A stretch of 64,000 nt of DNA from Chloroflexota bacterium. GTDB lineage: Bacteria; Chloroflexota; Limnocylindria; Limnocylindrales; CSP1-4. Shown here piece by piece: positions 1 through 64,000 of this stretch. The position numbers and the translations under genes were made by a program. The notes under the pieces are model-generated. The model ran no database searches. It was not told the origin of the DNA and worked only from the letters and a program-made list of their open reading frames with translations. The stretch is from contig JBJOLT010000032.1 in the NCBI GenBank assembly GCA_046045415.1, forward strand, positions 4,578 to 68,577, in the 5' to 3' direction. Positions within the stretch are counted from its first letter, which is position 1, and each line of letters opens with the position of its first letter.

Positions 1-1183
1 CGGCCAGCTCGCCCTCCGGTCCGCCCAGGAGGACCTCGCCGCCGTCTCCGCGAGCGGGATCGATCTCGTCCGCGACGACCCGGCCGAGGCGGAGCGCCTC
101 CTCATCGACGCCTACGAGCGGCTCGCCGAGGCGGAGGCGGCCGGGATCCCGGTCGCGACGACGGAGCCGCTCCGGGCGAGCGCGATCGCCTCGCTCGACC
201 GGCTCTACCGGATGATCGACGTCGTCCCCACCGTCGCCTTCTCGTTCGCGAACCTCGAGGGGGTGGACCTCGCCGCGCTCGTCCGCGGCCCGGACGGCGT
301 CCCCTACGTCATCGACGCCGGGACGGAGGCGGTCTACCGGATCGACCTGACGGCCCGCGAGGCGATCCCGGTGATCCGCGCCGGGACGGCGGCGGGCGGG
401 ACGACGGTCGCGTCGCCGCGGCTCCTCGCGGTCGGCGGCCCCGATCTCCTCCTCCTCGACGCGAGGAACGTCCTCTGGCGGTGGCGGCCCGCCGACAAGA
501 AGGGGAAGGGGACGCTGATCCGCGTCCGCGTCACCGGGTCGGCCCAGTGGGGGCCCGACGTCCCGGCGATCGGCACCTTCCTCCGGAATGCGGAGGCCGG
601 CCTCTACAACCTCTACGTCGTCGACCCGTCGGAGCGACAGATCGAGCGCTACTCGCCGGCCGCCGACGGCTCCGGCTACCCGGCGGCGCCGAGCGGGTAC
701 CTCCAGACGCCGCAGGACCTCGGCGGCGTCGTGCAGCTCTTCATCGACGGGGATCTCTTCCTCGTCGACGGGGGACGGATCCTCCGCTTCGTCTCCGGGA
801 CGTCGCGCGACTGGGATCCCGTCGCCCCGCCCGACACCATCCTCCGTCCGGCCCCGTACTACGCGGCGATGGCCGCCTCGCAGGGGGTCCGCTCCGGCAG
901 GCTCTACGCCTGGGACCGGCTGAACGCCCGGATCGTCGCGCTCGAGAAGGGGAGCGCGCGGTACGTCGAGCAGTACCGTCTCGCCGGCGGCTCGCCCGAC
1001 TGGCGCGACGTCCGCGGGATGGTCGTCGACGCCCCGGCCGACGGGCCGGCGAGGCTCTGGTGGATCGACGGGAGCCGGCTCATGTCCGCCCTCCTCGCCC
1101 CTGCCGCCGGGGCCGCGAGCTCGGGCGACGGGACCGGCGGTACGCCGGCGGCGACGGAGGGGACGTCCGCCACGTCGCCCTAG
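1..1183 (+). CDS. hypothetical protein, 5'-truncated by window edge (listed ATG at 212 is internal; frame is open from nt 2)
   Basis: Reading frame 2 is open from the first base to TAG 1181-1183 with strong GC3 bias; recurring strand-like motifs VYRIDL / LYNLYVVD / LYAWD / LWWID suggest a repeat (beta-propeller-like) fold; no family recognised. Confidence 0.5.
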   Translation, partial: GQLALRSAQEDLAAVSASGIDLVRDDPAEAERLLIDAYERLAEAEAAGIPVATTEPLRASAIASLDRLYRMIDVVPTVAFSFANLEGVDLAALVRGPDGVPYVIDAGTEAVYRIDLTAREAIPVIRAGTAAGGTTVASPRLLAVGGPDLLLLDARNVLWRWRPADKKGKGTLIRVRVTGSAQWGPDVPAIGTFLRNAEAGLYNLYVVDPSERQIERYSPAADGSGYPAAPSGYLQTPQDLGGVVQLFIDGDLFLVDGGRILRFVSGTSRDWDPVAPPDTILRPAPYYAAMAASQGVRSGRLYAWDRLNARIVALEKGSARYVEQYRLAGGSPDWRDVRGMVVDAPADGPARLWWIDGSRLMSALLAPAAGAASSGDGTGGTPAATEGTSATSP

Positions 1184-1192
1184 GCGGCAGCG

Positions 1193-1864
1193 GTGGATAA
1201 TCGGGCCGTGGGCGACGAGCGCGAGGTCGGACTGGTCGAGATGGTGGTCGAGAGCGTCCGCGTCCAGACGAGCTCGAGCCAGCACGTCGTGATCCTCAAG
1301 CAGGTGGGCCGGGAGCGCTACCTCCCGATCTGGATCGGGCCGTGGGAGGCGCAGGCGATCGCCATGCGGCTCCAGGGGATGAGCCCGGAGCGGCCGCTCA
1401 CCCACGACACCTTCTCGACGACGCTCGATGCGCTCGGGGTCGAGATCCGCCGGGTCGTCATCGCCGATCTCGCCGACGAGACCTTCCACGCCCGGATCCA
1501 CCTGACGAGCGGCGATCGCGAGATCGAGATCGACTCCCGGCCCTCCGATGCGCTCGCGCTCGCGGTCCGCGGCGGCGTGCGGATCTTCGCCGCACCGAGG
1601 GTCCTCGCGCGCGCCGGGGTCGTCCCCGAGGCCGACGACGACGACGGGTCGCCCGCGCGGGAGCGGGCCGCCGGCCGGGCGAAGGCGACGCTCTCCGGCG
1701 AGGCGCTCGAGCGGACCGGCGAGCGGGTACCCGACGAGGAGCTCGACCTCTTCCGCGACTTCGTGAACTCGCTCGAGGTGGAGGGGGAGCGTCGCGAGGG
1801 GCCCACCGAACCCGGCGGGAAGGACGCCGCCGGCGGCGGCGGGACGGGCCCCGAGCCCGCCTAG
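1193..1864 (+). CDS. bifunctional nuclease (BFN/DUF151-like) family protein
   Basis: N-terminal core 'QHVVILKQVGRERYLPIWIGPWEAQAIAMRL...DTFSTTLDALGVEIRRVVI...FHARIHLTSGDREIEIDSRPSDALALAV' matches the conserved BFN-domain pattern as I remember it; acidic low-complexity tail. Confidence 0.65.
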   Translation: MDNRAVGDEREVGLVEMVVESVRVQTSSSQHVVILKQVGRERYLPIWIGPWEAQAIAMRLQGMSPERPLTHDTFSTTLDALGVEIRRVVIADLADETFHARIHLTSGDREIEIDSRPSDALALAVRGGVRIFAAPRVLARAGVVPEADDDDGSPARERAAGRAKATLSGEALERTGERVPDEELDLFRDFVNSLEVEGERREGPTEPGGKDAAGGGGTGPEPA

Positions 1865-2706
1865 GCCCCCCGCCCGGAGCCGGGCGCCTCGGTCACCATC
1901 GGCCGGCCGCGGCCGAGCGTCGCGGCCCGGTCGCGCCAGAGCCCGATCCGCAGCCGCCAGAAGTCGCGGACGGCGCGGCGGATCACCGACAGCTTCGCGC
2001 CCGTCGGCGAGCCCGCGGTGCGCGGATGGTGCGGGACGCCGACCTCGACGATCCGGCAGCCGCGCGCGCGGAGCTTGATGAGGAGCTCGGCCGAGAAGAA
2101 GGCCCCGTCCGACTCGACCCGGACCCCCGTGAGCGCATCCCGGCGGAAGACCTTGCACGCGCAGTCGACGTCCGTCGTCCGGAGGCCGAACCAGACGCGG
2201 TTCGCGAGCTTGTAGAGCCGCGCGTAGAGGAGCCGGAGCGGCGGGTCCGCCCGACGGATCCGGTACCCGACGACGACATCCGGCGCGTCCCCGGCGGCGA
2301 GCCGCTCGAGGAGGCGACCGAGGTCCGCGACGCGGAACTGGCGGTCCCCGTCCGTGAAGGCGATCAGCTCGTGGCGCGCCGAGAGGAAGCCGGTCCGGAC
2401 GGCGCCGCCGTAGCCGAGGTTCGTCCCCGTATGGATCGCGCGGACCTCGGGATGGGCGGCGGCGAGCCGGTCGGCGATCGCCGGGGTCGCGTCGCGGGAG
2501 CCGTCGTCGACGATGACGATCTCGAACTCGTCCGCGAGCGGCGGGAGCGCGACGAGCGCCTCGGCGACGAGCGCCTCGAGGTTCGCCTCCTCGTCGTGCG
2601 CGGGGAAGAAGTAGCTGAGCCTGGGGACGCGGGCCGCCGGCGCCGGCACGGCCTCGCTCGGTCGGGGAGATGTCACGCGGCGGACCCTAGCACGCGCGAC
2701 GCCCAC
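1861..2706 (-). CDS. GT2 glycosyltransferase, polyprenol-phosphate mannose synthase-like (Ppm1/DPM1 type); start uncertain (M1, or GTG near 2628)
   Basis: Classical GT-A/GT2 motifs 'FEIVIVDDGSRD', 'NLGYGGAVRTG', 'FTDGD' (DxD), 'VGYRIRR'; no membrane domain, i.e. catalytic-only Ppm type. Confidence 0.75.
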   Translation of the reverse strand: MGVARARVRRVTSPRPSEAVPAPAARVPRLSYFFPAHDEEANLEALVAEALVALPPLADEFEIVIVDDGSRDATPAIADRLAAAHPEVRAIHTGTNLGYGGAVRTGFLSARHELIAFTDGDRQFRVADLGRLLERLAAGDAPDVVVGYRIRRADPPLRLLYARLYKLANRVWFGLRTTDVDCACKVFRRDALTGVRVESDGAFFSAELLIKLRARGCRIVEVGVPHHPRTAGSPTGAKLSVIRRAVRDFWRLRIGLWRDRAATLGRGRPMVTEAPGSGRGA

Positions 2707-2727
2707 GGGTGGGCCGCCGGATCCCGG

Positions 2728-4104
2728 TCACCAGCCGAGGACCATCCCCCAGGCCACCCCCCACGCCTGGATCGCGATCGAGAGCCCGACGAGGAGCGCG
2801 GCGACGACGAGGCCGCGGCGACCCCACCTCGTCCGGAGCCGCTCGATCCCGAGCGCGACGAGGACGAGGGCGAACGGCGCGAAGTCGTTGCTGAAGCGGT
2901 ACCCGAACTGGACCCACCCCTGACTGAAGTGCGCGAGGTTGACGATCGCGATCGCGACGACGGCCGCGACGGCGCCGAGGACGAGCCGTGGGCTCCCGCC
3001 GATCCTGATCGCCGGGAGGGCGAGGAGCCACGCCGGGCTCGTGAGGATCAGGCTCATCCCGATCGGGTCCGGGACGATCCACGGGCACTCGGGGGAGAAG
3101 AACGCGCGCTCGAGGCCGGGCGCGCAGTCGGGGAGGATCCGGGGGAGCGAGCCGAACATCACCCCGAGGTTCTGCGGGATGTAGCGGAGGTCCTCGATCG
3201 CCCAGTCGGGCCGGTAGCCGAGCTCCGGGTACCCGAACGCCTCGCGCAGGTACTGGTAGTCGTAGGCCGGGTGGAAGAGCTCGCCGGTCGAGACGAGGTT
3301 GTAGGCGAAGAGCCCGCCGATCGGGATCGCCGCGCCGATCCCCGCCGAGAGCGACCGTCCGATGAACGAGCCGCCCCCGCCGACGAGCGCGAGGAACGGA
3401 GCGCCGAGGATCACCGGGAGACGGGCCGTCGCCGCGATCCCGAGGAGGAGCCCGGCGACGAACTGCCCGCGGTGGAGCGGCCCCCGGCCGGGCGGGCCGG
3501 CCTCCGCTGCGAGCGCCCGTTCGATGGCGAGGAGGACGAGTGCCACGGCGATCGTATGGGCGAGGAACCAGGTCGTCCCGATCGCCGACGTGTACCAGAG
3601 GACGGTCCCGAGGCCGAGGAAGACGGTCGCGAGGAGCCGCGACCGGCGGTCGATCGGCAGCCACCCGAGCATCCGGAGCGCGACGCCGACCGCGAGCGCC
3701 CCGGCGATCGTCGCGGCCCATTGGCCGTTCACCGCCTCGCCGAGGAGCGCGACGAACGGGAGGAGCACGAGCGCCGGGAGCGGCGGGAAGGGGATGAGCG
3801 CCTCGCCGGTGGGCCGGCCCGCCGCGTCGTAGAGCGGCATCGCGTCCTGGTAGTAGCCGTTCCCCGGGGCGTCGGGCGAGGACGGGTCGGGAAGGGTGAT
3901 CGCCGCCTTCCCCTCGAGGAACGCGGCCGCCTGGCGGACGAAGTGGTCGTACGGGCTGATCCGCGCCGGGTTGCTGATCGCGTAGACCGCGAGGATCGCG
4001 AGCACGATCGCGAGCCCGGCGGCGACCGGCAGGCGCCGCTCGAGGGCGCCCGGCCCGGGGTCGCCTGCGTCGTCGGTCGGCTCGGGTCGCGCCGCTATAC
4101 TCAT
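2728..4104 (-). CDS. polytopic membrane protein, GT-C-fold (ArnT/PMT_2-like) glycosyltransferase candidate
   Basis: 458 aa with >10 hydrophobic helices, periplasmic loops rich in aromatic/Pro residues (GNGYYQDAMPLYD..., FHPAYDYQYLREAFGYPELGYRPDW); sits between a PPM-synthase-like GT2 and a GT-C fusion; family assignment is by resemblance only. Confidence 0.5.
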   Translation of the reverse strand: MSIAARPEPTDDAGDPGPGALERRLPVAAGLAIVLAILAVYAISNPARISPYDHFVRQAAAFLEGKAAITLPDPSSPDAPGNGYYQDAMPLYDAAGRPTGEALIPFPPLPALVLLPFVALLGEAVNGQWAATIAGALAVGVALRMLGWLPIDRRSRLLATVFLGLGTVLWYTSAIGTTWFLAHTIAVALVLLAIERALAAEAGPPGRGPLHRGQFVAGLLLGIAATARLPVILGAPFLALVGGGGSFIGRSLSAGIGAAIPIGGLFAYNLVSTGELFHPAYDYQYLREAFGYPELGYRPDWAIEDLRYIPQNLGVMFGSLPRILPDCAPGLERAFFSPECPWIVPDPIGMSLILTSPAWLLALPAIRIGGSPRLVLGAVAAVVAIAIVNLAHFSQGWVQFGYRFSNDFAPFALVLVALGIERLRTRWGRRGLVVAALLVGLSIAIQAWGVAWGMVLGW

Positions 4105-4139
4105 CGTCTCCTCAGCGCTCGTTCAGGAGGCCGGTACGC

Positions 4140-7100
4140 GTGTCAGGCCCGGCTGGGGGTGGCGTCGCACCGGGCGAAGCGGCCCCGGACCGGTCGGCCC
4201 CCCGGGACGATCTCGTCGGGATCCTGCCGCTCCTCGCCCTCGGGCTCGCCCTCCGGCTCATCATCCTAGCGGTCGCGCCCGGCTCGGGCTTCGCCGTCGA
4301 CCTCGACGCGTTCCGCTTCTGGGCGGCCGACCTCGCGCGGAACGGACCGTTCGGCTTCTACGAGCGGGGCTTCTTCGCCGACTACACGCCCGGCTACCTC
4401 TATCTCCTCTGGCTCGTCGGCGTCATCGGCGGCCTCCTCCGCGGGCCGGAGGTCGCGGCGCTCGGCGACCTCATCAAGCTCCCGGCGATCCTCGCCGACG
4501 TCGCCGTCGCGTGGCTGATCCGGTCGCTCGCGATCGAGCTCGGCGCGACGAACCGGCGCGCGCTCGCCGCCGCCGCGCTCTTCCTCCTCTTCCCCGTCTC
4601 GTGGTTCGACAGCGCCCTCTGGGGCCAGGTCGACTCGGTCGGCGTCGTCTTCCTGCTGCTCGGGGTCCGGTCGATCTGGCGCGGGAACGCGCCGGCCGCC
4701 GCCGTCTGGGCGACGCTCGCGGCGGTCGTGAAGCCGCAGCTCGGGATCCTCGTCCCGATCCTTGCCGCGTGGGTGATCGGCCGCCTCCTCGCCGAGCGCC
4801 GGACGGCCGCGCTCGCGGTCGCGACCGCGAGGGACGGCTCCGCCCCGGCGCCCGTCGTCTCGAACCCGATCCGGGCGATCGGCTTCCCGATCCTCGCCGC
4901 CGCCGCGACCGCGACCGCCGCGAGCGCCCCGTTCGGTCTCACGCTCCTCGGGCTCTTCGGCCAGGTCGCATCCGCCGCCGCCGGCTACCCGTATGCATCG
5001 GTGAACGCGTACAACCCGTGGGCGCTCGCGACCGTCGACGGCCGGGGTGTCGTCGCCGACGGCACGTGGGTCCGCGATGCCCCCGGCCTCGCGCTCGAGC
5101 CGTACCTCGCGTTCGGCCCCGTCCCGGCCGTGGTCGTCGGCACGGTCCTCCTCCTCATCGCGATCGTGGCGATCGGCGCCGTCGTCGTCCGCCGACCCAC
5201 CCGCGGCACGGTGATCGCCGCGCTCGCCGTCCTCGCGATCGCCTTCTTCGTCGTCCCGACCCGGGTCCACGAGCGCTATCTCTTCCCGTTCATCCCGCTC
5301 GCCCTCATCCTCGCGGCGCGCTCCGACCGCTGGCGCCTCCCGTGGCTCGCCGGCGCGACGACGACGACCCTCGGGATGTACGTCGTCCTCACGACCCTCT
5401 ACCCGGGGAACCCCGGGATCTCGGACTGGCTCGGGATCGGGCCGGCGATCCGGTCGGCGGCGGGCGTGACGACCCTCGCCCTCATCCACGTCGCGCTGCT
5501 CGCCCGAGGGGTGACGCTCCTCCGCCACCGCGCGATCGACGAGCTGGAGGCCACCCCGCCGGAACCGGCGGCCGCCGCCGCGACCGTGGCCGTGGCGGTG
5601 GCCGCGGCCGACGTGACGCCGGCGCCCGTCCGCGCCGCCCCCGCGCCGCCACCGGCCGTCCCGGAGCCGGTCGGAGCCGCCGCGCCGTCCTGGCTCGAGC
5701 GGCCCGACCCGGCGGATCCCGGCCTCCTCGCCGAGGTCCGCCGCCGCCTCCTCGCGAGGCCGCTCCGCGCCGACCGGAGCGCGGCGCTCGTCGGGGAGCC
5801 GGGCGGGCGACTCGACCGCCTCGACCTGTGGATCGTCGTCGTCCTCGTCGTCCTCCTGCTCGCCGGGCGCGCCCACCGGCTCGAGCAGCCGTACCAGATG
5901 CACTTCGACGAGGTCTACCACGCCCGTACCGCGACCGAGTTCCTCCAGCACTGGCGCTACGGCGAGCCCCACCCCATCTACGAGTTCACGCACCCGCACC
6001 TCGCGAAGTACGCGATGGCCGCCGGGCTCGTCATGTTCGGGGGCGACCGGGTGGTCGCGACGAGCTCGCTCGGGGCGCCGGTGGCCGCGGCCGCGATCGA
6101 GGGCCGCTGGGAGGACCCGCGGCTCCCCGCCGCCCGCGCCGGCGACCGGCTCTACCTCGCGACGGGGAGCGACGTCCGCGTCATCGATCTCGCCCGCCGC
6201 TCGGAGGTCGTCCGGCTCCCGATCCCGGGAGCCCGCTCGCTCGCCGTCTCGTCGCTCCGGCACGAGCTCTACGTCGGGACGGACTCGGGGACGATCCTCG
6301 CGCTCGCGACCGCCGCCCTCGACGACGTCCGCCTCGGGGTCCCGCCGCCGGGGGCCGCGGCGATCCGGACCGTCGCCGAGATCGGCGCCCCGGTCGCGCG
6401 GCTCCATGCCGCCGGCGACGGCGCGACGATCCTCGCGGTCGCCGGCGACGAGGTCGTGGCGCTCGCGAGCGACGGCGGGGCGCCACGCGGGCGGCTCGCC
6501 CTCCCGGGGGCGACCGGGTTCGCCGATGCCGGGACGGCCGAGCTCCTCGTCGCTCGCCCGGCCGAGGTCCCCGACCCGGTCGCCGCCGCCCGGGTCCTCA
6601 CCACGCTCCTCGGCGGCTCGGACGGCAGCTACGTCGACCGTCTCGGCACCGGCGCGGGGAGCGTCACGATCGCCCCCGCCCCTCGCGGCGACCTCCGCGG
6701 CGAGCTCGACGCCGCCCTCGGGGACGGCCGTCTCGCCGGGTTCGAGCTCATCACCGTCGGGCGCGTGGCGGTCGGCGCGACGGACGGGATCGCGCTCGTC
6801 GCGACCGCCGACCCGGTGCTGCTGGAGCGGATCGGGACGACGGAGCCGGTGACGGGCCTCGCCGCGACGACGAACCTCGACGCCACCTACCTCTACGCGG
6901 CGACCGGCGAGTCGCTCACCGTCGCCGTCCTCCCGTCGTCGAGCGACACCGAGGGGCTCGCGCGGGTCTCGACGACGGTGCGGATGCCGGGTGCGGTCCG
7001 GGACGTCGCCTGGAACCCGGCGACGCAGATGATCCACGCCCTCGGCCGCGCCCCCGCCGGGTCCGACGGCGAGACCGTCTACGTCGTGGAACCGCACGGG

Positions 7101-9353
7101 AACGCCGTCTTCGCCGACGCGCGGCTCCCCTTCGCCCCGGCGGCGCTCGTCGTCGACGCCGCTCCCCGCTTCCCGAACGACGACCGCCAGGAGCTCCTCG
7201 CCTTCGCCGCGGACGGGAGCGGCGCGTCGGTCGCGGTCGGCGCCCATGCGTTCGCGTGGCGGCTCCCCGGCGTCCTCGCCGGGCTCCTCGGCTCGCTGGC
7301 CCTCTACCTCCTCGCGAGGATCCTCTTCCGGAGGCGTTCCGTCGCCGTGTTCGCCGCCGTCCTCGCCGGCCTCGACGGGATGCTCTTCGTCCAGTCGCGG
7401 ATCGGGATGAACGACGCGTACGTCGGGGCGCTGATCCTCGCCGCGATCGCGGCGTTCGCCGGTCTCTGGACGGGACGCTGGCGATCGCCCGCCGCGTTCT
7501 GGGTCGTCATGCCGGTCGTCGGGATCCTCCTCGGCCTGGCGCTCGCCGCGAAGTGGGTCGCCCTCTACGCGATCGCGGGGCTCGGCATCCTCGTCCTCGC
7601 CCGGTCGGCGCTCGGACGCGTGATCCTCGTCGGCGGGCTCCTCGCCGCCACCGCGGTCCTCGGCCTCGCGGCGATCTCCGTGCCCGCCGGCGGCACGAGC
7701 GGCGGCAACCTCTCGTTCGTCCTCGCGATGATCGCCGTGTCGCTCGTCGCCGTCGCGATCTCCGTCCTCCGGCCGGTCGCCTGGACCCTCGAGGAGCTCC
7801 GGTTCGCCGTCGCCGCCCCGCTCGCGACCGGTGTCGCGATCCTCCTCATCGGGATCCCGCTCGGGGTCGTCGGGCCCGGGCCCTGCGCCGATCCGGCGGC
7901 ACCGTGTCCCCAGCAACTCCTCCTCGAAGGGGCGTTCGGCCTCGTCGTCCTCTCCGGGCTCGCGCTCGGGGCGGCGCGCCTCGCCGCCGGCGTCGGATGG
8001 GGTCCGCTCGCCGACCCGGGCCGCGCGGCGCTCCGCGCCCTCCCTCCGGCCTCGCCGGCCCCGGAGGGCTGGCTCAGGCTCGGGTCCGGCCGCGGCCTCC
8101 CGGCCGTCTGGCTCGTCGTCTCGCTCCTCGCGATCCCCGTCGCGGTCTACGTCGCCTCGTACCTCCCGTGGGTCGCGCTCGGGAACCGGCTCGTCGAGTC
8201 GTGGCCGCCGGGGAACGCCGGTCAGACGCTCGCCGACCTGACCGCCTCGATGTACCGGTATCACGACGACCTCAGGGCGGCGCACGCCGCCTCGTCCCCC
8301 TGGTGGGCGTGGCCCTTCGACCTGAAGCCGGTCTGGTTCTATCAGGGGGGCTTCGAGAGCGCCACGGCCGGGGCGATCTACGACGCCGGCAACCTCGTCG
8401 TCTGGTGGCTCGCGATCCCCGCCCTCGGGTTCGCCGCCTGGGCCGCCTATCGGCGCCGGAGCCACGCCCTCGCGCTCGTCGTCGTCGCGTTCCTCGCGCT
8501 CTGGCTCCCGTGGGCGCGGATCGACCGGGCGACGTTCCAGTACCACTACTACACGGCGCTCCCCTTCGCGATCCTCGCGCTCGCGTACCTCGCCGCGGAG
8601 CTCTGGCACGGCCCACCCCGCGGCGTCTGGCTCCTCGCGCGGGTCTCGGCGGGGCTCGCGATCGTCGGCCCGCTCCTCCTCTGGCTCCTCCGCCTGCCGC
8701 TCTGCGCGCTCATCCGGGTCGAGGGCGCCAACCCCGGCTCGGAGGCGTGCGCCCTCCTTCCGCCGGGCGAGATCCTCGTCACCGCGCGGACCGCCGGCCT
8801 CCTCCTCGTCGCCCTCGTCGGGGGGCTCATGCTCGTCCGCGGGATCCTCTCCCTCGGGCGGCCCGGCGGACGCAGCACGGCCGTCGTCATCGGCGCGGTC
8901 GTCACGTCCGCGGGTCTCGTCGCCGCCGGCCGGCTCCTCGACGAGACCCCGCTCCTCCGGATCACCGCCTTCCCGCCCGAGGCGATCGCGCTCGTCGCCA
9001 TCGTCCCGGTCGGCTCCCTCGCCTGGCACGTCGCGACGGCGAGCGACCCGCGCCGCTTCGTCGCCGGGATCCTCGTCGCGGCCGCGGGCTGGTTCGTCCT
9101 CTGGTACCCGAACCTCAGCGGCCTCCCCCTCCCGAGCGCGCTCTTCAACGCGTACCAGGGGCTCCTGCCGACGTACCTCTACCCGTTCCAGTTCCCGGTG
9201 AACCTCGACCCCCCGGGCGAGGGGCCGCCGCTCGCGAGTCTCGAGTTCGCGATCCTCGCGCTCGCGATCGCCGGCACGGCGGTCGCCGTCGCGTGGAGCG
9301 CGTCGTCGTGGCGGCTGCCCGGGCGCGGCGGGGAGGCGGGCCCCCCGGCCTAG
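4140..9353 (+). CDS. 1737-aa polytopic fusion: N-terminal GT-C glycosyltransferase module + PMT-type (GT39-like) protein-O-mannosyltransferase module with a large repeat insertion
   Basis: Single open frame with coding GC3 bias throughout. aa 1-470 multi-TM with 'GPFGFYERGFFADYTPGYLYLLW'. An Ala/Pro linker follows, then a TM helix and the PMT loop-1 signature 'HFDEVYHARTATEFLQHWRYGEPHPIYEFTHPHLAKY' (nt ~5899). aa ~640-1050 hold blade-like repeats (LYLATGSDVRVIDL, LYVGTDSGTILAL, ILAVAGDEVVAL, LYAATGESLTVAVL, VYVVEPHGNAVFAD). The PMT TM core follows ('LFVQSRIGMNDAYV', 'YRYHDDLRAAHAASSPWWAWPFDLKPVWFYQ'). Confidence 0.7.
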   Translation: MSGPAGGGVAPGEAAPDRSAPRDDLVGILPLLALGLALRLIILAVAPGSGFAVDLDAFRFWAADLARNGPFGFYERGFFADYTPGYLYLLWLVGVIGGLLRGPEVAALGDLIKLPAILADVAVAWLIRSLAIELGATNRRALAAAALFLLFPVSWFDSALWGQVDSVGVVFLLLGVRSIWRGNAPAAAVWATLAAVVKPQLGILVPILAAWVIGRLLAERRTAALAVATARDGSAPAPVVSNPIRAIGFPILAAAATATAASAPFGLTLLGLFGQVASAAAGYPYASVNAYNPWALATVDGRGVVADGTWVRDAPGLALEPYLAFGPVPAVVVGTVLLLIAIVAIGAVVVRRPTRGTVIAALAVLAIAFFVVPTRVHERYLFPFIPLALILAARSDRWRLPWLAGATTTTLGMYVVLTTLYPGNPGISDWLGIGPAIRSAAGVTTLALIHVALLARGVTLLRHRAIDELEATPPEPAAAAATVAVAVAAADVTPAPVRAAPAPPPAVPEPVGAAAPSWLERPDPADPGLLAEVRRRLLARPLRADRSAALVGEPGGRLDRLDLWIVVVLVVLLLAGRAHRLEQPYQMHFDEVYHARTATEFLQHWRYGEPHPIYEFTHPHLAKYAMAAGLVMFGGDRVVATSSLGAPVAAAAIEGRWEDPRLPAARAGDRLYLATGSDVRVIDLARRSEVVRLPIPGARSLAVSSLRHELYVGTDSGTILALATAALDDVRLGVPPPGAAAIRTVAEIGAPVARLHAAGDGATILAVAGDEVVALASDGGAPRGRLALPGATGFADAGTAELLVARPAEVPDPVAAARVLTTLLGGSDGSYVDRLGTGAGSVTIAPAPRGDLRGELDAALGDGRLAGFELITVGRVAVGATDGIALVATADPVLLERIGTTEPVTGLAATTNLDATYLYAATGESLTVAVLPSSSDTEGLARVSTTVRMPGAVRDVAWNPATQMIHALGRAPAGSDGETVYVVEPHGNAVFADARLPFAPAALVVDAAPRFPNDDRQELLAFAADGSGASVAVGAHAFAWRLPGVLAGLLGSLALYLLARILFRRRSVAVFAAVLAGLDGMLFVQSRIGMNDAYVGALILAAIAAFAGLWTGRWRSPAAFWVVMPVVGILLGLALAAKWVALYAIAGLGILVLARSALGRVILVGGLLAATAVLGLAAISVPAGGTSGGNLSFVLAMIAVSLVAVAISVLRPVAWTLEELRFAVAAPLATGVAILLIGIPLGVVGPGPCADPAAPCPQQLLLEGAFGLVVLSGLALGAARLAAGVGWGPLADPGRAALRALPPASPAPEGWLRLGSGRGLPAVWLVVSLLAIPVAVYVASYLPWVALGNRLVESWPPGNAGQTLADLTASMYRYHDDLRAAHAASSPWWAWPFDLKPVWFYQGGFESATAGAIYDAGNLVVWWLAIPALGFAAWAAYRRRSHALALVVVAFLALWLPWARIDRATFQYHYYTALPFAILALAYLAAELWHGPPRGVWLLARVSAGLAIVGPLLLWLLRLPLCALIRVEGANPGSEACALLPPGEILVTARTAGLLLVALVGGLMLVRGILSLGRPGGRSTAVVIGAVVTSAGLVAAGRLLDETPLLRITAFPPEAIALVAIVPVGSLAWHVATASDPRRFVAGILVAAAGWFVLWYPNLSGLPLPSALFNAYQGLLPTYLYPFQFPVNLDPPGEGPPLASLEFAILALAIAGTAVAVAWSASSWRLPGRGGEAGPPA

Positions 9354-10546
9354 TCGCGGCCCCCCGGCCCCCGGTGCTCGCGGGGCGGCGCGGGCGGGAT
9401 CGGCGCCGTGTGATGCTCGGGCATCGCCCCGCTCGCCGCGAGCCGGCGGATCACGAACCCGTAGTAGGCGTCGACCCGCTCGGTCACCTGCTCCCAGCTG
9501 AACGCCTCGGCACGGGCGAGCCCGCTCGCACCCATCCGCTCCCGGAGCGCTGGGTCGCCGAGGAGGCTCATCGTCGCCGCCGCGATCGCCTTCGCGTCGC
9601 CCGGCGGTACGAGGAGCCCCTGCTCGCCCCGCTTCACGACCCCCTTGTAGCCGTGGATGTCCGACGCGACGATCGGCGTCCCCGCCGCCATCGCCTCGAG
9701 GAGGACGATCCCGAACGACTCGCGTCCCGTGGCGGGCGAGACGTAGACGTCGGCGGTCTTGAAGAGCGCCGCCTTCTCGCGGTCGCTCACCCGGCCGAGG
9801 AACTCGACGCCGCCGAGTCGCCGGGTCGCGACGTAGCGCCGCGCCTCGCGCTCCTGGGGTCCCGAGCCGACGACGAGCAGCCGGCAGTCGCAGTCCGCCT
9901 TCCGCATGATCCGGTAGGCCTTCAGGAGGTGGAGCAGCCCCTTCCGCGGCTCGTGACGCCCGACGAAGAGGACGTTCCGCCGTCCGTCCTGCCAGCGCGC
10001 GACCGGGACCGCGTCCCGATAGCGAGCGACGTCGACCCCGTTCGGGATCACCCGGTAGTCGCCCGGGAAGAAGCGATCGATGAAGTGGCGCGCGGCGGCG
10101 GAGACGGCGATCCGCCCGTGGAGCCGCCGCCCGTAGCCGCCGAGCACGCGGCTCCCGAACTCGTACGACGGCGAGAACCCGGCGTACGCGTGGAAGGTGG
10201 CGACGTTCACGCTCCTCGACTCCCTGAGGAGCACGAGCGAGAGGAAGGGGACGAAGGGCTCGTGGAAGTGAAGGAGGTCGAAGCGCTCTTCGTCGAGCAT
10301 CCGCCGGACCTGTGCGACGTAGCGGGGCGAGAAGGTGATCGTCCCCATCGAGCCGTTCGCCGGGACGCTGAACCCCTTCCCGAGCCGGATGACGTCGCCG
10401 TCCGTCGAGCGCTGGAACCCGTGGCTCGCGGAGATGATCCGGACATCGTGGCCGCGGAGGCGGAGATTCCGGTAGAGGTGCTCGACGTGCTCGTTCACCC
10501 CGCCGGGCGTCGGGTAGATGTACGGCGTGACGAGCCCGATCTTCAT
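9350..10546 (-). CDS. pimA: GT4 glycosyltransferase, PimA-like phosphatidylinositol alpha-mannosyltransferase (start at internal MKIGLV; the 580-aa ORF is over-extended)
   Basis: 'MKIGLVTPYIYPTPGGVNEHVEHL', 'VGRHEPRKG', 'VSPATGRESFGIVLLEAMAAGTPIVASDIHGY' are GT4/PimA-family motifs; PIM-type operon context; ATG overlaps the stop of the upstream PHP gene. Confidence 0.75.
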   Translation of the reverse strand: MKIGLVTPYIYPTPGGVNEHVEHLYRNLRLRGHDVRIISASHGFQRSTDGDVIRLGKGFSVPANGSMGTITFSPRYVAQVRRMLDEERFDLLHFHEPFVPFLSLVLLRESRSVNVATFHAYAGFSPSYEFGSRVLGGYGRRLHGRIAVSAAARHFIDRFFPGDYRVIPNGVDVARYRDAVPVARWQDGRRNVLFVGRHEPRKGLLHLLKAYRIMRKADCDCRLLVVGSGPQEREARRYVATRRLGGVEFLGRVSDREKAALFKTADVYVSPATGRESFGIVLLEAMAAGTPIVASDIHGYKGVVKRGEQGLLVPPGDAKAIAAATMSLLGDPALRERMGASGLARAEAFSWEQVTERVDAYYGFVIRRLAASGAMPEHHTAPIPPAPPREHRGPGGRD

Positions 10547-11376
10547 CGTGCGCCCCCGCCGGCCCCGCCACCGTCGCGGGTGAGGGCCTCGAGGTCGAGG
10601 CGGGCGGGTCGCCGCCGTCCCCCGGGGTAGCCGAGGTCGCGCCCCGTGCCGTCCCGGCGGATCGCGCCGCGGATCCCGTCGCGCGCGTCCCGGCCGTACT
10701 TGCGGAGCTGGCGGCCGAAGGTCCCGATCTGGCCCGCCCCATGGAAGGCGCCGTGCGCGTGGGTACGCCGCTCGAGGATCGCCCGGCGAAGCTCGTCGGC
10801 GCTCCTGCCCGGGAAGGTCGTCCAGCAGCTCCCGATCGCCTCGAGCGTGTGCGCGTCGCTGTTCCCGATCGCCGCGAGCCCGTGCTCCGCGGCGAACCGC
10901 ACGACCCTGCCGTGGAGCGGCCGCCCGAGCGCCGTCGGGTTGAAGGTCTCCAGTCCGTCCGGGTGGACGCGAGGATCCGGATCCCGGAGGAGTCGCTCCA
11001 GCGCCGGGGCCTGAGCGCAGAGCGGGTACGGGACGAGGGGGTGGGCCGGGATCGCGAGGCCACCCTGATCGTGGACCGCGGCGATCGTCCATCGGAGGGA
11101 GCGGAGCGACGGGATCCGCTCCTCGACGAAGAGCGCGAGGAGGTGGCCCCCGAGGGTCGTCACCTCCTCCCCGACGACCACCTCGACCCGGTGGCGCCGC
11201 TCCCTCGCGATCTCGCGCGCGGCGAGCGCCGCATCGATCCGCTCGTGGTCGGTGATCGCGACGACGTCGAGGACCCCCGCCCGCTCGATGTGCTCGAGGA
11301 TCTCGACGACCCCGGCGGTCCCGTCGGAAGCGAGCGTGTGGATGTGGAGGTCGGCGCGGCCGAGCCGGTCGGTCAT
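10543..11376 (-). CDS. PHP-domain metal-dependent phosphoesterase
   Basis: 'ADLHIHTLASDGT...VAITDHE' His-rich PHP signature; start at MTDRLGRADLHIHT overlapping (ATGA) the stop of the acyltransferase gene. Confidence 0.7.
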   Translation of the reverse strand: MTDRLGRADLHIHTLASDGTAGVVEILEHIERAGVLDVVAITDHERIDAALAAREIARERRHRVEVVVGEEVTTLGGHLLALFVEERIPSLRSLRWTIAAVHDQGGLAIPAHPLVPYPLCAQAPALERLLRDPDPRVHPDGLETFNPTALGRPLHGRVVRFAAEHGLAAIGNSDAHTLEAIGSCWTTFPGRSADELRRAILERRTHAHGAFHGAGQIGTFGRQLRKYGRDARDGIRGAIRRDGTGRDLGYPGGRRRPARLDLEALTRDGGGAGGGAR

Positions 11377-12317
11377 CGGTCCGGCACCGCGAGGTCGCGC
11401 CAGATCGGGAAGAAGAGCGACCACCACTGCTCCGGCGCCGTCGCGATCAGCCGCTCGTAGCCGGCCGCCTGGGCGGCAAGGAAGGCGACGACCCGCTCCC
11501 GCAGCTTCCCGGCCGCCGGCGGCTCGACGCGGATCAGCTCGCCCTCGTAGCGGCCGCCCCCGGTCCGGCGGGCGCCCATGACGTACGCGGGCGCCCCGCT
11601 CTCGATCGCGGCGAGCGCCCCGCCGATCGGGAGCGGCGCCGGATGGCCGAAGAACGGGACCTCGACACCGCCGCCGGTCACGTCGCGGTCGGCGACGAGG
11701 CCGGCGATCTCGCCGCGTCCGAGCGCCTCCTCCAGTTCCCGCTTCGCCAGCGCGATCGGGACGATCCGGAGGCCGACGAAGCCGCGCGTCCGCTCGAACC
11801 AGCGCTGGAGGACCGGGTCGGCGAGCGTCTCCATCGGGCAGACGGCCGGACGGCCGAGCCGGCTCGAGAGGTAGATCGCGGGGATCTCGAGCCCGCCGTA
11901 GTGGATCCCCACGAGGATGAGCGCGCCGCCCCGCTCGAACGGCGAGTCACCGGGCTCCGTCGCGAACTCGACGAGCCGCCTCACCCGCTCCGGGGTGAAC
12001 GACGGGGCGCGGAGGACTTCGAGGTAGTAGCGGGCATGGTGCCGGGACGCGGAGCGAAGGAGCGCCTCGAGCGCACGCGGGTCGCTCGCCGCGCGCCGTG
12101 CCGCGTCCGTGCCGCGACCGGTCGCCGCGAGCGACTCGCAGACGCGGCGGAGGTTCCGACGCCCCTGCTCCGCCCGGCGCGGGTCGGCCCGGAGCCAGAG
12201 GTCCCCCGCGAGCTCGGCGAGCGCGACGAGCGGGCGCTCGGGGAGGCGGCAGGCGAGCGCCGACGCCGCGTCGATCGCGAGGCCGCGGAGGCGCTGGCCG
12301 GGTGTGAGGCGGGTCAT
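11373..12317 (-). CDS. lipid acyltransferase of the HtrB/LpxL-LPLAT family (PatA-like PIM acyltransferase), copy 2
   Basis: 314 aa from MTRLTPGQ; conserved 'LILVGIHYGGLEIP', 'PFFGHPAPLPIGGALAAIESGAPAYV', 'EQWWSLFFPIW' blocks typical of lauroyl/myristoyl-type acyltransferases; ATGA overlap with upstream gene. Confidence 0.7.
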   Translation of the reverse strand: MTRLTPGQRLRGLAIDAASALACRLPERPLVALAELAGDLWLRADPRRAEQGRRNLRRVCESLAATGRGTDAARRAASDPRALEALLRSASRHHARYYLEVLRAPSFTPERVRRLVEFATEPGDSPFERGGALILVGIHYGGLEIPAIYLSSRLGRPAVCPMETLADPVLQRWFERTRGFVGLRIVPIALAKRELEEALGRGEIAGLVADRDVTGGGVEVPFFGHPAPLPIGGALAAIESGAPAYVMGARRTGGGRYEGELIRVEPPAAGKLRERVVAFLAAQAAGYERLIATAPEQWWSLFFPIWRDLAVPDR

Positions 12318-13342
12318 CGACCGGGCGCCTGCCCGGCGAGGGTGGCGTCGGCCTCCGGAGCGGCCCGCTCGCCGCTCCCCGGCGGGCGGGCGAGCGCCGC
12401 CTCGAGCCGGTCGCGCTCCGCCGGGTCGCTCGGCCAGATCGGCTTGAAGCTGTACCACTGCTCGGGGGCGGCGGCGATCGTCCGCTCGAGCGCGTCGGCG
12501 ATCCGCTGGGTCGCCGACGCGAGATCGGCCGGGTCGGTCGAGGCGCACTCGATCGGCTCGTCGTGGGTGACGTAGAAGGTGCCGTCCGGGTGCCGGCGCG
12601 AGGTGAACGGCAGGATCGTCGCGCCGGTCTTCGCCGCGAGGTAGGCGGGGCCGGCCGGCAGCATCGTCGGTGCGCCGAAGATCCGGACCGGGATCCCGTC
12701 CGGCTTGTAGCCCCAGTCGACGAGGAGGCCGAGGATCTCGCCGCGCTTCAGGACGGCGAAGACGTCGCGGAGGTTCCGCCACGGGATCAGCTCCACTCCC
12801 CAGGAGCGGCGGACCGCCCGCAGGTGCTCGAACAGCTCGGGGAAGGTCGAGTCGTCGGCGACGACGGAGATCGGCCACCCGTGGCGCGCGATCCCGGCGG
12901 CGATCGCCTCGTTGTTCCCGACGTGCTGGCCGACGAGGACCAGGCCCTTCGAGCGCTTCCGGATCGCCTCGAACGTCTCGAGCCCGGCGAGATCCACCTG
13001 CGCGGCGGCGCGCTCGGGCGGCATGCTCGTCTGGCGGAGGAGCTCGACGATGTAGCGCGCATAGTTCCGGTAGGCCGCGAGCGCGAGCCGCCGGACCCGC
13101 GGGTCGTCCACCGTCGTCCCGAGGACGTGGGCGAAGTTCGCATCGACGAAGCGCCGCTTCTCCGGCCAGAGGAGATAGCCGGCCCTCGTGACGACCCCGC
13201 CGACGGTCCATGCCGGCCGCGGCGGGATCCTCGCGGCGAGCCACTCCGCCGTCCGGTAGAGCCGGAGCGCGGCCCGCTCCACGACCCGCGGTGCGCCGCG
13301 GCGCCGCCGATGCGGCGCCTCGCGCCCGCCGCTCGCCGTCAC
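12314..13342 (-). CDS. lipid acyltransferase of the HtrB/LpxL-LPLAT family (PatA-like), copy 1; deduced GTG start overlapping pgsA-like stop
   Basis: Same family blocks as copy 2 ('LVLVGQHVGNNEAIAAG', 'IFGAPTMLPAGPAYLAAKTGATILPF', 'EQWYSFKPIW'); the upstream part of the 497-aa ORF is Arg-rich shadow sequence. Confidence 0.6.
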   Translation of the reverse strand: MTASGGREAPHRRRRGAPRVVERAALRLYRTAEWLAARIPPRPAWTVGGVVTRAGYLLWPEKRRFVDANFAHVLGTTVDDPRVRRLALAAYRNYARYIVELLRQTSMPPERAAAQVDLAGLETFEAIRKRSKGLVLVGQHVGNNEAIAAGIARHGWPISVVADDSTFPELFEHLRAVRRSWGVELIPWRNLRDVFAVLKRGEILGLLVDWGYKPDGIPVRIFGAPTMLPAGPAYLAAKTGATILPFTSRRHPDGTFYVTHDEPIECASTDPADLASATQRIADALERTIAAAPEQWYSFKPIWPSDPAERDRLEAALARPPGSGERAAPEADATLAGQAPGR

Positions 13343-13971
13343 CGGCCCGGTGCCCCGAGCGAGGCGATCGTCCGCTGCACGGCGGTGATCGTCGCGAGGA
13401 GGGCGATCGCCCCGAGCGAGACCTCGAGCGCCGGGGCCGGATCGTCGGCGAGCCCGGCCGCGACGAGGCCCGCGAAGAGGATCGCGATCCTGATCTCCCG
13501 CGGGGCGAGGCCGACGTTCGCGATGCCGCTCCCGGTGGAGAGGCCGAGCCCCTCGGCCCGGGCGCGCGTGTAGCTGACCATGAAGGCGGCCGCCATCGCC
13601 GCGCCCGCGAGGAGGACGGCACGGTCCTCGCCGGCGGCGAGCGCCCCCGCGAGGATCCCGACGAAGACGAGCGCCTCGCCGGCCCGGTCGCTCACCGAGT
13701 CGAGGAACGCGCCCGCGGGCCCCGCCTTCCCGGTCGCACGGGCGAGCGCACCGTCGAAGAGGTCGAAGACGGCCCCGCCGAGGACGAGGCACCCGGCCGC
13801 GACCCACGCGCCGGATGCGGCGACGACGGCGGCGACGATCGCGATCGCGAGCCCGATGACGGTCAGGGCGTTCGGCGTGAGGCCGAGCCTCCCGAGCGCG
13901 AGCGCCACCGGCGTCCCGAGCTCGCGGACGCGGGCCCGCTGCTCCGGGGTGAGGAGGCTTCCCCGGTTCAT
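13339..13971 (-). CDS. CDP-alcohol phosphatidyltransferase (phosphatidylinositol(-phosphate) synthase PgsA1-like)
   Basis: 210 aa from MNRGSLLTPEQ; hallmark 'GGAVFDLFDGALAR ... GAFLDSVSDR' (D-G-x2-A-R...G-x3-D-x3-D) with 5-6 TM helices; start overlaps (ATGA) the ArsR gene stop. Confidence 0.75.
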   Translation of the reverse strand: MNRGSLLTPEQRARVRELGTPVALALGRLGLTPNALTVIGLAIAIVAAVVAASGAWVAAGCLVLGGAVFDLFDGALARATGKAGPAGAFLDSVSDRAGEALVFVGILAGALAAGEDRAVLLAGAAMAAAFMVSYTRARAEGLGLSTGSGIANVGLAPREIRIAILFAGLVAAGLADDPAPALEVSLGAIALLATITAVQRTIASLGAPGR

Positions 13972-14312
13972 CGCACAGCCCCGTCGGCGAGGCCGAGGAT
14001 CGCCCGTTCGCGATCGGCCATCTCCGCGAAGACCTCCGGCCGGATGCTGCAGACCGTCTCGCGGCCCGTCCGCCGCGTCGCGACGACCCCGGCGATCCGG
14101 AGCCGGCGGACGTGCCAGCTGACGAGCGGCTGCGACCGACCGACGTGGGCGATCAGCTCGGTGACCGTCGCGGGGCCGGCGGCGAGCCGTCGGAGGATCC
14201 GGAGGCGGGTCACGTCGGCGAGGGCGCGATGGAAGCGATGGAGCGTGAGGAGCGGGTCCGCGCCGTCCGTCACCGGCGAGAAGCCGGGGCGGACACCGGC
14301 GGGGGAGGTCAC
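13968..14312 (-). CDS. ArsR/SmtB-family winged-helix transcriptional regulator (no metal-site cysteines in helix alpha3)
   Basis: 'LADVTRLRILRRLAAGPATVTELIAHVGRSQPLVSWHVRRLRIAGVV' HTH pattern of ArsR family; first gene of the PIM-type operon. Confidence 0.75.
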   Translation of the reverse strand: MTSPAGVRPGFSPVTDGADPLLTLHRFHRALADVTRLRILRRLAAGPATVTELIAHVGRSQPLVSWHVRRLRIAGVVATRRTGRETVCSIRPEVFAEMADRERAILGLADGAVR

Positions 14313-14386
14313 GTTCCGTCTCCTCTCCGTGGTCGGCGGCCGGCCGCATCCGGGCCCGACCCGGGTCGCCGCGTCGCCGTCATATA

Positions 14387-14396
14387 AACGCGCGTT
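14387..14396. promoter_or_regulatory. perfect 10-bp palindrome AACGCGCGTT inside an AT-richer patch (catataAACGCGCGTTgattctatc) in the divergent ArsR/MFS intergenic region; candidate operator
   Basis: Read directly; only AT-rich island in this spacer, 20-60 nt upstream of both divergent genes. Confidence 0.4.
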
Positions 14397-14420
14397 GATT
14401 CTATCGGGCCGCCCGCGGGG

Positions 14421-14443
14421 GTGTCGAACCGTACACTCGACAC
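14421..14443. promoter_or_regulatory. inverted repeat GTGTCGA-N9-TCGACAC abutting the MFS start codon; candidate operator
   Basis: Read directly from sequence (gtgtcgaaccgtacactcgacac then gtg start at 14444). Confidence 0.35.
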
Positions 14444-16024
14444 GTGCAGCGCGGCGACCGCCTCGTCCTCCTCGCCGTCGTCGGCGTCTCGGTCCTCCTC
14501 GCGGGGCTCGAGCTGATGATCACCGCCGTCGCCCTGCCGGCGATCCTCGCGGACCTCGCCTCGTGGACCGAGCTCCGGCTCGCCTCGTGGATCGTCAACG
14601 GCTACCTGATCGTCTCGATCGTCGCGATGCCGATCGCGGGCCGGCTCGTCGACCTCCTCGGGGCACGGCCGCTCCTCCTCGGCGCCCTCGCGCTCTTCGT
14701 CGGCGGCTCGCTCCTCTCCGGTGCGGCGCCGTCGCTCGAGCTCCTCATCGCCGGCCGCCTCGTCCAGGGGGCGGGCGGCGGTGCGCTCATCCCCGTCGCG
14801 ACCGCCGCGGCCGCGGAGCTCTTCGACGGCCGGGCCCGGGCCCGGGCGATCGGTCTCGTCGGCGCGCTCACCTTCGTCGGGATGGCGGTGGGGCCGCTCG
14901 CGGGCGCATGGATCCTCGAGCGGGTCGACCCGGCCGGGCTCCTCTCCGCGCTCGGACGCCCCGGGGGTCTCGCGGAGTCGCTCCTCGCCCCGGCCTGGCG
15001 ATGGGTCTTCTACGTGAACGCTCCGATCGGGATCGCGGCGCTCGCCCTCGGCTGGGCGGCGAGCGCCGGCTGGGCGACACCCCGCCGGAGCGGCTCGCTC
15101 GACGCCGTCGGGTCGCTCCTCGTCGCCGGCAGCCTCGCGACACTCCTCGCCGGGGTGACGCTCGCCGACGGGACGGTGGGGAGCCGCCTCCTCGACCCGG
15201 GCCATCCGCCGACGCTCCTCGTCGCGACCGGGCTCGTCCTCGGCCTCGCCGCGGTCCGCCACGCGCTCCGCTCGCCGGATCCGTTCCTCGATCTCCGGAT
15301 CCTCCGCCGGCCGGTCGTCGCCGCGGCGGGGCTCGTCGCCCTCCTCACCGGGTATGCCCTCGCGACCGCGCTCGTCGGGGGCGCGGTCTTCGTCGACCGG
15401 GTCCGCTACGCGGGCCCGGAGACGCAGCAGCTCGTCCTCGGCGCGCTCGGCGGAGCGGCGGCCGTCGCCGCGCTGTCCGCGGGGTTCCTGCTGGACCGGC
15501 TGCCGGCAGGGCCGGTCACGGCGGCGGGCGTCGTCGCGGCCGCGGCCGCCCTCGCGGCGATGGCGGGGTGGGGACCGGCGACCGGGACCGAGACGCTCGC
15601 GGCGGCGATGGCGCTCTTCGGGGCCGGGTTCGGCCTCACGCTCACCTCCCGGTCGGCCGCGGCGATCGAGGCGGCGGGGAGCGGCGCCCGGGGGCTCGCG
15701 AGCGCGACGGTCACCGTCGCTCGGATGGCCGGGATGGCGCTCGGGCTCGCCGTCCTCACCGCGTACGGCTCCACGACGATCGAGCGGCTGAGCGCCGACG
15801 TCTTCGCGACGCCGGAGGCGTACGTGGCCTACCTCCCCGCCGAGCTCCGCGACCGGCCGCTCGAGGACCCGCTCGTGGTGGAGGCGCTCGAGGACTGGGC
15901 CGCCCGCGAGGCCGCCACGGTCCTCGCCGACTGCTTCGCGGTCGGTGCCTTCGTCACGGCGATCGCGATCCTTCCGGCGGTCGCGCTGGGACGACGGCGG
16001 ACTATGCTGGGTGACGATGGCTGA
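14444..16024 (+). CDS. MFS transporter, 14-TMS drug:H+ antiporter (EmrB/QacA-like)
   Basis: 526 aa, repeated TM helices, MFS motif A-like 'GRLVDLLGARPLL', C-terminal extra TM pair. Confidence 0.8.
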   Translation: MQRGDRLVLLAVVGVSVLLAGLELMITAVALPAILADLASWTELRLASWIVNGYLIVSIVAMPIAGRLVDLLGARPLLLGALALFVGGSLLSGAAPSLELLIAGRLVQGAGGGALIPVATAAAAELFDGRARARAIGLVGALTFVGMAVGPLAGAWILERVDPAGLLSALGRPGGLAESLLAPAWRWVFYVNAPIGIAALALGWAASAGWATPRRSGSLDAVGSLLVAGSLATLLAGVTLADGTVGSRLLDPGHPPTLLVATGLVLGLAAVRHALRSPDPFLDLRILRRPVVAAAGLVALLTGYALATALVGGAVFVDRVRYAGPETQQLVLGALGGAAAVAALSAGFLLDRLPAGPVTAAGVVAAAAALAAMAGWGPATGTETLAAAMALFGAGFGLTLTSRSAAAIEAAGSGARGLASATVTVARMAGMALGLAVLTAYGSTTIERLSADVFATPEAYVAYLPAELRDRPLEDPLVVEALEDWAAREAATVLADCFAVGAFVTAIAILPAVALGRRRTMLGDDG

Positions 16025-17021
16025 CGCGGGGGCGGATCCGATCGAGCGCGGCGCCGGGCCGGGGCGCGTCCGGATCGCCTCGATCCGCGCCGGGGTCTAC
16101 GCGGAGCACGAGGGGCTCGACGAGCTCCCGGCCCTTCTCGCCGAACCGGAGCGGGCGCTCTGGATCGACCTCGCCTCCGCCGACCACGACCAGGTGACGG
16201 CGGTCACCGAGGCGCTCCGGCTCCACCCGCTCGTCGCGGAGGACATCCTCGAAGGGAACCAGCGCTCGAAGATCGAGCTGACCGACGAGCACATCCACAT
16301 CGTCCTCTTCATCCTCCACTACGGGGAGTCGATGACGGCCTCCGAGGTCGACATCGTCGTCGGGAAGGGGTTCCTCCTCACCGTCCACGGCTCGACGTGG
16401 GACCCGTGGGGGACGCAGCACCTCCGCGAGGGTGTCGAGCCCGTCCTCCGCCGCGGTCCGGACCACCTCCTCTGGGCGATCGTCGACGCGATCGTCGACG
16501 ACTACTTCCCGTTCATCGACCGGGTCTTCGACGCGATCGACGCGGTGGAGGACGTCGTCGTCACCCGGACGTCGCCCGAGGCGCTCCAGCGGATCTTCTC
16601 GCTGAAGCGCGACCTGATCACCGTTCGGCGGGCGGTCGCGCCGGTGCGCGAGATCTTCAACCAGCTGACGAACCGCGACCTCGCGCTCATCGACGAGGAG
16701 GAGATCGTCTACTTCCGCGACGTCTACGACCACCTCATCCGTCTCTCCGACGAGATCGACAGCCTCCGGGAGCTCGTGAGCGGCACGCTCGAGGTCTACC
16801 TCTCGACCGTGAACAACAACCTCTCGGTCATCATGAAGCGGCTCACCGGGATCACCGTGATCCTCGCCGGGGTCGGCGCGATCGGCGGCCTCTTCGGGAT
16901 GAGCGAGGCGGGGACGGTGCTGAGCGGCGCCGAGGCGGGCGGCTTCTGGGCGATCGTGATCCTCACGATCGTCACCGCGGGCGGCGTCGCGATGTGGCTC
17001 CGCCGGATCGACTGGATCTAG
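16017..17021 (+). CDS. corA: CorA-family divalent cation (Mg2+/Co2+) transporter; signature reads GMS instead of GMN
   Basis: Soluble N-terminal domain plus two C-terminal TM helices 'MKRLTGITVILAGVGAIGGLFGMSEAG...WAIVILTIVTAGGVAMWL'; start MADAG overlaps MFS stop by 8 nt. Confidence 0.8.
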   Translation: MADAGADPIERGAGPGRVRIASIRAGVYAEHEGLDELPALLAEPERALWIDLASADHDQVTAVTEALRLHPLVAEDILEGNQRSKIELTDEHIHIVLFILHYGESMTASEVDIVVGKGFLLTVHGSTWDPWGTQHLREGVEPVLRRGPDHLLWAIVDAIVDDYFPFIDRVFDAIDAVEDVVVTRTSPEALQRIFSLKRDLITVRRAVAPVREIFNQLTNRDLALIDEEEIVYFRDVYDHLIRLSDEIDSLRELVSGTLEVYLSTVNNNLSVIMKRLTGITVILAGVGAIGGLFGMSEAGTVLSGAEAGGFWAIVILTIVTAGGVAMWLRRIDWI

Positions 17022-17040
17022 CCGTCCGGCGGCGGCCCGC

Positions 17041-17724
17041 CTAGTCGCAGGCCCGGGGCCGTGCCGCCGGGTGCGCCGCCTCGTGTGCGGCCGGCCCGCT
17101 GCTGAGGAACGTCGCGAGGACCTGGAGCTTCGGCCGGGTCCCGCGCGGCCCCTCCGACGTCTGCAGCCAGAGCTCCTCGGTCGTCGCCGCGAGCGCGTCG
17201 TCGAGCGTCAGCTGCGACGGCCGGACCTCGGAGATCTCGTACAGGAAGAGCCGGTCGTCGCTCGTGTAGACCTCGACGAGCGCGCCGAGCATCCCGGCGC
17301 CGTCGTCGCGGCGCGACTCCTCGAGCATCGGGAGGAACATCCCCTCGCGGGCGTGGGCGTAGAGGTAGGTCGCCCGTCCCTGGCCGGGCTGGCCGAGCTC
17401 CTGGATGAACATCGCGACGTCGCACGGCGGGTAGGTCGTCTCGTCGCCCGGGGGCGTGATGACGGGGAGGTCGATCCCGAGCGTCGGGACGACGACCCGG
17501 GTCGCGACCCGGTCGCCGCTCGAGCCGACGTACGACCCGTCCGTGTCGGGCGCACCGCTCATCCATGGCGCGTCGCCGTCGGCCGGCGCCGTCGGGGCGG
17601 CCCCGCCCTGCAGCGACGCCTCCGAGCCGAGCGAGACGAGCCCGCCCGCGAGGAGCGTCACCCCTGCGGCCATGAGGAAGGCCGGCGCGAACCGATCCCG
17701 GAGCCAGTCGACGAGCGCACGCAT
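17041..17724 (-). CDS. sortase-fold (sortase-like) membrane-anchored protein with Ser at the catalytic-Cys position; start at internal MRALVDW
   Basis: N-terminal TM anchor. By eye it aligns to sortase: 'RVVVPTLGIDLPV' with the IEIPxxxIxxPV block, 'YLYAHAR' with the AGH block, 'RLFLYEISEVRPSQL' with the RKYKMTSIRDV strand. 'ELWLQTSEGP' sits where sortases carry LTLITC, and 'RPKLQVLATF' carries the conserved Arg. Confidence 0.5.
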   Translation of the reverse strand: MRALVDWLRDRFAPAFLMAAGVTLLAGGLVSLGSEASLQGGAAPTAPADGDAPWMSGAPDTDGSYVGSSGDRVATRVVVPTLGIDLPVITPPGDETTYPPCDVAMFIQELGQPGQGRATYLYAHAREGMFLPMLEESRRDDGAGMLGALVEVYTSDDRLFLYEISEVRPSQLTLDDALAATTEELWLQTSEGPRGTRPKLQVLATFLSSGPAAHEAAHPAARPRACD

Positions 17725-17797
17725 CGCGGCCGCATCGTAGCAGCGCGCCCGATACCGCCCCCGTGGGGCGCCGCCACCCCCTGCTACGCTCCGCCCG

Positions 17798-18457
17798 ATG
17801 CCGTCCCGCCCGCGCCCGCGCGCGCTCCCGCTCGCCTTCGTCGCCGGCGTCTCCGCCGTCGTCGCGGCGTCGATCCTCGCGGTCGTCGCCGGGCCGCCCC
17901 CCGTCCCCGCCGCCCCGGCCGGCTCCCCGAGCCCGATCGGCGCCGCCTCGCCGTCGATCCCCGCGCCGCTCCCGCCGGCCCCGACCCCACCCGCGTCAGA
18001 CCCGGTGCCCGCCGACGCCTTCGGGGTCGGGTCGCGCGCCCCGGCCCTCGAGCTCCGGACCGTCGGCGGCGGCACGATCTCGCTCGCGGCGCTCGCCGGC
18101 CGTCCCGTCTGGATCGTCTTCACCGCGACGTGGTGTCCCTCGTGCCGCGAGGACGCGGCGCTCATGCGCTCGCTCGCCCTCCGGTACCGCTCCACCGGGC
18201 TCGTCGTCGCCGCGGTCCACGTCCGCGAGGACGAGGCGAGCGTCGCCGCGTTCGCCGGGACGCTCGACCCCGCCTACCCGCTCGCGCTCGATCTCGACGG
18301 CGCGGCGGCACGGGACTGGCGGGTCGTCGCACTGCCGTCGCACCGGTTCGTCGACGCGACCGGGACGATCCGGGCCGGCGTCGTCGGGAGCCCGGGACCG
18401 GTGATCCTCGCCGAGGCGCTCGGGGAGATCCTCCCCGGGATCGAGGTGACCCCCTAG
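17798..18457 (+). CDS. TlpA/ResA-like membrane-anchored thiol:disulfide oxidoreductase (thioredoxin fold, WCPSC)
   Basis: Signal/anchor helix, Pro-rich linker, 'IVFTATWCPSCRED' thioredoxin active site. Confidence 0.75.
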   Translation: MPSRPRPRALPLAFVAGVSAVVAASILAVVAGPPPVPAAPAGSPSPIGAASPSIPAPLPPAPTPPASDPVPADAFGVGSRAPALELRTVGGGTISLAALAGRPVWIVFTATWCPSCREDAALMRSLALRYRSTGLVVAAVHVREDEASVAAFAGTLDPAYPLALDLDGAAARDWRVVALPSHRFVDATGTIRAGVVGSPGPVILAEALGEILPGIEVTP

Positions 18458-18463
18458 GCCGGA

Positions 18464-19930
18464 TCAGCCGCCGAAGGCGCGCGCGGCGTCCGCGACGACC
18501 GAGATGAGGAACGACGGGAAGAGCCCGAAGGCGACCGTCCCCACCGTCGTCGCCGCGAGCCCGGCCCAGACGAGGGAGCCGTGGCGGAGCGCGGCGACGT
18601 CGCTCGCCGGCTCGCGCATGTACATGTAGACGACGACGCGGAGGTAGTAGAAGGCGCCCATCGCCGCGTTCAGGACCGCGACGATCGCGAGGAGGCTGAC
18701 CGGCGGTCCGGCCTGGACCGCCGCGAGGATGATGTACGCCTTCCCGAAGAAGCCGGCGGTCGGCGGGATCCCCGTGAGCGAGAGCAGGAAGAGGACCATG
18801 AGGATCCCGAGGAGCGGCTCGCGACGCCCGAGTCCGGCGAAGGTGTCGAGCGAGCTCGTCACCCCCGGGCGCCGCTGGAGCGCGGCGACGACGGCGAACG
18901 CACCGAGGTTCATGAAGGTGTACGCCGCCCCGTAGTAGAGGAGCCCCTCGAGCCCGCCGATCTCCCCGGCCGCGTAGGCGGCGATCCCGACGAGCATGTA
19001 CCCGGTGTGGGCGATCGAGGAGTAGGCGAGCATCCGCTTCACGTTCGTCTGGGCGAGCGCGACGAAGTTGCCGAGCGACATCGTGAGCGCCGCGAGGATC
19101 CAGAAGACCGGGAGCCACTCGGCCTGGAGCGGGCCGAGCGCCTCGACGAAGAGCCGGATGATCAGCGCGAAGGCGCCGACCTTCGGACCGACCGAGAGGT
19201 AGCCGGTCACCGGCGTCGGGGACCCCTGGTAGGCGTCCGGTGTCCAGTAGTGGAACGGGACGGCGGCGATCTTGAAGGCGACGCCCGTCGTCATGAACGC
19301 GAGCCCGATCGCGAGCCCCGCGGAGAGCGGCGCCGTCCCGCCGGCGATCTCGCCGAGCCGGGTGGCCACCCCCTCGATCGAGGTCGTCCCCGCGATCCCC
19401 CAGACGTACGCGAGCCCGAAGAGGAAGATCGCCGAGCTGAACGAGCCGAGGAGGAAGTACTTGATCGCCCCCTCGGTGGAGAGCGCGTCGCGCTTCGCGT
19501 AGCCGGCGAGGAGGTAGCCGGGGAGGACCATGAGCTCGAGGCCGAGGAAGAGGACGAGGAGATCGCCGGAGCCGGCGATCAGCATCGCGCCGCTCAGGGC
19601 GAAGACGAGGACCGCGGCGAACTCGGCGACGGGCAGCTCGCGCGGCTCGAGGTAGTCGGGGGCGAAGAGGAGCGTGAGGGCCCCGATCGTGATGAAGAGG
19701 AGATGGAGGAAGGTCGTCAGGCCGTCGACCCGGTAGCTCCCGCCGAAGGCGCTCCCCGGGGTCGCGCCGACGATGACGGTGAGCGCGGCGACGACCGCGA
19801 GGCCGCCGAACGCCGTGACGAGCGCGGCCGGCCGGTTCCCCGGCACCACCATGTCGACGACGACGATCGCCGCGGCGACGAGGATCGCCGCGACGAGCGG
19901 GGCGATCGTGACGAGGTCGTTCAGGCTCAT
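18464..19930 (-). CDS. nuoN: NADH-quinone oxidoreductase subunit N
   Basis: 488 aa, 14 TM antiporter-like subunit; blocks 'LFLGLELMVLPGYLLAGY', 'KYFLLGSFSSAIFLFGLAYVWG'. Confidence 0.9.
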   Translation of the reverse strand: MSLNDLVTIAPLVAAILVAAAIVVVDMVVPGNRPAALVTAFGGLAVVAALTVIVGATPGSAFGGSYRVDGLTTFLHLLFITIGALTLLFAPDYLEPRELPVAEFAAVLVFALSGAMLIAGSGDLLVLFLGLELMVLPGYLLAGYAKRDALSTEGAIKYFLLGSFSSAIFLFGLAYVWGIAGTTSIEGVATRLGEIAGGTAPLSAGLAIGLAFMTTGVAFKIAAVPFHYWTPDAYQGSPTPVTGYLSVGPKVGAFALIIRLFVEALGPLQAEWLPVFWILAALTMSLGNFVALAQTNVKRMLAYSSIAHTGYMLVGIAAYAAGEIGGLEGLLYYGAAYTFMNLGAFAVVAALQRRPGVTSSLDTFAGLGRREPLLGILMVLFLLSLTGIPPTAGFFGKAYIILAAVQAGPPVSLLAIVAVLNAAMGAFYYLRVVVYMYMREPASDVAALRHGSLVWAGLAATTVGTVAFGLFPSFLISVVADAARAFGG

Positions 19931-19949
19931 CGGCCGCGGGCCTCCGCTG

Positions 19950-21491
19950 CTACCTGGCGATCGTCGCGAGCGCGTCGCCCGCGACCTGCGCGAGGACGCT
20001 CGCGACCGACCCGTCGATCAGGTCGAGGAGGAGGCCCGGGAAGATCCCGAAGACGAGCGTCAGGGCCGCGAGCGGCACGAGCGTCACCACCTCGACCGGC
20101 CGGAGGTCGGTGAGGTGACCGCCGAGGCCGCGGAGGAAGTCGGAGAGCTCCCCGGTGAAGAGCCGCTGGAACATCCAGAGGAGGTACGCGGCGCCGATCA
20201 CCATGACGATCGCCGCGACCGCGGCGGCGAGCGGGTCGTACGCGAAGGTCCCGAGGAGGACGAGGAACTCGCCGACGAAGCCGGAGAGGCCCGGAAGCCC
20301 CGCGGACGCGAAGGCGAAGAAGCCGAACGCCGCGGCGTAGACCGGGGTCGCCCCGGCGAGCCCGCCCATCTTCGCGATCGTCCGGTCGTGCGTCCGCTCG
20401 TAGATGACGCCGACGAGGAGGAAGAGGGCGCCGGTGATCAGCCCGTGGTTCACCATCTGGAGGATCGCCCCCTGGAGCCCCTGCTCCTGGAAGACGAAGA
20501 TCCCGAGGGTGACGAAGCCCATGTGGCTCACCGACGAGTAGGCGACGAGCTTCTTCAGGTCGGGCTGGACGAGCGCGACGATCGCGCCGTAGACGATCGC
20601 GACGAGGCTGAGGACGACGATCGCCGGCCCGAACGCGACGGCCGCCTCCGGGAAGAGCGGGATCGCGAACCGGATCAGGCCGTAGCCGCCGAGCTTCAGG
20701 AGGATCGCCGCGAGGATCACCGAGCCGGCGGTCGGCGCCTCGACGTGCGCGTCGGGGAGCCACGTGTGGAACGGGAACATCGGGACCTTGATGGCGAAGG
20801 CGAGGAAGAAGGCGAGGAAGGCGAGGATGCCGAACGTCCCGTCGAAGCCCCCGGTCGCCGCGAAGGTCGTGAGCTGCTCGACGTCGAACGCGCCGGACCA
20901 GGAGCCGGTCGCGACCTGGTGGGTCCAGGCGCTCGCGATGATCGCGACGAGCATGAGGAGCGACCCGACGAGCGTGTAGAGGACGAACTTGATCGTGGCG
21001 TAGATCCGGTTCGGGCCGCCCCAGATCCCGATGATCAGGTACATCGGGACGAGGACGATCTCCCAGAAGATGTAGAAGAGGAAGAGGTCGAGGGAGACGA
21101 AGACGCCGATCATCCCCGCCTCGAGGACGAGGAAGGAGGCCATGTACTCCTTCACCCGCTCGCCGATCGGCCCGAAGCTCGCGAGGATCGCGATCCAGCT
21201 GATCGTCGTCGAGAGGACGACGAGGACGGCGGCGAGCCCGTCGACCCCCACCTTGTACTGGATCCCGAAGACCGGGATCCACTCGGCGACCTCGACGAAC
21301 TGGTAGCCGGCCGCGTCCGGCCGGAAGCCGGCGAGGAGCGCGAGCGAGACGACCCAGTTCGCGAGCGCCACCACGAGCGCGAGCCGGCGGACCGTCGCGA
21401 CGCTCCCGCGCGGGACGAGCGCGACCGCGACCGCCCCGACGAGCGGGAGGAAGGTGACGATCGAGAGGATCGGGAGGCCGTTCAGCTCCAT
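19950..21491 (-). CDS. nuoM: NADH-quinone oxidoreductase subunit M
   Basis: 513 aa antiporter-like subunit, 'HTWLPDAHVEAPTAGSVILAAILLKLGGYG'. Confidence 0.9.
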   Translation of the reverse strand: MELNGLPILSIVTFLPLVGAVAVALVPRGSVATVRRLALVVALANWVVSLALLAGFRPDAAGYQFVEVAEWIPVFGIQYKVGVDGLAAVLVVLSTTISWIAILASFGPIGERVKEYMASFLVLEAGMIGVFVSLDLFLFYIFWEIVLVPMYLIIGIWGGPNRIYATIKFVLYTLVGSLLMLVAIIASAWTHQVATGSWSGAFDVEQLTTFAATGGFDGTFGILAFLAFFLAFAIKVPMFPFHTWLPDAHVEAPTAGSVILAAILLKLGGYGLIRFAIPLFPEAAVAFGPAIVVLSLVAIVYGAIVALVQPDLKKLVAYSSVSHMGFVTLGIFVFQEQGLQGAILQMVNHGLITGALFLLVGVIYERTHDRTIAKMGGLAGATPVYAAAFGFFAFASAGLPGLSGFVGEFLVLLGTFAYDPLAAAVAAIVMVIGAAYLLWMFQRLFTGELSDFLRGLGGHLTDLRPVEVVTLVPLAALTLVFGIFPGLLLDLIDGSVASVLAQVAGDALATIAR

Positions 21492-21495
21492 CGCG

Positions 21496-23529
21496 TCACC
21501 GCCCCACGATCGCGAGGTACGACGCCGCGACGACGATCAGGCCGACCGCGATCCCGAGCGCGTAGTTCTGGACCCGGCCGGTCTGGATCCGACGGAGCTC
21601 GCGACCGGTCGACGCGGCGAGCGTCCCGATCCCGTTCACCGTGCCGTCGACGATCGCCCGGTCGAACCACCAGAGCGAGGCCGCGACCCGCCCGCCGATC
21701 CGGATGAAGAGGAGGTCGTTCAGCTCGTCGAACCACCACTTGTTCAGCGAGGCCCGGTAGAGGAACGGGGCGCGGGCGCTCAGGGCGGCGACCCGCTCCG
21801 GCCGCGGCTCGGCGCGGATCGGTCCGAGCGAGACGCCGAAGAGCCGCCATGCGACGCCGATCGCGGTGGCCGCGAGGGCGACCGTCAGGAGGATGAGCGC
21901 GCCGTCGACGCCGAAGAGCTCGATCGGCTTCTCCACCGTCCCGAGCATCACCATCGTCTCCTCGAAGATCGGATGGAGCCAGTGGGCGATCGGCGAGTCG
22001 ACCCCGAGCGGGACCCCGAGCGCGACGCCGATCCCGGCCGAGAAGACCGCGAGGACGAGGAGCGGGACCGTCATCGAGCGGGGCGACTCGTGGATCCGCG
22101 GCTCGACCGCCGGGTCGACCCGGCTCGAGCCCCAGAACGTGAGCCCCATGAGGCGGAACATGTAGAAGGCGGTCATCGCCGCGACGACGAGCCCGATCGC
22201 CCAGACGACGTACGCGCCGTTCTTGAAGGCGACGTGGAGGATCTCGTCCTTCGAGAAGAAGCCGGCGAGCGGCGGGATCCCCGCGATCGCGAGCGAGCCG
22301 ATGAGCATCGTCGCGTACGTGATCGGGATCCGCCTCGCGAGCCCGCCCATCCGGCGCATGTCCTGCTCCTCGTGGACCGCGTGGATCACCGAGCCGGAGC
22401 CGAGGAAGAGGAGCCCCTTGAAGAAGCCGTGGGTCATCAGGTGGAAGATCGCCGCGGTCCACGCTCCGACGCCGAGCGCCGCGAACATGTAGCCGAGCTG
22501 GGAGAGAGTGGAGTAGGCGAGGACCCGCTTGATGTCCGTCTGCGTGAAGGCGATCGAGGCGGCGAGGATCGCGGTGAAGATCCCGATCGCCGCGACGATC
22601 GTCATCGCCTCCGGGCTGTGGCCGAAGAGCGGGTTGAGGCGCGCGACGAGATAGACCCCCGCGTTCACCATCGTCGCCGCGTGGATGAGCGCGGAGACCG
22701 GGGTCGGGCCCTCCATCGCGTCGGGGAGCCAGACGTGGAGCGGGAACTGGGCGCTCTTCCCCATCGCCCCCATGAAGATGAGGAGCGCGAGCCCGGTGGC
22801 GACGAGATGATCGAGCTCGTGGACCCGCTCGAGGACCTCGCGGATGTCGAGCGTCCCGAGCGTGACGAAGACCCCCATGATCCCGAGCGCGAAGCCGACG
22901 TCGCCGACCCGGTTCACGAGGAACGCCTTCTTCGCCGCGAGCGCGGCGGAGCGCTTCCGGTACCAGAAGCCGATGAGGAGGTACGAGCTGAGCCCGACGA
23001 GCTCCCAGGCGACGAAGATGACGAGGAGGCTGTCCGCGAGGACGAGGAGGAGCATCGAGAACATGAAGAGGTTCAGGTAGGCGAAGAACCGCCAGTACCC
23101 GGGGTCGTGGCTCATGTAGCCGAGCGAGTAGACGTGGACGAGCATGCCGATCGTCGTCACGACGATGAGGAGGCACGCGGTGAGGTTGTCGACGAAGAAG
23201 CCGGCGCTCACGTCGAAGTCGCCCGCCGGGATCCACTCGAAGAAGGTGATCCCGTAGCCGTGGTGGCCGAACGGGCCCGCACCGGAGATCGAGGCGACGG
23301 CGACCGCCATCGCGGCGAGCCACGAGCCGACGACCACGAGGACGGGGACGAGGCTCGCGGCCCGGATCCCGTAGCTCGCCTGGAGCCGGCGCCCGAAGAG
23401 GGCCGTGAAGGCGAAGCCGGCGATCGGCAGGAGCGCGATCAGCGGGATGAGGAGGTCGTGGATCCCGCCCGAGGCGGCCTCGGCCGTGGCCTCGGCGGCG
23501 GCGAAGAGGGTCGGGAGTCGCTCGGGCAT
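21496..23529 (-). CDS. nuoL: NADH-quinone oxidoreductase subunit L
   Basis: 677 aa, 'HVWLPDAMEGPTPVSALIHAATMVNAGVY', long C-terminal amphipathic helix region. Confidence 0.9.
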   Translation of the reverse strand: MPERLPTLFAAAEATAEAASGGIHDLLIPLIALLPIAGFAFTALFGRRLQASYGIRAASLVPVLVVVGSWLAAMAVAVASISGAGPFGHHGYGITFFEWIPAGDFDVSAGFFVDNLTACLLIVVTTIGMLVHVYSLGYMSHDPGYWRFFAYLNLFMFSMLLLVLADSLLVIFVAWELVGLSSYLLIGFWYRKRSAALAAKKAFLVNRVGDVGFALGIMGVFVTLGTLDIREVLERVHELDHLVATGLALLIFMGAMGKSAQFPLHVWLPDAMEGPTPVSALIHAATMVNAGVYLVARLNPLFGHSPEAMTIVAAIGIFTAILAASIAFTQTDIKRVLAYSTLSQLGYMFAALGVGAWTAAIFHLMTHGFFKGLLFLGSGSVIHAVHEEQDMRRMGGLARRIPITYATMLIGSLAIAGIPPLAGFFSKDEILHVAFKNGAYVVWAIGLVVAAMTAFYMFRLMGLTFWGSSRVDPAVEPRIHESPRSMTVPLLVLAVFSAGIGVALGVPLGVDSPIAHWLHPIFEETMVMLGTVEKPIELFGVDGALILLTVALAATAIGVAWRLFGVSLGPIRAEPRPERVAALSARAPFLYRASLNKWWFDELNDLLFIRIGGRVAASLWWFDRAIVDGTVNGIGTLAASTGRELRRIQTGRVQNYALGIAVGLIVVAASYLAIVGR

Positions 23530-23535
23530 CGGCCG

Positions 23536-23847
23536 CTACTCCCGCATCGAGGCGTACTCGTCGACGAGCGGCGTCCGCCGGTTCCGGTAGATCGCGATGA
23601 CGATCGCGAGCCCGACGGTCGCCTCGGCGGCCGCGACCGCCATGACGATGATCACGATGACCGCGCCCTGGCTCGCGAGCGCCGGGATGAACGCGCCGAA
23701 GGCGAGGATCGCGAGGTTGACGGCGTTCAGCATCAGCTCGATCGACATGAGCATGCTGATCGCGTTCCGGCGGGCGAGGAACCCGAACGTCCCGATCGCG
23801 AAGAGGAGCGACGCGAGGATGAGGTACGCGTCGAGCGAGTCGGTCAC
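23536..23847 (-). CDS. nuoK: NADH-quinone oxidoreductase subunit K
   Basis: 103 aa, three TM helices, 'LMSIELMLNAVNLAILAF...AAAEATVGLAIVIAIYR'. Confidence 0.9.
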   Translation of the reverse strand: MTDSLDAYLILASLLFAIGTFGFLARRNAISMLMSIELMLNAVNLAILAFGAFIPALASQGAVIVIIVMAVAAAEATVGLAIVIAIYRNRRTPLVDEYASMRE

Positions 23848-24380
23848 GCGCTCCCCTCGTCATCGCGGCGCGCGAGGAAGATCCCGCCGATGACCGCGGC
23901 GAGGAGGAGGACGCTGACGATCTCGAACGGAAGGACGAACGACTCGAAGAGCGTCCTCGCGATCTCGTTCGTCGACGCCGGGACCGCCTCGTCGACCTCG
24001 CCCCAGTCGGTCGCGACGGCGGCGAGCGCCATGACGGCGGCGAGGACGACGGCCGCGATCGCGGCCGGGATCGCCTGGGTCTGGAAGACGAGCCGAGCGG
24101 GCGCCGCCTTCGACTGGGTGAGCATGACGGCGAAGAGGATGAGGACGCTGATCGCGCCGATGTAGACGAGGACCTGCGCGGCGCCGACGAGCGGGGCGCC
24201 GAGGAGGATGTAGAGGCCGGCGAGGCCGCCGAAGCAGACGATCATCGCGAGGCCGCAGCGGATGATGTCGCGCATCGTCACGACGAGGAGGCCGGCGACG
24301 AGCATCAGCCCCGCGAACGCGAGGAAGAGGACGTCCTCCCACGGGATCCCGACGATCGGGACCGTTGCCGATAGCGCCAC
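23844..24380 (-). CDS. nuoJ: NADH-quinone oxidoreductase subunit J (deduced GTG start preceded by GAGGGAG)
   Basis: 178 aa C-terminal part of the over-extended 1193-aa ORF; 'VLFLAFAGLMLVAGLLVVTMRDIIRCGLAMIV...VLVYIGAISVLILFAVML' NuoJ-like; ATGA overlap with nuoK. Confidence 0.8.
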   Translation of the reverse strand: MALSATVPIVGIPWEDVLFLAFAGLMLVAGLLVVTMRDIIRCGLAMIVCFGGLAGLYILLGAPLVGAAQVLVYIGAISVLILFAVMLTQSKAAPARLVFQTQAIPAAIAAVVLAAVMALAAVATDWGEVDEAVPASTNEIARTLFESFVLPFEIVSVLLLAAVIGGIFLARRDDEGSA

Positions 24381-24448
24381 CCAGCTCCCTCTCTCGTGCT
24401 CAGCCGGCTCGTGCCGGTCGTCCCATCCCCGACCGGCGCTCCGGGACC

Positions 24449-27079
24449 CTACCCGTGTCCGTGCCCGTCGTGGCCCCCGTGACCGTGGCCGTTGCCGTTC
24501 GCATGGGCGTGGCCGTTGCCGCCGCCGTTCCGGGCGAAGCTCGCCGGGAGGACCGGGAGGTTCGACCCCGCGAGGGCTCGCTGCTCGCCCGACGCCCGGA
24601 GCGCCCACTGGCGCTCCCGCCGGACGTACGTCATCTCCGTCTCCTGGTCGATCCGCGCGAGGGCGAGGAGGTCGATCATCGGGTTCTCGCGGCTCTCGTG
24701 GGCGAGCTCGAAGTCGGCGCCGTCGCGGAGCGCGTCGTACGGGCAGGCGTCGACGCAGATCCCGCAGAGGATGCAGCGGCTCTCGTCGACCTCGTACTTC
24801 TGGAGGACCCGCGGCTTCGGCATGAGCGCGCCGGTCGGGCACGTCTCCGCGCACCTGCCGCACGAGACGCACGGCGTCTCGTTCAGGCTCATGTCGAGCG
24901 GCGTCGTCACGAGCGTGTCGAAGCCGATCCGCATGAAGTCGTAGCACGCGGCGCCCACCACCTCGGCGCAGACGTTCGCGCAGCGACCGCAGTCGATGCA
25001 GCGGGACGGCTCGCGGAGGATGAACGCGTGGCTGTCGTCGCGGATGTAGTCGTGGTTCTTCCCGGTGAAGCGGTTCTCCGTGACGCTCCGGTAGCCCGCC
25101 CCCTGATGGTGGCCCTTCTCGAGGGTCCGGAGCGTGGTCCCGTACTCGATGCCGAGCCGGCGGAGGTCGCAGAAGCCGATCGCCTCGCAGGTGCACTGGA
25201 GGCAGCGGGTCGACTCGGCGACCGCCTCGGCCGGGGTGTACGGCAGCTCGTACTCGACGTAGCTCCGGTTCCGGTCGTGCGCCTCCATCGCCGTCATCCG
25301 GTAGCGCGGCTCCTTCGCCTCGCTCGTGAACGGGACGATCGAGAGGAACTCCGGCTGCGGCTCGGCGAGCGTCTGGCGCGTCCGGATCGAGGCGAGGTCC
25401 GCGCCGCGGAGGTATGCGTCGACCGCGTACGCGGCGCGGCGCCCCTCGGCGATCGAGGCGACGACCGTCTGGGCGCCGGTCCGGACGTCGCCCGTCCCGA
25501 AGACGCCGGGGCGGTCGGTCGCGAACGTGACGGCGTCGGCCTTCAGCCGGCGGTTCTTCGTCGCCGTGACACCGACGCTCCCCGGGTGCTCGGCCCAGTC
25601 GAGCTCCGGCCCCTGGCCGATCGCGAGGAGGACGCGATCGCACGGGATCGTGAACTCCGTCCCCGGCGCCGGCTCCGGGCGGCGCCGGCCGGACGCGTCG
25701 GGCTCGCCGAGCTTCATCCGGATGAACTCGATCCCGGTTACCTTCCCGGACTTCTCGTCGACGATCACCCGGGTGGGGCCGGCCTGGAAGATCGCCGTCA
25801 CCCCCTCCTCGATCGCCTCGTGGACCTCGCCGGCGGCAGGCATGTCCTTCATGTCGCGCCGGTAGACGAGCGTCACCTCCTTCGCCCCCTGGCGGACGGA
25901 GGTGCGGACGCAGTCCATCGAGGTGAAGCCGCCGCCGACGACGACGACGCGGCTCCCCTTGTGGCCGGGGTACTCGAGGCCGAGCGTCGCGGTCCGGAGG
26001 TACTCGAGGCCGTCGATGACGCCGTCGGCCTCCTCGTTCGGGACGCCGAGCTTGTTCGTGTCGTAGCAGCCGATCGCGACGACGACCGCGTCGTAGCCCT
26101 GGTTCTGCAGGTCGTCGAGCGTGAAGTCGCGCCCCAGCCCCTGGTCGCAGACGATCCGGCCGCCGAGCCGGACGACGCTCTCGTACTCCGCCTCGAGGAC
26201 CTCCACCTTCGGGAGCCGGTACTGCGGGATCCCGTAGCGGAGCATCCCGCCCGGGGCGGGGTCGCGCTCGAAGACGGTGACCTCGTGCCCGCTGAGGAGC
26301 AGGTAGTAGGCGGACGACATCCCGGCCGGGCCGGAGCCGATCACCGCGACGCGGCGGCCCGTCGGCGCCTGGCGCTCGAACGGGACCGGCGGGTCGATCC
26401 CGTCGTTCAGCTGCGCCTTGAGGACCTGGTCCCCCGCGTACCGGTGGCTGTCGCGGATCGCGATCGCCTCGTCGACCTCGTCGCGCCGGCAGTGCTCCTC
26501 GCACGGGGCGGGGCAGACGCGGCCGAGCACCGACGGGAACGGGATCGTCCGCTTGAAGACCCGGGCCGACTCCCGCCAGTTCCCCTCGGCGTTCTGCTTG
26601 AGGAACCCGGGGATGTCGATGTGGCTCGGGCACTTGTTCTGGCAGGGCGGGAGGCAGTACGCGTTGTGGTCGCTGAAGATCAGCTCGAGGTTCGTCCGCC
26701 GGAGTCGGCGGACCTCCTCGGTCTGCGTGCTGACGACCATCCCCTCGGCCGCGGCGAGGGAGCAGCTGATCGGCGGGTTCTCGATCCCCTCGACCTCGAC
26801 GACGCACATCCGGCAGGCCCCGAAGCCGGGGAGCTTCGGCTCGTAGCAGAGGGTCGGGATCTCGATCCCGTTGTCGCGGCAGACCTCGAGGATCGTCTGG
26901 CCCTCGTGGCCCTCCACGACCCGGCCGTCCACCTCGATCCGGATCCGCGGCGTCGACTGCGGCCGCTGGGGCGAGACGGTGGTGAGGAGCCGCTCCGCGC
27001 GGGGGTCGGCGGCGGTCGCGGGCGCGCCGTCGCCGGTCGCCGGGGGCTGCGCGCCTGGTCGGATCAGCAGGTCGGTCAT
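24449..27079 (-). CDS. NuoG-like Fe-S subunit chimera: NuoG/HydA-type N-terminal 2Fe-2S + His/Cys cluster, complete GltD-like (glutamate-synthase small-subunit-type) FAD/NAD(P)H oxidoreductase module, three CxxCxxCxxxC(P) 4Fe-4S motifs, His/Gly/Asn-rich C-terminal tail; no molybdopterin-like domain
   Basis: 'TLCYEPKLPGFGACRMCVVEV...ISCS' (2Fe-2S); 'SDHNAYCLPPCQNKCP'; 'VCPAPCEEHC' + 'VAVIGSGPAGMSSAYYLLLSGHEVTVFERDPAPGGMLRYGIP' + 'VVVVGGGFTSMDCVRTS' (GltD Fer4_20 + two Rossmann sites); 'CIDCGRCANVCAEV', 'CVSCGRCAETCPTGAL', 'CILCGICVDACPYDAL'; tail 'NGGGNGHAHANGNGHGHGGHDGHGHG'. Confidence 0.8.
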   Translation of the reverse strand: MTDLLIRPGAQPPATGDGAPATAADPRAERLLTTVSPQRPQSTPRIRIEVDGRVVEGHEGQTILEVCRDNGIEIPTLCYEPKLPGFGACRMCVVEVEGIENPPISCSLAAAEGMVVSTQTEEVRRLRRTNLELIFSDHNAYCLPPCQNKCPSHIDIPGFLKQNAEGNWRESARVFKRTIPFPSVLGRVCPAPCEEHCRRDEVDEAIAIRDSHRYAGDQVLKAQLNDGIDPPVPFERQAPTGRRVAVIGSGPAGMSSAYYLLLSGHEVTVFERDPAPGGMLRYGIPQYRLPKVEVLEAEYESVVRLGGRIVCDQGLGRDFTLDDLQNQGYDAVVVAIGCYDTNKLGVPNEEADGVIDGLEYLRTATLGLEYPGHKGSRVVVVGGGFTSMDCVRTSVRQGAKEVTLVYRRDMKDMPAAGEVHEAIEEGVTAIFQAGPTRVIVDEKSGKVTGIEFIRMKLGEPDASGRRRPEPAPGTEFTIPCDRVLLAIGQGPELDWAEHPGSVGVTATKNRRLKADAVTFATDRPGVFGTGDVRTGAQTVVASIAEGRRAAYAVDAYLRGADLASIRTRQTLAEPQPEFLSIVPFTSEAKEPRYRMTAMEAHDRNRSYVEYELPYTPAEAVAESTRCLQCTCEAIGFCDLRRLGIEYGTTLRTLEKGHHQGAGYRSVTENRFTGKNHDYIRDDSHAFILREPSRCIDCGRCANVCAEVVGAACYDFMRIGFDTLVTTPLDMSLNETPCVSCGRCAETCPTGALMPKPRVLQKYEVDESRCILCGICVDACPYDALRDGADFELAHESRENPMIDLLALARIDQETEMTYVRRERQWALRASGEQRALAGSNLPVLPASFARNGGGNGHAHANGNGHGHGGHDGHGHG

Positions 27080-27091
27080 CGTCGGGGTCTT

Positions 27092-28414
27092 CTAGCTGCG
27101 GCCGCCCACCGGGACGGCGATCGGGCGGCAGACGCCGGCGGGGCAGGCGCTCCGCACGAGATGGTCGTCGAGCTCCGAGCGGAAGTATCGCATCCCACTC
27201 GTGAACGGGAGCGTCGCGAGCCGCTCGTGGTCGCAGAGGCCGCTCGCGCTCACGTCGTGCGCGAGGTCCTCGATGAGCGCGGGGTCGGTGGGCTTCGGCA
27301 CGCCGGTGACGATCCGCTCGCCGATCTCGTAGAGGCGGCGGAGCCCGATCCGGCAGGGGATCGTCTTCCCGCAGGCCTCGTCGGCGCAGAAGCGGGTGAG
27401 GAGCCGGGCGAGGTCGACGACGCATGCCCGCTCGTCGACCGCGACGAGCGAGCCGGAGCCGACGTGCGCACCCGCCTCCCGGAGCGGCTCGAAGTCGTAC
27501 GGCGTCGCGGCGAGCGTCGCCGGGAGGAGGCCGCCCGACGGGCCGCCGACGAGGAACGCCTTGAGGGCGTGTCCCTTCCCGGTCGCCCCGGCGAGGGCGG
27601 CGATCTCGCCGAGCGGCGTCCCGAGCGGCACCTCAGCGACCCCGGCGCCCGCCGGCGTCCGGAGCGCGACGAGCGCCGTCCCGGGGCTTGCGGACGAGCC
27701 CGTCTTCGCGAACGCGGCGGCCCCGTGGGCGAGGATCCACGAGGCGGCGGCGAGCGTCTGGACGTTCGCGACGACCGTCGGCTTCCCGAAGAGCCCGCGG
27801 ATCGCCGGGTGCGGCGGCCGCTGCTCCGGCTGGCCGCGCTTCCCCTCGAGCGCCTTCAGGAGGACGGTCTCCTCGCCGAGCATGTACGCGCCGGCGACCG
27901 GCGTGACGTGGACCGTCAGCTCGCGGCCGCTCGCGGCGTAGTCGCTCCCGAGGAGGCCCGCGTCGGTCGCGTGCCCCACCGCCGCCGTGAGCCGGCGGAC
28001 GACCTCCGTCTCCTCGGCGCGGACGGCGATCCACGCCTCGGCCGCACCGACGGCGTACGCGGCGATCGCGACGCCCTCGATGACCGCGTACGGGTTCGTC
28101 TCGAGGAGCGCACGGTCGGTCCCGGCCGCCGGGTCCGCCCCGTACCCGTTCGCGACGACGTAGCGGGTCGCGACGGGCTGGGTGGCGCAGACGCGCCACT
28201 TCTCCGCGGCGGGGAAGCCGGCGCCGCCGCGACCGCGGAGCCGCGCCTCGGCGACGACGGCGATCGTCCCCTCCGGCCCGAGCCCCACCGCCGCACGGAG
28301 GCCGGCGAACGCGCCGGCTGCGACGGCGGCGTCGAGGTCGGTGGGGTCGGCGGGCGTGGCGGCCGGGAGGAGGATCCGCGGCCACGCGGCGGGGGTCGGG
28401 AGGATCGTCGTCAC
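27092..28414 (-). CDS. nuoF: NADH-quinone oxidoreductase subunit F-like (51-kDa flavoprotein), divergent (GTG start)
   Basis: 'LRGRGGAGFPAAEKW', 'AGAYMLGEETVLLKALEGKRGQP', 'ACGKTIPCRIG' and 'SGLCDHE' align to the NuoF FMN/NADH and N3 regions. Confidence 0.8.
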   Translation of the reverse strand: MTTILPTPAAWPRILLPAATPADPTDLDAAVAAGAFAGLRAAVGLGPEGTIAVVAEARLRGRGGAGFPAAEKWRVCATQPVATRYVVANGYGADPAAGTDRALLETNPYAVIEGVAIAAYAVGAAEAWIAVRAEETEVVRRLTAAVGHATDAGLLGSDYAASGRELTVHVTPVAGAYMLGEETVLLKALEGKRGQPEQRPPHPAIRGLFGKPTVVANVQTLAAASWILAHGAAAFAKTGSSASPGTALVALRTPAGAGVAEVPLGTPLGEIAALAGATGKGHALKAFLVGGPSGGLLPATLAATPYDFEPLREAGAHVGSGSLVAVDERACVVDLARLLTRFCADEACGKTIPCRIGLRRLYEIGERIVTGVPKPTDPALIEDLAHDVSASGLCDHERLATLPFTSGMRYFRSELDDHLVRSACPAGVCRPIAVPVGGRS

Positions 28415-29071
28415 TCAGCGGCCCCCGAGCGCGGCGTCGAGGGCGCCGACGTAGGCGGCCTCGGTCGGGCGGAGCGCGGCCGCCGCCGGCGCCGCACCGC
28501 TCGCGGCCGTCGGCGGCTCGAGGCGGAGGTGCCGGTAGTAGGTGGCGGTGCCGTAGATCATCGCGTACCAGGCGCCGGTCCGGTGGCTGATCCGCTTGAG
28601 CGCGGCGACCGGGAGGTAGCCGTACGCCGCCTGGACCCCCTCGAGGATCGGGAGGAGCGCCTTCGGGTCCTCGCCGTGCTCCTCGAGGACGCGGTCGACG
28701 TCGGCGAGGTCGATCGGCTCGAAGCGGACGTACGCCGGGTCGGGGACCGGGCGGCCGGAGCGGCGGAGCGCCGATTCCTCTCGCCGCTCGGCGTACGTCT
28801 CGGTCGCGCCCCAGTGGACGTGGTAGCGGCCCTTCGTGTCGACGCCGCCCATGTCGATGCACTCGATCGGGCAGGCCTGCGCGCACTGGAAGCAGGTCTC
28901 GCACTTCAGCGTCCCGAACTCGTCGTAGAGGAGCTGGAGCCGCCCGCGGAAGCGGACCGCCTCGTCGGGCGCCACCTCCGGGTAGCGGACGGTGATCTTC
29001 GGCGCGAAGAAGCGCCGGAGGGTGAGCGCCATCCCCCTGACGATCCCGAGGCCGGGCACGAGGCTCATCAT
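28415..29071 (-). CDS. 218-aa chimera: NuoI-like N-terminal half (one CxxCxxCxxxCP motif only) fused to a NuoE-like N-terminal helical region lacking the 2Fe-2S thioredoxin-like domain
   Basis: 'MALTLRRFFAPKITVRYPEV...VRFRGRLQL...KCETCFQCAQACPIECI' is NuoI-like; no second Cys motif; 'ALLPILEGVQAAYGYLPVAALKRISHRTGAWYAMIYGTATYY' matches the NuoE helical region (LLPILHxxQExxGYLP...VYGVATFY) but no Cys follows; ATGA/adjacent coupling to nuoH and nuoF. Confidence 0.7.
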   Translation of the reverse strand: MMSLVPGLGIVRGMALTLRRFFAPKITVRYPEVAPDEAVRFRGRLQLLYDEFGTLKCETCFQCAQACPIECIDMGGVDTKGRYHVHWGATETYAERREESALRRSGRPVPDPAYVRFEPIDLADVDRVLEEHGEDPKALLPILEGVQAAYGYLPVAALKRISHRTGAWYAMIYGTATYYRHLRLEPPTAASGAAPAAAALRPTEAAYVGALDAALGGR

Positions 29072-30414
29072 CCCCTCCCGTTCACGACGACGATCGCGGC
29101 GGCGGTCACGAAGAGGTTGAGGAGCGCCGCGGGGGTGAGCCACTTCCAGGCGAACCCCATGAGCTGGTCGATCCGGACCCGCGGGAGCGTCCCGCGCATC
29201 CAGACGAAGATGAACACGAAGACGTACGACTTGACGAAGAACCAGAGGAGGCCGATCACCCAGTCGAGGCTCACGACCGCGAGGCCGAGGACGCCGGCGA
29301 CGGCGACGAGGTTGAAGAGGACGAAGCCGATGACGAGCGCCCGGACGAGCGAGACGCGGCTGTCGAGCATCCAGAACGGGAGCGCGAGCCCGACGATCGC
29401 GAGCGGCGGGACGACGAGGAGGAGCGCGAGGAGGCCGATCCCGAGCGAGCCCGGGTCGAGCGCCACAGAGACCGGGAAGGGCCAGTCGAACGGGGCCGTC
29501 CAGCCGCCGAAGAAGAGCGTCACGGCGAGCGCCGAGACGATGAAGACGTTCACGTACTCGGCGAAGAAGAAGAAGCCGAAGCGCATCCCGGAGTACTCGG
29601 TCGCGAAGCCGGCGACGATCTCCGAGTCCGCCTCGGTCAGGTCGAACGGGGTCCGGTTCGCCTCCGCCGTCGCGGCGATGAAGAAGATGAGGAAGCCGAG
29701 CGGCTGGCGCCAGACGTTCCAGTCGAGGATCGAGCCGGACTGCATCTCGACGATCGCGTTCAGGCTCATCGTCCCCGCGAGGAGGATGAGGCCGACGACC
29801 GAGAGCGTGAGCGGGATCTCGTAGCTGACGACCTGGGCGGCCGCCCGGAGCCCGCCGATGAGCGAGTACTTGTTGTAGCTCGCCCAGCCGGCCATGAGGA
29901 GGCCGACGACGCTCAGCCCCCCGATCGCGAAGAAGTAGAGGAGCCCGATGTTGAAGTCCTGGCCGAAGAGGCCGGGCGCGAACGGGATGACCATCATCGT
30001 CATCACGCACGAGAGGAACGTGACGACCGGCGCCCACGTGAAGACGAGGCCGTCGGCGCCCGTCGGGGTGAAGTCCTCCTTCACGAGCACCTTCAGCCCG
30101 TGGTTCACCGACATGAGCGACCCGAACGGCCCGACCCGGTCCGGCCCGATCCGAAGGTTGATCAGCGCGATCACCTTCATCTCCATGTAGATGATGAGGA
30201 AGGCGGTCGGGACGCTCAGGAGGAGGACGGCGGTCGCCGCGACGACGAAGCGGATGATCGGGAGGTTCGCGAGGAGCGCCTCGAGGATCGTCCCGCCGAG
30301 GAGCGCGATCACCGCGACGAGCGAGGCGGTCACCGCGAGCAGGACGGGGACCGCGACGAAGACGACCTTCCCCGGGAGCGTGAGGCGGCTCCAGGCGCGG
30401 GAGGCGACCGTCAC
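29068..30414 (-). CDS. nuoH: NADH-quinone oxidoreductase subunit H (deduced GTG start overlapping nuoD stop)
   Basis: 448 aa, 'GLLYFFAIGGLSVVGLLMAGWASYNKYSLIGGLRAAAQVVSYEIPL', 'EADSEIVAGFATEYSGMRFGFFFFAEY' NuoH hallmarks. Confidence 0.85.
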   Translation of the reverse strand: MTVASRAWSRLTLPGKVVFVAVPVLLAVTASLVAVIALLGGTILEALLANLPIIRFVVAATAVLLLSVPTAFLIIYMEMKVIALINLRIGPDRVGPFGSLMSVNHGLKVLVKEDFTPTGADGLVFTWAPVVTFLSCVMTMMVIPFAPGLFGQDFNIGLLYFFAIGGLSVVGLLMAGWASYNKYSLIGGLRAAAQVVSYEIPLTLSVVGLILLAGTMSLNAIVEMQSGSILDWNVWRQPLGFLIFFIAATAEANRTPFDLTEADSEIVAGFATEYSGMRFGFFFFAEYVNVFIVSALAVTLFFGGWTAPFDWPFPVSVALDPGSLGIGLLALLLVVPPLAIVGLALPFWMLDSRVSLVRALVIGFVLFNLVAVAGVLGLAVVSLDWVIGLLWFFVKSYVFVFIFVWMRGTLPRVRIDQLMGFAWKWLTPAALLNLFVTAAAIVVVNGRG

Positions 30415-31652
30415 TTGTCGATCCCTCCCATGATCGGGTCGAGCGACGCCATCACCGCCATCGTGTCGGCGACGAGGTTCCCCGGCATGAGGAGCGGGAC
30501 GAGCTGGAGGTGGACGAACGACGGGTCGTGGATCTTCAGCCGGAACGGCTGGTCGGTCCCGTCGCTGATCGCGTGCATCCCGTAGACGCCGCGCGGCCCC
30601 TCGACCGCCCCCCACGCGCGACCGGGCCGCGGCCGGAGGAGGCGGGGGAGCTTCGCCATGACCGGCCCGTCCGGCATCTCGTGGAGGCACTGGTCGATGA
30701 TCCGGAGGCTCTGGCGGACCTCGTCCATCCGGAGGAGGTAGCGCGCGAGGCAGTCCCCCTCGCTCCGGGTGGGGATGTCGAACTCGAGCTCCGGGTAGAC
30801 CGAGTACGGGTGCGCGCGCCGGAGGTCGAACGGGACGCCGGTGGAGCGGAGGTTCGGCCCGGTGACGCACATCCGGATCGCCGTCTCGCGGTCGATCGTC
30901 CCGAGGCCGCGCATCCGGCGGACGAAGATCTCGTTCTCGTTCAGGAGCCCGAGGTTCGCCTCGATCTGGCTGCCGGCCCGCGTCATCCACTCGCCGAGGC
31001 GGCTCATGAACTCGTGGTTCAGGTCGCCGTTGACGCCGCCGATCCGGAAGTAGTTGAAGAGCATCCGCTGGCCCGTGAGGGCCGCGAGCATCTCCACGAT
31101 CTCGTCGCGCTCGATGAAGCTGTAGAGGATCGGGGTGAGGCCGCCGAGATCGAGCGCCATCCAGCCCATGAAGAGCGCGTGACTCTGGATCCGGAGGAGC
31201 TCGGTCGAGAGGACCCGGATGTACTCGGCGCGGCGCGGCACCTCGACGTCGAGGAGCTTCTCGAAGGCTATCACCGCCGCCCACTCGCTGAAGAGCGAGC
31301 TGACGTACTCGAGCGGGTCGACCTGGCTGATGCACTGGTGGTAGTCGGCGTTCTCGCAGAGCTTCTCCACCCCGCGGTGGAGGTAGCCGAGGACCGGGTC
31401 GATGTCGATGACCTGCTCGCCGTTCAGCTTGAGGACGACCCTGAGGACGCCGTGCGTCGAGGGGTGCTGCGGCCCCATGTTGATGAACATCTCGCCGTCG
31501 CCGAGCGTGTAGAACTCGGCTTCCCGCTCGGTCCGCGGCGGGTACGGCGGGACCGGCTCGAAGACGCCGATCTCGGCGTCGAGCGTCACGCGCGGGTCGT
31601 CGGCCGACTGGTGCGCCGGCATCTCGTACGGGGTGTGCGGCCCGGCCGTCAT
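30411..31652 (-). CDS. nuoD: NADH-quinone oxidoreductase subunit D (49-kDa)
   Basis: 'FINMGPQHPSTHGVLRVVLKLNGEQV', 'DPVLGYLHRGVEKLCE', C-terminal 'RLKIHDPSFVHLQ' blocks; starts at MTAGPHT (ATGA overlap with nuoC). Confidence 0.9.
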   Translation of the reverse strand: MTAGPHTPYEMPAHQSADDPRVTLDAEIGVFEPVPPYPPRTEREAEFYTLGDGEMFINMGPQHPSTHGVLRVVLKLNGEQVIDIDPVLGYLHRGVEKLCENADYHQCISQVDPLEYVSSLFSEWAAVIAFEKLLDVEVPRRAEYIRVLSTELLRIQSHALFMGWMALDLGGLTPILYSFIERDEIVEMLAALTGQRMLFNYFRIGGVNGDLNHEFMSRLGEWMTRAGSQIEANLGLLNENEIFVRRMRGLGTIDRETAIRMCVTGPNLRSTGVPFDLRRAHPYSVYPELEFDIPTRSEGDCLARYLLRMDEVRQSLRIIDQCLHEMPDGPVMAKLPRLLRPRPGRAWGAVEGPRGVYGMHAISDGTDQPFRLKIHDPSFVHLQLVPLLMPGNLVADTMAVMASLDPIMGGIDK

Positions 31653-32197
31653 GCGCCGATCCTTCGGACGACCGCGTCCGCCGCCGTGTTCGTCGGCACC
31701 TGCGGCTGCTCGATGTGGCGGACCCCGCCGCCGGGCGAGCGCGCCGCGTCGTCCGGGAGGTGGAAGTCCTTCCGGAGCGGGAAGCTCCGGTACTCGGGCG
31801 GCATGTAGATCCGGCGGAGGTCGCGGTTCCCCTCGAACACGATGCCGAACATGTCGTACGTCTCGCGCTCCATCCACTCGGCGCCCTTCCAGAGGAACGT
31901 CACCGAGGGGATGCGGGGCTCGTCGCGGGGGAGCTCCACCGCGATCACCCGGAGCCAGTCCGGCGAGGCGGGGCTCCAGAGGTGGTACGTGACCTGGAGC
32001 GTCGTCCCGGTGTCGACGCCGCAGAGGTCGGCGAGCATCTGGAAGCGGAGCTCGGGATCCTCGGCGAGGATCCGCATCACGTCCGGGACGTCCGCCGGCC
32101 GGACCCTGATCTCCGTCTCGTCATGGCGCTGGCGGACGGGGCCGACGAGCCGGTCGCCGAGGCTCGCCCCGAGTCGGCGCCGCAGGGCGCGGTCCAT
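31649..32197 (-). CDS. nuoC: NADH-quinone oxidoreductase subunit C (30-kDa)
   Basis: 182 aa, 'LADLCGVDTG...VTYHLWS', 'WKGAEWMERETYDMFGIVFEGNRDLRRI'. Confidence 0.85.
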   Translation of the reverse strand: MDRALRRRLGASLGDRLVGPVRQRHDETEIRVRPADVPDVMRILAEDPELRFQMLADLCGVDTGTTLQVTYHLWSPASPDWLRVIAVELPRDEPRIPSVTFLWKGAEWMERETYDMFGIVFEGNRDLRRIYMPPEYRSFPLRKDFHLPDDAARSPGGGVRHIEQPQVPTNTAADAVVRRIGA

Positions 32198-32200
32198 CGG

Positions 32201-32905
32201 TCAGACGCCCTCCGGGACGGTCGGGCCGACGGGCTTCTCCGCCCACTGGCCGCGGCGGTCCTTGACGATCTGCTGGAGCTTCATCATCCCGTAGATCAGC
32301 CCCTCGGGACGCGGCGGGCAGCCGGGGATGTAGACGTCGACCGGCATCACCCGGTCGATCCCCTCGATCGTCGAGTAGCTCCGCTTGTAGCGGCCGCCGG
32401 AGCACGTGCAGTCGCCCATCGCGACGCACCACTTGGGCTCCGGCATCTGCTCCCAGAGGCGGACGAGCGGCCCGGCCATCTTCGTCGTCAGCGTCCCCGC
32501 CACGATGAGGACGTCGGCCTGTCGCGGGCTCGCGCGGAAGGGGAACATCCCCCAGCGGTCCATGTCGTTCTTCGAGGTCGCCGCCGACATCATCTCGATC
32601 GCGCAGCACGCGAGGCCCGAGAGGAGCGGCCAGAGGCTGTTCATCCGGATGAGGTCGAGGACGTAGTCCGCCTTCGTCGGGATCACCTCGAGCGCGCCGC
32701 CCCAGCGGGCGTCGTCCTTCCGCTCGAGACCGGCGAGCTCCACCTGGCGGAGGTGGGTGACGTCCGATCCCGCCCCGCCCTGGTAGGCGAGCGGGTCGGT
32801 CGACGCCCAGAGGGTGTTCGGGACGACGATCGGCTCGACGAGCGCGTCCGACTCGCGGACGACGAGCGCCCCCGGGATCTCGCCGCCCCCGTCGCCCGGC
32901 CTCAC
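32201..32905 (-). CDS. nuoB: NADH-quinone oxidoreductase subunit B (deduced GTG start overlapping nuoA stop)
   Basis: 'SLWPLLSGLACCAIEMM', 'KWCVAMGDCTCSGGRY', 'VDVYIPGCPPRPE' (N2 cluster Cys set). Confidence 0.85.
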   Translation of the reverse strand: MRPGDGGGEIPGALVVRESDALVEPIVVPNTLWASTDPLAYQGGAGSDVTHLRQVELAGLERKDDARWGGALEVIPTKADYVLDLIRMNSLWPLLSGLACCAIEMMSAATSKNDMDRWGMFPFRASPRQADVLIVAGTLTTKMAGPLVRLWEQMPEPKWCVAMGDCTCSGGRYKRSYSTIEGIDRVMPVDVYIPGCPPRPEGLIYGMMKLQQIVKDRRGQWAEKPVGPTVPEGV

Positions 32906-33345
32906 CGCCACGACAGGACCCCCTTCCGCCACGCGTACGCCAGCCCGAGGAGGAGGATCGCGACGAAGACGAGCATCGTCACGAAGCCCGCGAGGAGGAG
33001 CTCCGGGAAGACCGTCGCCCAGAGGTAGATGAAGATCACCTCGATGTCGAAGGCGACGAAGAGCAGGGCGTAGATGTAGAACGAGACGCCGTACCTGCCG
33101 TGGGTGTCGCCGAACGTGTCGATCCCCGACTCGTACGGGAGCCCCTTGTGCGGGTCGCCCTTCACGCGGTGCGAGAGCAGCCACGCGGCGGCGATCGTGA
33201 GGAAGACGAACGAGACGCCGGCGAAGGCGAACCCGACGACGTACCAGATGCCGGTCAAGCGTTCCTCGCTCTCGAAGGGGCGGGGGCGATGGCGGGCGCG
33301 ACGGGCGGCCGGGACGAGCGCGGTCGGCGTCGCACGCTCGCGCAT
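32902..33345 (-). CDS. nuoA: NADH-quinone oxidoreductase subunit A (start uncertain: ATG at 33345 or later)
   Basis: Three-helix membrane protein 'GIWYVVGFAFAGVSFVFLTIAAAWLLS...DTFGDTHGRYGVSFYIYALLFVAFDIEVIFIYLWA'. Confidence 0.75.
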   Translation of the reverse strand: MRERATPTALVPAARRARHRPRPFESEERLTGIWYVVGFAFAGVSFVFLTIAAAWLLSHRVKGDPHKGLPYESGIDTFGDTHGRYGVSFYIYALLFVAFDIEVIFIYLWATVFPELLLAGFVTMLVFVAILLLGLAYAWRKGVLSWR

Positions 33346-33406
33346 TCTAGCAAGGGGCGGGGGGCCGGGCGCCGCCGGACCCGGCCCGGGATCCGCGCCG
33401 GGCCGA

Positions 33407-34678
33407 TCAGGGCGCCGTGGCGAGGTCGGGCCGCGTCCGGCCGAGGCCCGCGAGCGTCGCGTCGCCGGGGAGCGCACGGCCGAACGCGACGACCCGGAAG
33501 CCGCCCGTCGCGCCGGGGTCCAGGAGCCGCGCGACCGCGGCCCGCAGCTCGATCCACGAGGGGAGGGTCGTCGCCGGATCCTCACGGATCGCCGCGAGCA
33601 GCTCCCCGAGCCCCGAGCCGACGAGGAAGGCCGCCTGGGTCGTCGTCCCGAGGTGGCGGAGCCCGGCCGCCTCGCCCGCCCGGACGACGGCCGTCAGGTC
33701 GACGTGGGCGGTGACATCCTGGCGGCCGACATGGGCGTACGGGTCGCGCCCGACCATCTGGCGGAGGTACGTCCGGAGCGTCCCCTCGCGGCGCGCCGGG
33801 CCGTAGAGCTCGGCCGCGTCATGGCCGTAGTCGACGAGGAGGACGACCCCGCGTTCGAGGCGGCCGGCGACCGACGCGAGCCACGGGTCCAGCTCGAGGC
33901 AGATCTCGGCCCGCTGCCCGTCGGCGAGCTCGATCCCCTCGGCCTCGAGCCGGGCGGCGAGCGCCGGGGTCGTGGGGTCCGCGACGGCGTCGACGAAGCG
34001 GCCCGCCGCCCCGTCCCAGTCGACGAGGAGCTCCCTGAGCCGGCCCGCCGCCGACGTCACCCGATGGAACGGGAGGGCGTCGAGGAGCTCGTTCGCGAGG
34101 ACGACGCCGGCGACCGGGGCCGCATCCGGGGCGGCGAGCGACCCCGCGAACCCGGCGGCGGCGATCGCCCCCTCCAGCTCTGCCCGGCGCGGCGGGGCGG
34201 TCTCGACCGGCTCGTAGCGGAGTGCCGCGAGCAACGGCGAGCCCGAGCGTCGGAGTCCGTCGAGGATCGCGACGCCGAGCGTCCCCGACCCCGCTCCGTG
34301 CTCGACGAGCGTGAAGGGAGCGGGGCGACCGGCGAGCCCCCACGCCTCCTCGACGGTGCGCGCGATCGTCCAGCCGAAGATCGGGTGGAGCTCCGGCGCC
34401 GTGACGAAGTCCCCGGCGCGGCCCGGCCGCGGGCCCGGGGCGGCGTAGTAGCCGAGCTCGGGATCGTGGAGCGCGACCGCCATGAAGCGGGCGAAGGTGA
34501 TCGGGCCGCTCGCGGCGATCTCCGCCTGGAGCCGCTCGACCAGCCGCGGCTCGCTCGCGGGGAGCGGGCCGGGCGGCGGGACCCGGCGGATCCCCGGGAC
34601 GATCGAGGTCGTCCCCGCCGGCCCGTCGTCCGGCTCGCCGCCCCGTCCACGGCCCCGACCGTCGGCCGGGTCGCTCAC
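33407..34678 (-). CDS. MidA/NDUFAF7-family (DUF185) class I SAM-dependent methyltransferase (deduced GTG start)
   Basis: 'GPITFARFMAVALHDPELGYYA', 'GDFVTAPELHPIFGW', 'LVEHGAGSGTLGVAIL' are the MidA/NDUFAF7 signature blocks; immediately upstream of nuoA. Confidence 0.7.
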   Translation of the reverse strand: MSDPADGRGRGRGGEPDDGPAGTTSIVPGIRRVPPPGPLPASEPRLVERLQAEIAASGPITFARFMAVALHDPELGYYAAPGPRPGRAGDFVTAPELHPIFGWTIARTVEEAWGLAGRPAPFTLVEHGAGSGTLGVAILDGLRRSGSPLLAALRYEPVETAPPRRAELEGAIAAAGFAGSLAAPDAAPVAGVVLANELLDALPFHRVTSAAGRLRELLVDWDGAAGRFVDAVADPTTPALAARLEAEGIELADGQRAEICLELDPWLASVAGRLERGVVLLVDYGHDAAELYGPARREGTLRTYLRQMVGRDPYAHVGRQDVTAHVDLTAVVRAGEAAGLRHLGTTTQAAFLVGSGLGELLAAIREDPATTLPSWIELRAAVARLLDPGATGGFRVVAFGRALPGDATLAGLGRTRPDLATAP

Positions 34679-35856
34679 GCGTCGGTGCCTCCGGCCGCAT
34701 CGGCCCGGTCGGGACCGCGCTCCCGGAGCCCCCAGCCGGCGACGAGCCGCACCCCGGGCCCGACGAGGGTGTGGCCGCCGAGGACGATCGGGATCGGCGC
34801 CTCCCGCGCGGCCGCCGTCAGCTCCCGGAGCCACGGATCGCCGATCGACCGCTCGTCGAGGAGGTCGGACGCGTAGCGATCCTCGGCGGCCGGCCAGCCG
34901 GCCTCGTCGGGCCCGAGCCGGTGGGCGAGGAGGACCCTCGTGTCGACGAGGGCGGCGTCGCCGAGCTCCGCGAGGAGCCGTCCGATCGCACCCGGCCCAT
35001 CGCGGTCGAGGAGGAGCCCGAGCGTCGACCGGGGCGGGCGGATGCGGGTGCCCTCGGCTCCCCCGGCCGCCGGGCCGAGGGCGAGCGGGCTGCTCGCCCG
35101 GAGGCCCCGCTCCTCGACGAGCGCCCGGATCCGGGCCGCCGAGCGGCGCTCGAGCCACCGGACGGCCCTCCCGTTCGTCCGCCCGGCGAGGACCACCTCG
35201 GCCCGCCGATCGGCGAGCCGTGCCGCGACCGCGGCGAGCCGCCCCGTCACCGTCGCCGCCCGCCCGGCGAAGGCGGTCGTCGCCGCGGTGAGGACGACGT
35301 CGAGCGGGCTGTCGAGGTCGACCTGGAGCCGCCAGCGGTCGCGGAGGTCCCGGACGCGCCGGCCGGCGACCTCGGCGAGCCAGCGCGGGAGGGCGTTGTC
35401 GGCGGGGAGCGGCGGGATCGGCGGGAGCCGGTCGGCGCGCGCGATCGCGACGATGTCCGCGGAGTACGCGTTGTTCGCGAGCACCCGGGGCTCGGCGGCA
35501 CCGGCCGCCGCGACGAAGCGGCGGAGGTCGGCCGTCCGCGCGAGCGGGATGGATCCGGCGCCGAGGACGACCACCCCGAACGGATCGCGGTCGCCGGGCG
35601 GACCGCCCGCGAGCCGGTCCTCGCCACCGCCCGCGCCCCCCGCCCGGTCCCGGCCCACCAGCGCCGCGAGCCGCTCACCGAAGGACAGCTCGTCGGGCGG
35701 TCCCGCGACGAGGCGGACGTCCGCCGCCCCGGCCGCGACGAACCCGCGGACGTGGCGGTCCCCGGTGACGAGCCGGGAGGTCGCGAGGAGCCATTCGAGC
35801 GGCGGCGCCTCGGGCGCCGGCTCTCGGTGGAGGATGATGACGCGGACGGGCGGCAC
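34675..35856 (-). CDS. hypothetical protein (possible nucleotidyltransferase-fold N-terminal half; family not recognised)
   Basis: 393-aa ORF with coding GC3 bias, 'VVVLGAGSIPLARTADL ... VLANNAYSADIVAIARADRLP'; GTGA-coupled to the MidA-like gene. Confidence 0.45.
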   Translation of the reverse strand: MPPVRVIILHREPAPEAPPLEWLLATSRLVTGDRHVRGFVAAGAADVRLVAGPPDELSFGERLAALVGRDRAGGAGGGEDRLAGGPPGDRDPFGVVVLGAGSIPLARTADLRRFVAAAGAAEPRVLANNAYSADIVAIARADRLPPIPPLPADNALPRWLAEVAGRRVRDLRDRWRLQVDLDSPLDVVLTAATTAFAGRAATVTGRLAAVAARLADRRAEVVLAGRTNGRAVRWLERRSAARIRALVEERGLRASSPLALGPAAGGAEGTRIRPPRSTLGLLLDRDGPGAIGRLLAELGDAALVDTRVLLAHRLGPDEAGWPAAEDRYASDLLDERSIGDPWLRELTAAAREAPIPIVLGGHTLVGPGVRLVAGWGLRERGPDRADAAGGTDA

Positions 35857-35883
35857 CGCCCGAGTCTACCGAGCGGAGGTGGC

Positions 35884-36582
35884 GTGGTCCCCCGTCGGGT
35901 GCGCGCGTACATCGGCCTCGGGGCGAACGTCGGCGACGCCCGCTCGACGCTCCGGGATGCGGTCGCCGCGCTCCGTGCCCTCCCGGGCGTCCGGCTCGCC
36001 GGCGTCTCCGCGCTCTACGCCACGGCGCCGGTCGGGGTCGTCGATCAGCCGGACTTCGCGAACGCGGTCGTCGCGCTCGACGTCCCCGCCGGGCCGGATG
36101 CGCCCGCCGGCGCGACCGCCCTCCTCGTCGGCCTCAAGCGGCTCGAGCGTGCGTTCGGGCGGCAGCCGCGCGAGCGGTGGGGTCCCCGCGAGCTCGACCT
36201 CGACCTCCTCGTCTTCGGCCGCGCGCGCCTCTCGATCGAGCGGCCCCCGGCCGGCGCATCGCTCGACGCGGAGGTCGACCCCGGGAAGGCGACCCGGCTC
36301 CTCGAGGTCCCGCATCCCGAGGCGGCGAACCGCCTCTTCGTCCTCGCACCGCTCGCCGATCTCGCGCCGGCGCTCGTCCCGCCCGGCTGGCGGGTCCCGG
36401 TCGCAGCCGCACGCGACCGGGCCGTCGCGACCGAGGGCCCCGACGCGGTCCGCCGCGTGGGCCGCTGGGACCGGCGCAGGGGCGACTGGGTGGCGGAGGG
36501 GGCGGACCGTCAGCCGGCCGCGAGGTCCCGGACGGCGAGCCGCGTCTCGACGACCCGCCCGTCGACCCGCTCCACGCGGTAG
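35884..36582 (+). CDS. folK: 2-amino-4-hydroxy-6-hydroxymethyldihydropteridine pyrophosphokinase (HPPK); GTG start; C-terminal Arg/Ser/Thr-rich tail may be read-through
   Basis: 'RAYIGLGANVGDARSTL', 'YATAPVGVVDQPDFANAVVAL', 'GRQPRERWGPRELDLDLL', 'NRLFVLAPLADLAP' HPPK blocks. Confidence 0.7.
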   Translation: MVPRRVRAYIGLGANVGDARSTLRDAVAALRALPGVRLAGVSALYATAPVGVVDQPDFANAVVALDVPAGPDAPAGATALLVGLKRLERAFGRQPRERWGPRELDLDLLVFGRARLSIERPPAGASLDAEVDPGKATRLLEVPHPEAANRLFVLAPLADLAPALVPPGWRVPVAAARDRAVATEGPDAVRRVGRWDRRRGDWVAEGADRQPAARSRTASRVSTTRPSTRSTR

Positions 36583-37235
36583 GCCCCCGCGCCCGGCCGG
36601 GCGCTCACCACCTCGCGGAGCTCACGGCCGGCGAACCGGAGCCCGACGTGGTCGTCGGCCGCGTAGCCGGCCTGGAGGCCGTCGGGAGGTCCGAGCTCGA
36701 CGAGCCGCTGGTAGAGCGGCCGACGGCCCGGCTCCGAGTCGTAGTGCGGACAGTTGCTCCCGGGGAGGAAGCCGAGGCCGCCGTGGAGCGCGCGGAGCTC
36801 CGGCCCGAACGAATCGGTCGTCCCCGCCTCGAACCAGCAGATCGATCCGGCGCTCATCCCGGCGAGGACGATCCCCCGCTCCCACGCGGTCCGGAGGATC
36901 GCGTCGAGGCCGTGGACCCGCCAGATCGCGAGCATGTTCGCCGTGTTCCCCCCGCCGACGTAGATGACGTCCTGCGCGAGGAGCCGCTTCGCCAGCTCCT
37001 CCTCGTCGCGCCGGAAGAGCGAGACGTGCGATGCGACGACCGGGCGGCCCGCGAAGGTCGCGTGGAAGTCGACGATCGAGGCGTCCCGGTCCCCGCCCGC
37101 GGTCGGGAGGTAGCAGACGCGCGGCGTCGGGACGCCGGCGAGCGAGAGGACGTAGTCGTCGATCAGCCGGTCCGGGCCGCTCGACCGGAGACCCCCGCCG
37201 CCGAGGGCGACGATCGTCGGCTCGGGCGCCCCCAC
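36510..37235 (-). CDS. peptidase S51 family (dipeptidase E / cyanophycinase-like)
   Basis: 'IVALGGGG', 'VIYVGGGNTANMLAIWRVHGLDAIL', 'VLAGMSAGSICWFEAG', 'NCPHYDSE' S51 signatures. Confidence 0.75.
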   Translation of the reverse strand: MGAPEPTIVALGGGGLRSSGPDRLIDDYVLSLAGVPTPRVCYLPTAGGDRDASIVDFHATFAGRPVVASHVSLFRRDEEELAKRLLAQDVIYVGGGNTANMLAIWRVHGLDAILRTAWERGIVLAGMSAGSICWFEAGTTDSFGPELRALHGGLGFLPGSNCPHYDSEPGRRPLYQRLVELGPPDGLQAGYAADDHVGLRFAGRELREVVSARPGAGAYRVERVDGRVVETRLAVRDLAAG

Positions 37236-37236
37236 C

Positions 37237-38226
37237 TCAGAGCCTCACCGACGGCGGGCGCGACCGGTCGAACATGTGGACCGTGTCGATGAACCGGACC
37301 TGCTGCGTCCGGTACGCCATGACGAGCGAGTGGGTCCGGGCGCCGCCGCCGAAGAAGCGGACCGCCTGGAGGAGGTCGCCGCTCGTGACGCCGGTCGCCG
37401 CGAAGACGAGGCTCTCGCCGGAGGCGAGCTCGCTCGTCGTGTAGACGCGGTCCTCGTCCTCGATCCCCATCCGCCGGGCCCGCTCCCGCTCGTCGTCGTT
37501 CCGGAAGCGGAAGCGCGCCTGGATCTCGCCGCCGAGGCACCGGAGCGCGGCGGCGGTGAGGACCCCCTCCGGCGCGCCGCCGATCCCCATGACCGCGTGG
37601 ATGCCGGTCCCCGAGACGGCGCAGCTGATCGCCGCCGAAAGGTCCCCGTCGCCGATCAGCTTGATCCGGGCGCCGGCCTCCCGCACCTCGGCGATGAGCG
37701 CATCGTGACGGGGCCGCTCGAGGATGACGATCGTGATGTCGTTCACGTTCCGGCCGAGCGCGTGGGCGATCCGGCGGACGTTCTCGCTCGCCGACTCGCG
37801 GATGTCGACCTTGCCCGCGACGACCGGGCCGACGCAGAGCTTCTCCATGTACGTGTCGGGGGCGTTCAGGAGGCCGCCCCGCTCGGAGGCGGCGAGGACG
37901 GTGATCGAGTTCGACTGGCCGTGGGCGACGAGGTTCGTCCCCTCGAGCGGATCGACCGCGATGTCGATCTCGGGGAGCGCCCGCGGCCCGCGGCCGCCGG
38001 CCGGCCGCCCCACCTGCTCGCCGATGTAGAGCATCGGCGCCTCGTCACGCTCCCCCTCGCCGATGACGATCGTCCCGGCCATCTCCATCTCGTCCATCGT
38101 CGCCCGCATCGCTTCGGTCGCGGCGCGGTCCGCCCCGTGCCGGTCGCCGCGGCCCATGAGGCGGGCGGCGGCGATCGCCGCCGCCTCCGTGACGCGGACC
38201 ATCTCGAGGGCGAGGAGCTGCTCCAT
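37237..38226 (-). CDS. glpX: fructose-1,6-bisphosphatase class II
   Basis: 329 aa from [25 protein letters not shown]; '[25 protein letters not shown]', '[14 protein letters not shown]' GlpX blocks. Confidence 0.85.
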
Positions 38227-38234
38227 CGATCCCC

Positions 38235-39782
38235 CTAGTGCCGGAAGTGGCGGCGCCCGGTGAAGACCATCGCGAGGTGGTGGCGGTCCGCCGCCTCGAT
38301 CGCCATCTCGTCCCGGGTCGAGCCGCCCGGCTGGATGATCGCCGTGACGCCGGCCTGGGCGGCGAGCTGGATCCCGTCGGGGAACGGGAAGTAGGCGTCG
38401 CTCGCCATCACGGACATCCGCGCCCGGTCGCCGGCCCGCCGGAGCGCGATCTCCACCGAGACGTTCCGGCTCGCCTGGGCCGCGCCGATCCCGATCGTCG
38501 CCGCGTTCTTCGCGAGGACGATCGCGTTCGAGCGGACGTGGCGGACGGTCCGCCAGGCGAAGAGGAGGTCGGTCAGCTCCTCGAGCGTCGGCCGGCGCCG
38601 GGTGACGACCTGGAGCTGGCCCTTGTCGAGACCCAGCTCGTCGTGCGTCTCGACGAGGAGGCCGCCGGCGACCCGCTTGAAGTCGAGCGAGGCGATCCCG
38701 TAGTCGCGCGGCCCCTCCGCGGGGCTCGGCGGGACGGAGAGGAGCTCGAGGCCGGGCTTGCCGCGAAGGATCCCGAGCGCCGCCTGGCTGAACCCGGGGG
38801 CGACGACCGCCTCGTACGAGTTCGCGGCGATCTCCCGGGCCGTCGCGCCGTCGAGCTCGCGGTTCACGCCGACGATCCCGCCGAACGACGCGACCGGGTC
38901 GGTCTCGAGCGCCTTCCGGTACGCCTCGACGAGCTCGTCGTTCGAGGCGAGCCCCACCGGGTCGGTGTGCTTGACGATCGCGACGGTCGGGGCGGTGAAG
39001 TCGTTCGCGACCCGGTACGCCGTGTCGAGGTCGAGGATGTCGTTGAAGCTCGGCCGGCTCCCGGCGAGCTGGGTCGCGTCGGTGAGCGATCCCGAGACGT
39101 GCGTCGTCTCGCGGTAGAGCGCGCCGCGCTGATGCGGGTTCTCGCCGTAGCGGAGGTCCTCCACCTTCTCGAGGACGAGCGCGAGACGCGGCGGGAAGAG
39201 CCGGCCGGAGACCTGGTTCAGGTAGGCGGCGATCTCCGCGTGGTAGGCGGCGACCGTCCCGAACGCCTCGGCGGCGAGCTGCTGGCGGAGCTCCGCCGAG
39301 ACGAGCCCGCGCTCGCGGATCTCGCGGATCACCTGCGGGTAGTGGCGCGGATCGGCGATCGGCGCGACCCCGGCGTAGTTCCGGGCGGCCGCCCCGAGGA
39401 GCGCCGCCCCGGCGACGTCGATCATCTCGAGCGCCTCGTGGAGGGGGACGACCCGCGCCCCCACCTGCGGCGCGAACGGCCGGACGTTCACCGCCACGAC
39501 GTCGATCGCGCCGATCCCCGCCGCGGCGAGCTCGGCGAGCTGGTCGGGGAGGTCGCGACGGGCGAGGATCCCGGCGTAGATCGCCGGATGGAACGTCTTG
39601 ACGAGGCCGCCGAGGAGCGGGGTGCTGCTCGTCAGGTCGGCGACCGACCCGACGGCGATCCCGTCGGCGGCGAGGTGCTCCCTCGTCCCGTCGGTCGCGA
39701 CCACCTCGACGCCGAGCTCGAGCAGATCGCGGGCGAAGGCGGAGATCCCGTCGCGGTTGGCGACCGAGAGGAGCGCACGCAC
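38235..39782 (-). CDS. purH: bifunctional AICAR formyltransferase / IMP cyclohydrolase (deduced GTG start after GGAGG)
   Basis: '[19 protein letters not shown]', '[17 protein letters not shown]', '[14 protein letters not shown]', '[40 protein letters not shown]' PurH blocks. Confidence 0.85.
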
Positions 39783-39997
39783 CCTGGCCACCCTCCATCG
39801 GCCGGCGTGACGCCGGCGCTCCACGTCCCGTCCCTCGCACCGAGTATAGCGCCGGACCCGACCCGTCCCGACCGGACCGACCGGGTGCCGCGACGCCGGC
39901 GACCGGGCCGCGGCCGCGTGGCATACTCGGCCCCGCACGCCGCCCGCCCGGATGCGGGCCCGCGACGCCGCCGGGACGCGGCGCCTGGAGAGAGATC

Positions 39998-40426
39998 GTG
40001 ACGCTGCTGCCCTGGGAGTACTTCTTCGAGGCGTTCAGCCGAAGGAACTTCCACGACCTCTACACGCCGACGTGGGTCGCGTCGCTCGTCCTGATGATCG
40101 CGCTCATCGTCCTCTACAACGTCCGGACGAGGCAGCTCCACCGCCACCCGCCGTACCTCGACCTCTACGAGTGGCTCCTCTGGACCGGGGTGATCACGCT
40201 CGGGCTCCTCCTCGTCTACGCCCTCTTCGTCTTCGACTTCATCTTCGTCCTCGTCACCCTCGTCGGCGGGCTCGCGCTCCTCGTCTGGATCCGGTTCGTC
40301 CGCTTCCCGCCGATCCTCGCCGCGTACGAGACGAAGCTCGCGAAGGCGCGGTACCTCAGCCGGCTCCGCTACGCGAAGCCCGAGGCCACGATCCGCCCGA
40401 AGTCGAAGCGGCGCCGGAAGCGCTGA
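39998..40426 (+). CDS. small membrane protein (3 predicted TM helices, basic C-terminus), GTG start
   Basis: Open frame with GC3 bias, hydrophobic helices '[15 protein letters not shown]', '[20 protein letters not shown]', '[15 protein letters not shown]'. Confidence 0.5.
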
Positions 40427-40484
40427 GACGCCCCCGGAGCGCGACGTCCCCGCCGAGCGCTCCGACGCGACAGGGGAGCCGCCG

Positions 40485-40952
40485 ATGGAGATCCGCCGGT
40501 TCGGGGTCGGACATCGCCGGACGCGCGGCCCGGCCGGGACCCGCGGCGTCACCGGTCAGGTGATCCACGCCGACGCCCGGGGGAGCATCACCGAGCTCGC
40601 CTTCGCCCGTCGCGCCCGGATGGAGCCGCACCTCAGCCCGAACTCCGCGTGGCTCGTCGTCATCGAGGGGGGCGGGTTCGTCCAGGTCGGCGACGAGCGG
40701 GCGCTCGTCGCGGCGGGCGAGGCGGTCCACCTGCCCGCCGGCATCCCCCACGCCGCCTGGACCGAGCACTCCGAGCTCCGGGCGCTCGTCGTCGAGCTCG
40801 GCGGGGCCGACGACGCGCTCCTCCGCGGGATCCTCGACGCGGACCGCGTCCGCCGACCGATCGGGTCCGGACCGGTCTCGAAGGGGGAGGGACGGCTCGC
40901 GTCGACGCCCGGCCGGCCGCCGCGGGACCCCGAGGCGCACGAGCCGGACTGA
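40485..40952 (+). CDS. cupin-domain protein
   Basis: 'HLSPNSAWLVVIEGGGFVQVGDERALVAAGEAVHLPAGIPHAAW' two-His cupin motif pattern. Confidence 0.6.
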   Translation: MEIRRFGVGHRRTRGPAGTRGVTGQVIHADARGSITELAFARRARMEPHLSPNSAWLVVIEGGGFVQVGDERALVAAGEAVHLPAGIPHAAWTEHSELRALVVELGGADDALLRGILDADRVRRPIGSGPVSKGEGRLASTPGRPPRDPEAHEPD

Positions 40953-41008
40953 CGCGGCGCGGCGCCCGGCCGGCGCCCCGCCGGCGCGCTGCCGGGTCGG
41001 CGCGCGGA

Positions 41009-41653
41009 TCAGCGTCCGAGGAGCGCCCCGAGCTGACCGAGGATCCGCGCCGTCGCCCCCCAGATCTCGAGCCCGTCGACGGGGTAGGTCGCGTAGCGGA
41101 GCGCGAGCCCGCGGACCTCGCGCTCGACGACGGGGCGCGGCGCGCCGGGGAGGAAGGCGGCGACGGGCGGCGCGACGATCCGCGCGACCTCCGCGGGGTC
41201 GGGGGCGAGCGTCGGTGCGGCCGCCGCGAGCGCGAGGACCGGGGTGACGGCGTGGCCGCTCACGACGACGGCGACCCGGTCGAGCCGCCCGGCGATCGAG
41301 ACGCTCCCCGGGCGGAGCCCGATCTCCTCGCCGGCCTCGCGGAGCGCCGTCGTCTCCGGGTCCGGATCGCCGGGCTCGCACTTGCCGCCGGGGAAGCTCA
41401 CCTCGGCCGAGTGGTGGCCGTCGTACGCGACCCGCTCGGTGAGGACGACCCGCGCCTCCCCCGACGCGTCGGGGTGGAGGAGCACGAGGACGGCCGCCTC
41501 GCGGAGCGGCGCGCCGCCCGGGCCGCGGAGCTCCGCCTCGTCGAGGAGGCGGGGCGACCCCCCTGCCGCGAGGACGGGCATCAGGTCGGCGGGCGAGGGC
41601 GGAAGGGGTGCCGGCAGGTCGGCGAGCCGCCGGGCGACCTCCTCGAAGCGCAC
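41009..41653 (-). CDS. Nudix hydrolase (CoA pyrophosphatase-like); start GTG 41653 or ATG 41581
   Basis: Nudix box 'FPGGKCEPGDPDPETTALREAGEEIGL'; 'AAVLVLL' upstream strand. Confidence 0.7.
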   Translation of the reverse strand: MRFEEVARRLADLPAPLPPSPADLMPVLAAGGSPRLLDEAELRGPGGAPLREAAVLVLLHPDASGEARVVLTERVAYDGHHSAEVSFPGGKCEPGDPDPETTALREAGEEIGLRPGSVSIAGRLDRVAVVVSGHAVTPVLALAAAAPTLAPDPAEVARIVAPPVAAFLPGAPRPVVEREVRGLALRYATYPVDGLEIWGATARILGQLGALLGR

Positions 41654-41661
41654 CGGTCGGA

Positions 41662-44444
<2,783 letters not shown>

Positions 44445-44448
<4 letters not shown>

Positions 44449-45452
44449 CGGGTCGCTCCTGCGCCGCCGACCGCGGCGAGGAACGCCTCGGCCGCGCGCC
44501 GCTCGGCATCGTCGTGGAGGGTGGGGATCCGGACCCCGATCCGGACGAGGAGGTCGCCGCGGCCGCTGCCGGTGAGCCGTGGCATCCCCTGGCCGGCGAG
44601 GCGGAACGTGCGGCCCGGCTGGGTCCCCGGCGGGATCCGGAGGAGGACGGCGCCGCCGATCGTCGGGACGCGGACCTCGCCGCCGAGCATCGCCTCGCCG
44701 AGCTCGATCGTCAGGTCGCGGGACAGGTCGGCCCCCTTCCGCGTGAAGACGGCATTCGGGAGGAGCCGGGTCACGAGATCGAGGTCGCGGGCCGCCGCGC
44801 CGTCGCCGCCGCCCTGGCCGCGGAGCCGGACCCGGCTTCCGTCGTCGACCCCGGGCGGGACGCGGACCTCGAGCCGCTTCCCGTCGAGCTCGACGATCCT
44901 GCTCGTCCCGTGGAACGCCTCCTCGAGCGTCACGTCGACCGACGCCTCGACCGGGGCGCGCCGTCCTCCGCCGCGCCGGCCCCCCGCCTCGCCACGGCCG
45001 CCGGCACCGCCGCCCCGTCCGCCGAGGCCCGCGAGGAGCTCGTCGATCGACGCGCCGCCGGACCCCGCCGCCTCGCCCCCGAAGAACGCCCGGAAGAAGT
45101 CGGAGAAGCCCGATGCGTCGCCGCCGGTCCGGAACTCGAAGCGGACCCCGCCCGGCCCCGTCCCGCCGGCGGCCCCCGGGAACCCGCCGAAGCCGGCGAA
45201 CGGCCCGCCGCCGCGGCTCCGGGAGAGCTCCTCCCAGTTCGCTCCGAGGGTGTCGTACCGGCGGCGCTTCTCCGGGTCGGAGAGGACCTCGTGCGCCTCG
45301 TTCACGTCCTTGAAGCGGGCTTCGGCCGCCGGATCGCCGGGCCGGAGGTCCGGGTGATGCTCGCGGGCGAGCGCCCGGTACGCGCGCTTGATCTCGGCCG
45401 CCGTCGCGGTCTTCGGGACACCGAGCGTCCGGTAGTAGTCCTTGTACTCCAT
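44445..45452 (-). CDS. DnaJ-domain co-chaperone without zinc-finger repeats (CbpA/DnaJ2-like)
   Basis: J-domain '[36 protein letters not shown]...[20 protein letters not shown]'; Gly-rich linker; C-terminal substrate-binding domains; no CxxCxGxG. Confidence 0.8.
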
Positions 45453-45513
45453 CGGGGTCGCTCGGGGGCGCCCCGCCGGCCGGAGCCGGTGCCGCGCCCC
45501 CTCGCCCTCCTCG

Positions 45514-48102
45514 TCAGCCGCCCTGGACGACGACCGGCGGCTGGTCCGTCGAGGGGAACGGTCGCTGCGGGACCCGGGGTTCCGACTCCCGACCCGACCC
45601 GCCGCCGTCGCGCGGTGCCGTCGGCGGCGCAGGCGGGAGCGGCTCCGGACGCCGCCGGAGCGCGGCGCCGAGCACCTGGTCCATCGACTCGACGAGCGTC
45701 AGCTCGATCTGGCTCCGGATCTCCTGCGGGATGTCGCGGAGGTCCTTCTCGTTCCGCTTCGGCAGGATCACCCGCTTCGCCCCGGAGAGGTGCGCCGCGA
45801 GGATCTTGCTCTTCAGCCCGCCGATCGGGAGGACCCGCCCGCGGAGCGTGATCTCGCCGGTCATCGCGACGTCCTTGTTCACCGGGATCCCGGTGAACGC
45901 GCTCACCATCGCGGTCGCCATCGTGATCCCCGCGGACGGACCGTCCTTCGGGATCGCGCCGGCCGGGACGTGGATGTGGAGCGTGTTCTTCTCGAACGTC
46001 TCCCGGGGGATCCCGAGCTCGTTCGCGTGGGCCCGGATCCAGGAGAGGGCGGCCCGTGCCGACTCGCGCATCACGTCGCCGAGCTGGCCGGTGAGGATGA
46101 AGTCCTCCTTCCCCTCCATCTTCGTCACCTCGACGGCGATCACGTCGCCGCCCACCTCGGTCACGACGAGCCCGGTCGCGGCGCCGATCTGGTCCTCCGG
46201 CTCCAGCTCCCCGTACTCGAAGCGCGGCGGTCCGAGGTACTCCTCGACGCGCTTCGTGTCGACGACGGTCTTCCGCTTCCTGCCCTCGGCGACCGTCCGC
46301 GCGACCTTCCGCATGATGTTCGCGAGCTCGCGCTCGAGGTTCCTGACGCCCGCCTCGTGCGTGTACGCCTGGACGAGCGTCGTCATCGCGTCGTCGGCGA
46401 TCCCCACGAGCTTCTCGGAGAGCCCGTGGTTCTCCATCTGCTTCGGGATGAGGTAGCGCCGCCCGATCTCGATCTTCTCCTGCTGGGTGTAGCCGGGGAG
46501 CTGGATCACCTCCATCCGGTCGCGGAGCGGCGCCGGGATCGGGTCGAGGAGGTTCGCGGTCGCGATGAAGAGCACCTTCGAGAGGTCGAAGGGCACCTCG
46601 AGGTAGTTGTCCTGGAACGAGTTGTTCTGCTCCGGGTCGAGGACCTCCAGGAGGGCGGACGACGGGTCGCCCCGGAAGTCCATCCCGATCTTGTCCACCT
46701 CGTCGAGCATGAAGACGGGGTTGTTCGTCCCGGCGGACTTCACGTTCTGGATCACCCGGCCCGGGAGCGCACCGATGTACGTCCGGCGGTGGCCGCGGAT
46801 CTCCGCCTCGTCGTGGATCCCGCCGAGGCTCATCCGGACGAACTTCCGCCCCATCGCCCGCGCGATCGACTTGCCGAGCGACGTCTTGCCGACGCCCGGA
46901 GGTCCGACGAAGCAGAGGATGGGCGAGCGGACCTCCGGCGCGAGGCTCCGGACCGCGAGGTACTCGACGATCCGCTCCTTGATCTTCTCGAGGCCGTAGT
47001 GGTCCTCGTCGAGGATCTGGGCCGCCTCCTTGATGTCGAGCCGGTCGTCGGTCGAGACGTTCCACGGGAGGCCGACGAGCCAGTCGACGTAGGTCCGGAT
47101 GACCCCGACCTCCGGCGACGCCGACGGGATCCGGCTCATCCGGTCGATCTCCTTGACCGCCCGGGCCTTGATCTCGTCCGGCATCCCGGCGGTCTCGACC
47201 TTGTCGCGGAGCTCGTTCACCTCCGCCTGCTGCGGGTCGTCCTCGCCGAGCTCGCGCTGGATCGCCTTGAGCTGCTCGCGGAGGATGTACTCCCGCTGGG
47301 TCTTGTCCATCTCGGACTTGACCTCGCTCTGGATCTTCCCCTTGAGCTCGAGGATCTCGACCTGGCGGGCAAGGAAGGCGCTGACGAGCTTCAGCCGCTC
47401 GACGACGTCGACCGTCTCGAGGAGCTCCTGGCGCTGCTCGGTCGTCATGTCCGGGCTGTACGCGACCATGTCCGCGAGGAGGCCCGGCTCGTTGATGTTC
47501 CGCGCCGCGACGGCCGCCTCCGGCGGGACCGGGGCCCCGTTCGCGACGTACTGCTCCATCTGGCCCTGGACCGTCCGCATCAGCGCCTGGATCTCGACGC
47601 CGCTCGGGCTCTCGTCCTCGATCTCCTCGATCCGGGCGATCAGGTACGGGGTCGTCGAGGTGAAGCCGAGGACCCGCAGCCGGCCCTGACCCTGGACGAT
47701 CGCGCGGACCGTCCCGTCCTGGAGCGCGACGACCTGGGCGATCTTGCCGAGCGTCCCGACCTCGTAGAGCTCCTTCGGGTCGGCGATCTCCTCGCGGTCG
47801 GCCTGGCGCTGGGTCACGAGCGCGATCGGGCCGCCCTCGGCGACGGCGGCGTTCAGCGCCTTCACGCTCTTCTCCCGGCCCACCTGGAGCGGGACGATCA
47901 TCTCCGGGAAGATCACCGTCTCGCGGAGCGCGACGAGCGGCAGCTCGCGGATGCGCGAGGCGCCGGCCCCCTCCTCATCGGGAGTGGCGGCGGGCGGCGT
48001 CGGGAGGTCGGATGACGACTCGGCGCCGGGCGTGGCGTCGCCCGGCTCGTCGCCTGCGGCGGCGCGGAACGGCTCGCCGGGATCGGTGGGTCGTGTGGTC
48101 AT
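45514..48102 (-). CDS. lon: ATP-dependent Lon protease (La)
   Basis: Lon N-domain, AAA+ 'GPPGVGKTSLGKSIA', protease 'PKDGPSAGITMATAMVSAFT' Ser-Lys dyad region. Confidence 0.95.
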   Translation of the reverse strand: MTTRPTDPGEPFRAAAGDEPGDATPGAESSSDLPTPPAATPDEEGAGASRIRELPLVALRETVIFPEMIVPLQVGREKSVKALNAAVAEGGPIALVTQRQADREEIADPKELYEVGTLGKIAQVVALQDGTVRAIVQGQGRLRVLGFTSTTPYLIARIEEIEDESPSGVEIQALMRTVQGQMEQYVANGAPVPPEAAVAARNINEPGLLADMVAYSPDMTTEQRQELLETVDVVERLKLVSAFLARQVEILELKGKIQSEVKSEMDKTQREYILREQLKAIQRELGEDDPQQAEVNELRDKVETAGMPDEIKARAVKEIDRMSRIPSASPEVGVIRTYVDWLVGLPWNVSTDDRLDIKEAAQILDEDHYGLEKIKERIVEYLAVRSLAPEVRSPILCFVGPPGVGKTSLGKSIARAMGRKFVRMSLGGIHDEAEIRGHRRTYIGALPGRVIQNVKSAGTNNPVFMLDEVDKIGMDFRGDPSSALLEVLDPEQNNSFQDNYLEVPFDLSKVLFIATANLLDPIPAPLRDRMEVIQLPGYTQQEKIEIGRRYLIPKQMENHGLSEKLVGIADDAMTTLVQAYTHEAGVRNLERELANIMRKVARTVAEGRKRKTVVDTKRVEEYLGPPRFEYGELEPEDQIGAATGLVVTEVGGDVIAVEVTKMEGKEDFILTGQLGDVMRESARAALSWIRAHANELGIPRETFEKNTLHIHVPAGAIPKDGPSAGITMATAMVSAFTGIPVNKDVAMTGEITLRGRVLPIGGLKSKILAAHLSGAKRVILPKRNEKDLRDIPQEIRSQIELTLVESMDQVLGAALRRRPEPLPPAPPTAPRDGGGSGRESEPRVPQRPFPSTDQPPVVVQGG

Positions 48103-48139
48103 GCGCGGCTCCCCTCGGTTCGTCCTGATCTCACTTCGT

Positions 48140-48487
48140 TCAGCGCCGCCCGCCGGACGGGTTCCCCGCTCGTCCGGCGGCGGAGCGCGACCCCTCGTCG
48201 AAGAGCCGCTCGAGGATCCTCGTCCCGAGGCGTTCCTCGAGCTCGAAGAGGATCCGGACGCCCGCGAGGTTCACCCCGCGGTCCTGGGTCAGGTGGCGGA
48301 TCCAGAGGATCCGCCGGATGTCGTTGTCGCTGTAGAGGCGGATGTTCGTCGGCGTCCGCGCCGGCGAGACCAGGCCCTCGTCCTCGTAGATCCGGAGCGT
48401 CCGTGGGTGGACGCTCAGGATGCTCGCCGCCACGCTGATCACGTAGACGGGTCGGGCGGGGTCCTGGTCCGGCCGGCGGAACGTCAT
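48140..48487 (-). CDS. hspR: MerR-family heat-shock repressor HspR (start at internal MTFRRPD)
   Basis: 'VYVISVAASILSVHPRTLRIYEDEGLVSPART...RLYSDNDIRRILWIRHL...NLAGVRIL' HspR/MerR HTH pattern; hsp20-hspR-lon-dnaJ-clpB context. Confidence 0.8.
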   Translation of the reverse strand: MTFRRPDQDPARPVYVISVAASILSVHPRTLRIYEDEGLVSPARTPTNIRLYSDNDIRRILWIRHLTQDRGVNLAGVRILFELEERLGTRILERLFDEGSRSAAGRAGNPSGGRR

Positions 48488-48518
48488 CGACTCGTCGTCC
48501 GGCGCCGCGGTCCGGCCG

Positions 48519-49049
48519 TCACCGGTCCGATCCGGAGGCGCCGGCGGCCTTCGTGCCATCGGTCTCGCTCCCGGTCGCGCCCGTCGGGCCGGTGGCCACA
48601 CGCGGCGAGATCGTGATCCGCCGCGGCTTCACCGCCTCGGCGCGCGGGATCCTGATCCGGAGGAGCCCGTCCTCGAAGGTCGCCTCGGCCTTCTCGGCCT
48701 CGAGGCCCTCGGGGAGCGTCACCGTCCGCGACATCTCGCCGCGGCGGATCTCCTGGACGAGGTACTCGCCCTCCTCCCCGGCCTCGCGCCGCTCCTCGGC
48801 GGTCCGGGCGCGGATCGTCAGCGTCCCCTGCTCGATCGTCAGCTCGACGTCGTCCGGCTTCACGCCCGGGAGCGCGGCCTCGACGAGGACCGAGTCGCGG
48901 TCGTGCCGGATGTCGAGCGGGAGGACCCCGCCGAGCCCCGCGAGGATGGAGCGGGTGGGTCGGACGTAGCTGTCCTCGAAGAGTCGGTCCATCGCCTGCC
49001 GAAGGGACATCAGCTCCCCGAACGGCGACGGACGGCGGATGAGCGTCAT
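48519..49049 (-). CDS. Hsp20/alpha-crystallin family small heat-shock protein
   Basis: 'PLDIRHDRDSVLVEAALPGVKPDDVELTIEQGTLTIRAR...YLVQEIRRGEMSRTVTLPEGLEAEKAEATFEDGLLRIRIP' alpha-crystallin domain. Confidence 0.85.
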   Translation of the reverse strand: MTLIRRPSPFGELMSLRQAMDRLFEDSYVRPTRSILAGLGGVLPLDIRHDRDSVLVEAALPGVKPDDVELTIEQGTLTIRARTAEERREAGEEGEYLVQEIRRGEMSRTVTLPEGLEAEKAEATFEDGLLRIRIPRAEAVKPRRITISPRVATGPTGATGSETDGTKAAGASGSDR

Positions 49050-49112
49050 CGCGCAACACCTCCGTGTCGTCTCGCCCGCGCCGGACCCCCGTGGCCGACG
49101 CTGACATGGGAG

Positions 49113-49143
49113 AGGATAGAACCCTTACAACGATGTTGTCAAG
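49113..49143 (-). promoter_or_regulatory. candidate sigma70-type promoter (-35 TTGACA, 18-nt spacer, -10 TATCCT) for hsp20 operon, overlapped by imperfect inverted repeat CTTACAAC-N4-GTTGTCAAG (possible HspR operator)
   Basis: Read on minus strand in the only low-GC island of the 300-nt spacer upstream of hsp20; GGAGG 7 nt before the hsp20 ATG; coordinates +/-2. Confidence 0.35.
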
Positions 49144-49349
49144 TCAGTTATCCACATCGATGCTCTCAGATGTGTGCGTCTTGCTGTGCCGAAAGTCGGG
49201 CCCGGATCGGATGGCCGGGCGCGCCGGCCGACCGCACCGGCGGACGGTGCCGGGAGACGGGCACGGCGATGACGCCCGCGGGGGCGGGGAGGGCGTCGGG
49301 GGCCGGGGGAGTCCGTCCGGGGGACGCGCCCCCCGGGGGGGCGCGACCG

Positions 49350-50045
49350 CTAGGCGAGGTCGCCGGTCGAGAGCGTGTCGGCCGGGACCCCGCCGAGGAG
49401 CGCGCCGTGGAGCCCGACGGAGCAGTCGGGCCGGCCGATCGCGATCACCTTGTCTCCCGGCGCGAGGATCGTGTCGGGTCGCCCGACGAGCGCCGACCCG
49501 CCCCGGACGACGGCGAGGATCGTGCACCCCTCCGGCAGCGAGATCTCGCGGAGCGGCCGGCCGATCGCCGGCGACGCCTCGTCGAGGAGCGCCTCGATCA
49601 GCTCGAGCTCACCCTGGCCGAGCGCGGCGAGGTGGAGGAGCTCGTGGACCGGGATGTCCTGCTCCATCGCGCCGAGGATCATCCGGGTCGGCGAGATGAT
49701 CTCGTCGACGCCGAGGTGCTTGAAGAGCCGCTCGTTCTTCGGGTTGTTCACCCGGGCGATCGTCCGCGGGACGTCGAAGTGGTGCTTCGCCATCTGGCAG
49801 ATCACGAGGTTGTCCTCGTCGTCCCCGGTCACCGCCGCGACGATGTCCGCCCGCTCCGCCCCGGCCTCCTCGAGATGCTTCCCTTCGCAGCCGTCCTGCG
49901 CGAGGACGATCGAGCCGATCTCGTCGGCGATCTGGTCCGCCCGCCCGCGCTCCTTCTCGAGGAGGACGACCTCGTGGCTCGCCTCGAGGAGCTCCTTCGT
50001 CAGGTAGTAGCCCACCTTCCCGCCGCCGACGACGATCACGAACAT
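49350..50045 (-). CDS. trkA: TrkA/RCK-family K+ transport regulatory protein (TrkA-N Rossmann + TrkA-C)
   Basis: 'MFVIVVGGGKVGYYLTKELLEASHEVVLLEKE' NAD-binding fold, C-terminal 'GRPLREISLPEGCTILAVVRGG' RCK-C. Confidence 0.85.
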   Translation of the reverse strand: MFVIVVGGGKVGYYLTKELLEASHEVVLLEKERGRADQIADEIGSIVLAQDGCEGKHLEEAGAERADIVAAVTGDDEDNLVICQMAKHHFDVPRTIARVNNPKNERLFKHLGVDEIISPTRMILGAMEQDIPVHELLHLAALGQGELELIEALLDEASPAIGRPLREISLPEGCTILAVVRGGSALVGRPDTILAPGDKVIAIGRPDCSVGLHGALLGGVPADTLSTGDLA

Positions 50046-50050
50046 CGCGC

Positions 50051-50587
50051 TCAGCCCTCCCGTCCGACGGCCGGGGCCGTCCCGTCGCCGGACGCAGTAC
50101 CGCTTCCCGGGGCCGAGGCCGGCGCGTGCTGCCCGTCCGGGTCCGGGTGGCCGCCGGTCGGCGCGATGACCCCGGGCCGCGGCTCCACCCGCTCGCCGAG
50201 GAAGCCGAGGAGCGAGTCGACGAGGATGCTCGTCCGGCAGAGGACCGGGAGGCCGAGCGCGGCGTACGCCTCCGCCCGGACCGGATCGTTCACCTTCGCC
50301 ACGACCCTCGTCGCGCCGAGGTGCTCGAGCGCGATCTGCGCCGCCATCACGTTCCGGTTGTCGCCCTCGGTCAGCGCGAGGAAGATGTCCGCGCCCTCGG
50401 CGCCCGCCCGCCGCAGGACGTCCTCGTCGGTCCCGTTCCCGCGGACCGCATTGCCGCCGAAGCCGTCCGGGAGCCGGTCGAACGAGCGGGTCGAGATGTC
50501 GACGACGACGACCCGATGGCCGGCGCGGTCGTAGTGCTCGGCGACGAGCGACCCGACGCGGCCGCAGCCGACGATGACCACCTTCAT
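50051..50587 (-). CDS. TrkA-N (RCK N-terminal, NAD-binding) domain protein; start at internal MKVVIVG (ATGA overlap with usp)
   Basis: 'MKVVIVGCGRVGSLVAEHYDRAGHRVVVVDIS' Rossmann motif. Confidence 0.75.
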   Translation of the reverse strand: MKVVIVGCGRVGSLVAEHYDRAGHRVVVVDISTRSFDRLPDGFGGNAVRGNGTDEDVLRRAGAEGADIFLALTEGDNRNVMAAQIALEHLGATRVVAKVNDPVRAEAYAALGLPVLCRTSILVDSLLGFLGERVEPRPGVIAPTGGHPDPDGQHAPASAPGSGTASGDGTAPAVGREG

Positions 50588-51075
50588 CCGACGACCTCCG
50601 GCGCCTCGCGGATCACCCAGACCCGGCATGACGCGTTCTTGAAGCAGTAGGGGACGGTGCGCCCGATGGCGAAGTCGCCGCCGAAGCGCGTCCGGTAGGG
50701 GAGGGAGAGGACGAGGAGGTCCGCCCCCCGTTCGCTCGCCTCGTCCACGAGCGCCGCCCCGACGTCGCGCGCCTGGAGCAGGACCGTCTCGATCGGGTGG
50801 TGCACCGCCTCGGCGACCCCCTCGGCGAGATCGAGGATCTGCTGCGCCTCGCTCGAGGTGGACGCGATCGGCGCGTCGATCGGGTGGGTCCAGTCGATCT
50901 CGACGATGTGGACGACGACGACCTCCGCCTTCGACTGACGGGCCATCTCGCAGGTGAGGCGGACGAGGGCGGCGTCGCCGGGGCCGCCGTTCACCCCCAC
51001 GACGGCGCGGCGGAACGCTCCCGGGTTCGGATCCGACACGCGTGCTGGCTCCCTTCTCCGGCGCGACGATACCAC
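50584..51075 (-). CDS. universal stress protein (UspA family)
   Basis: 'RAVVGVNGGPGDAALVRLTCEMARQSKAEVVVVHIVE ... LLVLSLPYRTRFGGDFAIGRTVPYCFKNASCRVWVI' USP fold pattern. Confidence 0.8.
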   Translation of the reverse strand: MVSSRRRREPARVSDPNPGAFRRAVVGVNGGPGDAALVRLTCEMARQSKAEVVVVHIVEIDWTHPIDAPIASTSSEAQQILDLAEGVAEAVHHPIETVLLQARDVGAALVDEASERGADLLVLSLPYRTRFGGDFAIGRTVPYCFKNASCRVWVIREAPEVVG

Positions 51076-51106
51076 CGGGGGCGCGCGGCCACCGGCGCGT
51101 CGGCCG

Positions 51107-53107
51107 TCAGTGCGTCCTGCGGTACGGGACGTCCGCGATGACGGTGTGCTCCCGTCCGACGAGGGCGGCCTTCAGGCGCCGCGCGGTCTGGTTGTAGAGG
51201 ACGCGGTCCCACCAGCGTCGGGCGACGTACTCGGGGAGGACGACGATCGTCGTCGGCGCCTCCTTGTCCGGCGGCCACGCCTGGTCGAGGACGTCGAGGT
51301 AGGCGACGAACGGACCGACGAGCGCGCGGTACGGGCTCTCGACGACGACGAACGTCACATCCGGGAACTGGCGCTCCCAGCGGGTCCGGAGCTCGTCGGC
51401 CGTCTCCGCCTCGTCGGTCACGTAGACCGCGCGGACGTCGTCCCCGAGCGCCCGGCCGAAGTTCACCGCCTGGACCACCGCCCGGTTGATCCCCGCGACC
51501 GGGATGACGACCCGCTGCTCGCGGTGCGGCGGCGCGAACTCCACGTCGTCGGGGACCGCGAGCTCGGCGCCCTGCTGGCCGTACTGGCGGTGGATGAAGA
51601 GCATGACCGCCGTGATGATCGGGACGATGACGAGGACGATCCAGGCGCCCCGCTCGAACTTCGCCGCCGTGATGATCACCGACACCACCCCGGTGATCGC
51701 CGCGCCGACGAGGTTGACCCCGAGCTTCCATCGCCAGCCGCCGACCCGGTCGCCCGCCCAGTGGCGGACCATCCCCGCCTGCGAGAGCGTGAACGAGGCG
51801 AAGATCCCGACCGAGTAGAGCGGGATGAGGCCGGTGACCGAGCCGCCGAACAGGACGATGAAGATCGCCGCGACGACCGAGAGGATGACGATCCCCCAGC
51901 TGTACGCGAGCCGGTCGCCCCGGAAGCTGAACTGCCGCGGGAGGTAGCCGTCGATCGCGAGGATCTGCGCGAGTCGGGGAGCGCCGTTGAAGCCGGTGTT
52001 CGCCGCGAGGAGGAGGATGAGGGCGGTCGCCGCCTGGAAGACGAAGTACGGGCCCGACTCCCCGAAGGCGGCCCGCGCCACCTGGCTGATCACCGTCTCC
52101 GTCTCGCTCGGCACCACCCCGAACGCGGCGGCGAGGAGGCTGATCCCGACGAAGATCACCCCGAGGAGGACCGCCATGATCGTCAGCGTCGTCGCGGCGT
52201 TCCTCGACTCCGGCGGCTTGAAGGCAGGGACGCCGTTGCTGATCGCCTCGGTCCCGGTGAGGGCCACCGAGCCGAACGCGAACGCGCGGACGATGAGGAT
52301 CGCGCCGATCGCCTCGAACCCGCCCGGGGGCGGCTCGAGCACGGGCGTCGGGAAGCTCGCCCGCGGGTCGCCGGTGAGGATCATCCCGACACCGACGGCG
52401 ATGAGCGCGAGCGCGCCGCCGACGAAGAGGTAGGTGGGGAGCGCGAAGATGTTCCCCGACTCCCGGAGGCCGCGGAGGTTCGCGACGGTGAGGATCGCGA
52501 GGGCGGCGAGGCAGAGCTCGATCCGGAGCGGGATCAGCTCGGGGAAGACCGACGTCACCGCCGCGACGCCGGCGGCGGTCGAGACGGCGACGGTCATCAT
52601 GTAGTCGAAGAGGAGCGCCGCGGCCGCGACGAGCGCCGCGGTCCGGCTCACGTTCGCCTTCGCGACCGCGTACGCCCCGCCGCCCGACGGATACGCGTAG
52701 CAGATCTGCCGGTACGAGGTCGAGACGATGAGGAGGAGGACGGCGATCGCCATCGCGATCGGGACCGAGAAGACGAGCGCGGCCGTCCCGGCCGCGACGA
52801 GGATGTAGAGGATCTCCTCGGACGCGTACGTCGACGAGCTGATCGCATCCGAGCTGAAGATCGCGAGCGCCTTCGTCTTCGGGACGCGTTCGCCGATCTC
52901 CTCCTCGCTCGCGAGCGGCCGGCCGATGAGGACGCGCTTCACCGCCGCGACGAAGCGGCCACCGCTCGTCTGCGGCGCGCTCGCCGCCTCCTTCGCGACG
53001 AACTGGTCCCGTCCGGTGAAGCGGAAGTAGGGGGCGTGCGGGCGCTCGACCCGGACGCGCTTGTCCGCGATCTTCCGGCCCGGGAGGGGGCGTCGGCCGC
53101 CGATCAC
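51107..53107 (-). CDS. kimA: KimA-type (APC-superfamily) K+/H+ symporter with C-terminal cytoplasmic regulatory domain (GTG start; N-terminal ~50 aa may be extension)
   Basis: Blocks 'KRVLIGRPLASEE', 'KTKALAIFSSDAISSSTYASEEIL', 'SYRQICYAYPSGGGAYAVAKANV', 'ANLRGLRESGNIFALPTYLFV', C-terminal 'VVIPVAGINRAVVQAVNFG...VRAVYVT' match KimA (YdaO) as I remember it. Confidence 0.75.
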   Translation of the reverse strand: MIGGRRPLPGRKIADKRVRVERPHAPYFRFTGRDQFVAKEAASAPQTSGGRFVAAVKRVLIGRPLASEEEIGERVPKTKALAIFSSDAISSSTYASEEILYILVAAGTAALVFSVPIAMAIAVLLLIVSTSYRQICYAYPSGGGAYAVAKANVSRTAALVAAAALLFDYMMTVAVSTAAGVAAVTSVFPELIPLRIELCLAALAILTVANLRGLRESGNIFALPTYLFVGGALALIAVGVGMILTGDPRASFPTPVLEPPPGGFEAIGAILIVRAFAFGSVALTGTEAISNGVPAFKPPESRNAATTLTIMAVLLGVIFVGISLLAAAFGVVPSETETVISQVARAAFGESGPYFVFQAATALILLLAANTGFNGAPRLAQILAIDGYLPRQFSFRGDRLAYSWGIVILSVVAAIFIVLFGGSVTGLIPLYSVGIFASFTLSQAGMVRHWAGDRVGGWRWKLGVNLVGAAITGVVSVIITAAKFERGAWIVLVIVPIITAVMLFIHRQYGQQGAELAVPDDVEFAPPHREQRVVIPVAGINRAVVQAVNFGRALGDDVRAVYVTDEAETADELRTRWERQFPDVTFVVVESPYRALVGPFVAYLDVLDQAWPPDKEAPTTIVVLPEYVARRWWDRVLYNQTARRLKAALVGREHTVIADVPYRRTH

Positions 53108-53111
53108 CGGA

Positions 53112-53831
53112 TCAGTGCCCGTGCTCGAGGCGAGCGGCCAGCCGCTCGGGAAGGCCGCGCGCCCGGATCGCCGCCTGGGTCGCCCGGATGTCGTACGCGA
53201 CGCGTCGCCACTCGACGGTCGCGGCGACCGGGTCGAGGATCGCGTAGCTCGCCCGCGGGTCGCCGTCGCGCGGCTGCCCGACGCTCCCCGGGTTGACGAG
53301 GGAACGGGTCCCCTCGAGCGAGAGCGGGACCGGGCCCGGGCCGGCCGAGCCGACCGTCCCGCCGGACGCCCGGAAGGCGACCGGGACGTGGGTGTGGCCG
53401 TTCAGGCAGTGGGGGGTCCCGAACGCCTCGAGGTTCTCCTTCGCGATCCCGGCCGAGACGACGTACTCCCACATCGGGTCCCGCGGGCTCCCGTGGACGA
53501 GCGTGAATGCGCCCTCGACGCTCCGCTCCGGGAGTGCCGCGAGCCACGCGCGCGTCCCGTCGGCGATCGCGTCGCGGGTCCAGAGCGCGGCGGTCCGCGC
53601 CTCGGGGTTGAAGAAGGAGGCGTCGTCATCGCCGGTCGCGACCGCGTCGTGGTTCCCCCGGACGCCCGTCGCCCCCCGTGCCGCGAGCCGGGCGACGACC
53701 CCGTCGGGATCCGGACCGTAGCCGACGACGTCCCCGAGGACCCAGATCCCGTCGACCTCGCCGGCATCGGCGAGGACGGCGTCGAGGGCGACGAGGTTCG
53801 AGTGGATGTCCGAGAGGACCGCGATCCGCAT
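53112..53831 (-). CDS. metallophosphoesterase (YfcE-like phosphodiesterase)
   Basis: 'MRIAVLSDIHSN', 'VLGDVVGYG', 'GNHD', 'GHTHVP' calcineurin-like motif set. Confidence 0.8.
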   Translation of the reverse strand: MRIAVLSDIHSNLVALDAVLADAGEVDGIWVLGDVVGYGPDPDGVVARLAARGATGVRGNHDAVATGDDDASFFNPEARTAALWTRDAIADGTRAWLAALPERSVEGAFTLVHGSPRDPMWEYVVSAGIAKENLEAFGTPHCLNGHTHVPVAFRASGGTVGSAGPGPVPLSLEGTRSLVNPGSVGQPRDGDPRASYAILDPVAATVEWRRVAYDIRATQAAIRARGLPERLAARLEHGH

Positions 53832-53882
53832 CGCGGATGAGCGTAGCAGGGGCGGCCCCGCCCGGCGGACGCCGCGAGGCGG

Positions 53883-54614
53883 TCAGCGGGTCGTGACGAC
53901 GACGAGCCGGTGGCCGGGGATCCCGGCGGCCGCGGCGCCCGGTGGATCGACGAGGCGGATCCTCCCGCCGTCGAGCGACCGGAGGCGGCGCTCCGCGGCC
54001 GCGATCTCGTCGCCGAGGTCGCCGCGCTTCCAGGCGACGAGCCGCCCGCCGGGGGCGAGGAGCGGCGCCGCCAGCCCGACGAGCTCCTCGAGCGAGGCGA
54101 CCGCGCGGGCGACGACGATCGGCCACCGGCCGCGGTGGGCCGGATCCCCGCCGAGCGCCTCGGCCCGCGCCGTGGCGACCGAGACGGCCCCGCCACGGAG
54201 CGACCCGAGCGCGACGAGGTCCGCCACCGCCGTCTCGAGGAAGCGCGCCTTCTTCCCGATCGACTCGACGAGGAGCGCCCGCCTCGCCGGCAGCGCGAGG
54301 GCGAGCGGGAGGCCCGGGAAGCCCCCGCCGCTCCCGATGTCGAGGAGGTCGGCCGCGCCGAGCTCGCGGAGGAGCGGGAGTGCCGCGAGGCTGTCGATCA
54401 CGTGGGCCGTCGCGACCCGCTCGGGGTCCCGGACCGCCGTCAGATTGATCGCCGCGGTCCAGGCGAGCAGGAGCCGGACGTGCGCCTCGATCCCCGTCCG
54501 CGAAGCCGGCGAGAGCTCGATCCCGAGCGCCTCGAGGCCGGCGTCGAGCGCCGTGCCGAAGCCGTCGGGGAGGGGAGGAAGGTCCGAGGAGCGCGACGGG
54601 AGCGGCACGCGCAT
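53883..54614 (-). CDS. rsmG: 16S rRNA (guanine527-N7)-methyltransferase RsmG/GidB (start at internal MRVPLP)
   Basis: 'LLDIGSGGGFPGLPLALAL', 'LLVESIGKKARFL', 'ARAVASLEELV' GidB blocks. Confidence 0.8.
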   Translation of the reverse strand: MRVPLPSRSSDLPPLPDGFGTALDAGLEALGIELSPASRTGIEAHVRLLLAWTAAINLTAVRDPERVATAHVIDSLAALPLLRELGAADLLDIGSGGGFPGLPLALALPARRALLVESIGKKARFLETAVADLVALGSLRGGAVSVATARAEALGGDPAHRGRWPIVVARAVASLEELVGLAAPLLAPGGRLVAWKRGDLGDEIAAAERRLRSLDGGRIRLVDPPGAAAAGIPGHRLVVVTTR

Positions 54615-54886
54615 CGGCGCGCCGCCCCCGGCGTCATCGCGATCGCGTCCGCCGACCGTTCGCGGTCTCACGCGGCCCACCCGGTTCTCGGCCGGGTCTC
54701 CCCGGGCCCCTCGTGGTGCGCGCTCCCCTGCCTCTCGGTCCGCTTCCGCGGACGACGGACGCTACGGCCCGCCGAGCGCGGGGTCAACGGGGTTATCCAC
54801 GGATCGACCGACCGCCGGCGAGGTCGTGGACAAACGATGGGCGCGGTCCCCGATCCGTCCACCGTCCCGCGCCCGGGTCGCGAGTC

Positions 54887-55282
54887 TCAGCCCGGCCGGG
54901 CGGTGCCGCGGACCGGCCGTCCGAGCGTCCGCCTGACGACGTCGAGGATCTCGTCCACGTACTCGTCCGCCTCGCCGCGCTCCGCCGCGGTCTTGACGCA
55001 TCCCTGGACGTGGTCTTCCAGGACGAGGAGGGCGACCGAGTCGACCGCCGCCCGGAGCGCGGCCGTCTGCTGGAGGATGTCGACGCAGTACTCGTCCCGC
55101 TCGATCATCCGCGCGATCCCCCGGACCTGCCCCTCGATCCGGCTGAGGCGCCGGACCAGCTGGGCCCGGTCTTTCGTGTAGGAGTGCCGGAAGTCGTCCG
55201 CCCCGGTCCTCGCCGCCCCGTCCGTCATCGCGCCTCCGTCCGCCATGGCGCCCATCGGGGCCGCCGCCGCTCGGGACATCAT
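54887..55282 (-). CDS. csoR: CsoR/RcnR-family (DUF156) metal-sensing transcriptional repressor; start ambiguous (ATGATG at 55282 or internal M)
   Basis: 'LVRRLSRIEGQVRGIARMIERDEYCVDILQQTAALRAAVDSVALLVLEDHVQGC' with the C-H-C metal-site pattern of CsoR. Confidence 0.75.
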   Translation of the reverse strand: MMSRAAAAPMGAMADGGAMTDGAARTGADDFRHSYTKDRAQLVRRLSRIEGQVRGIARMIERDEYCVDILQQTAALRAAVDSVALLVLEDHVQGCVKTAAERGEADEYVDEILDVVRRTLGRPVRGTARPG

Positions 55283-55298
55283 ACCCCCGGGGGGTATG
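55280..55298. promoter_or_regulatory. perfect palindrome CATACCCCC-G-GGGGGTATG spanning both divergent start codons; CsoR-type operator candidate
   Basis: Read directly: minus-strand ATGATG (csoR) and plus-strand ATG (MSEDPAG) are the two arms; C5/G6 tracts resemble known CsoR operators (established knowledge, from memory). Confidence 0.45.
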
Positions 55299-55865
55299 AG
55301 CGAGGACCCTGCCGGACCCGGCGGCGACGGGGTATCCTTCTGGCCGATGGAGCAGGCCGCGCGCCCCCCGTTCGCCCACGAGAGCGAAGCCGAGCTGGCG
55401 CGGATCCTCGACTTCTACGGCGTCCGCTACGAGTACGAGCCGGACACCTTCCCGATCCTCTGGAACCTCGACGGCAAGGTCGTCGAGTCGTTCACCCCGG
55501 ACTTCTACCTCCCGGACCTCGACCTCTACCTCGAGCTGACGACGCTGAAGCAGCGGCTCGTCCGGAAGAAGAACCGGAAGCTCCGGCGACTGCGCGAGCT
55601 CTACCCGGCGGTGAGGGTGAAGCTCTTCTACGCGCGCGACTTCCGCCAGCTCATGCTCAAGTACGGGAAGCTCGCGCTCGTCGACGAGCTGAGCGGGACG
55701 ATCGGTCAGGTCGCCCTCCCGTACGCGACGACGGCCGCCGCCACGGACGGGCGCGCGGTCGCCGCGGTCGCGGACGGCGCGGTCGCCGCGGTCCCGGCGG
55801 CGCCGGCGTCACGGCGCGCGCGGGCCGCCCGCCGCGCGGTCGAGCCGCTCGAGGCGGTCGGGTGA
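55296..55865 (+). CDS. hypothetical protein with PD-(D/E)xK nuclease-like core (Vsr/DUF559-like); start uncertain (ORF opens at 55245)
   Basis: 'FTPDFYLPDLDLYLELTTLKQ' gives D...ELxK spacing typical of restriction-endonuclease-like fold; GC3 coding bias. Confidence 0.45.
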   Translation: MSEDPAGPGGDGVSFWPMEQAARPPFAHESEAELARILDFYGVRYEYEPDTFPILWNLDGKVVESFTPDFYLPDLDLYLELTTLKQRLVRKKNRKLRRLRELYPAVRVKLFYARDFRQLMLKYGKLALVDELSGTIGQVALPYATTAAATDGRAVAAVADGAVAAVPAAPASRRARAARRAVEPLEAVG

Positions 55866-55890
55866 CCCCGGTCGCCGGTCGGGTGGCTCC

Positions 55891-56451
55891 GTGACGCGCC
55901 CGGTCGACCTCGTCGCGGACGTCGCCGAGGTCCTCCTCACCGAGGAGCAGATCCAGGAGCGCGTCGCCGAGCTCGGCCGGAGGATCGGCGAGGACTACGC
56001 CGGGAAGGAGCTGACGCTCGTCAGCGTCCTCAAGGGCTCGCTCCCGTTCATGGCGGACCTGATGCGGCGGATCGAGATCCCGCTCGCGATCGACCTGATG
56101 GAGGTCTCCTCGTACGGGGGGACCTCGACGGAGAGCTCCGGCCTCGTCCGGATCCTCAAGGACCTCAGCTCGAGCATCGACGGCCGCCACCTCCTCATCG
56201 TCGAGGACATCATCGACACGGGCCTGACGCTCAACTACCTCGTCCGCTACCTCCGCGGGAAGAACCCCGCCTCGCTCCGGATCTGCACGCTGCTCGACAA
56301 GCCGGCCCGCCGGCTCGTCGAGATCCCCGTCGACTACGTCGGCTTCACGATCCCGGACCAGTTCGTCGTCGGCTACGGGCTGGACTACGGCGAGCACTAC
56401 CGGAACCTCCGGTTCGTCGGCGTCCTCCGGCCCGAGGTCTACTCGAGCTAG
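55891..56451 (+). CDS. hpt: hypoxanthine-guanine phosphoribosyltransferase (GTG start)
   Basis: 'LTLVSVLKGSLPFMADLMRRI', PRPP motif 'LLIVEDIIDTGLTL', 'VGYGLDYGEHYRNL'. Confidence 0.9.
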   Translation: MTRPVDLVADVAEVLLTEEQIQERVAELGRRIGEDYAGKELTLVSVLKGSLPFMADLMRRIEIPLAIDLMEVSSYGGTSTESSGLVRILKDLSSSIDGRHLLIVEDIIDTGLTLNYLVRYLRGKNPASLRICTLLDKPARRLVEIPVDYVGFTIPDQFVVGYGLDYGEHYRNLRFVGVLRPEVYSS

Positions 56452-56453
56452 CG

Positions 56454-56888
56454 ATGCACCGTCGAACGCTCGGCCGCGGGAGGCTCGTCGCGATCGTCGG
56501 GGCGCTCGTCGTCGCGGCGGGCTGCCTCCTCCCCTGGTACTCGATCGGCGGCGACGCGAGCGGGATCCCCGCCAGGCACGTCACCGCGCTCGGCGGCCTC
56601 GGCGGGCTCCTCGTCTTCCTCGCCGCGGTCGCGGTCCCGGCGCTCGTCGCCCTCCCGTACGCCGCCGGCGACCGGCCGGTCTCCATCGACCGATGGCCGG
56701 CCTACGGCCTCCTCCTCCTCGTCGCGGGCGGGGGGATCGTCGCGACCGCGCTCTCGATCATCGCCGGCGACCTGCTCATCGAGGGGTTCCGGCCCGAGCG
56801 GGCGCCGGGGATCTGGATCGCCTCGGTCGGCGTCCTCGTCCTCGCGCGCGGCGTCTACGAGATCTGGGAGGAGCCCTCCCGGAGCTGA
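56454..56888 (+). CDS. small integral membrane protein (4 TM helices), unknown function
   Basis: 144 aa, hydrophobic helices, start 3 nt after hpt stop. Confidence 0.5.
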   Translation: MHRRTLGRGRLVAIVGALVVAAGCLLPWYSIGGDASGIPARHVTALGGLGGLLVFLAAVAVPALVALPYAAGDRPVSIDRWPAYGLLLLVAGGGIVATALSIIAGDLLIEGFRPERAPGIWIASVGVLVLARGVYEIWEEPSRS

Positions 56889-56910
56889 GGCGGCCCGCTG
56901 GGGGGCCGCC
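56889..56910. terminator. GC hairpin (GGCGGCCC-gctggg-GGGCCGCC) filling the 24-nt gap between convergent genes; possible bidirectional terminator (no U-tract)
   Basis: Read directly; 8-bp perfect stem, 6-nt loop. Confidence 0.35.
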
Positions 56911-56912
56911 GG

Positions 56913-57670
<758 letters not shown>

Positions 57671-57674
<4 letters not shown>

Positions 57675-58684
57675 GCCGCAGGTGCTCCCAGGTACGCCTC
57701 GATCACCTTCGGGTCCTTCCGGACCTCGTCGGGCGTCCCCTCGGCGATCTTCTCGCCGTGGTCGAGGACGGTGACGCGGTCGCTGATCCCCATGACGACC
57801 TTCATGTCGTGCTCGATCAGGAGGATCGTCAGCCCGAGCTCCGAGCGGAGCCTGCCGATCAGCTGGGTCAGCTCGAGCGTCTCGCGCGGGTTCATCCCGG
57901 CGGTGGGCTCGTCGAGGAGGAGGAGCGTCGGCTCGCTCGCGAGCGCGCGCGCCACCTCGAGCCGGCGCTGGTCGCCGTACGGGAGGTTCTTCGCGAACTC
58001 GTTCTCACGACCCTTCAGCCCCACGAGCGCCATCAGCTGCGAGGCGCGGATCTGCGACTCGCGCTCCTCGCGCCGGTCGAGCGGCGTGCTGAAGAGCGCG
58101 TCGATCGGTCCTGCCCGGAGCCGCGTGTGCATCCCGACGAGGACGTTCTCGAGCGCCGTCATGTTCTGGAAGAGCCGGATGTTCTGGAAGGTCCGGCCGA
58201 GGCCGGCGGCGACCATGTCGTTCGGCCGGCTGCTCCGGAAGACCCCGAGCCGGGCGAGAAGGTCGAGGTAGCGCCGCGGCCGGATGATCGCCGCGAGCAT
58301 CATCCCCATGAGGACGACGCCGCCGGTGAGGCCGGCCGCGACGTACGGCAGCTCGCCCGCCGTCGCGCCCTCGATCGTCCCCTCGACCGCGTAGCCGACG
58401 ATGGCGGCGATCACCGACGGGATCAGCCAGACGATCGGCTCGATCGCCGTCCGCCGCGACCGGGCGATCATCGGCCGGCCGCGGAAGTCGATGACGCCGC
58501 CGCTCGGGTCGTAGATCCCGGCGATGATGTTGAAGAAGGTCGTCTTACCCGCGCCGTTCGGCCCGATGAGGCTGACGATCGAGCGCTCGGGGATCGTGAA
58601 GTCGACGCCGTTGACGGCGACGAGGCCGCCGAAGCGCTTCGTCACCCCCTTCGCCTCGAGGATGAGACCGCCGTCGCCGCTCAT
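57671..58684 (-). CDS. livG: branched-chain amino acid ABC transporter ATP-binding protein LivG-type with ~70-aa hydrophobic insertion after Walker A
   Basis: 'GPNGAGKTTFFNIIAG', 'GLGRTFQNIRLF', 'LPYGDQRRLEVARAL', 'LLLDEPTAGMNP'; inserted 'IEPIVWLIPSVIAAIVGYAVEG...GGVVLMGMMLAAII'. Confidence 0.85.
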
Positions 58685-59865
58685 CGCGCCTCCCCGACCA
58701 TCTCGTCGCTCCCGGGCGCAGCGCCCATCCCGCCGTCGATCTCGCCGGCTGCGTCGTCCTCGCCGATCTCCTCGGCGGCGTGGAGCTCACGGCGGCGCTT
58801 CCCGCTCGGGAAGAGCCCCTCCGGTCGGAAGAGCATCATCACGACGAGCGCGACGCCGTAGAGCAGGAACTGGTACTGGACGAAGTTCAGGTCCGAGATG
58901 ATCGGGATCTGGAACGGGAGGTTCTCGAAGAAGGCGTTCAGCTGCTTCAGCATCACCGCCTGGATGTTGTAGATGACGAACGCTCCGACCGCGACGCCCC
59001 AGATGTTCCCCATCCCGCCGAGGACGACCATCGCGAGGACCGTGAACGAGACGGTGAAGAGGAACTGGTCGGGGCTGACGAGCGTGAGCTTCGAGGCGTT
59101 GAAGACGCCGGCGAGCCCGGCGGTGGACGCCCCGAGCGCGAAGGCGAGGAGCTTCGTCGTGACGGTGTTGATCCCGTTCGCCGCCGCGGCGAGCTCGTCC
59201 TCGCGGATCGCCATCCACGCCCGCCCGATCCGGGAATCCTCGAGCCGGTAGATGAGGACCATCGCGAGCGTGACGAGGATCGCCATGATGAAGAAGTACG
59301 GATACGGGTCGGTCCCCTTGAAGTCGATGCCGAGGAGATCCGGGCGGTAGATGCCGCCGATCCCGTTCGTCCCCTCGGTGTAGCGGTCCGCGTTGAGGAA
59401 GACGATCGGGACGATCTCGCCGAAGCCGAGGGTCATGATCGCGAGGTAGTCGCCGCGGAGCCGGAGCGTCGGCGCGCCGAGGAGCACGCCGAAGAGCATC
59501 GCGAAGAGCGCCCCGATGAAGAGCATCGGGAGGAACGGGAACTCGTTGCCGCTGAACGGCGAGGCGCCGAACGCGTAGACGTAGGCGCCGATCGCGAAGA
59601 AGGCGGCGTAGCCGAGGTCGAGCAGGCCGGCGAGCCCGACGACGATGTTGAGACCGAGCGCGAGGAGCACGTAGACGCCCGCGTTCGCGAAGCCGTCCAC
59701 CCAGACCTGCGTCGGCTGGAAGAGGCTGAAGGGCGGGAGGCCCGGGAGGACGAGGCAGAGCGCCGTGAAGATCGTCATCCCGACGATCACGGTGATCGAC
59801 CGGTGGTTCGAGCTGAAGCGAGAGATCCGGGCCCGCATCCCGAGGGCCGCCGTCGCGCCGCTCAT
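58681..59865 (-). CDS. livM: branched-chain amino acid ABC transporter permease LivM-type
   Basis: 394 aa polytopic permease, ATGA-coupled to livG and livH. Confidence 0.8.
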   Translation of the reverse strand: MSGATAALGMRARISRFSSNHRSITVIVGMTIFTALCLVLPGLPPFSLFQPTQVWVDGFANAGVYVLLALGLNIVVGLAGLLDLGYAAFFAIGAYVYAFGASPFSGNEFPFLPMLFIGALFAMLFGVLLGAPTLRLRGDYLAIMTLGFGEIVPIVFLNADRYTEGTNGIGGIYRPDLLGIDFKGTDPYPYFFIMAILVTLAMVLIYRLEDSRIGRAWMAIREDELAAAANGINTVTTKLLAFALGASTAGLAGVFNASKLTLVSPDQFLFTVSFTVLAMVVLGGMGNIWGVAVGAFVIYNIQAVMLKQLNAFFENLPFQIPIISDLNFVQYQFLLYGVALVVMMLFRPEGLFPSGKRRRELHAAEEIGEDDAAGEIDGGMGAAPGSDEMVGEAR

Positions 59866-60935
59866 GCCCGCTCTCCGAGCTGCTGGCCGAGGATCCCGGC
59901 CGGGCGGAAGACGAGGATGAACGTCAGGACGAGGAAGACGACGAACTCGGCCCAGCGGAGGAACCCGAGCGTCGCGGCGAAGACCTCGATGAACCCGATG
60001 AGGAAGCCGCCGAGCGCGGCACCGGTGATGTTGCCGATCCCGCCGAGGACCGCCGAGGTGAACGCCTTCAGGCCGGCGACGAAGCCGAGGTCCTGGCGGA
60101 CGAAGCCGAAGTTCAGGCCCCAGACGACGCCGGCCGCGGCGGCGAGCGAGCCGCCGAGGAGGAACGTCATCGCGATCGTCTGGTTCAGGTCGACGCCCAT
60201 CAGCTGCGCCGCCTCGCGGTCCTGCGCGGTCGAGCGCATCGCGCGCCCGAGCCGGGTCCGGCGGACGAAGAGCTGGAGGGCGAACATCAGGCCGATCGCG
60301 ACCGCGACGATCAGGACGTTCAGCAGCGGGACCGAGGCCTCACCGATCGAGACGCGCCAGTCGAACGGGAAGATCTGCGGCGACTTCCGGTCGCCGGAGC
60401 CCGCGATGACGAGGGCGGCGTTCTGGAGGATGAACGAGACGCCGATCGCCGTGATGAGCGGCGCGAGGCGGGGCGCGTTCCGGAGCGGCCGGTAGAAGAA
60501 CCGCTCGATCGCGACGTTCAGGAGGCCGATCAGCGGCATCGAGACCGCGAAGGCGATCAGCAGGTAGAAGACGAGTTGGAGCGGGTCGCTCACCGGACCG
60601 GCGCCGAGCCCGAGCCCGATCTTGTCGAACGGCTCCGGGAACGGCCAGTAGCTCAGGGTCCAGAGCGAGACGAAGGCGCCCATCATGAAGACGTCGCCGT
60701 GGGCGAAGTTGATGAGCTCGATGATCCCGTAGACCATCGTGTACCCGAGGGCGATGAGCGCGTAGATCGCGCCGATCGTCAGGGCGTTGAAGACCTGGAC
60801 GGTCGCCGTCGTCGGATCGGTCGCGGCGCTCAGGATGAGGTAGTAGAGGACGAGCCCGACGCCCACGAACGCCACCGCCGTCAGGAGGCGGCTCCAGTTC
60901 CGTGTCGTCGGCACCGGGGTGGCGATCGCAGTCAC
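59862..60935 (-). CDS. livH: branched-chain amino acid ABC transporter permease LivH-type
   Basis: 357 aa polytopic permease. Confidence 0.8.
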   Translation of the reverse strand: MTAIATPVPTTRNWSRLLTAVAFVGVGLVLYYLILSAATDPTTATVQVFNALTIGAIYALIALGYTMVYGIIELINFAHGDVFMMGAFVSLWTLSYWPFPEPFDKIGLGLGAGPVSDPLQLVFYLLIAFAVSMPLIGLLNVAIERFFYRPLRNAPRLAPLITAIGVSFILQNAALVIAGSGDRKSPQIFPFDWRVSIGEASVPLLNVLIVAVAIGLMFALQLFVRRTRLGRAMRSTAQDREAAQLMGVDLNQTIAMTFLLGGSLAAAAGVVWGLNFGFVRQDLGFVAGLKAFTSAVLGGIGNITGAALGGFLIGFIEVFAATLGFLRWAEFVVFLVLTFILVFRPAGILGQQLGERA

Positions 60936-61018
60936 GGGTGTCCCCTTGCTCGCGGGAGAGAGACAGGGCCGGGGATCCGGTCGGATCCCCGGCCCTGCTG
61001 TTTCGCTAGCCGGATCGA

Positions 61019-62332
61019 CTACTTCGCGTAGTCGAGCTGCTCCTTGAACGCCCAGTCGACCTTGCCGCCGGCGTCCGTGTACGCGTAGATCGAGATGATC
61101 TTCTGGGTGGTGTCGCCGTTCGCGTCGAACGAGACGTCCCCGAGGATCGTCTTGTAGACGACCGACGTGTCGACGGCCGCCTTGCGGACCGCCTCGCGGA
61201 AGGCCGCCTTGTCGGCGACGTCCGCACCGCTCGCGGCGGCACGGGCGATCGCGTCGAGGACGACCTGGGCGCAGCCGAAGCCGATCGCCGCGTAGCCGGT
61301 CGCATCCTCACCGAACTCGGCGAGGTAGTCCGCGTTGAACTGCGCCTTCGCCGGGAAGTCGCCGATCCCCGCGAGGGTGGAGTAGCTGTTCTTCGCGTTC
61401 GCGCCGGCGAGGTTGAGGAACGAGTCCTGCGTCTCACCGGAGCCGTCGTTGATGCCGTCGGGGCCGACGTACGGGATGTCCCCGAGCCCGGCCTGGACGG
61501 CCGCGTTCAGGATCCGCGCGCCGCCGGTCGCGGTGACGCCACCGAAGTAGATCGCCTCGGGGCCGAGCGACGCGGCCTTCGTGAGGATCGAGCTGTAGTC
61601 GGTCGTCGTCTTCGGCACGCCGTCGCGGCCGACGACGGTCCCGCCGTTCGCCTCGAGGTACTTGATGAACTCGTCCGCGATCCCCTTGCCGAACGTCTCG
61701 GTGTCGTCGATCACGTAGACCTTCGTCTTGCCGAGGTTCTCGAGGATGTACTTCGCCGCGGCCGGACCCTGGTAGTCGTCCGTCGTGACGAGGCGGGTGT
61801 AGTTGATGTCGTTCGGGCGGGCCTTCCGGACGTCGAGCGCGCCGAACTCGGGCTTCGTGAGACCCGGGTTCGTGTTCGCCGGGCTGCACTGGAAGATGCC
61901 GGCCTCGTTCGTGATCGGGATCTGGACCTTCGCGACCGACGAGTTGACCGGGCCGATGATCGCCATGAAATCGGGATCGGCCGCGATCGCCGCGACGTTC
62001 TTCGCGCCGGTCTGCGGGTCGTGGACGCCGTTGAGCGCGTCGTCGTAGATCGCCGAATCGGGGAACTCGACCGTGCAGTCACCGGCCTTGTTGCCGGCCT
62101 GCTTGAGGGCGAGCTTCACGCCGTTGACGATCGGCTGGGACGCCGCGAGCTCCGAGCCCTGCATCGGGAGCTCGGTCGCGATCTTCACCGTGCACTCGGC
62201 CGCCGGGGCCGGGGTGGCCTCGCCGCCGGAGGCGGTCTCCTCGGGAGCCGTGGTCGCCTCACCGCCGCCGGTGCAGGCCGTGAAGGCCAGCGCCGCGGTG
62301 GCCGCGAGGACTCCGAGCCTCGTGTACTTCAT
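61019..62332 (-). CDS. Leu/Ile/Val-binding-type ABC substrate-binding lipoprotein (LivK/LivJ-like); start at MKYTRLG after GAGGAGG
   Basis: Signal peptide + lipobox 'LAFTAC', periplasmic-binding-protein type I fold blocks 'KVYVIDDTETFGKGIADEF', 'AIYFGGVTATGGARI'. Confidence 0.8.
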   Translation of the reverse strand: MKYTRLGVLAATAALAFTACTGGGEATTAPEETASGGEATPAPAAECTVKIATELPMQGSELAASQPIVNGVKLALKQAGNKAGDCTVEFPDSAIYDDALNGVHDPQTGAKNVAAIAADPDFMAIIGPVNSSVAKVQIPITNEAGIFQCSPANTNPGLTKPEFGALDVRKARPNDINYTRLVTTDDYQGPAAAKYILENLGKTKVYVIDDTETFGKGIADEFIKYLEANGGTVVGRDGVPKTTTDYSSILTKAASLGPEAIYFGGVTATGGARILNAAVQAGLGDIPYVGPDGINDGSGETQDSFLNLAGANAKNSYSTLAGIGDFPAKAQFNADYLAEFGEDATGYAAIGFGCAQVVLDAIARAAASGADVADKAAFREAVRKAAVDTSVVYKTILGDVSFDANGDTTQKIISIYAYTDAGGKVDWAFKEQLDYAK

Positions 62333-62541
62333 CCGTTCCATCCTCCTCGTGTCACAACCGGTGACCCGGACCTCCGATCGCGCTCCCTGCCGCTCGGCCG
62401 GGCGGTGACCGCCCCTCGGTCCGCCGGACCCCTCGGCCCCACCGACGCGAGCGTCGAGACGCGGGGACGGCGATGCCCGATCGGATCGGGAGAGAGCGAC
62501 CGCACCCGGCGACGCGCAGGTTGCCGCCGAAGCGATGCCGT

Positions 62542-62568
62542 ATGATAGCGAGCGGCGAGACGAATGCA
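62542..62568 (-). promoter_or_regulatory. candidate promoter for liv operon: -35 TTGCAT, 16-nt spacer, -10 TATCAT, giving a ~200-nt GC-rich 5' leader
   Basis: Read on minus strand in the only lower-GC patch of the 390-nt spacer. Confidence 0.3.
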
Positions 62569-62724
62569 ATACGTCCGCGCCCTCCGCCGCAGGCTCGGGG
62601 AACGGCTCCCGGAGCGGGTTCGCCCGCTCGCCGCCCCGGCGCCGCCGGACCGCTGACGGCCGATCGTCGTCGACCGGTGCCCGAACGCACGCGTCCCGCC
62701 CCGCACGAGGAACGACCCGCAGCG

Positions 62725-63198
62725 GTGGACTACCTGGTCCGAACGGCGCGCATCACGGATATCGACCGTGTCGTCGCGCTCTGCGCCGACATCCTCCGCA
62801 TCGCGCGGACCGGATCCGGGGCGCGGCAGCTCGATGCCGGGGACCTCCTCCGTCAGCTCGTCTTCCTCCCGCAGGCCACGGTCCTCGTCGCGGAGACGCG
62901 GCGCGAGATCGTCGGCGCTGCGGTACTCGCGCTCCGGCCCTCGGTCCGGGCGGGCGGGTACGTGGGGACGATCGACCTGCTCACCGTCGATCCCCGCCAT
63001 CGGGTGGAGGAGATCGCCGATGCGCTCGTCGAGGAGGCGCTCCGCTCGGCGGCGAACAAGGCCTGCGTCCGCGTCGAGACGACGCGGCCGGCCGACGCCG
63101 GCGAGCACGACCGGTGGGTACGCCACGGCTTCGCGACGGACGGGGAGCTCCTCGTCCGGCCCGTGGAGCGGGCACGGATCGGCCGACAGGAGGCCTGA
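62725..63198 (+). CDS. GNAT-family N-acetyltransferase (deduced GTG start; upstream part of ORF is low-complexity)
   Basis: 'ATVLVAETRREIVGAAVLAL...GYVGTIDLLTVDPRHRVEEIADALVEEALRSAANKACVRVE' acetyl-CoA-binding motif A region. Confidence 0.6.
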   Translation: MDYLVRTARITDIDRVVALCADILRIARTGSGARQLDAGDLLRQLVFLPQATVLVAETRREIVGAAVLALRPSVRAGGYVGTIDLLTVDPRHRVEEIADALVEEALRSAANKACVRVETTRPADAGEHDRWVRHGFATDGELLVRPVERARIGRQEA

Positions 63199-63329
63199 GA
63201 CCCGGCACGCGCGGACGGGCCGGACAGCAGAAGGATCGACAGGGATTCGAACGAGGCCGGCGAGCGGCCGGGCCGCGACCGACGCGGCCGCCGGGCGTCG
63301 CGCCTCACCAGCGGATAGGAGTCAGGGGT

Positions 63330-64000
63330 TTGGGTAAGAACGTCGCCGTCTTCGTCGATGTGGCGAACATCTTCTACGCGGCGAAGGCGGCCGGGGTGGA
63401 CATCGACTACGTCACCCTCCTTCGCTCGGCGACCGCCGGGCGGGACCTCGTGCGCGCGTACGCCTACACGGGTCTCGACCCGGAGAACGAGAACCAGCGG
63501 AACTTCCATTCCTTCCTCGCGCGGAACGGCTTCCGCGTCGTCAGCAAGGACATCCGGAAGTACGGCGACGGGAAGGTGAAGGCGAACCTCGACATCGAGC
63601 TCGTCGTCGACATGATGAAGACGGCGCGGAACCTCGACGTCGCGATCGTCGTCTCCGGCGACGGCGACTTCGCCCCCGCGATCCGTGCCGTCCAGGAGAT
63701 GGGCGTCCGGGTCGAGGTGATCAGCTTCAAGGGGAACACCAGCTCCGACCTGATCGACGTCGCCGATCTCTTCAGCGACATCACGCAGCTCGCGAAGGTC
63801 GAGAAGGGGACACGGTCCGGTCGGCGCGTCGCCGAGAGCGACGACGACCTCTCGATGACCGAGGTCCCGGACAAGCAGAGCGAGGGCGCGGCGCGCGGCC
63901 GCGGCCGCGGTCGCGGCCGCACGAAGGTCACCGAGGCCGAGGCCGCTCCGGCGGCGCGCGGCCGTCGCGTGACGAGGACGGCCGTCGCAGCGGCCGAGCC
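63330..64000 (+). CDS. NYN/LabA-like domain protein, 3'-truncated by window edge; TTG start 9 nt after AGGAG (not in ORF track because no stop in window)
   Basis: My translation 'LGKNVAVFVDVANIFYAAKAAGVDIDYVTLL...VVSKDIRKYGDGKVKANLDIELVVDMM...VAIVVSGDGDFAPAIRAVQEMGVRVEVISF' shows the NYN D...D...DGDF acidic motif set; Arg/Gly-rich tail. Confidence 0.6.
   Translation, partial: MGKNVAVFVDVANIFYAAKAAGVDIDYVTLLRSATAGRDLVRAYAYTGLDPENENQRNFHSFLARNGFRVVSKDIRKYGDGKVKANLDIELVVDMMKTARNLDVAIVVSGDGDFAPAIRAVQEMGVRVEVISFKGNTSSDLIDVADLFSDITQLAKVEKGTRSGRRVAESDDDLSMTEVPDKQSEGAARGRGRGRGRTKVTEAEAAPAARGRRVTRTAVAAAE

What the first reader, a model, noticed from the sequence alone, without database searches (positions are those of the whole stretch)
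33407..34678. MidA/NDUFAF7-family methyltransferase gene immediately upstream of nuoA
The protein carries the DUF185 signature blocks GPITFARFM...GYYA, GDFVTAPE and LVEHGAGSG. This is the family of the eukaryotic complex I assembly factor that methylates an Arg of the 49-kDa subunit (NuoD). The gene is on the same strand, 61 nt upstream of nuoA, and is translationally coupled to another hypothetical gene. Bacterial members are little studied. Linkage to a nuo operon supports a conserved role in complex I maturation.
Basis: partly seen in the sequence, partly recalled or inferred. Interest (0 to 1): 0.55.

Follow-up and report, generated by a model that had tools for sequence, protein, structure and literature searches.

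The report
MidA methyltransferase gene beside complex I genes
The gene is a real bacterial relative of the mitochondrial enzyme NDUFAF7, which methylates an arginine in respiratory complex I, and its relatives sit next to complex I genes in several unrelated bacterial groups, so it probably does the same job here, although nobody has tested this.

Summary
**Observation.** The ORF at 33407-34678 (-) encodes a 423-aa MidA/NDUFAF7-family protein. It matches Pfam PF02636 at E=2.4e-50. Its profile matches Dictyostelium MidA (5ZTZ) over nearly the full length. All three quoted motifs are present. Its GTG overlaps the stop codon of the upstream 393-aa ORF by 4 nt.

**Correction.** nuoA does not start at the ATG 61 nt downstream. 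It starts at the conserved TTG at 33258, 148 nt downstream. A conserved extended -10 promoter element, TGcTAGAAT, lies between midA and nuoA. It is present in the window and all 47 relatives examined. ORF393-midA is therefore probably a separate, leaderless two-gene unit just upstream of the nuo operon, not part of it.

**Interpretation: supported.**
- Synteny within Limnocylindria is conserved (57 of 80 genomes), but unrelated neighbours are conserved too, so this is weak evidence.
- The stronger evidence is repeated, differently arranged linkage in distant lineages:
  - Nitrospirota: midA-nuoA, gaps of 15-68 nt.
  - Several cyanobacteria: ndhH-midA.
  - Two contigs of unidentified origin: ndhC-K-J-midA.
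- Every linked NuoD/NdhH keeps the target arginine, GYLHRGxEK. In the window this is NuoD Arg93.

**Verdict.** This is a new member of a known kind. The activity is untested, and interest is moderate.

The parts
35863..35868 (-). TAGACT, a -10-like hexamer 6 nt upstream of the ORF393 start codon. It is the likely promoter of a leaderless ORF393-midA transcript.
   Evidence: This is the only TAGACT in the 64-kb window. A TAnnnT hexamer, mostly cTAGACTc, lies 10-16 nt before the ORF393 start in 41 of 48 loci.
34675..35856 (-). ORF393, a conserved 393-aa protein of unknown function and the first gene of the two-gene unit. The N-terminal ~200 aa has a MobA/CofC/FbiD-like nucleotidyltransferase fold. 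The C-terminal ~190 aa is an alpha/beta domain with no match among solved structures.
   Evidence: No Pfam or NCBIfam hit. 3230 relatives found and 839 representative clusters. AlphaFold2 model with pLDDT 86.4 and pTM 0.84. Foldseek hits 7p97, 6bwh, 3cgx and 1h4e with E down to 3.5e-4. The C-terminal domain alone has best E of 0.09. It lies directly upstream of midA in 53 of 80 genome loci.
34688..34692 (-). GGAGG Shine-Dalgarno-like sequence for midA, located inside the 3' end of ORF393.
   Evidence: Read from the sequence. It lies 9 nt upstream of GTG 34678.
33407..34678 (-). midA, a 423-aa MidA/NDUFAF7-family (PF02636) class I SAM-dependent methyltransferase. Its GTG start overlaps the ORF393 stop codon as GTGA.
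33344..33352 (-). TGcTAGAAT, an extended -10 promoter element of the nuo operon. It lies 57 nt after the midA stop codon and 85 nt before the nuoA start.
   Evidence: TAGAAT occurs only twice in the whole window. Exactly one copy lies 63-160 nt upstream of nuoA in the window and all 47 related loci examined (48 of 48), mostly as ctGcTAGAATg.
32902..33258 (-). nuoA, 118 aa, with the start corrected to TTG 33258 preceded by GAGGAA.
   Evidence: PF00507 match. Conserved start shown. Translation.
32201..32800 (-). nuoB. The 5' end is approximate. It carries the N2-cluster cysteines: the CC pair, the Cys in WCVAMGDC, and GCPP.
   Evidence: PF01058 match. Cysteines read from the translation.
31649..32197 (-). 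nuoC.
   Evidence: PF00329 match.
30411..31652 (-). nuoD, 413 aa, the predicted substrate of MidA.
   Evidence: PF00346 match at E=1.3e-83.
31365..31379 (-). Codons for HRGVE in NuoD. Arg93 (31374-31376) corresponds to the dimethylated Arg85 of bovine and human NDUFS2.
   Evidence: The motif is conserved in all linked NuoD/NdhH proteins. Its identity with the mitochondrial site comes from PMC3750175 and PMC8042128.
18464..30414 (-). Remainder of the nuo cluster, in order: nuoH; an atypical nuoI; a nuoF-like gene; an 876-aa ferredoxin/GltD-like protein in the position of nuoG; then nuoJ, K, L, M and N.
   Evidence: Pfam scan and sequences.

Best explanation
**What it is.** The ORF is a functional MidA/NDUFAF7-family SAM-dependent protein arginine methyltransferase of a Limnocylindria-class Chloroflexota MAG.

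**How it is expressed**
- It is the second cistron of a two-gene unit, ORF393-midA.
- The unit probably starts at a leaderless TAGACT promoter.
- The two cistrons are translationally coupled through a GTGA overlap.
- The unit ends just before the nuo operon's own TGcTAGAAT promoter.

**Most likely role.** The same as mitochondrial NDUFAF7. It binds newly made NuoD and transfers methyl groups from SAM to the guanidino group of Arg93 in the HRGVE loop. This loop faces the N2 iron-sulfur cluster held by NuoB. Methylation would happen before or while NuoD joins NuoB in the quinone-reducing module.

**Shown here**
- Family membership, with intact conserved motifs.
- Presence of the target arginine in NuoD and of the N2 ligands in NuoB.
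- Recurrent, independently arranged linkage of midA to nuoA, nuoD/ndhH or ndhC-K-J in distant lineages.

**Inferred only**
- The substrate.
- The type of methylation (symmetric dimethylation).
- A role in assembly.
- Any role for ORF393.
For: **Family**
- PF02636 at E=2.4e-50, nearly full length.
- Profile hits to 4F3N, 1ZKD and Dictyostelium MidA 5ZTZ over positions 28-377 of 400.
- Among 24 relatives the invariant residues include the G-x-G of VEHGAGSG, DF.TA.E, ANE.LDALP.H, DYG and GRQD.TAHVD.

**Target**
- NuoD carries HRGVE.
- This arginine is dimethylated in mammals, yeasts and Paracoccus denitrificans, but not in E. coli (PMC3750175, PMC8042128).

**Linkage**
- 57 of 80 species-level genomes have nuoA within 1.2 kb downstream of midA.
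- Microcoleus has ndhH-midA.
- In a second survey:
  - More distant cyanobacteria have ndhH-midA with gaps of 65-87 nt (L091, L097).
  - L103 and L105 have ndhC-K-J-midA.
  - Nitrospirota have secA-midA-nuoA-B-CD-E-F-G with gaps of 15, 59 and 68 nt.
  - L135 and L159 have midA-nuoA.
- MidA identity between these groups is only 35-50%, and the arrangements differ, so the linkages arose independently.
- All linked NuoD/NdhH proteins keep GYLHRGxEK.
Against: - No biochemical data exist for this or any non-proteobacterial member.
- In the window, nuoA has its own conserved promoter element. Co-transcription is therefore not required.
- Within Limnocylindria the unrelated neighbours folK, glpX and two others are conserved in order in 32-47 loci. 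That synteny is one inherited event, not repeated evidence.
- In a subclade (L043, L054, L058, L059) midA lies away from nuoA, about 7 kb upstream in L059.
- MidA is unlinked to nuo in Thermomicrobium, four Dehalococcoidia, an Anaerolineales and many cyanobacterial contigs.
- The closest solved relative is an uncharacterised Burkholderia protein (4F3N), not the alpha-proteobacterial/mitochondrial branch.
- The target arginine is also present in E. coli, where it is not methylated (PMC8042128). Its presence therefore does not discriminate.
- A preliminary report claims DNA methylation by Wolbachia MidA (PMC12455994).
Confidence: 0.68

Rival explanations
1. The protein is a MidA-family methyltransferase with a different substrate, such as another protein or DNA. 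Its position next to nuo in this genome is only inherited gene order.
For: - General synteny in the clade also covers unrelated genes.
- midA and nuoA have separate conserved promoter elements.
- midA has moved away from nuoA in a subclade.
- Many lineages show no linkage, and their neighbours are diverse.
- Wolbachia MidA expressed in E. coli was reported to methylate DNA, a result the authors call preliminary (PMC12455994).
Against: Linkage to nuoA, nuoD/ndhH or ndhJ recurs in at least four differently arranged, distantly related lineages. These include 15-nt operonic spacing in Nitrospirota. With a few thousand genes per genome, repeated chance adjacency to the same enzyme is very unlikely (my estimate, not a computed statistic). 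No other neighbour recurs across lineages.
Confidence: 0.15
2. MidA does serve complex I, but in another way. It may modify a different residue or subunit, add only one methyl group, or act mainly as a NuoD-binding chaperone.
For: - The subgroup is closer to the uncharacterised 4F3N than to characterised MidA.
- The complex here is atypical: a NuoI with a single Fe-S motif and a GltD-like input protein.
- L103 and L105 place midA after ndhJ rather than beside ndhH.
Against: The SAM-binding and family motifs are invariant, which argues for catalysis. The HRGxE arginine is strictly kept in every linked NuoD/NdhH. In cyanobacteria the neighbour is specifically ndhH.
Confidence: 0.12
3. ORF393 and MidA form a two-enzyme system for a small molecule or cofactor. 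ORF393 would be the nucleotidyltransferase and MidA the methyltransferase, with no connection to complex I.
For: - Translational coupling is conserved across the clade.
- The N-terminal domain of ORF393 has a CofC/FbiD/MobA-like fold.
- Distant ORF393 homologues sit next to a phosphoribosyltransferase-like gene rather than nuo.
Against: - MidA occurs without ORF393 next to nuo genes in Nitrospirota, cyanobacteria and L131.
- In L059, ORF393 stays beside nuoA without midA.
- No member of PF02636 is known to act on small molecules (my own knowledge).
Confidence: 0.05

Closest known systems
NDUFAF7 (human) / MidA (Dictyostelium discoideum; PDB 5ZTZ)
   Same: Same Pfam family, PF02636. Profile-level homology covers nearly the whole length. 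The SAM-binding and family motifs are shared. The substrate motif HRGxE is present in the cognate NuoD. The gene is linked to complex I genes.
   Different: Sequence similarity is low: 5ZTZ matched only residues 52-140 in a single-sequence search. There is no mitochondrial targeting sequence. The host is Chloroflexota, outside the proposed proteobacterial origin. Activity is untested.
Burkholderia COG1565 protein (PDB 4F3N/4G67) and Rhodopseudomonas palustris DUF185 (PDB 1ZKD)
   Same: These are the closest solved relatives, at E=5.5e-69 and 1.2e-40 with the family profile, with the same domain layout.
   Different: Both are structural-genomics entries named as uncharacterised. They give no functional information.
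Paracoccus denitrificans complex I (Nqo4 arginine dimethylation)
   Same: This is the one bacterial complex I in which the equivalent arginine was shown to be dimethylated (PMC3750175, PMC8042128).
   Different: The responsible enzyme was not identified in those papers. It is an alpha-proteobacterium. Whether its midA is linked to nuo was not tested here.
CofC/FbiD guanylyltransferases, MobA and DUF2064 (for the partner ORF393 only)
   Same: The N-terminal ~200 aa of the ORF393 model superposes on 7p97, 6bwh/6bwg, 3cgx and 1h4e (E 3.5e-4 to 8e-3, target TM 0.42-0.59).
   Different: Identity is only 12-17%. No Pfam or NCBIfam family matches. The conserved strand reads GSGAIPL where, from memory, these enzymes have an Asp-x-Pro motif. 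There is an extra C-terminal domain with no structural match.

Membership tests
MidA/NDUFAF7 (Pfam PF02636, COG1565, DUF185) | Full-length match to the PF02636 profile above the gathering score | tested here: met
   171.8 bits against a cut-off of 23.3, covering profile positions 1-248 of 249.
MidA/NDUFAF7 (Pfam PF02636, COG1565, DUF185) | Homology to an experimentally characterised member across the whole protein | tested here: met
   The family profile matches Dictyostelium MidA 5ZTZ at E=8.7e-28, profile positions 28-377 of 400 against chain residues 23-391.
MidA/NDUFAF7 (Pfam PF02636, COG1565, DUF185) | Class I SAM-binding motif (E/D-x-G-x-G-x-G) and the family blocks DF.TAPE, NE..DALP, DYG and D.TA.VDF | tested here: met
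   The sequence reads VEHGAGSG, GDFVTAPE, ANELLDALP, DYGH and QDVTAHVDL. These columns are invariant in 24 relatives and align with 4F3N, 1ZKD and 5ZTZ. That these blocks define the family is partly my own knowledge.
MidA/NDUFAF7 (Pfam PF02636, COG1565, DUF185) | The cognate NuoD/NDUFS2 carries the target arginine in the HRGxE loop | tested here: met
   Window NuoD has HRGVE with Arg93. All 62 linked NuoD/NdhH motifs in survey 1 and 13 in survey 2 keep it. The feature is necessary but not discriminating, because E. coli has the arginine unmodified (PMC8042128).
MidA/NDUFAF7 (Pfam PF02636, COG1565, DUF185) | Functional association with complex I | tested here: met
   Tested by gene neighbourhood only. 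Linkage appears in Limnocylindria, Nitrospirota, cyanobacteria (ndhH-midA) and two contigs of unidentified origin (ndhC-K-J-midA).
MidA/NDUFAF7 (Pfam PF02636, COG1565, DUF185) | SAM-dependent symmetric dimethylation of the NuoD arginine | not testable with these tools
   Requires mass spectrometry or an enzyme assay.
MidA/NDUFAF7 (Pfam PF02636, COG1565, DUF185) | Orthology with the alpha-proteobacterial/mitochondrial branch | tested here: inconclusive
   The profile scores 4F3N (Burkholderia) well above 1ZKD (alpha-proteobacterium) and 5ZTZ. No phylogeny was built.
nuo operon (as a member gene of the transcription unit) | Same strand, short gap, and no promoter between the gene and nuoA | tested here: not met
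   The strand is the same, but the gap is 148 nt and holds a TGcTAGAAT element that is present in the window and all 47 relatives examined. No terminator-like site was found, so read-through remains possible. In Nitrospirota the gap is 15-68 nt. These are sequence inferences only, without transcript data.
MobA/CofC/FbiD-like nucleotidyltransferases (for ORF393) | Fold similarity of the N-terminal domain | tested here: met
   Foldseek probability 1.00, E of 3.5e-4 to 2.4e-3, target TM 0.42-0.59.
MobA/CofC/FbiD-like nucleotidyltransferases (for ORF393) | Sequence-family membership and the catalytic motif | tested here: not met
   No Pfam or NCBIfam hit. Nine of ten further family members scanned also had none; one distant member gave a sub-threshold CTP_transf_3 hit of 17 bits. 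The conserved strand reads GSGAIPL. The comparison of motifs rests on memory.

The most novel reading that the evidence does not exclude
MidA-type arginine methylation of NuoD/NdhH is an old, widespread maturation step of bacterial complex I and cyanobacterial NDH-1, not a proteobacterial invention. In Limnocylindria it is carried out with a previously undescribed partner, ORF393, which has a CofC/MobA-like fold plus an unmatched C-terminal domain. ORF393 would then be a new complex I maturation factor for an atypical enzyme that has a one-motif NuoI fused to a NuoE-like segment and a GltD-like electron-input protein.
Probability: 0.15. Interest if true: 0.65.

Novelty: new member of a known kind. 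Interest (0 to 1): 0.4.

Why it matters
**Why the question is open.** NDUFAF7 is required for human complex I assembly. It is still unclear why the arginine next to cluster N2 must be methylated, and when this modification arose.

**What is known in bacteria.** Evidence is limited to one modified enzyme, that of Paracoccus, and to in-silico arguments for alpha-proteobacteria.

**What this work adds**
- midA sits beside nuoA, ndhH or ndhC-K-J in Chloroflexota, Nitrospirota and cyanobacteria, in independent arrangements.
- This extends the likely range of the modification beyond Proteobacteria, including to photosynthetic NDH-1.
- It points to experimentally accessible organisms, namely cultured Nitrospira and filamentous cyanobacteria. 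E. coli could serve as a naturally unmodified host.
- In these systems, methylation could be separated from the presence of the arginine.

**Limit.** The window's gene is one more member of the family and is not a new kind of system.

Tried and rejected
**Searches that found nothing**
- The promoter/terminator consensus scan of 32800-36300 found nothing. It requires both hexamers, so it missed the -10-only elements later found by comparison.
- Rfam on the whole window gave no hit.
- The nuoA leader shows no structure: z=+0.97 against shuffles. I rejected the idea of a leader RNA element.
- NCBIfam gave no meaningful hit for either protein.

**ORF393**
- A fold search with the C-terminal domain alone found no significant match.
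- Distant ORF393 homologues were checked for nuo linkage. They sit after a phosphoribosyltransferase-like gene, and one is followed by SHMT. This weakens the idea that ORF393 is specific to complex I.

**Neighbours of unlinked midA genes**
- They are heterogeneous: SpoU methylase, nitroreductase, a solute-binding protein, CO-dehydrogenase flavoprotein, citrate synthase, HD domain proteins, TrmI, an M24 peptidase and a ParA-like protein.
- No alternative functional theme emerged.

**Literature**
- The text search for 'DUF185' mostly returned DUF185x families, such as DUF1854.
- The key paper, Shahul Hameed et al. 2018 (Cell Rep), is not held. Its claims are cited second-hand from PMC9006661 and PMC12455994.
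- No paper reporting midA-nuo/ndh synteny was found.

**Rejected reading**

Full report
**1. Source and observation**

The window has about 74% G+C. The MidA protein is 100% identical to a 423-aa protein that NCBI annotates in a Chloroflexota MAG. Its nearest named relatives are 'Candidatus Limnocylindrales'.

- The ORF at 33407-34678 (-) contains the three quoted blocks.
- It matches PF02636 Methyltransf_28 at E=2.4e-50 over the whole profile.
- A single-sequence search of solved structures finds 4F3N, 1ZKD and Dictyostelium MidA 5ZTZ.
- With a profile of 24 relatives, the 5ZTZ match extends over nearly the whole protein at E=8.7e-28.
- 2974 relatives scored E<=1e-5, so this is a real gene.

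**2. Start codons and coupling**

- No in-frame start codon lies between GTG 34678 and the conserved N-terminal helix.
- This GTG overlaps the TGA of the upstream 393-aa ORF as GTGA and is preceded by GGAGG.
- Across relatives, the ORF393 stop and the midA start lie within -10 to +10 nt in nearly all loci. The spacing is exactly -4 in 26 of 58. Translational coupling is thus a conserved feature.
  - All relatives begin NuoA at the TTG or GTG codon preceding TGIWYVVGF.
  - The upstream reading frame is unconserved and sometimes interrupted by stop codons.
- nuoA therefore runs from 33258 to 32902 and encodes 118 aa, with GAGGAA upstream. The gap to midA is 148 nt.

**3. Transcription signals**

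- TAGAAT occurs only twice in the 64-kb window. One copy lies between midA and nuoA, at 33349-33344.
- The window and all 47 related loci in which the nuoA start could be located (48 of 48) have exactly one TAGAAT, 63-160 nt upstream of nuoA. It mostly reads ctGcTAGAATg, an extended -10 element.
- The only TAGACT in the window lies 6 nt before the ORF393 start. A TAnnnT hexamer occupies this position in 41 of 48 loci, which fits a leaderless transcript.
- The most likely layout is [TAGACT]-ORF393-midA, then [TGcTAGAAT], an ~85-nt leader, and nuoA to nuoN.
- No terminator-like site follows midA, so read-through is possible.
- The leader is not significantly structured, and nothing in the window matches Rfam.
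- These are sequence inferences. No transcript data were available.

**4. First synteny survey: one genome per species**

| Outcome | Loci (of 80) |
|---|---|
| nuoA within 1.2 kb downstream of midA, same strand | 57 |
| nuoA 2.4-7.1 kb downstream | 3 |
| nuoD homologue adjacent in another arrangement | 7 |
| Contig ends too early to tell | 5 |
| No nuo gene within 10 kb | 8 |

- ORF393 lies directly upstream of midA in 53 loci.
- This clade-level conservation is weak evidence on its own. folK (divergent), glpX and two further unrelated genes keep their positions in 32-47 of the same loci. The arrangement is therefore one inherited event.
- In a subclade (L043, L054, L058, L059), midA lies away from nuoA, next to other conserved genes. 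In L059 it is about 7 kb upstream, while ORF393 stays next to nuoA.
- Six Microcoleus species have ndhH (PF00346) followed by midA (PF02636) on the same strand. The gap is 224 nt in L075.
- One Chloroflexota contig, L050, has midA convergent with nuoD-nuoB.

**5. Second survey: metagenome contigs, anchored on Microcoleus MidA**

About 14 of 80 loci are linked. Many of the remaining contigs are too short to judge.

- Cyanobacterial MidA proteins only 58-65% identical to each other follow ndhH, with gaps of 65-87 nt (L091, L097) or 715 nt (L114).
- L103 and L105 have ndhC-ndhK-ndhJ-midA, followed by malate/lactate dehydrogenase.
- L130 has secA-midA-nuoA-nuoB-nuoCD with a 68-nt gap. Its relatives are named Nitrospira or Nitrospirae.
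- Two long Nitrospirota contigs show midA-nuoA gaps of 15 and 59 nt, followed by a canonical nuoB-CD-E-F-G.
- L135 and L159 also have midA-nuoA, with gaps of about 130-150 nt. In L118 the gap is 4 kb.
- MidA identity between these groups is 35-50%.
- At least four distinct arrangements therefore place midA beside complex I/NDH-1 genes, and in cyanobacteria the neighbour is the predicted substrate gene itself.
- Every linked NuoD, NuoCD or NdhH keeps GYLHRGxEK.
- Unlinked midA genes have heterogeneous neighbours with no recurring alternative theme.

**6. What is known**

- The dimethylated Arg85 of bovine and human NDUFS2 lies in the HRGxE loop near cluster N2.
- Thermus thermophilus has Thr at this position. 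Paracoccus denitrificans Nqo4 is dimethylated. E. coli has the arginine but does not methylate it (PMC3750175, PMC8042128).
- NDUFAF7 is the responsible enzyme in humans (PMC3829151).
- A bacterial role has been argued in silico for alpha-proteobacteria (Shahul Hameed 2018, as cited in PMC9006661). The function of prokaryotic MidA is described as inferred only in silico (PMC12455994).
- That same paper reports preliminary DNA methylation by Wolbachia MidA.
- I found no paper describing the synteny reported here.

**7. The partner, ORF393**

- It has no Pfam or NCBIfam match.
- It has 3230 relatives by word-indexed search and 839 representative clusters by exhaustive profile search.
- The AlphaFold2 model is confident, with pLDDT 86.4 and pTM 0.84.
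- The N-terminal half resembles CofC/FbiD guanylyltransferases, DUF2064 and MobA.
- The C-terminal half has no significant match among solved structures.
- Distant homologues are not next to nuo genes.
- MidA is linked to nuo without ORF393 in other phyla and in L131.
- ORF393 is therefore a lineage-specific companion of unknown role.

**8. Mechanism and verdict**

The best-supported reading is that this MidA methylates Arg93 of NuoD with SAM during assembly of the quinone-reducing module, as NDUFAF7 does.

- Family membership is essentially certain.
- I put the complex I role at about 0.7.
- The chemistry is inferred by homology only.

This is a new member of a known kind. The cross-phylum linkage is a useful but modest addition to what is known.

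Noticed in passing
window 28415-29071 (-): The NuoI homologue has only one CxxCxxCxxxCP motif (5 Cys in total) instead of the usual two. Its C-terminus is a Cys-free segment that matches the first 63 positions of the NuoE family, PF01257. The form is conserved at about 75% identity in roughly 50 related loci, so it is not an assembly error.
   Followed up: partly
window 24449-27079 (-) and 27092-28414 (-): No canonical NuoE or NuoG is present. After a NuoF-like protein (PF01512 + PF10589) comes an 876-aa protein with Fer2_4, Fer4_20, a GltD-like Pyr_redox_2 domain and 4Fe-4S domains, ending in a His/Gly-rich tail. The gene order is A-B-C-D-H-I-F-X-J-K-L-M-N. This suggests an atypical electron-input module.
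   Followed up: partly
window 33344-33352 (-) and 35863-35868 (-): Two clade-wide conserved -10 elements stand out in otherwise 74% G+C DNA. TGcTAGAAT lies ahead of nuoA with a ~60-160 nt leader. cTAGACTc lies 6-8 nt ahead of the ORF393 start, which implies a leaderless transcript. The standard two-hexamer promoter scan missed both.
   Followed up: yes
window 34675-35856 (-): ORF393 represents an unannotated protein family of 839 representative clusters. It has a CofC/MobA-like N-terminal fold and a C-terminal domain with no match among solved structures. Distant members follow a ComF-like phosphoribosyltransferase gene.
   Followed up: partly
L164 6001-7563 and L166 6001-7673 (Nitrospirota contigs): In Nitrospirota, midA is effectively the first gene of a canonical nuoA-B-CD-E-F-G cluster. 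The midA-nuoA gap is 15 nt in L164 and 59 nt in L166, and secA lies upstream.
   Followed up: partly
L103 4092-8193 and L105: The order here is ndhC/nuoA, ndhK/nuoB, ndhJ/nuoC, midA, then malate/lactate dehydrogenase. The contigs have ~60% G+C, and their MidA is 47-51% identical to cyanobacterial MidA. The organism was not identified.
   Followed up: no
L070 8509-9648, L073 8271-9410, L080 8486-9625: Three Dehalococcoidia loci have a 379-aa ORF directly upstream of midA. It is citrate synthase in L070 (Pfam). The other two were not scanned.
   Followed up: partly
L077 8319-9101: In an Anaerolineales contig, the gene after midA is a MinD/ParA-like P-loop ATPase. It also scores on the PF10609 model (NUBPL-type Fe-S transfer NTPase, E=1.5e-8). 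NUBPL is a complex I assembly factor in mitochondria. The hit may only reflect general ParA similarity.
   Followed up: no
window 35899-36582 (+): folK (HPPK) is transcribed divergently from ORF393, with only 42 nt between the two start codons. This pairing is conserved across the clade.
   Followed up: partly
window 3978-9353 (+) and 41662-45513 (-): Two very long ORFs with coding-like GC3, of up to 1791 and 1283 aa stop-to-stop (starts not determined). The second is conserved in synteny in 32 related loci. Neither was characterised.
   Followed up: no
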